Positions 1 through 64,000 of a stretch of 64,000 bases of DNA are shown in pieces (positions within the stretch are counted from its first letter, which is position 1; each line of letters begins with the position of its first letter). The position numbers and the translations under genes are program-made. The notes beneath the pieces are model-generated. The model made no database searches. It worked only from the letters and a program-made list of their open reading frames with translations, and was not told the DNA's origin. Origin of the DNA: Ascidiella aspersa (Eukaryota); contig OZ004608.1 in the NCBI GenBank assembly GCA_963924565.1, positions 8,184,001 to 8,248,000 on the forward strand, given 5' to 3'.

Positions 1-2143
1 GTTATTTACTAATGGTTATTTAGTATTTAAATCTGCTTGCCTGAATTCCTTTTTATTGCAACAAATAGTTGTTTTTTAAATAAGTTTCGAGGCACACATG
101 GGAATGGTGTTCAGTTGTTCACAGTTTTAGAACCACTTATATCAAGGCATCCATTCGTTTTTTTATGTGTTTTCTTCCTGCAAAGCCATTTCTTACGCCG
201 TGTAGTGTTTTAGGCATGGCCGTTAATCAAATATTTACTCTAAAGATTACAAGCTCTGGAACCCGTCAATCGACAAACATTGGACCGGCATTTTTTTTTG
301 TTTCAAGCCAACTTGCAAACACTGTACACTACTGAACAGCGACGCAATTTCGCTTCCTGAAAATAACTCGCACACCTGCTAAAAGGCTGAAACTTGTGTT
401 GTTCAAAAACGCCACAACTTACGACCGTCAAATGTAGACGTCACTGTATTAGGTTCAATTATTTCGTTTTTTTTGCAAAATTTATCTTTTTTGTGTACGT
501 TTCTTGACGAAATCAAATCTTATGGTTTGTCTGCTGCTAAATGTTCCATATGTTCTGGTACGAGTTTATAATTTGGAGAAAATACAAAACTCTGGGTTCA
601 ATACAGCGGTCATAAAAGTAAGCAAATATTTTGAATTTTGTTTTGCCAAGTGGATCAACATGCCCAAAAATAAAAGCTCAATAGCAGGAAAGACAGGAAT
701 TTCAAAGTATTTACAAGTTTTTAAACTAAGCATGGACAAAGCTTCAGAAAAGATCCGTTTTTTTGACAAGACCAAAGAAAACGTTGGACATGCCACTCCA
801 TAATGAATTTAAAAGTTGGATCTAAGATTGAATCTATTGATTTCCAAAAATCTGCACTTTACCAAACGCTCACCTCTGGCTTGCGTTGCGAAACACCGTC
901 TTCACGTTTCAGTTGCCTTTTAAAACGTCATGCGCAATTCTTATCTCTGTGTATTGTTCCGTAGCAAGTATTCATTGAACCCTAGCCGTCGGTTCAGAAG
1001 CCTACACCGGTTTCTCGTCAGCAAATTTGACTTTTTGATAAATGAGTTGCGAAATTTCCTCTGTGTCATCGTCCCGATTGCTAAGTCATTTCGCAACACG
1101 AGTGAGAAATTTCTTGCGGTATCTTAGCTGTGTTTGCAACGATGGTATAACTATATTAAAAATATCGCGTTTTACAGTTGTTTTGCAAGTATTACGTCAA
1201 ACTAAGCACTGCTTTTTCGACCATTTTGGGGGCAGGGTTTTTAATCGGGGTAAACAGTAAACATGTTATGTTGTTTTACCTTCACCGCTTTAAACAGTGT
1301 TTGTCAACTTATGGGTCGCGACCAAATATTGACGCGCCGCTTAGTTTGGTCGTTCACATGATTACATTTTTAAATTCTAACCAGAGCGAGATTTCTTTAA
1401 AATTAAAAAAAAATGTGATGTAAACACGAAGGCATGGCTTGTATAAAATAAATTTGAATTTTGATTTTAGTTTTTTTTTCACTTGTAAATAGTTAAATGA
1501 ATACGATTGGGTCACCAAAGCTTCGTTGTTATATCTAGGCTTAGTATGTGGGTCTCAGTAAAAAAAGGTTGAGAAACAGTGGCTTTGAACAACCGCCAGG
1601 CTGGATAGAATAACGCGCTTGGGAAACTTTAAACTCCCTAAATTTAGCTTTAAATCCTGTTTTATGGCGTTGGTTTTTCCAAACGCGTGGGTTTGCAAAC
1701 TTCAGACGGTGTGCTCATCTGCTATCGCCCGCCTCGTAAAAACAAGCATCAAAGAATTATTCGCCCAGTAATTTTGACCGTCCTGCGCAACACCAAATGA
1801 GGTTTAGGAAGAACTCTCTCAAAGTCGTAGAAAAGCAATTAACGCCAACCCCTTCTCCTTTTGTTGTCGAATACATGTGTAAAGGTGGTCTCAGCATGAA
1901 TTAATTAAGCCTAAAAATGCCTGAAAGCCATCGCGGACACACCGAACCTGTCGATCCATGATACAATAGCTCATTTCAGCTGCTTTTCGACAAGCGATTA
2001 CGTCTTTGCTAAAGCTTTCGGGGTACTAATGACACGTAAGCCTTAATCGTTGGTCTGTAAGCAGCTTCATAAGGGCTATATCCCAGTTGTTGAACACATT
2101 TGCGTGTGCATCTTCCATTGCCTAAAAGTGCCTTTATTTCCAG

Positions 2144-2521
2144 CTTGCTTGGAGCCATGTTCCCCATGCCTCGTATTATCTACGCGATGGCGATCGACGG
2201 TTTGCTCTTCAAGTTCCTTGCCGCAGTCCATGAGAAGACCAAGACACCCCTGGTGGCCACTTTCATCTCAGGGACGTTTGCCGGTAAGTGTCCGATGAAA
2301 TACTAGGCGTTTGGGTTAACTTATATATGTTTTCAGATAGTATAAAGGGTGTGAAATATGTAAAAGTTTAACACAGTAAGTATAGCGTATGTTCGTTGCT
2401 CGCATAAGAGTTATTTTCAAGCCAAGACATTTTTGGTATAACGATTTTAGTTAAAAAATTGTCAATTTTTTCTTTTTTAGTGAATATAAAACGGTTCAGC
2501 TTTTTTATTAATGTTCGTCAT

Positions 2522-2556
<35 letters not shown>

Positions 2557-5500
2557 GAAAGAGTTTAATTTGCAAAAATGGGATAGACCAGTCGTTTCTC
2601 CCATGTTTATCAATTAGACCCGTAAACGAATCATCTATGCGAGGGTAATTGACCAGCGCTTAAGAACCGCCAAGCTTAACCTAGGACTTGTCCCAGTTAA
2701 GGTAACATAGAATCAAAACAAAATAGCCACGTTTTTTCAATCATGTGCGATGTGAACTTTAATTCCAATCGCCAAAACTTCAACTTGAGTTGTCAATTCA
2801 TCATGCATTACTGGACGTGACTTTTGAAAATGCCCAAAGGACCATCGACGTTGTTCAAAGCGCTCGGCAGCGCACTTGTGCTTTATGCGAGCTAATTTGC
2901 GAAAAACCAGCTGGGATTGTGGGCTTCCTGAAAGCGTAACCTAATCGATACGTAACGCGACGCTAACGTTCCCGATATAAATCGCTTTAGCTGCTCCGTT
3001 AAAAATACACGGGTTGGGAAAGACCGATGGGTTCTGCACCACCGGTGAACATATATAGAACCTTACGCACCCGCCCACACACGATTTTAAAATCTGGCCT
3101 GTGGCGGTTGTAGATTTATTCAAATTATTTTTGGCTCTTTGCTGCTCAGAAAAGCTGTCATTTTTACCGAAAAATTATACGTAAAAACTGAAATATGTTA
3201 AAAAGTGTGTCTTAGCCCATTTTGACAAAATCGTCCTCTAAAATATACGTTTTTAAATTAGCGGCATAAAGCCGTTTTTCGTTTTGAAACACCTTTCTAA
3301 TATAGCCTTTGTATGGAAAGTGAAACCTCTCCAACATAAAACTTAAACAAAACGAACCAATTGTGTGGCATGAACCATGAAAAGTTTAGAATACGTGTTC
3401 TGCGAAATCGAATCAAAATTTCCAAACTTCAGGGTAATTTAACGCAATAAACTGGTTCGAAGGGTTTCCCATATCGGGCGTCGCTTACTCAACACAAAAG
3501 CAACAACTTAACCTGTTTGTTTTTTTCTCGCAGGAATCATGGCAATCTTCTTCGACCTGAAGGAGTTGGTCGATCTCATGTCGATCGGGACCTTGGCCGC
3601 TTACACGCTCGTCGCCGCATCTGTGCTCCTTCTAAGGTGAGACGATAATATGGCTTTAAACCAGTAATTCTTATCCTTTTATGGCTTACGGCACCCCTCG
3701 AAAATAATAAATAGATTTTCGGCACCCCGACTGGAATTTTCGTTGAGTATTCAACTGAACTCTTACTATGAATGGAACTGGGACAACAGAATCAACTTAA
3801 AACATGTAGGAAAATGTTTTTTTAATATAGTGGTCTCTAATCGTACACAAAAAGTTGTATCAAGAAGCTATTACCAACTGTGCAAAAAATTCTCAAATAC
3901 CTATCGGCACCCTTAAGCATGAGAAATTGCATACCAGGGCGCCGCATTAGGCAAGCTAACCTTAAAACAAACAGATTTTCGGTTTAGTTGTTATCAACTG
4001 ATTATTGGGTTGTCCGATTAAACAAATTTTGAAAAAATTAAAAACCTCGAATTTGCGTTGTTTTGATAAATTTCTACATTTTCGTTGGTTGTTTACCTTT
4101 AAACCATTCGTGACACCGGTTGGAAAATATTTAAATAAAAATAAAAACGTTAGGCTACACATTTGATATATTATTTAACATATTTGTAGACAGTATTGTA
4201 CAAACTTCCAAACTACGCGTATTTCGCAATACCCCTCTAACAAAATACGCTTTTGGTGTTTGCTCTTTTCAGTTTTAATTTGTTCCCAAACAATGTGAAT
4301 TGGAGCGTTTCAAAATTAAACATTACGCCATGACATTTTGGCTATTAAATATTTCACCACGCTATTAAAAACGCTAATAAAATGTCTCATTCGAAAAAAC
4401 AAATATTACGCCATACCGTTATAAAACAGGCGATAAACATTACGCCATATACCACTGTAAAATTTAAGACTGTTAAAAAAGTCTTAAATAATATTGCATC
4501 AATAAATAGGTCAAAAACTTTAAAAAAATAAATAAGCACAAAACAATATCCAAAACTCCTTAAAAAATTCTAAAATTAAAAACACGAAATTTCAAATCAG
4601 TTTTTTATATAAACCTTTAAATTTACCACCTACCCACTTTACCAAACTTAAATTAACCCCCCAGGTACCAGCCGGACCCCGAGGCCGACCTTGCGCCGCG
4701 GGCCTCCGACGACGACGTCATTGACGACAAGGCGGCGATAGAGAGCGACATGGGCCGACGTCAGAAGTTCACCGTCAGTCAGCTGATCCGACCGGAGAGC
4801 AGTCGACCAACTAAACTGACCAATAAAATTGTCAACTGGTCTCTGGCCGTTTCCAGTGAGTTTAGGGAAAAGTGTTAACCCTATGTGTGCTTGTAATTTA
4901 AGTGAATTGGCAAAATATTAATATCTATTTTTTTGAAAAGACACAGGAAAACTGATTTTCACCGGTTTTGATGAGAAAAATTAGAGAAAATAATGTGAAA
5001 AAAATTTTAACACTTCGATTTACAATTTTATTTAATTTTAATCAAACTTGACAAATGTGGTATAAAACATGGTTTAAAATATACCTTTCGTGTTTTGAAG
5101 GAGTTCTGTCAGGTGTCGTCTATTGAGATCCTCCTATATTTAACGTTAGATAACCGACTTTTTGTTAGGATGTTCATCATCTGTCACAAAAATATCAATT
5201 TGACATAAAGTAATCGTGAGACGGTTCTTTCGACAAATTAAAGATCGTTTGTCTGTTCAAACAATTTTTTTTTGTCAAAGCTTTGAACTTATTGTATGAA
5301 GCGATTCTGCTTATTATGAAGAGTCATGCTTTTAAAGACAAAATTAAAATTATAACATAAAAAATAAAAACCTACACTCAACCATCCATGAGGCCGCGGA
5401 GTTGGTTAAAATAACCCGAGTCCGACTCCAGCAAAATTAACTGATTCCGTCGAGTCCGACTCCGACTCCGCAGCCCTGCTAAACGGCCACAAGTTAGACA

Positions 5501-8500
5501 CAATGTACTTGGAGGAATCAGGTGGTACTATATAAAGACAAGTTGTATTGAATTCTCGACAAGCCTTCGCACAACCATCAGGTCAAAGTACAAAATTACC
5601 TACTTTTTTAAGATTTTTACTTTGATCTGATGAAGCACGGTTGTGCGAAATCTGTCGAGAATCCATACAACTTGTATTTATGTAGTGCCACCTGGTTCCT
5701 CCCTTTAGAATTAGACAAATTAAACGGCCATTTACAAATAACGTGTTCCTAATTATCGATTTTCACCAAAATCTCGAAATCGCATCTCAATCACCTCTAT
5801 TTTCCTCCAGCTCTGGCCATGATCTGCCTTAGTATCATTGCCATCCTCTCGGAGTCTCTGGGATGGAGCGCCGGAGCACTGGTCTTCCTCTTTCTCTTCC
5901 TGATTGTGGTCATTCTCACAACGCTCGTCATCTTCTTCCAACCACAAAGCACCAAGGAACTCGAATTTAAGGCGAGTTTTCCAATAGGAAGACCGATAAT
6001 AAAATTTTATTTTTTTTAAATAGTGGTGATAATTTAGAAGCGGACTCTGTAGAAACGACACTTTAATTTAAGGTTTTCTTAAATTAAATAATACTCTTAC
6101 TTGCCATTTCTTTACACCAGCTGCAAATAAGGGTTTTATCGCGGACTAAACGAACAAAATACAAAAACTATAGTTTTAACGCAAACGCAAACGTAACATA
6201 ACTATTTTTGCCAAGGATGCAATGAGAAAGGCTTACTTATCTTCACCTACTACCTGTGTACAGGTGAAACCGCGTATCCAAAGCATAATGTTGCGGTCAA
6301 GTGTGAACGTACTGTGGGTTGTAAACCTTGAGTAAGCACTACTAAAATTTCGTTATCTTCATCTAAGTTGTACAATGACGAGAGGAGCTGTTTGAATGGC
6401 TGGTAGCAACATTCACCCAAGTATATATATAAACAGTACACTTTAGCTTAGGAGCGAAAAAAGACGTTTAGTCCAAAAAGAGAAACCACTAAACGTATCG
6501 CGCGCAAAAGTGTTGCCTAAAAAATACGGGTAACGGAATACTAATAAACCACGAATTATCGGATATCCTCAAAGCAAAGCGTTATTGTTTTGGAGTTCTA
6601 GCTTCGGGTTCATCGTGCAAGCCAGGTCAAGGTAAAGATTTGCGAAAATTAGACCAAAAACAAGGTGTTTATCGCAAGCAATAGTGAGAAAACAACGGGA
6701 GTACGGCAGCTGTCCAATGTCGGGCCAGGTGCCTCTTTCACAGCCGAGTTGTTGCACAATGTGGGAGTTTAACGGCTGGGATTATTTTAGATTTTATGGC
6801 CATGAACTGGAACGAGGCACAAACAGCTGTTGTTTTCCTGACTTGGGTGTAGACTTATTTTTTTAAGGCCACGTCATGTTTGACCCACTCACCTTAAACC
6901 AGGGATTTAAACTTGGGGGTGACTTGGACTAGTTTGGACGATTCATAAGTGTCTAATAGAAACATTTGTGTATAATTAAAAATTAGATGATTTTTTTCCA
7001 AAAAAAAAAAGATTAAGAAACACTTTGGAGTACTCTTTATTGTATTTAGAGTTTTTTAATTTGCACGCGAGTTAGACTGGAAACAGCGGGTTTCTTAAGT
7101 TTAAATGTGGCCTGACATCATCTCTGAAAAAACTTCTTTTCGAACCTGGGCCACGCGAACTCAAAAAATTGTTTTCGCAGTTCCGCGTTAAAAAATTTGA
7201 ATCCTTGCCTTAAACAAACACATAAACTTGTCTGTGCTTTCTTTTGCTAAGCTATGGCGACTACTTTTCTCACCTCGACAGTGTGACATTTAACCTGCCA
7301 TGGTATGCTACCAACACTTTCAATAGGATAAACTGCGGTTTATTATGTTCGCGAACGCGCCTTCAAGGATTCAAAAACTCGGTGAATAACTTTGAAATAA
7401 AACCGTCCTGTGATAACCCGAATCACTTACAAACCTCTCTAGTGTCTACTCAGCTTTTGGCTTAACAAAACCACAAATCTGTAAATTAAAAAAAAAAAAT
7501 TGACATACGTTTTTTGTCCGAGTTATTTTTTTAATTGTTTATTTGTTCGTAATATCGTGTTGAAACATAAGGAATTGAAAATTTTTTTCGATTTACAATT
7601 TTATTTAATTTTAATCTAACTTGACAAATGTGGTATAACACATGGTTTAAAATATACCTTTCGTGTTTTGAAGGAGTTCTGTCAGGTGTCGTCTATTGAG
7701 ATCCTCCTATATTTAACGTTAGATAACCGACTTTTTGTTAGGATGTTCATCATCTGTCACAAAAATATCAATTTGACATAAAGTAATCGTGAGACGGTTC
7801 TTTCGACAAATTAAAGATCGTTTGTCTGTTCAAACAATTTTTTTTGTCAAAGCTTTGAACTTATTGTATGAAGCGATTCTGCTTATTATGAAGAGTCATG
7901 CTTTTAAAGACAAAATTAAAATTATAACATAAAAAATAAAAACCTACACTCAACCATCCATGAGGCCGCGGAGTTGGTTAAAATAACCCGAGTCCGACTC
8001 CAGCAAAATTAACTGATTCCGTCGAGTCCGACTCCGACTCCGCAGCCCTGCTAAACGGCCACAAGTTAGACACAATGTACCTGGAGGAATCAGGTGGTAC
8101 TATATAAAGACAAGTTGTATTGAATTCTCGACAAGCCTTCGCACAACCATCAGGTCAAAGTACAAAATTACCTACTTTTTTAAGATTTTTACTTTGACCT
8201 GATGAAGCACGGTTGTGCGAAATCTGTCGAGAATCCATACACTAGTATTTATGTAGTGCCACCTGGTTCCTCCATTTAGAATTAGACAAATTAAACGGCC
8301 ATTTACAAATAACGTGTTCCTAATTATCGATTTTCACCAAAATCTCGAAATCGCATCTCAATCACCTCTATTTTCCTCCAGCTCTGGCGAACGCGCCTTC
8401 AAGGAGTCAAAAACTCGGTGAATAACTTTGAAATAAAACCGTCCTGTGATAACCCGAATCACTTACAAACCTCTCTAGTGTCTACTCAGCTTTTGGCTTA

Positions 8501-11500
8501 ACAAAACCACAAATCTGTAAAAAAAAAAAAAAATTGACATACGTTTTTTGTCCGAGTTATTTTTTTAATTGTTTATTTGTTCGTAATATCGTGTTGAAAC
8601 ATAAGGAATTGAAAATTTTAAAAGTTGTGCAACTGGCCGCGTATTGAGATGTACCTGGGATGTTCCATATTACCTAAATTAGTCGCTTAAAACAAATTAG
8701 GTTATTGATCCATTCGTAAATACTGTTGCATGGGTTTATAATAATCAATGTTAAAGTTGTCATATGCAATAACTTAAAGTTAGGAAAAACGATACGACAG
8801 TGGAGGGTCCTCATTTCATTCGTTGTTTACCGACGGCAAACATTCGTAGCGCAGCCGGTCCTTGTTTGCCTTCCACACGTGCACGTTTCCCGCGTTTTTC
8901 CGCGCTAAAAAAAATCACGACTCCACGACTGACTGTCAGCCGTATTGCTGCCCAGAATAAAATGAGACACTTGGCAGTACACTCAACGTTTAAACTCAAA
9001 ATATAAATGAAAAAACTTTTCCCGCGCTAAAAAAATCCACGACTCACCGACTGGCTGCCTTGCTGCCCACAATAAAATGGGTCATTGGGCGGTACACTCA
9101 GCGTTTAAACTCAAAATACAATTAAAAAAACTTTTGTTGATAAGGGTTTTAACACCGATGCGAAAAAAGACCCCATAATTGTCGTTACAGCTGTATTTTG
9201 AGGCACCGCGACGAATTTACCGACCTTTGCTTTTCCTCAAAAAACACCTTTAAAAATACTGATTACGATGATAAACCCAGTGTAGATTTGACGCGGGCGC
9301 AGTATAATATTTTGCACTTGAAAAACGCAGTGCTTTTGAATTGGAAACAAAAGTAGGGTTGCCACAAAGTATTTTAAATTGATTTTCGTATTGAAAAACC
9401 TATCTTTTTCTAAGTCTTAGAATATTTTTTAAATTTATTTATTGTCCAGCGTAAGGTATGTGTTTAAAAAGTGACAGTTTTACACTATTTGTAATTGTCT
9501 TGCCCATGGCCTTTATACTGCTTTGTTTTCGTATTTTGTTTAAAAAACGTCAAGAGATTTAATTGAGTTATTTGATCTTCGAAAATCTTTATGTTTTTTA
9601 AATAAATTTGTGTGGCAACTCTTAAAAAAATCGCAGAAAGCAATTTTATTGCGATTTTTTTGCTTTTTAAAAGATCTTATCGCTCCTCTTAACAACGTTC
9701 CATCTTCCATGCAGGTTCCCCTGGTGCCGACTGTTCCCATCCTCAACATGTTGGTCAACGTTTACCTCATGGTATCCCTGCCCCCCTCAACATGGTACAA
9801 GCTCCTTGTGTGGCTGGTAGCCGGTAAGTAACGCTAGTGATATGAGCCAAGTAACGCTAGTGATATGAGCCTTGCCCTTGGCTATAGGCACATCAGTCTG
9901 GCACAAGATATTAGGCTTTTCGTAAGTGATGTTCTGATAATATCGGAAGATGTATTTTTTACAAGCTTCTCGTGTAGCTAGTAGCCGGTCTTTAAATATT
10001 TAAAATCATTCTATTGTTTTTGAGTTGATTAGCGTATTACAAATGTATTTGCAAATCCCTGTTTTTTGGGTGTTTTTTTAAATTCTTTTTTTTGGGGGTG
10101 TTTTAAGTGTTTTTTTAAAAGCTTTAGAATGACGAATTTATTTTATGTGCAGCTTAATTCTTGTGTTTAAAAAGTGCCGCAGTTGAACAAATTTTACAAC
10201 TATTTTAATTATGTTAGCAACAAATTTTCGAAATCTATTCAAAAAACCCGTCGAGTGATTCAATTTTATGTAAAAACCTATAAACTTTCTTCAAAAAGTC
10301 TTCAAATTCTTTTTTTAATGTGTAGCAATCCTATTATTCAAGACGCTTTCGGATTAACGTTACACACCCATTATGCCAATTAAAATGCCCATGCTCAATC
10401 TCAATTACCAAAAGGAAGGAAGTCTCAATCTTTAAGAGCTAGTTAAAATCCCGAATTCTAGGTCCCTTATTTTCGCAATGTCCGTAGCACATTCATTGTA
10501 GCGCCGGTCGGAATTTTCACGTTACCAATCAATATTCGAGCTCCTTATAACTGCCTTACACCAATTTACACCCAGAACGAATGACGTAATTCACGTGTGA
10601 GTTCGGGCGGACTTTGCGTTTGAGTTCGCGCCTTTTGCTCGGTAGTATGACTTCCTGTTTACCACAACCTTATACTACGGGCACGTGCATAGGCTGCCAG
10701 GTGATAAAGAGCACTCTAGGCTTGGGGATTTCGATACTGAGTCACAGGCTCAAAATAGACCTGATTAACGTACTTTATAATATAGAAGATTGTATCTTCG
10801 TTGAATCCGAAACCATTGTCCGTAGTCGACCACTGCTCCGCTGACGCGTATATAAATAGTAGAAATGTAAAACGCCGAGTGAAATGCAGAATCTGACTTT
10901 TGTCAAATGAATATACTTTGAATGAAGTGTACTTTGTTTTTATTGGCTTTGTGATTTTCATACCAGCGGCACCCTACTTTTGGAGTGAGTTACGTATGGC
11001 GACCGGGTTTCTCAAACCTTTTAGCATTGTAACTCCATAAGGAGAACCTATTGAAAAATCAATTAATCCTTTTCGAAAAAACATGTTAAGACATGTGATT
11101 ACTTAACAAAGCTAATCATACAACATAAAAAATGTTGTCTTCATTTGCATTCAAGTTTTCTTATTTTTTTACATCTGAAATTACTCTTTTTGCGAGCGTT
11201 CGAAGAAAGGATGTTTTAACGTTTGTATTGAAATTCTTAAATATTACCAAGACGTGTTTTAAAGGTATAGTCACAAACTTTAAACTTGAAGTACGTCACG
11301 AAACTTACGCGTCTATGATTGAACTCTTGGTGTTTTCAGAGTTTGACCTTTATCATACCTTTCCGATTGCATTCTTTGAAATACAAAACTACCACAAACC
11401 TTGTTTTTTCTTTTTTTTTAAGTTTTTTTCTTGTATTAAGGTGCATGACCTTCTTAGTATTTCCAGTCCATATTAAATTTCTATTCACAGCCGCCATCAG

Positions 11501-14316
11501 GTCAAAACATTTTTTCAAATTGCGTATTGCGAAGGGGCATAGTATACAATTTAGTTTTGTTTTTTGAACTCTTTTTTGGCGTGACCCGCGGGTCATGAAA
11601 ATCTTATTTTTTTCGTATTAATGACTCTTTTGGTTGTTAGCCAAAAAGGGTTTTAATGAAATTAGGGCTGCACTAGCTAATAGTTTAATTTCCGTGTGCA
11701 CGGTCGCGAAAGTTAATATACACGACTACGGGTTGTTCACCACTAAAATGGACCACTCCTGTTAAGTAGAATGGCAGGCGGGCGGCAGTTTGTTCATTTG
11801 TTTGAACTCAAACTGGCTACGATTCGATTTTTCGCCTAAACTGTGTCACTGAAAGTCGCGCTTTGACGTGTGCGCTCGGATTTCAAAGAAATGCACCGAC
11901 AATTTTAGATATACTGCTTTTACCTGCATTTCCAGCACCCGTTCAGGTGTAATTCATGTGAAATGTTGAACAACCGTTTTTGCAGCCGTGGTTGCCAGTT
12001 CACTAGGCCTTGCAAATGAATGTATTTACAGTTTATTCTTATCAGCTTCGTTTTTTGTTTTTCTGACTGAACGCAACCGCTGGCGTTTTAAATCGAAAAA
12101 AAACACCGCAGTTTAGTTTCCCGGAAGCTATATATGTATCGCGTTTACCTCTTAAAACCTCGTCAACCATACAAAGGAAAACAATCGTTTTGCAGCTCTC
12201 GTGAAAATTTACAATAGGCCAACACTTGCGTGTTTTCAATATCAGGACTAGTGCAAGTGCCACGTGGAGAAAAGGTGGAATAAAGGCGCCGTATTTGTTT
12301 ATAAGCACATCGATAATTTACATCTAGATTCTAGCCCAGTGTTTCGCAACCTACACATAATTTTTTTATCAGGAAGCTTACTAATAGAGCAGAAAATTGG
12401 AATCCTAAATATTTTAAAATATCTCTCGGCACCCCCTTTTTTTCTAGACTATTTTCGGTGTAAGCTAGAGATTCCTGACTGTTTCCGTCCACCTTTCACC
12501 TGTGGCATTTTACTTCGCTGCTTACCACCTGGTATAGAATAACTACTATTTTGCTCAACATTACTTATGTTTTTTGAAGCTGGAATATTAACTTGCTCCC
12601 GCCATTTTTTGATGATTGGTCACTTTTATGCAGTAAAGAGAGAATTTCACTTAACGGCAGCCGCAATAACAATGCACTTGTGTTATTTTTTTCGCAATAG
12701 ACCTCAAACTTAGCACATCTACCAATGGGTGAAAACCACTGCTGTAAGGCGCCCAGGAAAAATATAGGCTTTTTACATCTGAAACCGAACCTAGCTCTCT
12801 AGCGCCATCATAGATTTTAATATAACCGTAAGAAAATGTTCTCGCATTTACCTTGCTCAAAATAAACCGAATCGCGATAAACATACAATTACTATGTGCA
12901 TGTCGACGGTATAGGCTCACATCTTTAGCAAACCTTATATCATTGAAGAAAGTAAACCGGAACGGCGTCCGGTTAAATATTTGTTCCTGACACATATATG
13001 AAAATACGCCATTCGAGTGTAAAATTGTTCGTTTGTATCAGACTTTGTCCTTTTTTTCAACTGATTTGATTTTCAAAGACATTGTAATTTGTTAATGTTC
13101 AATACCGATGTGTGTAATCCCAAATTAACATTATTCGGCTTTTTTAAATGTTCTTTTTTACACTTTTTTTCAAATGTTTCTTTTTTATGGTTAAGTTTCA
13201 CGCTGTGTACACAGGCAGTACAAACCATTACCTTTATTTAGCAATCTCGTCTAACTGTTTTACGTAAACCATGTTTTATCCCAAAAAAATTAGAAAATGT
13301 CCCTAAAATTGTAACAATTCGTAATTGTAACAATCGTAGTTCTAACCTAGAGGTAGGTTTAATTGGGTTAAAGGTAAAACATCGTGTTTTATCATTGTAA
13401 CATTTGATCGTGAAGAATCGGGCCTCTTTTGCCAACTTGTAGCAACGACGGTCGCCTGTATGACCTTAAGTAACCTCGCCGTTGCTAACTTAACCGCCAG
13501 TAACCCCGGGTTCAGCTTAACCTTCAGTATCCCCGGGTCGTTAGGTCGGGCGGTAAAATCTTGCTTCCGCCTCCGTCGTGAGCCTCTATGTCGTGGGAAT
13601 CACGTTACTACGATTCAGGAAGTGACTTATGAGCGTTATAGTATTTGCGTTGAGCGTGCTTCTGATCGTTGTTTTGCCTAAACAAGACACGACACGTAAG
13701 AGTTTGGGCTTACTTTGAGTAACGGTAAAAAAACAAAGCTGACCATACGTGGAACTGGATGCTGCTATAGTGAAATACAGACAAAAAAATAAGGATTTGT
13801 TTCAAGAGAATTTTTTTGCTGTGTTGACCATGACGTTCATACTGTTTTGTCGAATTACATTCAGAAAACGTCGAGCGATCCAATTTAGGTATTTCAAAAC
13901 ACACAATTTTTCTTTTTTTTTAATTTTTTTTTTTAATTTGTTTTCATAAAATTGTGTCCTAAATTTAAACACGTTTCCGCTACAATAATACGACTTCAAA
14001 AAGTTTACGAAGCACTCCCCAAGTGAAAGACGGTTACATGAAATACTTAATTTCTGAAAAGAAAAACCCCTTATACTAATTAACCGTGTCACATATCAGG
14101 CACTTAAAAAATCCAAACATACGGACCCTAATCCCCGTCTTCTTTCCGTCACCAGGTGGCCTCATCTACGGCTTTTATGGGATACAACACAGTGTCGAGG
14201 GTCCGGCTGGCGATCAGATGCGACAGGAGCAGCTGGAGCGCAAGAACTCCTCCTCTCCGACCAAAACGAACCGGGAGGATCAGGATCAGCTCCTCCACGA
14301 GACGCAGCAGGTGTGA
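2144..14316 (+). CDS. Cationic amino acid transporter (SLC7A1-4/CAT family), 3' part; 5' exons lie upstream of the window
   Basis: Exons 2144-2283, 3534-3636, 4665-4855, 5811-5971 (GC donor), 9715-9823, 14156-14316 join in frame: [27 protein letters not shown]...[38 protein letters not shown]...[13 protein letters not shown]|[19 protein letters not shown]...WLVAG|[12 protein letters not shown]...QQV*. These motifs closely match vertebrate CAT1-3; the specific paralogue cannot be assigned. Confidence 0.95.
5511..5702. mobile_element. Foldback (long inverted-repeat) MITE-like element; second copy at 8083-8273
   Basis: GGAGGAATCAGGTGGTACTATATAAAGACAAGTTGTATTGAATTCTCGACA...TGTCGAGAATCCATACAACTTGTATTTATGTAGTGCCACCTGGTTCCTCC; arms are imperfectly complementary over about 80 nt. 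Confidence 0.8.
6900..7207. mobile_element. hAT-type MITE
   Basis: Perfect 8-bp TSD CCTTAAAC on both sides; imperfect TIR CAGGGATTTAAA / TTTGAATCCTTG. Confidence 0.75.
8900..9134. repeat. Diverged ~120-bp tandem duplication
   Basis: CGCGCTAAAAAAA..CACGACTC..TGCTGCCCA..GTACACTCA.CGTTTAAACTCAAAATA occurs twice. Confidence 0.8.
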
Positions 14317-14344
14317 GAAGTAGGAAGAGGATAAAGAAGACAAG

Positions 14345-14790
14345 ACGCCTTTTCTTCTCGCACGGAGTAAAAGGATGTTAACATAACTTTGGCCTCAACT
14401 CCGCTTTTTGTTTGTTGCGGAGCCTCCGGTTTGGCATTTTTTTTAAGTTTTACCCTTAATCGCTAGTTTGAATGTAATTTGGTCGATTTCAAGTAACAGC
14501 AGCGGATTAAAGAGTCCCAAAGTCACTTTCTTCGTTCTTCGCTCTTTACCAAATTTCGAAAACTATATTTTTTTTGTAAAATGAAGAAGGCGCCTTGTTT
14601 CCCGCAAGGAGAAAAGGAGGATTTGAAAATAACTTCGGCCTCAACTCCGCCTTTGTTTGTTGCGGAGCCTCCGTTTTGGGTTTTTTCGAGTTTTACCCTC
14701 AATCGCTACTTCGAATGTATATTTTTTTTGGTCGATTTCAAGTAAAAAAGCGGAATAAAGAGTCCCAAAACACTTTCCCTTCCTTTCTTT
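14345..14790. repeat. Diverged ~245-bp-period tandem duplication in the CAT 3' UTR region
   Basis: Two copies share GGCCTCAACTCCGC..TTTGTTTGTTGCGGAGCCTCC, GGTCGATTTCAAGTAA and AAAGAGTCCCAAA. Confidence 0.85.
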
Positions 14791-16983
14791 CTTGGCTCTT
14801 TTTTTCCATAATTTTAAGAACGCTGAATTTTTTTTTAAACGTGCAAATTAGTTGCGAAGCAATTTTACATGTTTAAAAGACCCCGACCGGTGCCAATCTA
14901 ATTCGACCGTTTTTCTGTTAGATCTTTAGAAGCTTCCCCGCTGCTTTTTTGCTTAGTGCTTTATTTAATATTTATTGTGCTCGAAATAGGCCTCTTAAGG
15001 TCTAACTCCGACATTTTTGCTGAAGCGTTAGAGTTAGACGAATGTTTTTTAGTTGAAGCTTTAGAAAAAGTGTGTCCAGTGTCCACCCTTGATTCGCCAA
15101 TTTTTTTTCTCTTAAAATACGTCACGTGTGTGAAGCAATGGCCGGCGTGCACCCCTGACGTAGGGGTTATTTTGTGACGTCATAAACACGCTAAAATAGT
15201 ACCGTTTGTAACTAAGGCGTGTTACTTTTTTGGATGTCTAGTTGAAGTGAAGCAAAAGCCGAACGAAAATTTTTCTTATCGCAACTGCGTACTACCTAAA
15301 GGCCCAGTTTTTCTATTGTTATTTTTAGTGCGGCATACGATTTCGATTTTGTAGTACCTCAATCGCGGATAAGAGCTTGTTTCTCTAATTCTGGCAGCAC
15401 GGTTTTTTACAATCCAGACAGAATAAAAGTAAACACGACAAAAAAGCAACAACGAACATATTCAGCCGTTAGTCCGTCTTTCCTGTTGTTTCAGTTTTAC
15501 AAAGGGCATTCAACCAACGGTTTTAATTCATTGAGGATAGAACTGGTAGGCCTTGTTTCTTTCGTCCATTTCGTCACAAATAATATTTAAATTCAGCAAA
15601 CGCTCTGTAATGCCAGAATACAAGCACGGAACAATACCACACAGTTTCAACCACAAGTTGGCGATACATATTGGCAGTAAGAACGGTACTCATCAAACTG
15701 TGTTGATCACCCTTCTTCAGCCCAGCGAAATTAGGCCCATGTTTCCTTAGCTATATTTTTATCGCTGAGTACCGCATCACGCGAGCCACTCGCACTGTAT
15801 CTAACGGGTGCTGCAAATCGTCCTTTCAAAAAGCAAGAAATAGCACGCTCTGCATTATAAGCCTTGGCTTCAAATGTCTCTCTGCTTGTTTCCAACACTC
15901 TTTTGTTTTATTTATTTACGTCGTGTGCTGTGTTTCTGGTTCGGTCGCTTGTTGTGAATCATCAGTTTTCAATTGCCCTCAAAACAACAAAAACAGGGCG
16001 AATGTATAGTTTAAACACAAACTGACCTATTAGGCGTTTTATGATTTTCAAAGGGTGCTGGGATCTCCATTACCTATGGTCACATACCTTTTTTGTATCT
16101 TTAAAGTGCTTTCCGGGCATGTTTTTAACTGTATACAAGGTGCTAGAATATTCAAACCAAATAAAAGTTTTTTTCTTTGGATTTAAGTCCACGTCAAAAC
16201 ATAATTTTACCAAAAACAATTTCAAGTTAAATAGATAAAAACATATGTGCGTGCTTTTCTCAAGCAATCTAACAAAAAAAACTATTTTTTTGTTTAATTC
16301 AAACTAAAACGTTTTTCAACTGTACGTATTTGAACTCCATTTCACTTTTACATTTTTTGAACTGGAAACAGCAGATTTTTAAAGTCTATAGGTATTGTGA
16401 CGTCAGTTTATGACGCCATCTGTAAAAATTTCTTGCCTAATAATTTTTTTTGGCGGTCCGCGGTAAAAAAAGGTTAAGAACCCCTGGGATAAATACTCCA
16501 AAATCAACGCTTTAAGTCCGTTTGCCAACTAAGCACAATTTTTGCCATTTGTAGCTTTTAAAGTGCCTTTTAATATTCTGACTTATCTTGTTTGACTGGC
16601 TTGTTTTCAAACTGATTATCTGCGAGCCAAAGTGATTTTTCTGGGGCGTTTTAATGCTTCATGTGAGAACAAAGACAACTAATTTGTATTACAAAAAGTT
16701 TTTCGCTAATGCTGCTTAAAACGCGAATTATTGCTTATAACGCGAGTCATAATTTTAAAACGCGAACTACAATTTTGAAACGCGAACTTTAAAAGTGCCA
16801 CAAAATGTGTGTTTTACATTAACATTGCCTTCATTCTCAAAGACCGAACAAAAAAATTGACAACTTTCCACCATTCCCCGTTCTCATAGCTTCCACTTAT
16901 CCGCCTCGGTTATCGCGATCGACTACATTTTCCCCGTCGTTATACGCGCTGTGTCCATTTCTTTTAAACGCGCGTGTTTCACC

Positions 16984-17205
16984 CAGGAGTGGGCAATCTA
17001 AGGCCCGCGGGCCGACCACTCTCTTTTACGAAATGGGGAAGAGGCCTATATTTTTGGGGTATTTCAACACAGTAAATACGAAAAATTAAGTTTTGCCAAC
17101 TCATTGTATCCGAATGCATAATTGTCAGCCACATTTTTTTCCACGGCCCGCAGAGACGTTTCTGAGGTTGGTTTTGGCCTGCGACTAAAAAAGGCTGCCC
17201 CCCTG
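16984..17205. mobile_element. Degenerate hAT/Charlie-like MITE
   Basis: Ends CAGGAGTGGGCAA...GGCTGCCCCCCTG with internal GGCCCGC motifs; TSD not preserved. Confidence 0.55.
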
Positions 17206-17724
17206 TTCTATACCATTTTGTGCGTGACCTTCTCGTTAAAATCGCCTTGAGCCTAAGTCGCCTGTACATATTTATTTTTGTCGATTTCCTGTTTTTCATT
17301 TTGTTTTTCGCTCGCTAGAGGACGTCCTGTTGTTTAAACGCCCCATGATTGGCCTCGTTCCATTAAAACTGGACAAACTAAATCTCGGATTTGTGCTGCT
17401 GTTTGGTTTGGTTTCAGCAAGGCCGTTGTGAGATCGGCTTTAATTTGTCGAGTATAGAAGTTTGTAACCTACTAGATATAGTTTTTCTTGTAAAACATAA
17501 TGGTACTGCATTAAGGAACAATGATAGTGCAAAGTAGTGTACTGAAAAATGTACAAAAGCCACGGATACGTGCTTCTTGTTGAATTCACAAAAGCGTCCC
17601 TTCAGACTTATTTACTAATTAAAATAAATATGCGAACAAGTCTTTTTTCTGCACCAGGCATTGAAAACCAAATACGAATCAAAAACTAGACTATTAACTA
17701 TAAACGATTGTAGTATTTAGAAAG

Positions 17725-18215
17725 GAGTCGAATCGGAACTTTATGAACCGGTTTTGGGTCAATTTTTTCCGAACCGTAACCGAACCTGAACCGTTTTTTG
17801 TAAGATTTTAAGGAGCCAAACCGGAACTGAACCGAATAATTTGAAACAACCTGAACCTTAACCGAACCCGAACCTGTAAACGCAAGCGGTTCTCTCCAGC
17901 ATGACGTCACAACTTGATTTTACAGAGCCATGTTTGATATTTTGTAAAAACAATATGAATATTATTAAATAAATCGTGGATTTTTTTGATTTTTTAGATA
18001 TGTGAATGAGTTGCTGTCTTTTTAATACGTCACGTGACTTGGATTAAATGACCTACAATTCAAAGATTCACACATTTTGAGATTTAACGTAACTTGTATT
18101 ATATCCAAACCGGAACTTAATGAACCGGTTTTGAAATAGCGATGTTCGAACCGGAGCTGAACCGGAACTTTTAAATTATTTCGAACCGAAACCGGAACTG
18201 AACCGGATTCCGAAA
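17725..18215. repeat. GAACCG/GAACCTG-rich interspersed repeat (two blocks)
   Basis: Many degenerate AACCGGAAC/GAACCGAAC units at ~17740-17880 and ~18105-18210. Confidence 0.7.
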
Positions 18216-19941
18216 AATCCTCCCCAAAAATTCCAAAATTGAAAATATAAGATAAAATTGTTAACCGTTCTTGATTCACAAAATAAAAAAAAATTCTTTG
18301 CATTATCATTCAAAATCTTGATCTTAATAATAACATTTTAACAACTTGGAATAAATTTGTTGGACAAATTAAGCACTGTTGAATTTCAGTATAATGCCAA
18401 CAGAAACTTTAAACAAAGAGAAAAAAACAGAAGAAAATAATATAGTCCCTTTGTTTTTAGTTTGGCAAATAAATAAATGTATTGTTTTAGTTTAGAGTAA
18501 TTCACTAGAAATATCGGTCCTACTTCAATTTCTATTAAGTAGATTTTCATTGACAGATATATTCCAATAATACTGGATTTTGACATTAAGAGTTAATTGT
18601 TCCGAAAAAAAAACTTTGCTACCCGGGGCTTAATTTAATTTATTTTTGACTCCGAGTAAGTGTCCCATTCCGAAATTGTTTTAACCGGCGCAAAAAGATT
18701 TTCTTTTAGTTTTGATGATAATAAACTAGTTTATGAGTTTGTATACACAAAGTCGCGTGTTAAATTTGTATAATACTATATTTATTCCACGTGATTTCAA
18801 TTTTAACAACTGGTTTCGGTAATGTAAAAAAATGGTGTGATTCTAGACCAGTGCTAAATAAGTATTCCACTACAAAAAGTCCGGGCATACTTACCAAGTA
18901 GGCCTAGAGTAGATTAACTTCACCCAAGCTTTTTGCAATTGACTGTAAATAAGTTTTTGAGAGAATCCAACTCACGCTAAATTCGTAAAACTGGTATCTA
19001 GTACGTTTTGTGTATTCTTGCTGCACGGCCAATTTGCAGTTACAATTGACTGTTAACTTTTTTATAACTTATCTGATAAACCAGGTTTGCCAATATAATT
19101 TTCCGTTTTTTGCATAGCAATGGCAAAATTGTCAAAACAGTGCGTGTTACGTCACAATAACAAAATTGCCCAGTACTGCTGTAACTGTTTTTCAAGTCAT
19201 TTACACAAAAACTTTACACAAAAAAATAGATAAGCTGTACCCACTGAATATTTTCTAATGAATGTAATTCTAAAAAAATATTAGTTCTCAGGCCTGGCCG
19301 AAATGCAGCTTACAAACGATTAATAACGATATGAATAACAACCTTAACTAGAAAAGTTCTGCATGTCTTTTATAAATATGCCTACCCTATCCGAAAATGT
19401 GGTATTGTATATAAGAGAAAATAAACTTATTTAAGTTTGTTTTATTTCCCAAAACGAATAGCGACAAAATAAAGGAACTTAACGATAAGAATTTATTATA
19501 ATGCTATATGATTTCTGGATTAAAATTTGTTTGTAAAACTATCACATGGACTCGAATGACCATTAATCTTCGAACCAATGTTAGTGAAAAAATGGCATGC
19601 AATAGATTGGAAATATTTGCTTACATTGTTCATTGCTAATTCGTACAATTCCAAAGAAATTAACGCAAATCAAAACACGATCTTAATTGCCCAGTTTAAG
19701 TCAAACAGCTCAGTTTTATACCAAATCAATTGTTGGAAGTTAAAAAAACATGAAATATATGTTTGCAGATTACTGTTTGTTCTTTTTTTTCGTAGATAAA
19801 GTTACATCGCCATAGTCCATTTTAAAGTCAACTTTTTCTTCGGAGTGGGTATGACAGGATTCAAAAGCGGAAACAATCGTACAGTCGAAGGTCAAACTCG
19901 CACAGGCGTATAGATAAGTAAAAATTGTCAACACTCTACGG

Positions 19942-20167
19942 CAGTGATTCCCAAACTGTGTGCCTCGAAAGATGTGCCGCGAAATTTTTGTAATTACGGA
20001 AAATAGAGTTCAAACAAATTAATAATATTGGGATTTTTACATACATATAGTTTGTCGTGTTTGAAGGGCGATTGTAAAATTACTCTTTTGTTGTTCTGTT
20101 AAAAGTGTGCCGCGAAATACTTGATTTTTATAGTATGCCGCGAGCCAAAAAAGTTTGGGAACCACTG
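19942..20167. mobile_element. hAT-type MITE
   Basis: TIR CAGTGATTCCCAAACT / AGTTTGGGAACCACTG; perfect TSD CTCTACGG. Confidence 0.88.
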
Positions 20168-20850
20168 CTCTACGGCGTCTATTAGTAGTAAATGCAAAGG
20201 TTACTAACGACTGGGGGCGGATCCAGCAATTTTATTTAACATAGCCCTGCTTAAAGTGTTAATTCTACATCGAGTTATACGCGATATAAACAAGCAAGAA
20301 TTGGAGTCGCAGAGAGGGTTATTTCCAGGTTGATGACAAACATTGGGAAAATGTACGCTTCACAGTGCTGTAGGAACTAATCGAAATACCAGTGCTCTTT
20401 CAATAAGAGGGCGTTCGCTAGTAAGCTTTTATGCACAAAGGAACAGTTTCGCAGGTACTTCGTTGCATAGCATGTAAAATAGTCAAGCCGTCGCAGCAAA
20501 ATATTTGAACTAGTGCTTATTCTGATTACAGTTTAGCGCATTTTACAGTCCATATAAATCGTTGAAATATGGTTGAAGAAGGAAATAACTACAGTATTTA
20601 AATTCACTTTTCTTATTAAGAATGGATTCCAAGAGTCGCAGACACCATACGTTTAACAACTTTATTTAATTTTTTTTAGTTATTTAGGAATAAATTTGGC
20701 GGTTTAACCTTTCAGGCTAAATCCATGAAACTAAAAAAATGCGATTCACAATCAAACAAGAAATGTGCAAAAACGTAAAACAGCATTGCGCTCGGCAGAA
20801 AAAAGTTCCAATCTTCTCGAAATTTTTCGCTCGAAGTTCTAGAAACTTCT

Positions 20851-23800
20851 TCAGTAGGACCACGTCTCGTGGACCTTGTTGTGCTTGACACCGCAAGTGA
20901 CACAGCAGGCGACAATGACGGCGAGAATCTGCAAAGCCATCACACCGGCAGTGACGCCGCCTGTCACTCCAGCGTACCTCATAACAAGGTCGCGCAGAGC
21001 CTGGAAGCAACCCTGAAAAACAAAGCGAAGAATTTTAGCATGTGTGTGTTATTTGTTGACATGCCTGCGGAAGAATACACATCACTCTTATGCTTTTTAG
21101 TGAAATCGTTAACAAAAATAAATTATTGAACGTGGGCAACCCCATCCATCTTCATAAATTCCATTCGACGATATTTCCGACCGGAAATTAAAAGAATAGC
21201 TTAATCAGGTATTTTATTGTGGAATAGTAGCCTTTACATTGTATGGTTTAGGTTTAGGTTGAAGGTTGACAAAACTTTTATTATAAAAATTGTTTACTGT
21301 ATGTTTTGCCAAATCATACTACGGGCCATCGCTTAGCCTTAAATAATGTTACTTTTTGTTTTTTAATAAAACCTATAGCTTCGCCTGGCAACTCCTTAAT
21401 CCAAAGTTAAAATAACGCTAAAATAATATTTTTTTACTATTCACATTCTTAAAATCATAAATTGAGAATAAATTAAATGGATTGTAAATATTTAAATCTA
21501 GGCCAATTCTAGTTCATTTTCTATTTTAAATTTTGGATTTGAAAAAATATGTAATTCTACTTTTATAATCTAATTTGAGAAAACGAAATGATCTAATTCC
21601 AATCTAATTCTAATTTTTGGAAAAACTGAAATGCTCGAATTCTAATCTAATCTAATCTTAAAAAGCTAAAATAAACCTAGCTATCCATGTCTGAAACCGG
21701 CAACGGTGTTAAAGAACTATTCTACCTACCTGGTATGCCTACCTAAAATGCCACTAACACTACAAAAACTCACCGTTTGCGCGAAGGTGTTGACCGCGCT
21801 GACGGTCGCCGAATTTTGGCAAGCGGACAAGTCCACGTACGCGTCGCCATTCTTTACACAGCAACTGGCAGGCCAAGGCTGGACGGTACTGGACTGGGCG
21901 TCGTAGAGGGATCCGGTGTAATCAGTACCGTTTATGTAGCCACAGCAGGAGAACTGTGAAAATAAAGAGAGAAAAAATAGTTGTGAGAATAATAGAAGGG
22001 CACCCTGCATGGCAACGAGTTGTGAAACAGAAACATTTTTGTGAGCTTAGTTCATAAAAAAGCTTAAAAGGTTTAAAAAGTGTATGTAAATAAAGAAGGA
22101 GAAACTATTTGATATGCACACATCTAACTCGGTGTTCCGCGCATTGTTTATTAGACGTGGCAGAGTTATAATGACTGGAGTCAATGACTTAAAAAGTCGC
22201 GCTTTTCAAATGACTTTACTGGACTTCAGTCGATTTGGCAAGTGACTGGACTTGACTTTTAGACAAATGAAATAGAGCTTAGAAATTATGCGAAATTACT
22301 GAAAATACATAAGACGAAGCATGGATAAAAATGGAACGTAACAACTAGTGGTAAAACAGGAATATTAGCTCATAAAAAGTGCAGTTTGTATCCCATTTAT
22401 AAAAGGTGTAAACAGTGCAAATATGTAAATGAACAAAACTGTTAGGAGCCGCTGTTTTATAAACACAACTTCAGGTTGCTTTGTGTAATGCGTAATGTTT
22501 ATTAGACGCTGTTGCTCGGTGGAAATCATTTGCTCGTGGTGAAACAGACAAGTTTTCGATAAACAAACTAAGTATAAATTAAATGCACGAAGATCTTTAC
22601 AAGCATTTGTTCGTCAGGCGGTTTTAAGAGCCAAAACCGTAAACGTTACCTTCTACAATTTCAACACCACAATGTTTCATATTGGCACAAGTAAACCTTT
22701 TATCCAAGACCTTTCGTCAGTAAACAAAACGCCACGCGGCAACGTCGCGACAGGCTAAAGGAGGCTCTTCGGGTACACTTTTTGAAATTGTCTGTAGCAA
22801 AACATGTTGGGCACAGAAACAGACTACCATTGATAGGATTTAAACCCAATAACAATTGGTGTTTTGCAGCTTTGGGTTATTGTTTCGTTCGCTTCCCAGG
22901 AACCCGAACATCCGGAGCTTTAGAAAATTATACACACGTCTTGTCTTTAAACTTTAAACCTAGCAACGCCCTTTCAGACGAAGTTAATCATGCTTTGTTA
23001 CATAACTATTTTTCAAGGTCGCTTTTCATGAATATTTTCCAGTATTGTAAAGAAGACATTATCAACAACTGAACAAATAACAAGACAAGTCTCAGTGAAT
23101 TTTGCTGTCTTAAAAGCATATGCTATGCTAAAAGGCGTAAAAATTGACACACACATATTTACTATTCACTTACCTTTGAGTATAATTCAGGATTTAAATG
23201 AAATTAATTGTGAATATTCAAATGCAATTCTAGTTCAAATTTCAGTTAAAAATCGCTTTAGGAATTCGGTAATTCTAATTTAAAAAACCAAAATGATCTA
23301 ATTCTAATTGTAATCTAATTTAAAAAAGTTATCATAAATCTAGTTCAATTCTGGACTTTACAAATGTACGAGTGCCAATGCCATTACCTGATATCAGGTA
23401 TCGGCTCCTAAAAAAAACTATACTATCGGACATCCCACGACTTACCGCGAATTGGAGCGAATCCCAACCGGAAGTGACGGGGTCGGTGACGTCATTGGTG
23501 TAGATCTTGATGGAAGCGTCAGCTCCCTGTCGGAGAAGTTGCTCCAGGGTGGAGGTAAAGAGGAAGGCAAGGATCAGGACGGCGATCTCGATGAGGAGGA
23601 AGAGGATAATGACGATGATGAACTGGAGGAACGAAGAAAAAATCGTCGTGATTAAATTGATGAAGATTCGCACTTGTGTAAACAAAGTATAAAGCGACGT
23701 TTCGCCAGAAGATACCAGCGGACCTTATCAGGACGACGCAGAAAAAACGTAGTGATAAACTTAATCCACAAGACAACATATCAATGAATAGAAATCGCTA

Positions 23801-25341
23801 TTTCTGGTGTAAACGAAGTATAAACATCAGGAATATGGTTAGCTGGTGGTATCTGCTGCCAAAACGTCGGTTTATACTTCGTTTGCACCAGAAAAACGAT
23901 TTCTATCTATTGTAAAAACCTAGTGATTGTGATTTCCAAGCGACTGTAGTATATTGTACAGTTGTGCTCGCTTGTTGGCCTGCTGCAGGTTAATTGTGGA
24001 CGATCGTCATTATAAAGACGTTTAGGCCTAATCAGTTTTTTTTTGAGCTATTTTATCAATAGTAATACACTATTTTTGTATCGCATCGTATGATTGTACT
24101 GTTTGCTTCAAATATGTTTTTATATCTGGTCATGGTAGCAAAACTAAAATACGTAAAATACGAAGTATCGGATGGTGGCGTTGATCGCAGAAATGTTAGA
24201 ATTATTCGCGCCTTTGTACTTGTTCAGTTTTTGGGAAACTTTTAACTGCGAATGTGGAAAAATGTACAGAGTTGAGCTAAAGTCAGTTAGATAAATAAAC
24301 TAACTTGGGACGGCGTTTTTAAAACACAGTTAGGTTGTTGGCACGTTAAATTTCTCTTTAAAACAAGTATAACATTTAATAATTTGTCGTTTATTTATTG
24401 GTATTCGGAGCAAATTTTGTGTTTAGTAAACTACAATCGCCTTACCGTGACCAGAAGGCACTTGTTCTCCTTCCAGGCCCCACAGCAGCCGAGAAACGAC
24501 ACAACGGCGATGGCCGCTCCAACACCAATCAAGATAAAGGGTGCGTACTGGAAGAGCGCGTTGGTGGAAAGGGTGCTGCTGAACGAATTGTAATCGTCCA
24601 CAACCCAAACTCCGAGGCCTGCTAGCACTAAGCCGCCCAGCTGTGAAAGTTAAATGTTGTTTTGTTCTTTCTGTCGCACTTTAAAAGCCGGTTGAAGGGT
24701 TGTGATTGCGGTTACCGCTTGGGGAAAAGTTTGTAGTCGTTACTATGCTATGCGAAAAGCATGTTAGTTTTACACTTGTTGGCAGGTAACGACAGCTTGT
24801 TTTTACCTAGATTCATTGTTACATTCGTCGGTAAAGTGTGTCAGTCGTGTTACCCGAAATAGCTGAGCTGAGTAAAATTTGCAGCATTTACATTTTTTAA
24901 TTTCATGAACAAAGGATTAGGAATAAAATCTGAAAATTCTTAGATAAACGGGGGCCTAATTTGCATTTAAAAACTCTATAAAATATGTTTCTTTTTTCAT
25001 TGTAAAGTCAATTTTAAAGTATTTCTTTCTTTTGTTAAAAGTTAAACCCAAATCACTTTTTTAAAATAATATAATCATAATTTTTTATAATATACCTATA
25101 AGGAATAAATACTTTAAGTGTCATTCTGTTTGACAAGAATATCAAGTTTGTAATTGTGGCTCCTAACTTGTCGACTGTCGCAATATAAGCTTATAACCGG
25201 TTGGGTAATTACCAATTACTCACTGCGTAGTTCATAAATACTGCTAGTTAGCGTACACAAAAATGAACAAAAACCTACCATAAACAGAAGGTTAAAAAAG
25301 ATCATCAAGTTCTTGCATCGTCGAAAGCCTTTATCCTCCAT
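20851..25341 (-). CDS. Tetraspanin A (TSPAN18/TSPAN1/uroplakin-1-like), ~258 aa
   Basis: Exons 25341-25279 (MEDKGFRRCKNLMIFFNLLFM), 24640-24446 (LGGLVLAGLGVW...FLGCCGAWKENKCLLVT), 23622-23446 (FIIVIILFLLIEIA...WDSLQFA), 21953-21774 (FSCCGYING...PWPASCC...ACQ), 21012-20851 (GCFQAL...HETWSY*). All introns GT-AG and phase 0; four TM segments; CCG and PxSCC motifs. Confidence 0.92.
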
Positions 25342-26396
25342 GGCAAAAGCAGTTCAGCGTTTGCTTACCAACCAAAATAGGCTTAAATTGTACTTGACTG
25401 TAAATAAGTTTTTAAGAGAATCCAACTCACGCTAAATTCGTAAAACTGGTTTCTAGTACGTTTTGTGTATTCTTGCTGCACGGCCAATTTGCAGTTACAA
25501 TTGACTGTTAACTTTTTCATAAATTATCTGATAAACCAAGTTTGCCAATATAATTTTCCGTTTTTTGCATAGCAATGGCAAAATTGTAAAAACAGTGCGT
25601 GTTACGTCACAATAACAAAATTGTCCAGTACTGCTGTAACAGTTTTTCAAGTCATTTACACAAAAACTTTACACAAAAAAAATAGATAAGCTGTACCCAC
25701 TGAATATTTTCTAATGAATGTAATTCTAAAAAAATATTAGTTCTCAGGCCTGGCCGAAATGCAGCTTACAAACGATTAATAACGATATGAATAACAACCT
25801 TAACTAGAAATGTTCTGCATGTTTTTTATAAATAGGCCTAACCTATCCGAAAATGTGGTATTGTATATAAGAGAAAATAAACTTATTTAAGTTTGTTTTA
25901 TTTCCCAAAACGAATAGCGACAAAATAAAGGAACTTAACGATAAGAATTTATTATAATGCTATATGATTTCTGGATTAAAATTTGTTTGTAAAACTATCA
26001 CATGGACTCGAATGACCATTAATCTTCGAACCAATGTTGGTGAAAAAATGGCATGCAATAGATTGGAAATATTTGCTTACATTGTTCATTGATAATTCGT
26101 ACAATTCCAAAGAAATGAACGCAAATCAAAACACGATCTTAATTGCCCAGTTTAAGTCAAACAGCTAAGTTTTATACCAAATCAATTGTTGGAAGTTAAA
26201 AAAACATGAAATTTATGTTTGCAGATTACTGTTTGTTCGTTTTTTCGTAGATAAAGTTACATCGCCATAGTCCATTTTAAAGTCAATTTTTCCTTCGGAG
26301 TGGGAATGACAGGATTCAAAAGCGGAAACAATCGTACAGTCGAAGGTCAAACTCGCACAGGCGTATAGACAAGTAAAAATTGTCAACACTCTACGG

Positions 26397-26646
26397 CAGT
26401 GATTCCCAAACTGTGTGCCTCGAAAGATGTTACGGAAAATAGAGTACAAATACATGCAAGCATTTCAGACTTAAATATACGTACTATTTATTACAAATTA
26501 ATAATATTGGGATTTCTACATACATACAGTTTGTCGTGTGTAAAGGGCGATTGTAAAATTACTCTTTTGTTGTTCTGTTAAAAGTGTGCTGCGAAATAGT
26601 TGATTTTTATAGTATGCCGCGAGCCAAAAAGGTTTAGGAACCACTG
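26397..26646. mobile_element. hAT-type MITE (duplicated copy of 19942-20167)
   Basis: Same TIRs and CTCTACGG TSD, with different internal indels; the insertion predates the segmental duplication. Confidence 0.85.
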
Positions 26647-27264
26647 CTCTACGGTTACTAACGACGGAGGACCAAAAGTGTTATTCTACATCCAGCTATA
26701 CGAGATATAAACAAGCAAAATGTGGTGTCGCAGGAGAGGGTGATGGCTGATGACAAACATTGGGAAAATGTACGCTTCACAGTGCTGTAGGAACTAATCG
26801 AAATACCAGTGCTCTTTGAATAAGAGGGGGTTCGCTAGTAAGCTTTTATGCACGAAGGAACAGTTTCGCAGGTACTTTCGTTGCATAGCATGTAAAATAG
26901 TCAATCCGTCGCTGCAAAATATTTGAACTAGTGCTCATTCTGACAGTTTAGCGCATTTTACAGTCCGTATAAATCGTTGAAATATGGTTGAAGATTGAAA
27001 TAACTACAGTATTTAAATTCACTTTTTTTATTAAGAATGGATTCCAAGAGTCGCAGACACCATACGTTTAACAACTTTATTTAATTTTTTTTAGTTATTT
27101 AGGAAGAAATTTGGCGGTTTAACCTTTCAGGCTAAATCCATGAAACTAAAAAATACGATTCACAATCAAACAAGGAATGTGCAAAAACATAAAACAGCAT
27201 TGCGCTCGGCAGAAAAAAGTTTCAATCTTCGCGAAATTTTTCGCTCGAAGTTCTAGAAACTTCT

Positions 27265-30200
27265 TCAGTAGGACCACGTCTCGTGGACCTTGTTGTGCTT
27301 GACACCGCAAGTGACACAGCAGGCGAAAATGACGGCGAGAATCTGCAAAGCCATCACACCGGCAGTGACGCCGCCTGTCACTCCAGCGTACCTCATAACA
27401 AGGTCGCGCAGAGCATGGAAGCAACCCTGAAAAATAAAGCGAAGAATTTTAGCAGGTGTGTGTTATTTGTTGACATGCCTGCGGAAGAATACAGATCACT
27501 CTTATGCTTTTTAGTGAAATCGTTAACAAAAATAAATTATTGAACGTGGGCAACCCCATCCATCTTCATAAATTCCATTCGACGATATTTCCGACCGGAA
27601 ATTAAAAGAATAGCTTAATCAGGTATTTTATTGTGGAATAGTAGCCTTTACATTGTATGGTTTAGGTTGACAAAACTTTCATTATAAAAATTGTTTACTG
27701 TATGTTTTGCCAAATCATACGGGCCATCGCTTAGCCTTAAATAATGTTACTTTTTGTTTTTCAATAAAACCTATAGCTTCGCCTGGCAACTTATTAATCC
27801 AAAGTTAAAATAACGCTAAAATAATATTTTTTTACTATTCACATTCTTAAAATCATAAATTGCGAATAAATTAAATGGATTGTAGATAATTAAATCTAGG
27901 CCAATTCTAGTTCATTTTCTATTTTAAATTTTGGTTTTGAAAAATTATGTAATTCTACTTTCATAATCTAATTTGAGAAAACAAAATGATCTAATTCCAA
28001 TCTAATTTGGAAAAACTGAAATGCTCAAATTCTAATCTAATCTAATCTTAAAAAGCTAAAATAAACCTAGCTGTCCAAGTCTGAAACCGGCAACGGAGTT
28101 ATAGAACTACTACCTACCTGGTATGCCTACCTAAAATGCCACTAACACTACAAAAACTCACCGTTTGCGCGAAGGTGTTGACCGCGCTGACGGTCGCCGA
28201 GTTTTGGCAAGCGGACAAGTCCACGTACGCGTCGCCATTCTTTACACAGCAACTGGCAGGCCAAGGCTGGACGGTACTGGACTGGGCGTCGTACAGGGAT
28301 CCGGTGTAATCGGTACCGTTTGTGTAGCCACAGCAGGAGAACTGCGGAAATAAAGACAGAAAAAATAGTTATGAGAATAATAGAAGGGCACCCTGCATGG
28401 CAACGAGTTGTGAAACAGAGAAACATTTTTGTGAGCTTAGTTCATAAAAAAGCTTAAAAGGTTTAAAAAGTGTATGTAAATAAAGAAGGAGAAACTATTT
28501 TATAAGCACACATCTAAGTCGGTGTACCGCGCATTGTTGATTAGACGTGGCAGAGTTATAATGACTGGAGTCAATGACTTAAAAAGTCGCGCTTTTCAAA
28601 TGACTTTACTGGACTTCAGTCGATTTGGCAAGTGACTGGACTTGACTTTTAGACAAATGAAATAGAGCTTAGAAATTATGCGAAATTACTGAAAATACAT
28701 AAGACGAAGCATGGATAAAAATGGAACGTAACAACTAGTGGTAAAACAGGAATATTAGCTCATAAAAAGTGCAGTTTGTATCCCATTTATAAAAGGTGTA
28801 AACAGTGCAAATATGTAAATGAACAAAACTGTTAGGAGCCGCTGTTTCATAAACACAACTTCAGGTTGCTTTGTGTAATGCGTAATGTTTATTAGACGCT
28901 GTTGCTCGGTGGAAATCATTTGCTCGTGGTGAAACAGACAAGTTTTCGATAAACAAACTAAGTATAAATTAAATGCACGAAGATCTTTACAAGCATTTGT
29001 TCGTCAGGCGGTTTTAAGAGCCAAAACCGTAAACGTTACCTTCTACAATTTCAACACCACAATGTTTCATATTGGCACAAGTAAACCTTTTAACCAAGAC
29101 CTTTCGTCAGTAAACAAAACGCCACGCGGCAACGTCGCGACAGGCTAAAGGAGGCTCTTCGGGTACACTTTTTGAAATTGTCTGTAGCAAAACATGTTGG
29201 GCACAGAAACAGACTACCATTGATAGGATTTAAACCCAATAACAATTGGTGTTTTGCAGCTTTGGGTTATTGTTTCGTTCGCTTCCCAGGAACCCGAACA
29301 TCCGGAGCTTTAGAAAATTATACACACGTCTTGTCTTTAAACTTTAAACCTAGCAACGCCCTTTTAGACGAAGTTAATCATGCTTTGTTACATAGCTATT
29401 TTTCAAGGTCGCTTTTCATGAATATTTTCCAGTATTGTAAAGAAGACATTATCAACAACTGAACAAATAACAAGACAAGTCTCAGTGAATTTTGCTGTCT
29501 TAAAAGCATATGCTATGCTAAAAGGCGTAAAAATTGACACACACATATTTACTATTCACTTACTTTTGAGTATAATTCAGGATTTAAATGAAATTAATTG
29601 TGAATATTTAAATGCAATTCTAGTTCAAATTTCAGTTAAAAATCGCTTTAGGAATTCGGTAATTCTAATTCTAATTTAAAAAACCAAAATGATCTAATTC
29701 TAATTGTAATCTAATTTAAAAAAGTTATCATAAATCTAGTTCAATTCTGGACTTTACAAATGTACGAGTGCCAATGCCATTACCTGATATCAGGTATCGA
29801 CTCCTAAAAAAAACTATACTATCGGACATCCCACGACTTACCGCGAATTGGAGCGAATCCCAACCGGAAGTGACGGGGTCGGTGACGTCATTGGTGTAGA
29901 TCTTGATGGAAGCGTCAGCTCCCTGTCGGAGAAGTTGCTCCAGGGTGGAGGTAAAGAGGAAGGCAAGGATCAGGACGGCGATCTCGATGAGGAGGAAGAG
30001 GATAATGACGATGATGAACTGGGGGAACGAAGAAAAAATCGTCGTGATTAAATTTATGAAGATTCGCACTTGTGTAAACGAAGTATAAAGCGACGTTCGC
30101 CAGAAGATACCAGCGGACCTTATCAGGACGACGCAGAAAAAACGTAGTGATAAACTTAATCCACAAGACAACATATCAATGAATAGAAATCGCTATTTCT

Positions 30201-31668
30201 GGTGTAAACGAAGTATAAGCATCAGGAATGTAGTTAGCTGGTATCTGCTGCCAAAACGTCGGTTTATACTTCGTTTGCACCAGAAAATCGATTTCTATCT
30301 ATTGGAAAAACCTCGTGATTGTGATTTTCAAGCGACTGTAGTAAATGGTACAGTTGTGCTCGCTTGTTGGCCATCAGTTTTTTTTTGAGCTATTTTATCA
30401 ATAGTAATGCACTATTTTTGTATCGCATCGTATGATTGTACTGTTTGCTTCAAATATGTTTTTATATGTGGTCATGGTAGCAAAAATATAACACGAAGTA
30501 TCGGATGGTGGCGTTGATCGCAGAAATGTTAGAATTATTCGCGCCTTTGTACTTGTTCAGTTTTGGGGAAACTTTTAACTGCGAATGTGGAAAAATGTAC
30601 TGAGTTGAGCTAAAGTCAGTTAGATAAATAAACTAACTTGGGGCGGCGTTTTTAAAACACAGCTAGGTTGTTGGCACGTTAAATTTCTCTTTAAAACAAG
30701 TATAACATTTAATAATTTGTCGTTTATTTATTGGTATTCGGAGCAAACTTTGTGTTTAGTAAACTACAATCGCCTTACCGTGACCAGAAGGCACTTGTTC
30801 TCTTTCCAGGCCCCACAGCAGCCGAGAAACGACACAACGGCGATGGCCGCTCCAACACCAATCAAGATAAATGCTGCGTACTGGAAGAGCGCATTGGTGG
30901 AAAGGGTGCTGCTGAACGAATTGTAATCGACCACAACCCAAACTCCGAGGCCTGCTAGCACTAAGCCGCCCAGCTGTGAAAGTTAAATGTTGTTTTGTTC
31001 TTACTGTCGCACTTTAAAAGCCGGTTGAAGGGTTGTGATTGCGGTTAGCGCTTGGGGAAAAGTTTGTAGTCGTTACTATGCTATGCGAAAAGCATGTTAG
31101 TTTTACACTTGTTGGCAGGTAACGACAGCTTGTTTTTACATAGATTCACTGTTACATTCGTCGGTAAAGTGTGTCAGTCGTGTTACCCGAATTAGCTGAG
31201 CTGAGTAAAATTTGCAGCGTTTACAGTTTTTAATTTCACAAACAAAGGATTAGGAATAAAATCTGATAAATGTTAGATAAACGGGGGCCTAATTTGCATC
31301 TAAAAACTCTATAAAATATATGTTTTTTTTAATGTAAAGTAAATTTTAAAGTATTTATTTCTTTCGTTAAAAGTTGAATCCAAATCACTTTTTTAAAATA
31401 ATATAATCATCATTTTTTATAATATACCGTTAAGGAATATATACTTTAAGTGTCATTCTGTTTGACAAGAATATCAAGTTTGTAATTGTGGCTTCTAACT
31501 TGTCGACTGTCGCAATATAAGCTTATAACCGGTTGGGTAATTACCAATTACTCACTGCTTGGTTCATAAATACTGCTAATTAGCGTACACAAAACAAAAA
31601 CCCACCATAAACAGAAGGTTAAAAAAGATCATTAAGTTCTTGCATCGTCGAAAGCCCTTTTCCTCCAT
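27265..31668 (-). CDS. Tetraspanin B, near-identical paralogue of A, ~258 aa
   Basis: Exons 31668-31606, 30973-30779, 30018-29842, 28341-28162, 27426-27265. Intact ORF and splice sites; six amino-acid differences from A by manual comparison. Confidence 0.93.
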
Positions 31669-32067
31669 GGCGAAAGCAGTTCAGCGTTTGCTCGCAACCA
31701 AAATTGGATTAAATTGTACTTTCTGCAAAAATCAAAACTCACGCCTCGAATTCGGTCTCAACAATGAATGACACGGCAAAACGCAAGACTTTAAGTAGCT
31801 CCACTGACAAGGCAAAGCATTTCTGGCTGAAGAAACTTAACACCAAGCGAAAGGGGACGCTGTGTGTCACGCGCGCCACGCAAGAAGGTTTCCAAGTAGC
31901 CCTTGAAACAAATCAAAAACACAGGGAGCCCGTCGGCTAAGCGAGTGTCCAATTTTCGAGCGGATTGCCAATCAACAAGCAACAACTGCCTACCGGGTTA
32001 CTCAATGTTTGGAAACACTGCGCAGCCAGGCGGTTATTGGGTTACGGGCAGCCCAACGATTTTAACA

Positions 32068-32433
32068 TTGTTAAGGGCGATTACGTAATATACAGATTTC
32101 GAAAAGCAACGTCATGCTTTTTATGCCGTCGTTTGTTGCAAACTTATTTGGACGCTGTCGCACCAAAGCTTTCACACGCTTAATACTGGTGGGGATGTAA
32201 ATTGTCCTAGCATTTGTTCTGCTAAACCTAAGTCCAGCTATTCATAGAGTATTCCAATAATAAGACATCGTTTATCTCCCTCGATTTGACTATTGTTAAA
32301 GGCGGCAACCTAATATACAGGTTTTGAAGAAAGTCATGTTTTTTGTGCCGTCGTTTGTTTGCGAAAAGTTTTGGACGCCGCGGTGCCCACGCTTTCATAT
32401 TATCAACCTTGAATGTAAATTATTCTAGCACTT
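32068..32433. repeat. Diverged ~225-bp-period duplication upstream of tetraspanin B
   Basis: TAATATACAG..GTCATG..TGCCGTCGTTTGTT..TTTGGACGC..GCTTTCA..ATGTAAATT..CTAGCA is present twice. Confidence 0.7.
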
Positions 32434-34122
32434 GCACAGTGTTGTTTATGAATGCCAGTATTTTATTTTCTTAATTCAAAACTTGTTTATATAATCATAT
32501 TTGTAGTGCTGTAAAGGCGTTAATGACAACAATGACTTGACTTAACTGTTTTTACATGCCTTTCCTTTACTTGAGTATTTTTCCTATGTTTTAGGCAACT
32601 GACTAGATTTTTACTGTTTTTATCATTGTGTGAAATATCTCGGGTTGAGATTAAATGTTTTTGTTTATTTTTTTCAACAAAATCAGATATTTATTCAATT
32701 GTTGCACGTAAAACAATTTGCTTACTATACATTGCATTTTTTGTTCATATTAAGTTAAGATATTGATCATACACTGAACAGTTTACCAATTTTGATAGTT
32801 TTAATGTTTTATTTTTATACTCATGGTTTAGCTAATTTTATCATAACGGAGCGGTCAGAAATTCAACCATTTATATGGCAACCTATAGGGACGGGGTTAA
32901 ATAAATAATACAATTGAATTCGCCAAACCAGAACATACAATTCTCAGGTAGCGTACGTGTATTAACATACTAATGGCTTTTTATTCTAAATGTAAGAGAG
33001 CGTTCTTGTGAACAAAACTTAAGATGAAAGTAGGTATATTTTTAAAAAAGAACGTTGTAGAACACCACGACTTTAAATGGTCCAAATGTTGCGCCACTGT
33101 CGTCAGTTTAGCTGTGGTTTGCTTAAAGTATCTGACTTTTTAGCATTTCTAGGAACTGGATTTCTGTAACGCATAAACCTATAACGCCTACTGATTTTGG
33201 TTATTTTTTTTAAGTTTGCAGACACATTTTAAACACTTTTTTCTAAAAAACATTGAATGTATAACCAAACGGGTAATTGTGGTGTTAACTAAAACAAAGT
33301 TTAACCGTTTGAAATAGGGATGCTAATACATACATTCAATTCTTAACACTACAAATATGAAACGATGTGAAACTTTGCAAATATTAACAAAAACTTCAAT
33401 TGCAACACAACAAATATTTAAACATTTGACGTATAAGAATACGGTCAAAAACAATAAGAACTCCACAATAAAATGCCTTACGCATCAAGAAAAACTGCAC
33501 GTTGCTAGATATCAATTTGCGGCATCAATTATTCAAGAAAGCGTTTCTTTTATATCGCTCCATAATTAATGACGTACTCGCATCGATGTATTTTCATCTA
33601 GTATAAATATACCAGCATGTCCAATCCATGTCTAAAAGTTGACCGATACGACATGTCCTCTATTTTAGGCGGAAAAACACACTGTCTTATTTTTTTTTAT
33701 TATTTGGCTAAACTGCAACAAAATTTTATGAGAATTTATACACTAAATTTAGAAGAAAAACAATAAAATACAGAAAAACTTAAAATCGTTTGAAATAATA
33801 GTAGAGTCGCTGACAAAACAGGCAAACTAGGCAAAAGCAATTCATGGTTGGTAATCCTCATATTTAAATCTAAGGTCATTTAACAGCTTTAATTTCTTCA
33901 TAGAATGTACTTGTCTTTCTACGAGAAAATAAAATCTCCATAGCTAATATCTATATGTTTCACTTCCCTAGAAAAGAGCTTTATGATTAGCGCTTCTTAG
34001 CCACCGACAGCACGCATCACAGTAACCCAGCACTTTTAAGCAAAAAAATGACTCAATTACAGGCAACATTGCTTTCTACATCAAGTCTACCCTATTTCGT
34101 ATCCACAAACTAACGCAGTCAG

Positions 34123-37100
34123 TTAAGTAATCATTGTATAAATGTTGCCATCTCCAGGGTTCGTCCTCTCGAAATGCACGACGGGCGGGTGGTCCTCCTT
34201 CACCTGCTTCGGCTGCCGCTGAAGGCGACGCAGAGTCACCAGTGACGTCACCAGGAGGAGGAGGAGAAGCGCCAGGAGCAAGCATGACGTCACGCCCATT
34301 GGCGTAGCGTAGGCACCCAACAACGAGTAGAGCCGCTCTCGGCAGCCCTGGAGTGACAAAAAATGGCAACGTAACGAAGCGAAATTCATCAGACCAAAGA
34401 TGGCGTATGACGTGCTAGAGTTTAGCGGACATTTTTAAGCATAGAAGGGTTATTGTGAACTTTTATCACATTTATGTTATTTAAGGATGCAAGGATAGGC
34501 CAAATTAATAGTCTCAAGTTTTCCTTGTTTTTTATGGATTTTAAGGATGCATGGTTAGGCCAAATTAATAGGTTCAAGTTTTACTGGATATACACAACCA
34601 ACCGATTTCGAGTATTACAGCTAACGAAGGCAGAGTATAGAAACAAGATCTTAAATGTTCTAAGTATTATGTTTGCTTCCATGAATAAAAATCTGTGCTA
34701 ATCAGTACCAAATTTTGACTTCATAAATCCAGTGGCATGAAAAAGTTTTCTATAGCCGCAAATATCTTTCCCAATTTTTTGTTGTTTGTCTAACTCTAAG
34801 ATTCTTAAATATGCCGCGGAACTTTTTTGGCCTATTATTAACAAAAAGGCATATAGCAAAACGAACAAGATTTGAATATACACTACCCATTAGATAACTG
34901 ACAATGTAATGGTATTTATCAACTAACTTAGTATTAGGGGTGTTTGTTAAGTTATTATTGTATGGTTTGTGAAAATTGTGCCGCAAATTTGTTTTTTTGT
35001 TTGGTGTGCCGCAGGCTAAATTAGTTTGAGAGCCATTGGGTATGCCAGGTTTTTTCAGCCTATGGGTCACCGTTTTATTCGGTGACAAAGTTTGAGTCGC
35101 CGACTCCATTAGTTTACATGTGTACATTTATTAAGACTGGTTCTATACAAGGTATTTTCAAAATATGAGAAAACTGGGGGAAAAACGGAAAAACATGGCA
35201 TTTGTTAATTAATGAAAATTCGAATTTATGTAGGCTATTTGTTTTAATTGTGTCCACTGACAAAACGTTCAGCTTAGAGAAATGGGCCGTAAAAGCTTCA
35301 CTGTGACACTAACTCTTAATATTTGTATATCTGGGCTAAGCAACAATATTTAAAAGACAAATGCTCCGAGCAACACGTTTCAGCTGGCAAGGTTGTTAGC
35401 AGCATTCCGCAAAAAACACAAAAAGGGTTAAATGCTTACCGTGCTTCCATGTGTGACCGTGTCGTTCACCGTTGCGCTGTGAACGCACGAAAACGAGCTC
35501 ACGTATCCGCCAGACGCCGCCAGAGAGCAGCAGGACAGCGGCCAGGGTTGAACTTGCAAGGTAGTGTTGTGGAAGTAGCTAAACTGGTAGTCGCTGAAGA
35601 AGCCGCAGCACTCGTTCTGTGTAAGGCTTTACCGTTAGTTTGTTGTGTTTTAGCGAATTTGTCTTGAAAACTTGAGATACATTTGTGTGTGAAAGGCAAA
35701 TTGAAATGCAGTTTTATATACTTTATGTTGTTGGCAACATAGTAAACTAGAGGCGAAAATTGGCTAAACTGGACGTAAATTTGTACCGTGAACCGCAAAT
35801 GCTTTATTTCCTATAGCAGCGTTTAATGTCAAAAACTTCTTTGAAGAAATATTTGCCGACCTTTTTGGAAATTTAATGGGACCTTTTCAGTCCAAAACAC
35901 AGTAGGTCCATGTTAAGCTATGAGAACCACAGCTTTTTTTTGGGATTGAGTATTGGTTTGATATTTCTGTGAAACAAATATCCATACTGAACGGCCCCAA
36001 TAGTGTTAGGAAAATATAATTATCTACTCCATCTTAAATCGCGGATTGTTTAATTCGAGTAATAGATGTCCATCGTCCCAAAAACTTCGTTTCTTTCCTG
36101 TGGAAGCCAGACAGCTTAAATCTAAAACAGGCTATAATTTAATTCATTATTTCGGATTTAACCCTGTTCGTTCTATAAAAGTTTAGCGTAAAACCATAAA
36201 GCGAACTGTCGAAATTCAGTCCGCAGATTTACCGTTGTTTGAAACTCGTCCCACGCCAAGGTGATGGTGGCCGAAGTGGTGGAGGTGCACTTGTAGTGGT
36301 TCTTTATGGCAGCGATCGCATGCTCACCGTAGTGGACGTCGAACATGCCGAGAAACAACAAGCTGAGAACGGCCACCGCGATGCTCAGACAAATTGTGAT
36401 CACCAAGCCTGCAAGCATCTGAAACCAATTAAGAAATGCATTATTAATTAAAGTTACGAGAGCAAAAGTCCACGATATTATAAAGTTTGCAAACGAATCG
36501 CGACTGTGCATATTTAAGTGACTTTGTAACAACTGATCGCTGTCGACAAGTAAATCCGATCTGTTTGTTTATTTTTTGCTACCATGACTGGATTGATAAA
36601 CATTTTTTCGACCTTCACCAGTGCTCCGCAACCTTTTTACACTTGCGGCACACCAACAGAGCTAAATATATTAGGCGGCACACCTATACGAAATATATGA
36701 CGACACACCGGTTGCGGAGCACTGACCTACACGACAATTGTTATACTTTCTAAACGAAGCATACCAAAGAGTCAAAATACAATCCTACCACTTGCAAAAC
36801 GGCCTTGCGTTCTTGTTTCACGCCGAAGAGACTCCACAAAGCGGTGAAGAGTCCAACCACCCCGGCAGTTGTGCCACAAAAAGCGGCATTTTCCAGAACG
36901 TTCGAAGCAGAGCCGATCAAACTTTCTTGGGTTTCATAGTTGATCAGGGTCCAGATTGACACGACGAGCAACGCAAAGCTGCCAAGCTAAAAGCGCGAAG
37001 TTCACAATAAGAGATGTTCTATGATATTGTAATTGGAGCCGTTACCCGATAAGAGTAAAAGTATCGCTACTCCAAAACTGGACTTCCACATACCAATAAT

Positions 37101-38093
37101 GATTGGTGCAAAACAGTCATGTTTGGCAATCCAACGTAGAGTTAAAAAGTAAAATATACGAAAATATGACATTCAAAATCCAAGGTACCGCATAAGCTTT
37201 ATTACATCTATAGTTCGACTTCATACCTTTAAAATCATCAAATTTAGACTTTTCAAGAAAATTTGATTGTTTATGTTTAACCATTGTACTGATGTCGTTC
37301 GGTATCAGATCGTTTTGCGGTACTTTTTGCCCACAATTTCAGGTGTAAGTATCTGAATAGTACTTTAAAATGGATAAGTTTGGAAAAGTTAGTTGAACTA
37401 CAAGTTCCTAACACATATTCCTAACGCGGAATTCGACTGTAAGTCATATATTAATTTCGCCGAATCACTTAACCTTCACGTGTGTTCTTTTCTGCTCGGT
37501 TTTTCAAAAGAATGATAACGAACGGTTTTCATTAGAGCCATATGTCAACAATAACAAATGGTTTTGATAAGCTTGGCGGGTGTATGTGACTAAAAAGCTT
37601 TGTGCGGCCATAGTGAATTAGTTTTCCAGTTTTGGGTGCCTATAGTCAACAGGAGGCTATAAAGTATAAACCTTTTCGGGTTTTTCTTTATCTTCAATGT
37701 ATTAATGGTTTTCTACCAACTTTGTCACTGGTAAAAAGCAAAATAAGGCCCAGACTCCGCTATAATTGCTTAAAAAGCTGAGATTAAATTACATTTAATT
37801 CATCTTCATCATACCCAATCAAGATAAAAGTCTAGTGCTGCTGTGTGGGCTTAACAGTTACTATATTTTCAAAAATAATAATGTCCTTACAAAAGCAAAC
37901 ATCCATCACAGATGTGAGAAGCGGTATAAAATCCGACAACCTTTTACGATATACATGAAAATTGCTATAAAGGCTTATCATGAAACTAATGGTTCAACCC
38001 ATATACCACTATAATAGCCATAAACTATAACTTACTTGTACTCACCAGAATAAGAAGACGTAAAACAACCCTAAAACACAAGCTGCATTCCAT
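34123..38093 (-). CDS. Tetraspanin C, divergent paralogue, ~277 aa
   Basis: Exons 38093-38046 (tentative; MECSLCFRVVLRLLIL), 36986-36789 (LGSFALLVVSIW...KQERKAVLQV), 36418-36233 (MLAGLVIT...AWDEFQTT), 35616-35440 (NECCGFF...PWPLSCC...SCV), 34347-34123 (GCRERL...NIYTMIT*). Phase-0 GT-AG introns at positions homologous to A/B. Confidence 0.87.
36619..36724. mobile_element. Small hAT-type MITE (106 bp)
   Basis: Perfect 15-bp TIR CAGTGCTCCGCAACC / GGTTGCGGAGCACTG; TSD ACCTTCAC/ACCTACAC. Confidence 0.85.
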
Positions 38094-39279
38094 TTTCCAC
38101 AAATCGTCTGTCCAGCAGCTCCCGCAGCACCTTTCAAGCTTTAATTCCAGTAGAATCTTACCCCGGCGGCGTCGACAATACACGACTATGGGATATGACA
38201 AAAGACTGGGGGGAATTTGAAATATAATACTCGATCAACACAATATAAACCTTCTCGCGTTGCACTGCGATGAAAAAACCTTTCACACTTGCTTGCGCCT
38301 TACATGTTTTTCCATGGGCGTTTCACACCTTTTGGAAAACCAATTGTTGGAAAACAGACAGCAGTGCGCGTGTTCGCTGATCACTCTTTTTTTAGGTTAC
38401 ACGTGTCTCTCTTCCAGTGTTGTAAACAAGTCATTTTGAAATTATCTAAGTGCCATTCAAGTCATTCTTAAAATACCTTAAGCCCAAGCCAAATCAATTT
38501 AAATGACAAAGTTGTATAAGTCCCAGTCAGGTCATAATTCGAGCAAGTCAGTTCAAAGTCAAGTACTTGTCATTTCGTAACTATTACACGTTAAACTATT
38601 AAAATTGGTAAACTCGTCCGATTATGAGCAATACAGTAATTAAAAAATAGGTCATCACAACACTAATCTTTGTGATGCATATGTTGTCATTTTTCAAAAA
38701 CTTTTTCGAGTATTTTAATCAGCAAATAAACCAGATTAGTTGTTCTTTTTTTTACAATTGAATACAATACGAGTAATGGTTAAACAAAATTGCGAGCGAT
38801 TTGTAAAACTCAGATTAAGCCCAAAGCATTGTACAAAATAAATGTATATTCTTGAGAATGGTGTTTCACGTGCTGGCCACATAAGGCGTTAAACGTAGCT
38901 TACATTAAAAATGCTTGCTTGTTGTGTAAAGCATATATAATCAGAAAACGAAATGCGAAAAACGCTATACGGCAGAAACATAAAACATTGGGTTTACGCA
39001 GTGGTGAAAGTGCAATAATTTTTGTTTACAGTAACAATGAAAAAAAAGTTTTGATGACGTCACAAAATTACATCATAACGAACGTCTAAACATGTAACAA
39101 TAGGAAACCTGAGGTTATCATTCGATGCAGTGCAGAAATATACAACTGAACTCTTAGTTTAAATATGTACAGTTAAGGAGATGGCAGGGTGGCCTGATGA
39201 AAAAAAAATTAAAAAAAAATCGCATGTTCAATTGGCGATCATCACAGATCTGTATTGAAAATTACCAAATCGTTTAGAA

Positions 39280-39638
39280 CAGTGCTTTTCAACCCGTGGG
39301 ATGGTACGCACTTGTGCGGATGAAAAAAATTGTAATGCGGATGACTAACGTCGTGCGGATGAATGTGCGGATGAAAATGGTGCATTATTATTTTTTATCA
39401 TATGGAATATAGTAATTAAATAAGCTGGTGCCCCCACTTGCGTTACAGGTACAGTAATATAGTCTCGTATAATAGTTCATTGCAGCTTAAGCTATCTATT
39501 TTATATCGGTCAACGCTTAGGCATACGGTTTTAATACACAAACGCTTTCATGTTGTTTTTTCAGAATTTAAACTAAAAGCTGCAAACTTACTGCGCTTGT
39601 TTCGTGCGCATGGAAATTTTAAAGGTTGAAAAGCACTG
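39280..39638. mobile_element. hAT-type MITE just downstream of the tetraspanin D stop codon
   Basis: Perfect 15-bp TIR CAGTGCTTTTCAACC / GGTTGAAAAGCACTG; perfect TSD GTTTAGAA; internal (G)TGCGGATGA repeats. Confidence 0.9.
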
Positions 39639-39716
39639 GTTTAGAAAATCGAATCAGGTTCCCAGTATAGTTTTTAATTGTTGGCTAGTTGATATACTTT
39701 TTCACCCTGATACACT

Positions 39717-42700
39717 TTATAACGTCAGCCACACCCGGTCTACGTGACATACAATAACAAAGCAAAGCACAAGAAGTAAGATGTGCAGGGCGGTCAGGAA
39801 AAGTGCGACCGAGCCCACTGCAACCACGTAATTCTTGACCATCGATCGAATTTGTCCACCGCAGCCCTGGCAATCAAAACAGATTTTGTTCCATGGCTTT
39901 ATATTATGCGTAATATTAAGTTAAAATTGTAAGTGTAGTAGTGCTAAAAAGTACAAGTAAACCAGTAAATAACCCTGATTATGTTGTGTACACAAAGTGT
40001 ATAACAAAAATGTACAAAAACGCGTTTCACTTTAAAGAATTGTAGCAGGGGTTCCGAAAAGCAAAAAGAAACAACTAATGCTTCATGATATCGTGTAAAA
40101 ATGAATATGGTACAACACGTGGTATATATAAATTCAGTCATTTATATATAACTAAATAAAAATTAGTGATTATTGCAGGCGAACATAATACACTTATACA
40201 TGTTACATAGGCCGCCTTTCCGAAAGCGCGAAGATTACTTGATCAATAATTTCGAAAGGCAACTGTGACGATTAAACTTAAACTTCAAACTGGCGAGGTT
40301 TCATAAACAAAAGCATATTGATTAATACCTAAAAGTCTTCCCTTCCTTTAATACGTGTAGGTTTACCTTCGATATGAAAGATCTGGTGCTGTTGGTATGT
40401 TGAGTGCAAGAATTCGAGCTTGCGACTACGTTAGATGGCGAAAGAGCACAACAAGAATCCGGCCACGGCTTGGAGCTTTTGCTTGAATATTTGCTTAAAG
40501 TGTAGTCGGAACCGTTGTTGTAGCCACAGCAGTGGCGCTGTTAACAATATAGGGTCATAAATTATGAACACCAATTTCATGCAAGGCTTTGTTTTTTTTT
40601 TAGATGTACCAACGTGGCTGGTTTAGTTTTAATGCATTACCGGTGGTTATTAAGCCAAAAAAGTCGGTACATATTGGCCGACAACTTCAAGGTCTTTGTA
40701 CAATGAAGACTGTAACGTTTTTAGGCTTATTTGTTTGAGGCCTTTTCTGTTGTTATTTTAAACGCCAGGTAAGCACCATCAGCAAAACGCAGCTGCATTT
40801 GCGTTGACCATAATCGATAAGGTTTTTCTGTATAATTGATTTTCAAGTCTGCGTAGTCGGTTAAAAACAACCGTCCAACTAGGACCAAAAAAGTAAATTT
40901 GAATCCGCCTCCAGTGTCCCCACTCCATTTAATTTGCCCATTCTGTCAATTCCCGAGTCCTATTTCGACTCTAAAGAATGTACTCCGCCCTCTTACTTAA
41001 CTCAAACAGGGTATAAAAACAGAAATTCACTCAAAGGGGGTGTCATATATCTCATTCATTCTAAATTCGTGGTTGGAAAATATTCCACCCTATGCTATTC
41101 CATCTTTAGAATTTACAGTTTGTGGTCTTATCGGTTTCGAATTAGGTTCTGCGCATGCGCACGTCGGACTCGGGGCTTAAGTATAGTCCAGCGTATAGTG
41201 TCAAGTTCGGCTCCAGCAAAATAAATTAACTGTTTAAAGTACCGATCCCCAAGTCCAAAATCCGACTCCGCAGCCCTGTTGCTTTCTACCCTGAAAGCAA
41301 TAATTTAGAGGTCATAGCGCGCAACCCTGGACTTTAAATTCTAACAATAAGATACGGCCCAACAATTACGGTCAGAAATGACCAAATAAAATTGCACCTT
41401 TCACGCCTGGCAGCCTTTAGAGGCCTATTGTTGGTGGTTTGGGATTCCTTAACGATTTGACTGGTGGCTTTGCATCGGTAAACAACGGCTCTGAAATGAG
41501 CTGTTTCTACACCCGAGCTTTCATAGATATCTTATTCGGCGCGCATTAAGATAAAATTTTAATGACAAGTTTGTGCTAGCTGTTGTCGTACATTTAATAA
41601 AGGTTTCGAGCCCTCGGTTACAAATTATCAATTACTTTGTCGACCTGCAATAGAGAAATGTATTTTAAAGTGTTGCTCATAAAATATGAGCTGTGGTAAA
41701 ACAATTTAAAAACCTTCTGCAGTATTGTAGTAATGCGCATTGCACATACTGCATATAGTGCTTTCTGTGCACATGTTTCGGTCAAACTTGACGGCATATA
41801 TGACTATAAATAAATCGCTAGATAATCTGGCCAAAAAAAAGCAGTCGTTGGTAATCCTGATAACTTTTTTCAGTCTTATCTTTGTGAATTTATTTCCAAA
41901 TCTTGTATAGTTTTTCAAGCTTTCAGGTTCCTATACGCTCAAAATCAACAGTAAACAAAGCCTACATGCACAGTAATAGGTTACCTCTTTTTGCATGGCG
42001 TCCCATGCTTTGGTAATGGTGGCAGCGTAGGGGTGCGAAGTGGCGTACTGGGACTTGACTGCCGACAGGGCTGCCACCTCCAAGCTGCGTTCGGATCTAA
42101 CGGCGAATGTGAAGACCATGGTGGCTGACGATGCGTAGACAGCTGCAAGTGTGAAGAGCCCGACCGAAAACTGTGAAAAAATTCAACTAAATTTACTTTT
42201 ATGTAGACAAAATCCAAAACCGGATAGTTTGTGAGTACAGATGTCGGATAACATATGGGTTTGAACCAGTGGTGAATGTAAGCCGAAAAATAATTACTGC
42301 CGGATTTTGCATTCCGGTAAAATATGAATTGCTTTTCCGCCATTTCAAAAAAATATTTCATTTTTTACAAGGCCATATCACAAAACTTCACATTGAACGC
42401 CTAGGCTAGGATTTTCAAAGTTGCAAGCTTTGTGAAGTCTGCGTAACTTAGCGACGTAATTTTCATCGTCTACTTTCATCTCAAATCTAAACCGATAACA
42501 AGTTGTATATCGATAATCGTTCAAAACCGTTGTTTGACGTTTGATCCGATCTTACATCAATTTGTGGATTTCGGTTCGTGATGCAACTCGGCTATTTCTA
42601 TATTAAAACAGACTATTGAAAAAAGGCATTTCGACAATTAAAGCCATCAAAGCTTCAGAGCGTGAAAGCAAAGTTTGACTTAATGGCCCGAAACTCTTTT

Positions 42701-45700
42701 ATTTGTATATAAATTTTGAAACACAACTTTAAATGGCGCTTGTCAAAAATTAAACAGCCAATGTTTTAGTGTCAGTTTTTTTTTGCATTATCTGGTGTGT
42801 CGGTTTTTATACTTTTTACAAATTTGCAGCTTCAAAAAAGCCTTGCAAATATTTTGGAAGGGACGATGTATACAGTCCCAAAGTGAAAAGCGGTTGGGTA
42901 ATTTTCAGGCTGGAAGAACTTAACCCTTATCATACCAAAATCGTAAAGGAGCGGGCTCTATAAATACCACGCCAGGTGCGACTGTACCTAATAGCAGTTA
43001 TATCCCGCGGAATCTCGCGCAAGTTAGAATGAAGCACCTGCGACGAGTAATGCCTTCCATTTTTCGTCGCAATTCGATAATAGAGGCTTTTGGGATGTTT
43101 GGCTTTTTGCAGGAGCGGGGGTTAAGTAATTTTCTTCCCGAAACGCATGACAATTTTCAGACATGACGTCACAGCGGGACTTTTAAAACGAATAACCTTA
43201 GGAACATGAAGGTTATCGTTTGATGTCGTGCACAAATATGCAACTGAAATATTTGTTTAAAAACTTTCAGAGTTGTTCAAAGAAAATAGCCTGGTAAAAA
43301 ATAACATTTTTATAAACTTTAAAATGTCAATAAAAAATTTGTTATTTATTTGTACATAAAAATAAAATTTTATGAACAAAATTATTTTTAACGGTTCGGC
43401 GTATACCTGCAAAAAATATTTGAGCGTTACGCCACTTCGGACAGTTTTCGCTTACCTTTACCACGGCTTTTTAGTCGGGCAATTCGGTTTCCGATATTTT
43501 GTGACGTAATGTCACATGTTATTACGTCACCAGTTTGACATGCATGACTTTCGTTGACAAATACATATCAACGGTCTTATCGTAGGAGTGGTTTTCAACA
43601 TACAGCGAACACGCTTAGGTTGTAATTATGCGACGATACAAAGGTATTTTGAAAAATCAAACCAACACAAATTTGCACTTTCCATATATTCGGAGGCCTA
43701 AAAAAAAAACTTCGTCAGGAGTTGTTATATTTATTGGCGTTATACAAAAACAAACAAACAAGAGATGAACACCTGGTAACAAAAGAAAAGAAGAAACCAG
43801 AGTAAGCGATTCTTCACTTATTTACAAAAGGGTAAGGCAATATTTTGGAGCCTGTTGACAACAGACATCAGTTATCTTGTGTTGATAAGTAACAAGCTTT
43901 CAGGTGCTTAATAAAAGAAGAATTAAGAAGCAAGAGAACTTCATTAATAAAAGTAGAACAATTGTACACAAACACCAAAGATAAAACGCGATTTTGAAGA
44001 AATAAAACATCAGATTTTCTTTATTTTGAAGGTTCGAGCGGGCGTTAGAAACAAATGAAAAAGTATAAAAAACATAGCAGCAAAAGGTAGTTCAAGTTGC
44101 ATTTGAAAAGGGAACATAAAACAGCATTATTTGCGGAACGTTAAAAACGCGCAACTTTTTTATACGCATTCCTCGGCGATTTTAAACGAAATAGTGTACA
44201 TTTATGAAGTGAATTAAAATTCGAGTTTAGTTAATGTCTTTCCTGCCATCTTCGTATTACCACCGCAATTTACCGAAATTCTTGGAGAAGTGTTTGCTTA
44301 ATATGTTTCGGCCATATAACCATATTAAACGGCGACCCAATTTTGGGGCTCGCCCCATGGGTTGAGAAACACTGTTTTTTAGACAAACGTCTGATACGGT
44401 GTTTACCCTCGTTTTTAACTCTATTTTTTTAAGCCAATTTAAAAAGAAAAGCCGTTTTGAGGCAAGTATGGCAACAAAGAAGCTAGAAAAATTAAGAGGG
44501 ATAAAAGCTTTAAAGTTTTTAACAGGGTTCTCAAACTGGGGGGCGCGACGCTCTAGGGGGGGCGTGAAGACTTTGTAAGGGGGCGTGAAGAACTCTTCGA
44601 GAAAAAATATATTTTCCATTTATTTAATATTGTTTTCCTTACACGACTATCTCTTCCATCGTATCCAATGAAACATATTATTCGCATAGGGGTTGCCGAG
44701 TTTCAACAAATTGTTACAAAAGGGGCGCGGTCCCAAAACTTCAAGAACCGCCTTATATAGCAGCTATAGCTTGTTGATAATGCGCAAGAGGCTCTCGGGG
44801 ATTTTAACGTCGCCGAGGCGCAGAATAAAGCCGCACACAAAGGCCATGGTCTTGGCGAGCGGGGGCGGAAAGGCGATGTTGAAAGCCCAGTAGCTGGACA
44901 CCAGGGTTGCCAGGGCAGCGTAGAAATCGCCCTCGACTGTCACCTCATTCCCGTCGACGCACACACACTTGCTGAGGTCGGCGTCGATTCGGATGCACGG
45001 GTAGGCCAGGTCCGGTTGCTATGGCGACATTTGGTTTTGTTATTGTTTTGTTAAAGGGTTGTCATACGTTTTCGTGTGAAAATATTTAAAGATATTCAAC
45101 TCTTCTAAGGAAACTTTTTAGGTTTTTTTTTAAGACCTGAAATTGGAAAAACTAGAAATGCTTTGAATGAAATTTAAAAACAGAATAGTAAACGTATTGA
45201 TGAACCTACTAGAGTTAAAAAAAATATTTTACAACGGCTTCTTCTAAACATATAACGTAAGCTGCAAATAAAATAAATTTAAAGAGTGTTCAAACTGTTG
45301 AAAAAACATAGAAGTCTTTTCAAACAAATAGCGATTATACTCCTTTTATATTTTAAGCTTTAATTTCATATTTATTTTTCGGTAAAACATTTTAAGTTTT
45401 TCACCAATGGCATTATTTTTTTATTTTTTTGAATATTCATTAACATCATGGAAAATTTGTTTATAATGGGTTACTGCGCTACTTAATACATCAGGTAATC
45501 ACTGGCCAAAAATATTTGTTCATCACTGCAACGAATATAGATACCTTTATATTAAGATGTTTAAAATAACTCTGCAAGGCAAATAATTGAATCAATAAAT
45601 TGTTCAAAACTACTGGTTGCACAAATGAACTTACCGCTTTGTACGCTGCAAAGTGCTTCACGTTTTCGCAAAAGATGAGAGGAATTTGGATTATCCAAGC

Positions 45701-48700
45701 CGTCAGCGTAGTGTCTCTTTCTGCGCATTCACGGACAAGATTTTAAATAAACAACCCGGCAAATGAACATTAATTAAACAAAAAAGGCACCATTCTTATT
45801 GAATGCACAGACAAGGTTTCAAATAAAGACAACTGTCAAAAAAACAATAATATATTTGATCAGGGTCGTGAGTTCAATCTCACCGCAGGCTAAATTTTTC
45901 GAGCATAGCCTTGCATGCACTTCAATATAATTAGACGAGAAGTTTTAAACCTGAAGGGAATTCTCATTTAGGTTGGGATTTTTTAGCTTTAACGGGGATT
46001 GAATTTGACCAAATAAAATACATTAGAGCTGTGAGTGAAATTTGGGTTCATATGCATATTTGATTCAAGTAATGAGGAGAGACCAATTTGAAATCTAAAC
46101 ATAGCAGGTCGTTTTCGTAAGCGAGAAAAAACTTTGACTGAAGCGTAGAGTTCCTTATTATTACGTCACAACTAACAATGCACTTTTTGAGCACTTCGTT
46201 ATTTACTTTGCCGCTGGTCTATTAACCAATCGACTCTTGTACATTAGTCAAGGGTCGTTACCTCGAACCTCAGGAGTCCAGTCTTGCCTTGTTAATCTTT
46301 AATCGTAATTAGGACGACTGATTTTCGGTTTGAAAGTACCCGGTATATAATAAAGTCAACATTTGTTTTTTTTATTTGCTGATTTATATTACCCACCAAT
46401 CAATTCAACGAACTCAGATGGTAGTTTGTTCGGGTTGAGGTGTAGTTTAAGTTGGGAAAGCTTGCTGAGTCGTAACTCGACAAGGACGTCTTTGCCGGTG
46501 AGTTGGCGCATTTCGTGAAGAAGCTGTAAACAAACGGGTAAGATAAGGAGGGTTATATAGGTTTGTGATCGGGCCCAGCAAAATACACAAAGTACGCTAC
46601 CTTTTTTATTACTTCGCTACACCCTGCTAACAAAAAATACGAAAAAAAACCTACAGGAAAAGAGTCAAAAAAATAAAAAAATAAATGTAAAACTACAATA
46701 GACACATCTGTGCCAAAAGTCAACACTTAAAATTTGGACGCGGTAATCGTCTGAAAGTTAAGTTTTTTTGAACGTGTAACGTTGGTGTTAATTTCGTCCG
46801 CGTGTTTTTGCTTTGTTGGACAATGTTTAGTTTACCCAATTCACCCTAAAAACACCAAGCTATGTCAACAATAAATGTCTTGCTTAAAATAACCAATATT
46901 GTTTTTATATATATGGCCAGGCCAACTGAAATGAAATAAATTCTGTTTTTCGAGCCTTGTGTGATTAATTAATATTAGTTGCATATTTGCACATCAGTCC
47001 AATCGAGAAGAATGTAGTTCCTAATATTACTAGTATTATGACGTCCCACTACATCACATAGCTGAAAAAATATGGCCCACAAGTAAACATCCTAGATCTG
47101 CCCCACATGTATGTCGCACCATTTTGTAGTGAAAAACAAAATGGAAAACGCACCCATTCGGAATTTTTCAGCGGCAGGTAAGTTTTCAAGACGTTGGCTA
47201 ATTGGTCTTTGTGCTGCAATTGCTTCCTTCTTTGCTCGAAGGTGCGGTTAAGAGCGTTCCTCACAACCTCCACTGAAGGGTTGATCTTCTGCATTTCTTC
47301 TTGAATAACACGGATGTGCTGACCGGTGACAAGGTCGTCCTGAAGGTCGGGGTACTGCAAGGCAGGGGTGGGGATCAGGGCATGGGCAAGATAGACAAGC
47401 AAAATATAGTGCCCATGTGAGCTTAAAATGACGTTTCTTTTTTTTGTGAACTGATTTAGAGCTGACTCACCAAAAATACACTGTAAGAGGTGTAGGTGCT
47501 TTTAAAGCAAAATCAGTATATTTGTGGGGTTTAGCGAATGTTTATTTTTAGAAGTTGTTTTACAGCTTGGGTCTTACAACATTTTTTTGAAGACCACTAA
47601 TATAGTGGTAAAGCAAAGGGTCAAAACAAGAAAAACATAATAATTTAGTAGGAAATGATAGAATTGCAATTTGTAGCCCTTTTTGGCAGGGGCATAACTC
47701 ACAGGCCATAAATATCCTACACCTTAATATGCATGAATCACTAAAAAAAGGCATGATTGGGGCATACTTATAAAATCAAAAATTATTAGTGGCACACTTC
47801 CTTACCTGACAATCAACCCTAATACACAGTAGGGCAATATGTAAAGTATTAATATTAATTAACATTACACAAAAAATCTTACCTCCGCTGCCAGTGAGTC
47901 AAAATGCCGTCTGGGCCGAAGAACAAGTGGAAGTGCTGTAATATCTTTCAGACGCTTTCTTTTTGCAGAATACTTTTTCTGCATCAAGAGTCGCGTTTCG
48001 TTTTTGGGGCACCGCCTTCGAAAATCCTTGTAGCGATTTCTGAGCATTAGAACCCACGAGTTCTGAAAGGCAATGAGGTAGTCTGGAATGTCTTTTCAGA
48101 AGATTTAAACTCCTGCATAACCTCCGACCAAAACTCAATTTGCTTTGCCTTTAAGTATCTCACTATATAAAATCTTCTAAAAATTCAGATGGCAACAAAA
48201 ATCAGAATTGTTATCCGTTTTACTCAATTTCTTCTTGTAGCATATTATTAAATTGCTTTAAAAAGTTTATTTTGTGTTGCCAATGGAAAATATTTAAATT
48301 GTTATCAACTACCCCCAACTATTATTACTACTTGGATTGGTGTTATGTCAGGTAATTAAACATCACCATTTCTAATCATTCCTGCCTTAGACAGAGTAAC
48401 TTATAACTGCTACTTAAAAAACAATATATATCATTTAACAGAAAAAAAACTTACATAATATGCACCTTTAGTTGCAATGCGGTCCCGAAGGACAGGAAAC
48501 TTTTCCACAAGAGTATGACCAACAATCCGGTACTGACATGGCTGGGGATACCTACAATACAGAAACAAATTAGACAATCCATCGCAAAACAAACTGCTAT
48601 AATATAATTATACAATGTAATCATTTAAGCCAAAAAAATTGACCAAAGAAATAGAATACAAATTGACATCACTAAAAAAAGTTATTTACATACTTACAAA

Positions 48701-51700
48701 GTGTACTTGGTCATTGCATTAAACAGAATGTTGACAATTTTGTTGCGGATTCGACTCAACACGTAGGGCCAGGTACCTTTGGCCACCATTTCAATATGAT
48801 CAGTTATAACTTGACCGAATGGAGGCAATTCGTAGGTGGCTGGCCAACCTTTAGTCTTAAAAGTCCATTCGTCAGACGATGAATCAGTATTCGATTGACT
48901 GGATGTTGCTTGCTTTCGCTTCTGTTCCCTTTTGACAATTTCAAGTGTGCTGTTAACTTTCTTCCTTGACTTACCAATTGAGTTTTTGCTGCATTTAAGC
49001 ATCTTAATGCTTCCACCACTAATCTCAACTGGTTCATCAGTCTTCTGGCTCTTTTCAAGAGAAGATAGATCGTCGCTTGGCAAGAGGGGCTCACTCTTAT
49101 CGATGCTTTCAAGCAGCTCGACAGTTCCGTCGCTGACTTCCACCAGTTGCATCGATTTTGCATCCCCGTCCATGTCAACAATGCTTGACGCATCGCTTTC
49201 GGTCACATCACTTTGGCCAAAGCTTTCAAGGTGGTTTGAGAAGTTTTTAAAACTATTGTGTTGTGTAGAGGCACCTTGGTCTAAGTGCAATAAAGTGGAA
49301 TTATGATGTGCTGGTGGAGCGTCCAACTGCAGTTGGCAGCTATTGTGGTGTGCTGAAGGAGAATTGTGTTGAGTTGAGGGACCAGGCAAAGAGGTATTGT
49401 TTGTTTGTAGCAAGCTGCCATCTAGGTGCAATAAAGAGGGGTTAAAGGGTTCGTCAAATACAGAAAGCAGCCTTAGCTTTGATAAGGTAGGTGGAAAGCT
49501 ATCTCCTTTCATCACATCAATCCATTCTTCAAAGTTTTTGTTATACAGCTGGAGTCTTATTCGTGAGAAATTTTCAATGTTAAGCTTCATGATTGCCTTT
49601 GACATCAGTTCGCCAAAGTTCCGCGCTTCTATTACAATATTAAGGTTTTCATATTTCACAAGGTACTCTCCCAAATCGTAAGATTCAGGATTAATCGTTC
49701 GGTACCTGCGCGGTTTCTTGTCTAGGCCACCATGATATCGGTACAAATGTGTCCTGAAAGCCTTGTATGTTGAACAGCACTTATAGCATTCTGGAATTTT
49801 GCAAGTCAGATCTTTGAGGTCAGTGTCTCTATGATCATTGCGAAGATGGTAGAGCAGATTGCTGTGTGATGTGAACATTGCCTCGCAAAGGGGCGATGGA
49901 CATTGCATGTCTATCGTGGTTGTGAAAACAATCCAACCACAGATTTATAAACAGTTCAGCTGCAAAAATCATAAAATACTACTATTCTAATTTTAGAGTT
50001 TTTGATAGTAGTTTCAAGTATGATTGATATAGTAATAGTATGATTGATATATAGTATGATTGATAGAGCCAAAAGCATAACTTACCAAAAATTGTATGGT
50101 AATTTGTTCCTATTCGTTAACTCACTTGTTTTTTATGTTTATTTTAAATGTTGAATGACCACAAATCAACAGGCCGGATTTCCATTATTCTTGCTTGTCA
50201 GTTTGGTGCAGAGTATAAATGGTATTTTATTCTTTTTAGACTCGCCTAATCAACTTCTCTTGCACTTCTACCACCAACTATGCAGCTAAATAATTTCTGA
50301 TATTGTCAGTTGCTGCGTATGCATGTCTTTCAAAACACGTGGGATTAAACACATATTTAATAACAAACCTAGAAGTACAAAAATACTTCTGCAAAACCAA
50401 CAAGTGCGATTACGCCGTATCTACATTATTGAACAACTTATTCCTTTTGCGCCAAACACTAAGCAACTCGCCAGTACGAAAACTCCTAAACAGTCTATCT
50501 AATTGACGGTTTCAATGGGCGCCGTTGGTCTGCAGTGCGCACATAAAAAGGTGCCGACAATCCTGTTTTTCGCCGCACTGCTTCTGTGCGCTGTTGTTTT
50601 GCTGAGAAAGCAAATATCCTAAAATTCAGGCAGCCTAAAAAACTGGAGCCTGTCGCCCTTTTAATGCCCTACTGAAGTCCTAAACTCTTGCTAGCGGTAA
50701 CTACGTAGCGTCGGACAAAAGGCAAACAAAGGGTGGGAAAAACGATACGAAGGGTAGGTCGAGTGGGAAAAAGGCAGCGGCGGATTTTAGGAGTGGCGTT
50801 TTTGAGGGTCGACGTATTGTAGGAAAACTGAAGGTTGGTTTTTCGCGATTGTTGAACGACTGCTGGACGACAGTTTGAAGTTGTTTTGAATTTGACGCGA
50901 CCAGGCGTTACCGATTTGCTATGGCGACGCTAATTTCGACGCGCGTTACAAAATTCGACATTTCTATACAAAACACCCAAACTTTACGTTTTACAATGCT
51001 GCAAAGTGCAGGCATAGGCAACATTATAATTTGCAAAACACCCCCATAAAGGGGAAATAATTTACCTGAATTAGCGGCGAAGTCGTCCGTTTTGCAATGT
51101 CAATATATCCAATAAAAACAAATACCAATCATAACACCTCAAAGCTTGTTGTAAGATATTATGTTTTAGTTCGCGAGACTAAAGCTGGCCAAATACTGCA
51201 TTTAAATATTCCATTCGGCGACTATACGTTTTTGCATACGGTACCAGTAGTGCTATATGGCAAAAAAAACTTTTCTGTTTATATTCCTTCACCCGTCAGG
51301 TCATCAAGATATAAATTGAGTTATCTGGAAATACAACCAGCATTCTAGCCTACTTATATTTTAGCTTAGGCTTAGTTGTTTTTCAAAAATGAATTTTTTA
51401 TAAGTGATACTTGAATTGCTTTTTCGTCACCGTACAATTAGATGATGTCTATTCTATCTACTCGACCTTTTTGGTTTGTAAATTCATTATCAAAATTCCA
51501 ATAACCCATTATTTTTTTAATCATTTTTTCTGTTAATCGTAAACAAAAACTCACCAAGGCGATGAGCGCTTTGTTGTCCTTTAGGGTGCCGGCCAGGCCC
51601 CACAGGCTAACCACTATTGTAATGGCGCCACCCCCGATGAGACAGTAGGTGGAATCCTCAAACAAGTCGAACCGCGTCAGAAACAGCTGGCCAACGCGCG

Positions 51701-53220
51701 ACTTAAAGGCCGAGTTGGCCCAGGAACCAATCCCGAGGGCCACAGCGCCGCATATCTGAATGTATAAGATAGATTACACTACGGCAGAAACAATATTAGG
51801 ATACGACAGATTGCATGGCTATTCGAAACATAAAAGGCCCCCAATTTTCTGACACGATTTTTTTGGGGCCTATTTGTCCACACCAAAGCTTATGGTGTTT
51901 ATGCCGTCATGCCATTGTTGCAGTGTTTAAGAGATTTTTCACAAGTGATTACAGCTCCCGTTGGTTGCACAAAATAGCTCGACACCTTTCATTTCAAGCT
52001 ATCAGTTACCGGTAGTCTTCCATTTATGTGTGAACTCGATAGTTTGCAAGAAATATAGTTGGCATATACAGACTGTCAAAATTTAACATACCGGTACTGC
52101 AAATACTACTCAAAAAGCGAGATAGGCCTAACCAGGCAAAAGGAGCAAAATGTAGACTGATAAATGAGCGGCGGGGGTAAACAAATTTCAAGTTGTGGCA
52201 AATTGTGTTTGGCTTGCTCAATGCCAAAGCAAACCACCAAATGTATACCGACCAATTAACGGCCCACTTGTAATGTAGTGACTTGTTGATATGTCTCCAG
52301 TTAAGCAGAACAAGTTTGGATGAAGGGATCAGCAAAACAACGCAACCTCTTAGGAGCCAGTTGGCACTTATTCTATAATGACAAGTAATTCAGCGTAACG
52401 CTGTATGAATGGCTGAAATAAATACATCTATAATCGTTGTTGAACACCAGCAGCACGATTGGATATAATAACGTGAGAGCGTGGAATCTTGCGCTATACA
52501 AAAAACACACAAAGAAAGCACCACGTCAAATCAATCTTTGGCTATGGAATTGGTGTCCTAAGATATATCTTGGTAAGATATTGACTATGCATCAGATTAA
52601 ATAAACAACTAACCGTCCATAAGCTTTAACACCAATATTTTATCAATATCATGCACAATTGCACAATTTGCACATCGATAGTCAGGGTGATTAAAACTAT
52701 GTTTTATCACAAAAATATAAACGACAATCTCAATGGTACAGCTCTTAAAACTAATAAGATCTTCCAGAATGCATTACAAAATTACAAAAAAACTTAGCCT
52801 ACTTCAAGCTCTAACTGTAGATTTTATCTAGAATAATGACAGAATCAATATAACAAAGAAAGAATATGTAGTAACAGAAGTCGCAATTTTATTAGGGCCT
52901 ACACATTTAATTTATCTAATAGCTCGTGAAACACCTATATCATACCATTAGTGGTTCGTATGCAGCTTGCAAACTACTAATAACCATCGATTCTTGGAAT
53001 AGAAGTTGTACATACCCTATTGTTTTACAGGGCAGTGAAAATCGGTTTTTGGTGCAAATGGCACACGTTACAAACAAAAAGTTAAATTTAACTCTATAAA
53101 ATGAATAAATTTTATTATGTTCATTATTTCAAAATCGCCATCCGCACGAAAACTTACCATGCAGGTTACAATAGCCAAAAGCAAACTCCACTTTATCTTG
53201 CGGTAGGTCACCGTCTCCAT
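39717..53220 (-). CDS. Tetraspanin D, divergent paralogue, ~256 aa, with a 9.4-kb intron 2
   Basis: Exons 53220-53158 (METVTYRKIKWSLLLAIVTCM), 51755-51555 (ICGAVALGIGSW...LKDNKALIAL), 42170-41985 (FSVGLF...KAWDAMQKE), 40537-40367 (RHCCGYNNG...PWPDSCC...SCT), 39866-39717 (GCGGQI...WLTL*). No other candidate exon 1/2 was seen between 42171 and 51554. Confidence 0.87.
44523..44750. mobile_element. Degenerate Charlie-like MITE next to the nested gene's stop codon
   Basis: CAGGGTTCTCAAACTGGGGGGCGCG...GGGGCGCGG..CAAGAACCGC; the 3' end is decayed. Confidence 0.5.
44764..49908 (-). CDS. Nested gene: two N-terminal C2H2 zinc fingers plus SAMD3-like C-terminal region, ~718 aa, possibly transposon-derived
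   Basis: Exons 49908-48698, 48551-48455, 48062-47883, 47354-47154, 46523-46397, 45720-45635, 45018-44764 join with GT-AG sites and compatible phases (2,0,0,0,1,0) into 719 codons including the stop. Fingers: CPSPLC..HLRNDH and CKIPEC..HLYRYH. Motifs YPQPCQYRIVGHTLVEKFPVLRD..SWVLMLRNRYKDFRR and YWAFNIAFPPPLAKTMAFV resemble SAMD3-like proteins as I recall them (not searched). Confidence 0.8.
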
Positions 53221-54256
53221 GTTATCTCCAGCCACTCAAAAGACAACTCTCGACCGGTCAAAAGACTCCCAACATTCGGCGTCCGAGCAAACGTGAACGG
53301 TCTGCGGAATTCTCCCTAGTGACCAATCCCGTGAAGGCCTTAACATCGCCCTGTGCCTTAATCCAAGGCCGTTAACGCTTCACGGGGCCCACCCCCCACA
53401 TCGTGCGTAATTGGGGGGGACAATACGGCGGCGCCTTTTCAGCACGAGGACACAGCCTGGAGTAATTTTCCAAGCTCCGCTTGTTCCGCGATTGTCCCTA
53501 AGCCAATCAGATCCGCGGTTCGCTTTTTTGCCGGTCGAATACATGTTTTATAGTGGCGGTGTTGATTTTCAGCGATTTTTAGACGCGGTGCGGCAACGGG
53601 TGGTGCCGATGAATACATTAAAACACAATGTAGCCACATGCTGAGATACTTGAGCTTACAAAAGCCATTAGCGGCTGTTTAAAAATGGAGCGGAAACGGG
53701 CGCCCCTTGGTTATGCAATTAGATACGGCTAAACTCTTGGAAAAATTGTTAAAGCAATACTCAGCCACCGTTAAATATGCATCCTTTGCGTTGTAGCCAT
53801 CCGAGACCCAACGACACCCACATGATTAAATTGCGTGTAACCAACTTCTCGCATTTATGCGCTGCCGTGCTATATATTCTGATTTAGTTTTATAATATCA
53901 GCCGCGCGTTAGACAACCAAACAGTAGCACGTCTAGGTAAGGTATCTAAACTGCTATTGCCAAAAGCCGCAAGGAATGGTTAGCAAATTATCAAAGCTTT
54001 CAAAGCCTATAGTTCGTTATAATTTACAAATTCCCTTGGTTCTGGCATGCTACAGGCTAATGCAGCGGGTTGTCTCAGTTCAAGTGCAAAACTGAACTAA
54101 ACGAACTTGCGTAAGGGTTAGGGGTGTGACCTCTACTTTCCGGGCTCCACTTTTGTACAGGTCTAAGTTCGCTCTTATATAACCTTTATCTTGAATCAAT
54201 AGGTCTACTTGAGGTGTGGAAACTGTTCGGCATTTTATCTATACTATAGCCATATC

Positions 54257-54749
54257 CAGTGGTGGGATTCAGCCGGTTCGCATCGGTTCTATAGAACCGT
54301 CTCACGAACTTTTATGAGAGTAGCGAACCGGTTAGGATTACTGGTTACTGTCAATGGATTTTCGTATATTATCTAATCCATCGATTTTTTCACGTTTTTT
54401 TCAAAATGTGCAATGGTCAAGTTCGCACGTAGCAGTCATCCATTGAGTTAATTTTTATAATTGTAGCAATTTCCTTTTTGTAATTTTTGTCTGAAAATTG
54501 AATTGGTGCGTCACAACTCACAAGTACAACTATAGTCATGAGAAGACGACTGCTGCTTTTAAGTGTGACTGTTAGCCTAGTGATGTGATTCAGCCTGTTC
54601 GCACCAAATGCTGGAACCTGGAGTTGTATTCTGTTATTGCAACTACTTTTATTATTTGCCGAAAAAGATGACTTTTTGTAACAGAACCGGTTTAAAAGTG
54701 TGTCATTTGTGATAGAACCGGTTGACAAAAAATTTGAATCCCACCATTG
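54257..54749. mobile_element. hAT-type non-autonomous element
   Basis: TIR CAGTGGTGGGATTCA / TGAATCCCACCATTG; TSD GCCATATC/GCCATATA; subterminal GAACCGGTT motifs. Confidence 0.85.
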
Positions 54750-55603
54750 GCCATATAACAAGATAGTTCCTTACAGTGCTCATTTTAAGCTTGGAAAGGT
54801 AATTTCTACAACAGCAGTAAAAATTATTACATTTGCAAAGAAATAAACTTGAAAAATGGCTTCAATATGAGAAGTCGGGTTTTGTTAAGCTCATTATTAG
54901 TTGGAATTCCGGCAATGTCGCGATTTCCCTGACCTCTAAAGTACTATTCGTCTACAAAGGTAAAATTTAATAATTTTTTTACCAACCTAAATTAAAACTA
55001 AGCAACGATAGTATAGCTAAACATTCCTTTCAATCTACCGCATTCTTTACGTTTCTTTACACTTGTTAGTAAAACGATTGCCAAAAATTACTCTTATACA
55101 TATTTATTTTCATAAAAAAGGGTAGTACATTAACAGAAAAAATGCTTCAAAATGTTGAAATTGGCACAGTCACAGTATTAAAATGTAAATGATTTTACGG
55201 TTATCTGTAAAAATCATCGTCAACTTAAAAAAGCCAAACTCACAGGCGAGAAGAAAAAAGGCACGAAGGCAAAATAATTCCGATCGGTTATCTAAAAGTA
55301 AGCTTGAAAACTGGCGTTAGTCGGATCAGGCTTACAGGGCATCGTTAAAAGTATAATAGACCTCCACGAAAGCGGCCAAGGTAATGTAGCCTTGACGCCT
55401 TTCATAGGTTACGGTTAATATAACGCCATAAAGTTCATGTTTATGGTGACATCTGTTTACCAAACACGCCTGACATCTGTTTTACGAAACATTTTTAACC
55501 GCCTCTCTCTGTTTCCTCCGGTGCTAGTTCGCACTTTCTGAACTAACTCGCGGGCGACGTCTAACGGCAATTCAAAATAAATAAACAACCGCGCGCAAGA
55601 GAG

Positions 55604-58600
55604 CTAAGAACAGCAGCCCGAAGGCCTGTCATGCCCACGGCGAGAGGGCGAGCCGGTCACGGAGCGGTCTTGGACGTTGATGGGCCGTCGACCGGAGTTG
55701 AAGAAAATGTTGCTGGAATCGGTTGCGCTTCTGTCCTCAAGAAAGTTGCAAACATCCTTAAAAATCTTCTCAACATTTTCGCCGCTTTTAGCGCTCGTCT
55801 CACAGTAAATGGATTTGAACTCTTTGGCGAAGCGCTGGCCCTCGGCGACGGGAACTTCCCTTTTCTGGGGGGCCAGGTCCAGCTTGTTGCCGACCAGGGC
55901 GATGACGGCGTCGGCCGGGCCATTCTCGCGCAGTTCGCTCATCCAGTATCGCACGCTCTCTAGCGACGTCTCGCGGGTGATGTCGAAGACGACTAGGACG
56001 ACAGCTGCGCCACGGTAGTACATCGGCGCTAGCGACTTGTACCTGAAAGCAAATTATATTTTTACTGATTTTAAATAGAAAAGTAATGTTGCATTGAAAT
56101 ATGTGATAATGGAAATTATATTCAGACCTATTTAAGATAAACATCCATCTTAATTCCTTAGGGATACCACATTTTCAGCACCCCAAAAGAGGACATATTT
56201 TTGCCGGCAAGCAAAACGAAAGTAGAATTGTTACGTTTGAGTTTGATGATGTTTTACATTTCCTCGGTAGTTGCAGGCAAAAGTTACAACATAAAAGGGA
56301 AGCAAAAGTTACAAAAGCAGACACAAAAACAACAAATCAAATTTATTTTTCCGATTCAACCCATGAATACTGAGCGGTTCCCTTAACATTTGACAACAAG
56401 AAATGATAATTCTAACGAGATCGTGATATTGTTTACACGAAATATCATTGAAATTATATACAACCGCCAAGGCAGTAATTTTTTGGAAATAAATACGACG
56501 ACTCGCCCAAAAGTCTTGGTTGAAAGTATAGGCAACCAACTCGAAATGCGACAAGAGGACATTTGGACAATTTTGAGCGTCCTCTGAGGACCATTCACTT
56601 TTCTTGAAAAAAGAGGACAAATCCTCCTAAAAGAGGACATATGGTAGGCCTACAATTCCTACACACAGCAGAATAGTACAGCAAAGCTAGTACTTCACAT
56701 CAGACACTTTTTTCACATGTTAAAAGTTATATAAATATATATATATATATATGAATATACTGCTGCTGCCAGGCATTGTATTAATTATAAAGAAGGTTCT
56801 TCCGACAATTATTTATTATTGTATTAATTATAAAGAAGGTTCTTCCGACAATATAAATATATAATAAATAAATAATTGTCGGAAGAACCTTCTTTATAAT
56901 TAGTATATATATATATACTCCACCGGAAAACGCATCGTTAGTATATCTGAATAGTTTAGTTTATTTTTTAATTATTCTATCTAATATTTCTACTGTAACG
57001 CTGTTTATTCAAATATACCGACTATGCCTTTTTCGCTAGACTATTTTGCTGTTGTAAACTAAAAAGTAATTGAATAATTATCTGAACACGAACAGCATTA
57101 TTAAGCGAAGACAACAAAGAGAACACGTACACGCAAGTTTTACAACGTTAGAAAATCTGTTTTTTTTTTTGGTTACAAAATTTGACACCGAAATACCGAG
57201 ATACCTTTCTTATTTTAAAAACCGTAATTTTTAGGTTGAAATGTTTATTAAAACCCTTTAAGTTTAAAAAATACACGTTTTAAACAGAAAACCTATAGGC
57301 AATGCAAAGGCGGGTTTGTTTTTTATTAGGCTTAGCGAAAATGTTTTTTGCACAAGACGTAGTGTTGTTATTCTTTAAAAAAGTCAATGATGTGCTAGTG
57401 GTATCGATACTGGGATGTTTACAGGGATTCCCGAACCTTTCAAAGGTTTGTAGCCATAGAAACAAATTGGAAATCACCAGCATCTGGACCAGCCCTTCTT
57501 AATTAAAGCTTTCCAAGTGTGTCACAGGCTAAGGAAAACATATTCAAAAGTACCGAACATATATTTTTATCATTTTTTGACATTTTCGTTCGGTTTAGCT
57601 TGTTGAGCATACATTACTTTAAAGATTATTATGCAAACCACAAAGCCTATGTAACCGAAACTTAACAGATATTTACAGGTGCAACCTAAAAAGACTGAAA
57701 AGGTTAAGAAACAATGACTTATAGTTTAGACTGACCCACGTACTTAAATAATGTATTTTTATTAGAGAAAGTATGTATCTAAATAATTATAATACAGTGG
57801 GTGTCACACTAACACGTCTTACCATGACGCACAATGAGTGATGCTTATGTGGTAAATGAAAGTACGCAGCAGTTAGTAGTTACTTGTTATGTAAGTGGTC
57901 TACGTGCGTGGCTTGACGTGCGGTTGCCAGTTTTCACAAGCGTTTGTCATTTACGCGTCCTATACGTCTGGCGTTTTGACGCACGGGCACGTGACCTCAG
58001 TCTTCTACGTAACGCAACCGCACGCAGAATGCCGCGTCGCATAAACTCCTGGTCTACTATACGGTTTATTTTTAACCGTACAGTTATCAAAATATAATAT
58101 AATCTTTTTATAGCACAGCTTTGCTGGATGTAATTTAAAAAGTAAGAGAGAAAATCATAGAGGCATTTAAGCGGAATATATAACTATAATCTAAGCAGTA
58201 ACTGACAGAAAGAAACCTACATGATTTCAACATCGATAAAAACATCCTATAGAATTATTATATGTATGACGTAGGTATGACAACAGGCTTACTATGCTAT
58301 TCTGGTCTAGCACCAACTTTGTTACAAACGAACGTTTCGGCAGAAACTGCCAGCTGACCTTATTTTAACTATTTTGTTTAAAAAATAATTTCATAGCACT
58401 TTGAGCAAACTGCGTTCTAAATATAATTACCATTTTTATGGGCGTGAGATAACACCAAGCATTGCACCATGTGCTTGAAATTTTTTACGGGAGCCAATTT
58501 ATTCTGTTAAAAGTTTTCAGTCATTTAGGGTTATATTTTGGCTCATTTGGTGTTAAAATTTAACGTTTCAGATAAGTGTCTCTTTCAAACTGTAAATTAG

Positions 58601-60568
58601 ACAAAATGTAAGTCTAGGCTTATTGGATATACAAATGTAAATCGACTTTTCAAAAGATTGTTTCAAAGAGACACACAATTATAACTATAACTAATACCGT
58701 TTTATAAAACAAAAGGGCGGCAAACTTTGCAGCGTAGAAGCGATGTTAGGACTGAAACAGCCTTTCATAACGCCCATGCATTGTGTTCGCTTATGACTCA
58801 CGAACAATTCGACCCTATCGAAAGCGTTTTCCCATACAAGTTAATTTAAGAACACTCTTTGTGACACGCGTGCAAAATTCCCGAAGCGGGAACACACAAT
58901 AAGGCCGAAAAAGCAACAATACCTAAAGCAGGAAAATCTACAGTACAATAGTATTATGACCAACGACAAAATAAAGTCAAATACGCAGTGATATCCACGA
59001 CAAAATAAGATCGAAATTGTCTGATTAAGACCTAAATCTGTCGGAATACGTCCTAAAATCATCAGAATAATGCCTAAATGGACAAAATAATGCCTGAAAC
59101 TGTAAGGAGAGGGTATGGGACGATCGGGGCCATGGGTTTGGCATCGGCCGTTTTGCTGTCGACGTTTGTGCGTCCTATTTTGAACCATGCCGTCAAGGCT
59201 CCGCTATTTTAACACTGGATTTTTTACCCTGTTTGGGGTTATTGTTGGTTAATTGGTATTGGTCAGAAAATGGGTTAGGATTGAAATTATTAGGGGAGTT
59301 ATTGATGTACTTAGGAAGGGGGTTTGCAGTTAGGTAAAATGTTGCATAGGATTCTGGTCATTTAGGTCTTATTCTGCTTTCTGGCCACATAAAGTCTTAT
59401 TCCGGTGGGTTTAGGACTAGATGTTATTACGACTATTAGGTATCATTCTTTTTTATGTACCTTTTCTAACTACCAATAAAAAGAATTATAATTATTATAG
59501 ATTCCCTGGAATGTGACACAAGGCGTAACTTTGGTTTTGCAGTTCCCGAGCGGACGTATGTGATGTGTCATGGCTTATGATAGCGGCTACCTGTGATGTG
59601 TTGTGCATCTGCTGTTACTTAAAACAAACAGATGTATTTAAAATACTATTCAGAGTTGTGAATAACTTGTTCTAGAGCGGTATAAGCTGGTCATTTGAAA
59701 TATTTCTACTTAAGAAATTCGGTGAATTTGATATTTTTAATTGCTCAAAAATGACTTAAATCAATGATATGATTACAATGCACTTAATCTGCTGTTTTTC
59801 GAATGACTTGACTCGACAACTTATTTAAACACATAAATTTAATTGGACTTTGAGTAAAATTAAGTGTTTTTGTTAATCCTTTGTTTAATAAAGCTAGGTT
59901 ATTTATCTCAACATGTGCACGTGAAACAATTTGATCGATAAATGTTGCGTTTCGCTTGTTATTTAGTTTAGTCATTGCTAATAATAGTCGAATGGTTTAC
60001 TAAGTTTAAATGTTAAGTGTTTTATTTTTATGTCAATGACTTGACTTAGAGTTGACTTATTACAACAATTTTTTGACTTGGGAAACTGATGTCTTGGACT
60101 GGAACTTAACTTGTTATTTTTGCAAAAGACTTAGCTTTAACGTACGTTTTTTTCTCCAAATGACTTGACTGAGAGAAGTCATTTAAATAAAAACACTTGT
60201 TTACAACACTGTAGTTTAGTGTGTTTTTTAGTTAAGTTGACTATTTTGAATAATGACTTACACCGGGACTTGGCCTTGGCAACCGATGACTTTGACTGGG
60301 ACTCAGTTTAAAAAAGTTACATCATCGTAAAAGTTACTTGTTTAGAACACTGGTAAGTAAATGTCTACCTTTCTTGGCCTGCGGTGTCCCAAATCTGCAG
60401 CTTAAATGTAGTTCCGTGTTCCGTGGACCAGTAGCGGGATTTGAACGCTGCGCCGATGGTGTTGGCCATCTGCTCGTCAAAACGGTTCTCCACAAATCTA
60501 AGGGTGATACTTGACTTGCCCACGTTGGTGTCGCCCAGCACGCAAACCTTTACCATGCGCGTGACCAT
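55604..60568 (-). CDS. Rab GTPase of the Rab5 group, closest to Rab22/Rab31, 212 aa
   Basis: Exons 60568-60369 and 56042-55604, phase-2 intron inside the R of WDTAGQER. G-boxes [31 protein letters not shown]; SLAPMYYRG; ELRENGP (Rab22/31-like); C-terminal CCS prenylation motif. Confidence 0.93.
56159..56652. mobile_element. hAT-type MITE with GAGGACA subterminal repeats, in the Rab intron
   Basis: Ends TAGGGATACCAC...ATGGTAGGCCTA; TSD TAATTCCT/CAATTCCT; repeated GAGGACA. Confidence 0.75.
56775..56902. repeat. Two direct copies plus one inverted copy of a ~35-bp unit, flanked by (TA)n
   Basis: TAATTATAAAGAAGGTTCTTCCGACAAT within 56775-56809 and 56818-56852; its reverse complement within 56867-56902. 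Confidence 0.9.
60036..60352. repeat. GACTT-rich interspersed repeat (related copies at ~22170-22265 and ~28560-28655)
   Basis: Dense degenerate TGACTT/GACTGG units. Confidence 0.6.
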
Positions 60569-62895
60569 GCTTGTTCGTTTGTATGTGGTTATTAAAATTG
60601 GTAACTGTCAAAAGCAATGTTAAAAATGGTTACCGAGTAAAGCACAGGTGTACAAATTACAATATGCTACCCTTAAAGATTAAACCAATATACATTTTTT
60701 TTACCTTCAAGTCGTAATTTTTTAAGTTTAATTATAGATTTTTAAACTATATCTGGGGCGAAAGTAATTATGTACATACTATACATTCCAACGTGGGTAA
60801 AACGCTTTCTTTTGTGTCTTTTAACTAGTTTGGGGTACCGTTTCTACAAAAGACATATCATCCCTTTGGAAAAAAATCAATGTGTTTGGCCTAATCTAAT
60901 AGATTATTATATCAACAAGACACAAAATCATCTCTATAAACAAAAAAATTCAAAGTCGCTCAAATACCAAACTAATGCCTTTGGTAATTATCCTTTTGAA
61001 GAATACGATCTACTCTAAAAGTATATATTGTGGGCTATGCTTTTTGCACCTAATCCGTTTCAACTTCCACTACAAAGAGCTGGCAGAATGATCTTACTGG
61101 TTGGCAAATCGAAGGAACGTTTATCCGTTCAACTCGAATACAAAGTACAGCATCAACTCGAATTTGCCATAGGACAAGCCCTTACACCACTTCCGCGTTG
61201 CCTATGAAGGATTTGTCCTCACGTACTCCGAAATGCGACGGAAGGACAGCACAGTGCAAGTTGCAACGTTTATGAGCAGCTTCCGTAAAGAAAAATGTAA
61301 CGCTATTACACAGAAGTAAATTTCATTGACGTTTGAATTTACTATACCAGCACCCAAGCCAACGTCTTATGCCCTGTTTAATCAAATCTGCTATATAATA
61401 AATACAGTACAAACGTTTTCGCTTATATAAACGCTCTTTTGAAAATAACCCAAAGGTCAAAAGACTCGACGATTTAACTTACGTCAGTTTCACACAACGG
61501 CACAACTTAAAATACAGGCGCACTGCCCGCACGTAGACAAACCCTGCCGAAATATAAATGCCCAACGAAACTTTACTCACATGACATGGGTACAATAGCA
61601 ACTAGCAACACCGGCTGTACTGCGCGATTGTTTGGTAATTTCCCCTTGTTATGACACTCGTGACGTTTTTGCATCCTGGTTAACATTTTACACTTGGCCA
61701 GTTTATTCATGGCCTCTTATAAAAAAACGCGCTTAAATATCTTGAAACATACCGGTATCCAATAGACAGGGTTTGTGTATATCACAAAGGTGTGTTCAAA
61801 ATAAGAGGCATTGTGCTGTTGGTGGTGGCCAAGTAAACTGTTCGCTTGTGACGTCAAAAGTTTCCTGTTTTAAGCAGAGATAGACCTTGCCTTAAGACAC
61901 TTCCTCATATAGTTAAGGCGATGGGGCATTTCAGAGGTATTTGAACGTCAAGCAAGTCTTGTGTAATGTTTTCGACCGATGGTCACTTCGTCATTTAAGC
62001 TACGACTATAATAAATGTTTCCTAGCTACTATCTTGATAAATTCTAACTCAAAACGCCATTCAATATACAGACCACGCACTCGTAAAACATATTTTACAA
62101 AAATGAAAACAGCGCAATATTAGATATTTAAAGTAATTGTCAAAAACTATTTAAAAATAAGTGCAGCACTGATTAACCCTCAAACTTAAACTCAAGCAAA
62201 ATTAAAACAACTTTTATCTCAGGCGGATTTTTTTTATTTGCTAACGCTGTGGCATTTAAATAACTTCAACCACTGAGTGTGTTCCATAGGTTTCCTAAAT
62301 TATTATGTCTAATCTCTTCAACTTTGCATTAGCGACAACAAACCTGAACGAAACTACAAGCAACCTAAAAAACCAACAATAAATCCGATTGCTTAACGTG
62401 AGCTCTATCTGCCGTTAATATCACATGGCGTGCGTACGTTACATTGCTCGACTGGTTATAACATGATGTGTTTAATCAACTTATTATGACCACACGCGGT
62501 GCGTTTGTCACAGCTCCAAGAACCAAAAGGATGACTCAATAATGTAAGCGTGACCCACTGATCAGAACTTGTGTAACCCACTGATCACTGGTCAGAACTT
62601 GCTGCAGTAAAACTCGCGCCTATAACATAGATTGTAACTAATGCTCCTTGATTACACTCGCGAAGTGCAACAGGGTTTGGTGTTGTTTACATTGTTGCTA
62701 TTTTTAAGCCGTTACTTACCGTACTGGAAAAGCTTCTTGCTCCTATTTTGCCAACACTAGATTTTGTTATTTAATATTCATTTAAGACAGACCACAGAAG
62801 AACGTTTCGAAAATATCGAAGTGGTTAAAGGTTATCTATGCAGGGTATCCACTTTTAGGCGACTTTTTAGGTTATTGGCTATTATATAAAACAGC

Positions 62896-62948
62896 TAATC
62901 TAACAAACTGCTGCGTATCAACTAATCTAACAAACTGCTGCGTATCAA
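62896..62948. repeat. ~27-bp tandem duplication
   Basis: CTAATCTAACAAACTGCTGCGTATCAA occurs twice. Confidence 0.85.
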
Positions 62949-64000
62949 ATGACGCGGTTTACTGTATATTTCACAATCTTTCCCTAAACGGGAACTGCTA
63001 TGAAATAACAGGTCATCCAATGAAAAACCATTATATCAACACCTGTACAACCACTTACAACTATAAACTTACACTTGCAAAGCCACAAAAGCGGCCCTAT
63101 ACTCAGTGAATCATAGTAAGGGCGTTCGAAAATACGTTTATGCAAATCCGCTGCCGATAACGGAAACGCGGACCGCCAGGCGCAGGTCGCACAGACAAGT
63201 TGCAGCACTTTACTGTCGAAACAAGAAGACGACGTCCCTTAACAAAACATGTAAGGTGGCGTCTATACTGGGTAACTCAGAACCACGGACTGTGTTTGGA
63301 ACAGGCGTAGGGTGTCATTCACCGATTAGTTTAGGTGTTCGGCATGTAGCCACCAGTGTACAATATGGTACGTTTCAAGAGACAACTTTTTTCCATGACA
63401 AAGTACTTTTATTTTAAATGATTAAGTGTAAGGAAAGGAGTCGTTTTTACGTTTTATCACATCACGACTACTTTAAATTCTCTAGCATGCGGGTATTGAA
63501 TAAAATTAACGATTGTTTAGTTCATATTTAATTATTTAAATTATCTAGCTAAACAAATCCGAAACCTCTTTTAGGTTAAGAAACGAGTGTGCCCAAACTT
63601 CTAAAATGCCTATTTGGTATGAGCTTTTCAAAAAACGAGAGTGCCTAAAACTTAAATGGCTGTTTGAAAAAACTTCTAAACTCATTATTAAATATGTGCT
63701 TTTAAAAAAATTGTGTCGTTAGCTAAGTACAGTGTTGGAAACCTCATATCTCCCTATTTGTTGCTGTAAAGAATTGGGGAATAAAATCGGCACAACACGA
63801 ACTGGTAACTATTACAAAATTTCTGAATTGCAGTTCGATTTTTCGTTCGTTTACGTCTATTCAACAAAATCACGCTTGTGTAGCCAAAATTGGGTATATT
63901 GAAAGCCGATTACGCTACATCAAACTGCGCAAAACGAGCTATAATTTAACAAACATGAACTTGAGCAAAACGAACAATACTTTGGGATACTGCACATGCG

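What the first reader, a model, noticed from the sequence alone, without database searches (positions are those of the whole stretch)
42171..51554. Intact 7-exon zinc-finger/SAMD3-like gene nested on the same strand inside tetraspanin D intron 2
Seen: tetraspanin D exon 2 (51755-51555) and exon 3 (42170-41985) bracket a complete spliced ORF of ~718 aa in the same orientation. It has its own acceptor (TTTTTGCAG at ~49960) 51 nt before its ATG and a candidate AATAAA at ~44620. Splicing D exon 2 onto that acceptor gives an immediate stop (CTG AAC TGT TTA TAA). Known: most nested genes are antisense, and a same-strand nested gene forces the host transcript to skip all its exons and read through its poly(A) site. 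Inference: the locus may be a binary switch (tetraspanin D versus nuclear zinc-finger protein) set by splicing/polyadenylation choice, by a separate internal promoter (GC-richer 50500-50950), or by SL trans-splicing if this is a tunicate.
Basis: partly seen in the sequence, partly recalled or inferred. Interest (0 to 1): 0.8.

Follow-up and report, generated by a model that had tools for sequence, protein, structure and literature searches.

The report
Transposon-derived gene inside a tetraspanin intron
An intact, expressed seven-exon gene does sit on the same strand inside an intron of a tetraspanin gene, but it is a single-copy descendant of a jumping gene's zinc-finger head and helper gene, and nothing yet shows that it acts as a switch with its host.

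Summary
Seven GT..AG exons on the minus strand (49908-44764) read in frame as 718 codons. They lie in the 9,384-base intron 2 of a complete five-exon, 256-codon tetraspanin on the same strand. In one RNA run, 18 reads fell on nested exons 1-5, all in one orientation, and three carried the exon 1>2 junction. None fell on host exon 2.

The gene is not shown to be SAMD3-like: no SAM domain and no named relative was found. Its only relatives are in this genome. Residues 3-62 match the zinc-finger head of a transposase. The rest matches that transposon's second gene, with introns at the same positions and phases wherever I checked. That transposon is about 11.7 kb, with CACTG ends, 2-base target duplications and three 99%-identical copies. 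The nested gene itself is single-copy, lacks the transposase core and has no terminal repeats.

Best reading: an old transposon-derived host gene with its own CpG-rich promoter. The switch idea and the 51555>42170 junction remain untested.

The scan noted this same stretch before (s1-791271), not other DNA.

The parts
53158..53220 (-). Host tetraspanin D, coding exon 1 (21 codons, ATG at 53220, donor GTAAGT, phase 0)
   Evidence: Read. The peptide is hydrophobic from residue 11 and, with the start of exon 2, would make TM1. It has no paralogue match at E<1, so this exon is the least certain part of the host model.
51555..51755 (-). Host tetraspanin D exon 2 (67 codons, phase 0, donor GTGAGT)
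   Evidence: Frame 0 is open. It matches Pfam Tetraspanin PF00335 profile positions 14-77 of 225 at E 3.2e-5, below the family cut-off because it is a fragment. It has paralogue matches at 30889-30785, 24556-24452 and 36902-36789. RNA reads in X3: 0.
42171..51554 (-). Host intron 2, 9,384 nt, holding the nested gene
   Evidence: Paralogue C has an intron at the same position and phase that is 371 nt long, 36788-36418. In the genome the intron is unique apart from short dispersed repeats.
50400..50999 (-). GC- and CpG-rich block, candidate promoter of the nested gene
   Evidence: GC is 46-48% against 28-37% around it. At 50700-50999 there are 27 CpG, observed/expected 1.83. The gene body downstream (46800-50400) has observed/expected 0.24-0.92. 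About one sense-oriented RNA read lies at roughly 50505-50654. The promoter role is inferred, not shown.
49909..49968 (-). Acceptor TTTTTGCAG (49968-49960) and 51-nt 5' UTR (49959-49909) with an in-frame TAA
   Evidence: Use of this acceptor is not shown: there were no RNA reads at 49561-50360.
48698..49908 (-). Nested gene exon 1 (403 codons + 2 nt). Two C2H2 fingers at residues 3-59, a small folded block at about 80-135, a roughly 165-residue low-complexity insert, and a conserved end at 350-403
   Evidence: Residues 3-62 are 38-40% identical to the head of the transposase ORF1, E 1.6e-9. Residues 82-134 and 325-403 match exon 1 of the transposon's ORF2. RNA depth is 1.1-2.1 over 48761-49560 and 0 over 49561-49960.
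48455..48551 (-). Nested exon 2 (97 nt)
   Evidence: 50-56% identical to ORF2 exon 2 of three transposon lineages, with the same borders and phases. Three RNA reads join it to exon 1.
47883..48062 (-). Nested exon 3 (180 nt)
   Evidence: RNA depth falls in its bins.
47154..47354 (-). Nested exon 4 (201 nt)
   Evidence: Two RNA reads cover 47160-47226.
46397..46523 (-). Nested exon 5 (127 nt, donor GTGGGT)
   Evidence: RNA depth is 0.32 in its bin.
45635..45720 (-). Nested exon 6 (86 nt)
   Evidence: It lay outside the stretch laid with reads.
44764..45018 (-). Nested exon 7 (84 codons + TAG), the best conserved part
   Evidence: There are 11 other loci in the genome at E<=0.01, 34-53% identical. 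It lay outside the stretch laid with reads.
44619..44624 (-). AATAAA, candidate poly(A) signal 140 nt after the stop
   Evidence: Read. Its use was not tested.
41985..42170 (-). Host tetraspanin D exon 3 (62 codons, phase 0)
   Evidence: It matches exon 3 of paralogue C at E 2.6e-4. Its 62 residues fit the 64 profile positions (78-141) left between the Pfam matches of exons 2 and 4. It has no Pfam hit of its own.
40367..40537 (-). Host exon 4 (57 codons, CCG and PDSCC motifs)
   Evidence: Pfam Tetraspanin positions 142-189, E 0.005. Paralogue matches at E 4e-11 to 2e-7.
39717..39866 (-). Host exon 5 (49 codons + TAA; GC motif, TM4)
   Evidence: It matches the last exons of paralogues A, B and C from their GC onward, E 2e-4 to 1e-3. 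The best 19-residue hydropathy is 2.98.
46574..46794 (.). About 220-bp dispersed repeat inside nested intron 4
   Evidence: In one search, 37 of the 39 non-self matches scored (of 847 first-look candidates) fall here, at 71-81% identity.

Best explanation
The nested unit is a single-copy host gene that descends from a DNA transposon of the CACTA/Mirage/Chapaev/Transib/Plavaka group.

What the gene is:
- It keeps the two-finger DNA-binding head of the transposase, joined directly to the element's second, intron-containing gene.
- The roughly 700-residue catalytic core and the terminal repeats are gone.
- It lies in intron 2 of an otherwise complete tetraspanin gene, on the same strand.

How it most likely works:
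- It is most likely transcribed from its own CpG-rich promoter about 0.5-1 kb upstream of its first acceptor.
- Its six inherited introns are spliced out and the RNA is polyadenylated about 140 nt after the stop.
- The host, when active, must read through it and splice 51555 to 42170.

Shown: the exon structure, the kinship with the transposon genes, single-copy status, loss of transposase and ends, expression with the right strand, and one junction.

Inferred: its own promoter, use of the 49959 acceptor, host read-through, and a nuclear DNA-binding role.
For: Structure and expression:
- The frame-consistent seven-exon model has canonical sites.
- RNA falls on exons 1-5 only, in one orientation, and three reads carry junction 1>2.

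Kinship with the transposon:
- The head matches transposase ORF1 at E 1.6e-9.
- Exons 1-7 match ORF2 in the same order. In every comparison I checked, the intron position and phase were the same.
- ORF1 followed by ORF2 on one strand recurs in three diverged lineages.
- Both genes lie between perfect 22-bp CACTG... terminal repeats with 2-bp target duplications, in copies 99% identical on three chromosomes.
- ORF1 has 79 relatives at E<=1e-5, among them proteins of Ciona, Hydra, a pipefish and a sponge. Some carry Pfam Tnp2 (PF02992) or Plavaka (PF18759).
- The passages I read in PMC12730594 give CA..TG termini, 2-5 bp duplications and C(2)C and H(3-4)H motifs for this clade. ORF1 of L013 contains CRHC and HYMLH.

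The nested gene as a host gene:
- Its exons are single-copy at DNA level.
- Its closest relative is 53% identical in the best exon.
- No terminal repeat flanks it.
- In a second haplotype (X2), 10 coding positions differ. That makes 5 synonymous codons against 4 amino-acid-changing ones. Shown differences are 10 in about 1,468 coding bases against 30 in about 2,332 non-coding bases.

Own promoter:
- A CpG-rich block lies upstream of a CpG-poor gene body, while the rest of the host intron is not CpG-poor.

Host completeness:
- Five phase-0 exons give 256 codons with the CCG, PDSCC and GC motifs.
- Exons 2-5 each match paralogues in order.
Against: - No orthologue in another species could be looked for, so conservation by selection rests on ORF integrity and a small polymorphism sample. 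19 differences were not shown by the tool.
- No RNA read covers 49561-49960, the zinc-finger part and the acceptor. The expressed RNA could therefore start inside exon 1 or carry another 5' end.
- Only one of six junctions is directly supported.
- The promoter is inferred from composition and about one read.
- Host exon 2 had no RNA, and the 51555>42170 junction is unseen. Host read-through is therefore an inference from the intactness of the five exons.
- Host exon 1 has no paralogue match.
Confidence: 0.65

Rival explanations
1. Shared-transcript switch. The nested mRNA is made from the host tetraspanin pre-mRNA. Either a spliced leader is added at 49959, giving an operon-like use of an intron, or host exon 2 is cis-spliced to 49959. 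Each primary transcript would then yield either the tetraspanin or the zinc-finger protein.
For: - Same strand.
- A strong acceptor sits in an AU-rich setting, GC 28.5% at 49900-50199.
- Splicing exon 2 to 49959 stops the tetraspanin frame after 4 codons.
- Earlier notes of this scan call the genome an ascidian with a spliced leader (untested here).
- Passages of PMC11155486 say about half of Ciona genes are SL trans-spliced and that acceptor surroundings are AU-rich.
Against: - There is no read evidence for any of these joints.
- Nested exons had 18 reads while host exon 2 had none. This is weak evidence: about 2 reads were expected.
- A CpG-rich block lies directly upstream, and CpG depletion is confined to the nested body rather than the whole intron. 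Both fit a separate transcription unit.
- The host exon 2 donor GTGAGT is strong. The same paper links efficient trans-splicing to weak upstream donors.
Confidence: 0.13
2. Undomesticated relic. The unit is simply an internally deleted, non-autonomous copy of a transposon family that is otherwise lost or unsampled. It is still open by chance or youth, is expressed as transposon genes are, and has no host function.
For: - All its relatives are transposon genes.
- One lineage (C2/C6 pair, 99.6-99.8% identical) carries ORF2 without ORF1 within 10 kb, so ORF2-only copies exist.
- No orthologue evidence is available.
Against: - It is single-copy.
- There are no terminal repeats, and no CACTG/CAGTG pair with more than 8 of 24 complementary bases.
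- The flanks are unique.
- It is no more than 53% identical to any other copy.
- All 718 codons and all 12 splice sites are nevertheless intact.
- Shown haplotype differences lean towards synonymous changes.
Confidence: 0.12
3. Broken host. The insertion split tetraspanin D, which is now dead. Exons 1-2 and 3-5 are no longer joined, so there is no nesting in a functional sense.
For: - No RNA on exon 2 in the one run sampled.
- The intron is 25 times longer than in paralogue C.
- Seven competing acceptors and a poly(A) signal lie in the way.
Against: - All five exons are open, all in phase 0, and have canonical sites.
- All family cysteine motifs are present.
- Exons 2-5 still match the paralogues, although the nested gene looks old.
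Confidence: 0.1

Closest known systems
CACTA / Mirage / Chapaev / Transib / Plavaka ('CMCT') DNA transposons
   Same: The source family in this genome has CACTG...CAGTG 22-bp terminal repeats and 2-bp target duplications. Its transposase has weak Pfam Plavaka and Tnp2 kin and contains C-x2-C and H-x3-H strings (clade features from passages of PMC12730594). The nested gene shares that transposase's zinc-finger head and the element's second gene.
   Different: The nested locus has no terminal repeats, no transposase core and only one copy, so it is a derivative and not a member. I did not map the catalytic DDE residues of ORF1 or place it in a tree, so the sub-lineage (Mirage-like by its 2-bp duplication, which I recall rather than tested) is open.
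Maize En/Spm with its two products TnpD (transposase) and TnpA (DNA-binding helper) (recalled, not read here)
   Same: A CACTA-type element that encodes a transposase plus a second, intron-rich gene on the same strand.
   Different: No sequence similarity to TnpA was tested. In the ascidian element ORF2 has its own ATG. The acceptors just upstream would give stops if joined to the finger exon. The finger-ORF2 fusion is therefore a feature of the nested gene and not an evident splice form of the element.
Transposase-derived host genes that keep the DNA-binding head and lose catalysis (for example P-element KP-type repressors, ZBED and THAP genes; recalled)
   Same: Single copy, no ends, DNA-binding fingers kept and catalytic core lost.
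   Different: Here the head is fused to the element's second gene, whose fold and function are unknown. The AlphaFold2 model of exon 1 has mean pLDDT 43.9 and the best fold match is Z 4.9. No orthologues are known.
Same-strand nested genes, and SL-resolved operons of Ciona
   Same: A complete gene inside an intron of another gene on the same strand, in a genome said to trans-splice.
   Different: Ciona operons, as defined in PMC11155486 (passage), are consecutive genes with no intergenic distance. They are not a gene inside an intron, and no SL read was seen here.
SAMD3
   Same: Nothing that I could show.
   Different: No SAM domain, and no SAMD3-named or SAM-bearing relative in any search. 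A paper search for SAMD3 together with transposon gave 6 papers. Judged from their titles and abstract openings in the search listing, none is about such a link. Length limits of one tool mean that full-length kin of exons 2-7 were never candidates.

Membership tests
Tetraspanin (host gene D) | Pfam PF00335 match | tested here: inconclusive
   Exon 2 matches profile positions 14-77 (24.1 bits, E 3.2e-5) and exon 4 matches 142-189 (16.9 bits, E 0.005). Each is below the 32.1-bit whole-protein cut-off because the exons were searched apart. Exons 1, 3 and 5 have no hit.
Tetraspanin (host gene D) | Four hydrophobic segments, and CCG, PxSCC and a later GC in the large loop | tested here: met
   CCG and PDSCC are in exon 4, and GC is at the start of exon 5. 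Hydrophobic peaks occur in exons 2, 3 and 5, plus the exon 1/2 border. Exons 2-5 match paralogues A-C in order.
C2H2 zinc finger (nested gene) | C-x2-4-C-x12-H-x3-5-H spacing and a Pfam match | tested here: met
   Two fingers, at residues 3-26 and 36-59, are spaced C-x4-C-x12-H-x4-H. FOXP-CC PF16159 scores 29.6 bits against a cut-off of 28.9. zf-C2H2 has E 0.0021, below its cut-off.
SAMD3 | N-terminal SAM domain | tested here: not met
   No SAM family appears among the Pfam hits of any of the 7 exons at E<=1.
SAMD3 | Similarity of the remainder to SAMD3 proteins | tested here: inconclusive
   Exon 1 against 1.84 billion representatives gave 6 hits at E<=1e-3, all unnamed fragments. The exon 7 profile and the exon 1 profile gave none. 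The Atlas gave only unnamed clusters. Exons 2-7 could only be compared with proteins of 46-147 residues.
CMCT-clade DNA transposon (as a mobile copy) | Terminal inverted repeats with CA..TG ends and a target duplication | tested here: not met
   The 22-bp repeat has 0 matches in the window at up to 3 mismatches. The best CACT[AG]/[CT]AGTG pair around the gene shares 8 of 24 bases. The longest flanking inverted repeat is 16 nt, about chance level by my own estimate.
CMCT-clade DNA transposon (as a mobile copy) | Transposase core | tested here: not met
   Exon 1 runs from the finger head (residues 3-62) straight into the ORF2 homology from residue 82. There is no ORF1 core match in the window locus.
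Domesticated transposon gene | Single copy, intact ORF and expression | tested here: met
   Expression was seen for exons 1 (3' two thirds) to 5 only.
Domesticated transposon gene | Orthologues at the same place in other species, under purifying selection | not testable with these tools
   No eukaryotic genome collection was at hand. Within the species, 5 synonymous against 4 changing codons were shown.
SL trans-spliced gene or operon | Spliced leader on the mRNA at the acceptor | not tested
   There were no reads at 49561-50360 in the one read-laying run.

The most novel reading that the evidence does not exclude
In a spliced-leader organism, a same-strand gene inside an intron can be fed by two routes: its own promoter and the host's pre-mRNA. 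Host transcripts that reach 49959 would then be either trans-spliced, which releases a zinc-finger mRNA and kills that tetraspanin transcript, or skipped. That would make this a natural 'intronic operon', in which splice choice sets the ratio of a membrane protein to a transposon-derived nuclear protein. A second bold reading is that the protein uses its transposase-type fingers to bind and restrain the still-active CACTG elements.
Probability: 0.1. Interest if true: 0.7.

Novelty: new member of a known kind. Interest (0 to 1): 0.35.

Why it matters
The finding turns an odd-looking 'gene within a gene' into a datable event. A two-gene DNA transposon landed in, or next to, a tetraspanin intron. 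It then lost its catalytic core and its ends, and left a spliced, expressed fusion of a DNA-binding head and the element's helper gene.

The same genome still holds 99%-identical full-length elements. It therefore offers both the ancestor-like state and the derived gene side by side, which is useful for asking what the unknown second gene of these animal transposons does.

The arrangement is also a clean test case for how a trans-splicing chordate keeps a host gene working across an internal same-strand gene. At present that is only a question, not a result.

Tried and rejected
Searches and checks that led nowhere:
- Pfam on the seven nested exons one by one found only the finger.
- phmmer of exon 1 against 1.84 billion representatives gave 6 weak, unnamed hits. 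The query did not even find itself, so this species' proteins are not in that library.
- A profile of exon 7 (3 rows) and a profile of exon 1 (6 rows) gave nothing. The length window of that tool excludes full-length kin of the short exons.
- The ESM Atlas on exon 7, with all clusters and with named clusters only, gave only 'hypothetical protein' clusters, mostly Chordata.
- AlphaFold2 on exon 1 with a 6-row alignment gave mean pLDDT 43.9. Only residues about 80-135 (two strands, helix, two strands) and 360-401 (two helices) scored above 60. The fold search gave a best Z of 4.9 on the helical hairpin, which is uninformative.
- Looking for transposon ends around the nested gene found none.
- I asked whether the element itself could make the finger-ORF2 fusion by splicing. 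A GTAAGA donor follows the fingers in ORF1, but the two acceptors before ORF2 would give stops. Rejected for that element.
- Rfam and tRNA scans of 39000-54000 found nothing.
- A paper search for SAMD3 with transposon gave 6 papers, none on such a link judging from their titles and abstract openings in the listing. A search for nested gene, same strand, trans-splicing and Ciona gave 11 papers. None describes an SL-fed intronic gene, judged from the listing only; I read passages of PMC11155486 alone.
- I did not consult supplements. Those of PMC11155486 and PMC12730594 may hold the leader sequence and transposon tables.

Limits on what was searched:
- I searched the spliced 718-residue model only exon by exon. 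The joined protein was never built as a string, searched or folded.
- One search used a reference for host exon 5 that was one base off, so in the wrong frame. repeat it correctly.
This report is the same text with that field filled.

Full report
What is there.

On the minus strand of window 42171-51554 lie seven exons: 49908-48698, 48551-48455, 48062-47883, 47354-47154, 46523-46397, 45720-45635 and 45018-44764. Every one is bounded by AG and GT. The reading frame runs through all of them for 2157 nt, which is 718 codons and a TAG. A competing donor four bases after exon 5 breaks the frame.

TTTTTGCAG ends at 49960, 51 nt before the ATG. A TAA lies in that 51 nt, in frame both with the ATG and with host exon 2. 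AATAAA lies at 44624-44619. A block of 46-48% GC lies at 50400-50900.

The host.

Tetraspanin D is a complete gene model of five coding exons, all in phase 0:
- 53220-53158 (21 codons)
- 51755-51555 (67 codons)
- 42170-41985 (62 codons)
- 40537-40367 (57 codons, with CCG and PDSCC)
- 39866-39720 (49 codons starting with GC, then a strongly hydrophobic segment and TAA)

This gives 256 codons.

Searched apart, exon 2 matches positions 14-77 of the Pfam tetraspanin profile and exon 4 matches positions 142-189. The 62 residues of exon 3 fit the 64 positions between them. Exons 1, 3 and 5 have no Pfam hit of their own. However, exons 2, 3, 4 and 5 each match the corresponding exons of the paralogues further down the window, in the same order. 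Exon 1 has no such match and is the weakest part of the model.

Paralogue C has its intron 2 at the same position and phase, and there it is 371 nt long, against 9,384 nt in D. Neither half of D could make a tetraspanin alone. I therefore read D as one gene that spans the nested one, but no read shows the 51555>42170 junction.

Expression.

One RNA run of the same species label (X3, stranded, paired) was available. About 6 in 100 of the run was read, and 18 reads were laid.

- All 18 have the first mate on the + strand. In most stranded libraries that means a minus-strand RNA.
- Depth falls in the bins that hold exons 5, 4, 3 and 2 and the 3' two thirds of exon 1.
- Depth is zero in the intron bins 45761-46360, 47361-47760 and 48161-48360. 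About 34 nt lie in intron 4 beside a repeat.
- Eight of the 18 reads were only partly laid, as spliced reads are.
- Three reads end at 48551 with ten loose letters that are the reverse complement of the end of exon 1, which is junction 48698>48551.
- No joint reached the tool's threshold of three reads, so five of the six junctions are not directly shown. Exons 6 and 7 were outside the stretch.
- Host exon 2 had no read. At this depth about two were expected for equal expression, so this says little.
- About one read lies at roughly 50505-50654, in the sense orientation.
- No read lies on 49561-49960, the part that encodes the fingers. The second DNA run X2 has a hole there too. I could not follow this up (note 5).

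What the gene is.

Pfam sees only the zinc fingers. There are two, spaced C-x4-C-x12-H-x4-H. No SAM domain is present. Every search gave no named relative:
- exon 1 against 1.84 billion representative proteins (6 weak, unnamed fragments)
- a profile of exon 7
- a profile of exon 1
- the ESM Atlas

The label 'SAMD3-like' is therefore unsupported. For exons 2-7 the tools could only see proteins of 46-147 residues, so it is not strictly excluded.

The informative relatives are in the same genome. Residues 3-62 are 38-40% identical to the head of long intronless ORFs of 790-829 residues. Those ORFs have 79 relatives at E<=1e-5 among 6,583 candidates, with named ones from Ciona intestinalis (three), Hydra, a pipefish, a sponge, a psyllid and a nematode. 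A few carry Pfam Tnp2 (PF02992), Plavaka (PF18759) or DUF4218 (PF13960). One ORF of this genome scores 23.8 bits on Plavaka, below the cut-off.

Directly downstream of each such ORF1, on the same strand, lies a second gene. Its exons match nested exon 1 (residues 82-134 and 325-403) and nested exons 2-7 in order. Wherever I checked, the intron position and phase were the same as in the nested gene:
- exon 1 ends in phase 2
- exon 2 ends after ..Y(Y/F)
- exon 3 starts just before the conserved W
- exon 4 ends after ..W
- exon 5 starts at (L/I)L.EM and ends in phase 1

The best-kept lineage has three copies, on contigs C4, C3 and C7, that are 99% identical. They differ by a private 2.7-kb insertion and a 760-bp deletion. 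The element is about 11.7 kb long. It has perfect 22-bp terminal inverted repeats that begin with CACTG, and 2-bp target duplications (CA and TA). Both genes lie between the repeats.

The passages I read in PMC12730594 describe the clade of EnSpm/CACTA, Mirage, Chapaev, Transib and Plavaka as sharing CA..TG termini, 2-5 bp duplications and C(2)C and H(3-4)H motifs. ORF1 of L013 contains CRHC and HYMLH. I did not map its catalytic residues.

Two further lineages also come as near-identical pairs on different contigs: 99.7% for C7/C8 and 99.6-99.8% for C2/C6. The C2/C6 pair has ORF2 without ORF1 within the 10 kb fetched.

Relic or host gene.

- The nested gene is single-copy at DNA level. With the whole intron as query, 37 of the 39 non-self matches scored (of 847 first-look candidates) fall on a roughly 220-bp repeat in nested intron 4, and the other two fall on two other short repeats. 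The upstream 1.6 kb and downstream 2.6 kb are likewise unique, apart from 40-190-bp repeats.
- No terminal repeat is left.
- Its closest relative is 53% identical in the best exon.
- The transposase core is absent.
- A roughly 165-residue low-complexity insert sets exon 1 apart.
- All 718 codons and all 12 splice sites are nevertheless intact, and the gene is transcribed and spliced.
- Against a second haplotype (X2), the 40 differences shown by the tool (19 more were not shown) include 10 in about 1,468 coding bases and 30 in about 2,332 non-coding bases. The coding ones make 5 synonymous and 4 amino-acid-changing codons.

I read this as an old, domesticated derivative. The proof, orthologues in other species, was out of reach.

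How it is expressed.

The 300 bases 50700-50999 hold 27 CpG, observed/expected 1.83, the highest value between 39600 and 54000. The nested gene body 46800-50400 is CpG-poor (0.24-0.92). The rest of the host intron, 42300-44700, is not (1.1-1.9).

In animals with gene-body methylation this pattern marks a transcription unit of its own. That is an inference from general knowledge, not a test. The acceptor at 49959 lies in AU-rich sequence (28.5% GC) 0.5-1 kb below that block. Two strong donors, GTGAGT near 50125 and GTAAGT near 50087, lie in between.

Earlier notes of this scan call the genome an ascidian with a spliced leader. I did not test that. Passages of PMC11155486 give about 50% trans-spliced genes in Ciona, outrons of median 458 bp, AU-rich acceptor surroundings, and more trans-splicing where the upstream donor is weak.

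The acceptor could therefore take a leader, an upstream non-coding exon, or host exon 2. The data do not say which. The 'binary switch' remains a hypothesis. The composition pattern, and the nested-only reads, lean mildly towards an independent unit.

Verdict.

The thing is a new member of a known kind, a transposon-derived gene nested in an intron. It has the uncommon feature that a transposase's DNA-binding head is fused to the element's second gene. The function of that second gene is unknown.

The joined 718-residue model was not searched or folded; all protein searches were made exon by exon.

Noticed in passing
L013/L018/L023 = G000:C4:25197758-25212190; G000:C3:31072542-31083501; G000:C7 from about 675663: Three copies, 99% identical, of an element of about 11.7 kb with two genes. 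It has perfect 22-bp CACTG... terminal repeats and 2-bp target duplications (CA, TA). One copy carries a private 2.7-kb insertion and one a 760-bp deletion that removes the end of ORF1 and exon 1 of ORF2. The element looks recently active.
   Followed up: partly
L012 551-2607 (G000:C7:23808551-23810607): Two ORFs of 297 and 294 residues lie just upstream of another transposon copy. The second one reads like the N-terminal part of a Helitron-type protein. That is my impression from the sequence, and it was not searched.
   Followed up: no
window 49561-51360: DNA run X2, a haplotype 1-5% diverged, has no contig here, and RNA run X3 has no read on 49561-49960, while X1 covers it all. X3 carries X2-like alleles at 47950, 48533 and 48874/48876. 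This may be a strongly diverged or rearranged allele over the zinc-finger part and the promoter.
   Followed up: no
window 51421-51494: Contigs of X1 and X2 break here with loose ends of 12-255 letters. The spot holds a 40-55-bp repeat found at more than 40 places in the genome. It is probably a polymorphic small insertion just inside host intron 2.
   Followed up: no
window 46574-46794, 45999-46207, 43122-43311: Short dispersed repeats (150-220 bp, 70-83% identical to many copies on all large contigs) lie inside nested introns 4 and 5 and in the downstream part of the host intron. None matched tRNA or Rfam models.
   Followed up: partly
window 20887-37000: Three further tetraspanin genes (A, B, C) lie on the same strand with the same exon layout. 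A and B exons are near-duplicates of each other.
   Followed up: no
P0001, P0005 (Logan contigs): Two 171-173-residue ORFs from other public runs are near-identical to exon 1 of ORF2 of two of the transposon lineages. The elements therefore occur in other sequenced samples of this or a close species.
   Followed up: no
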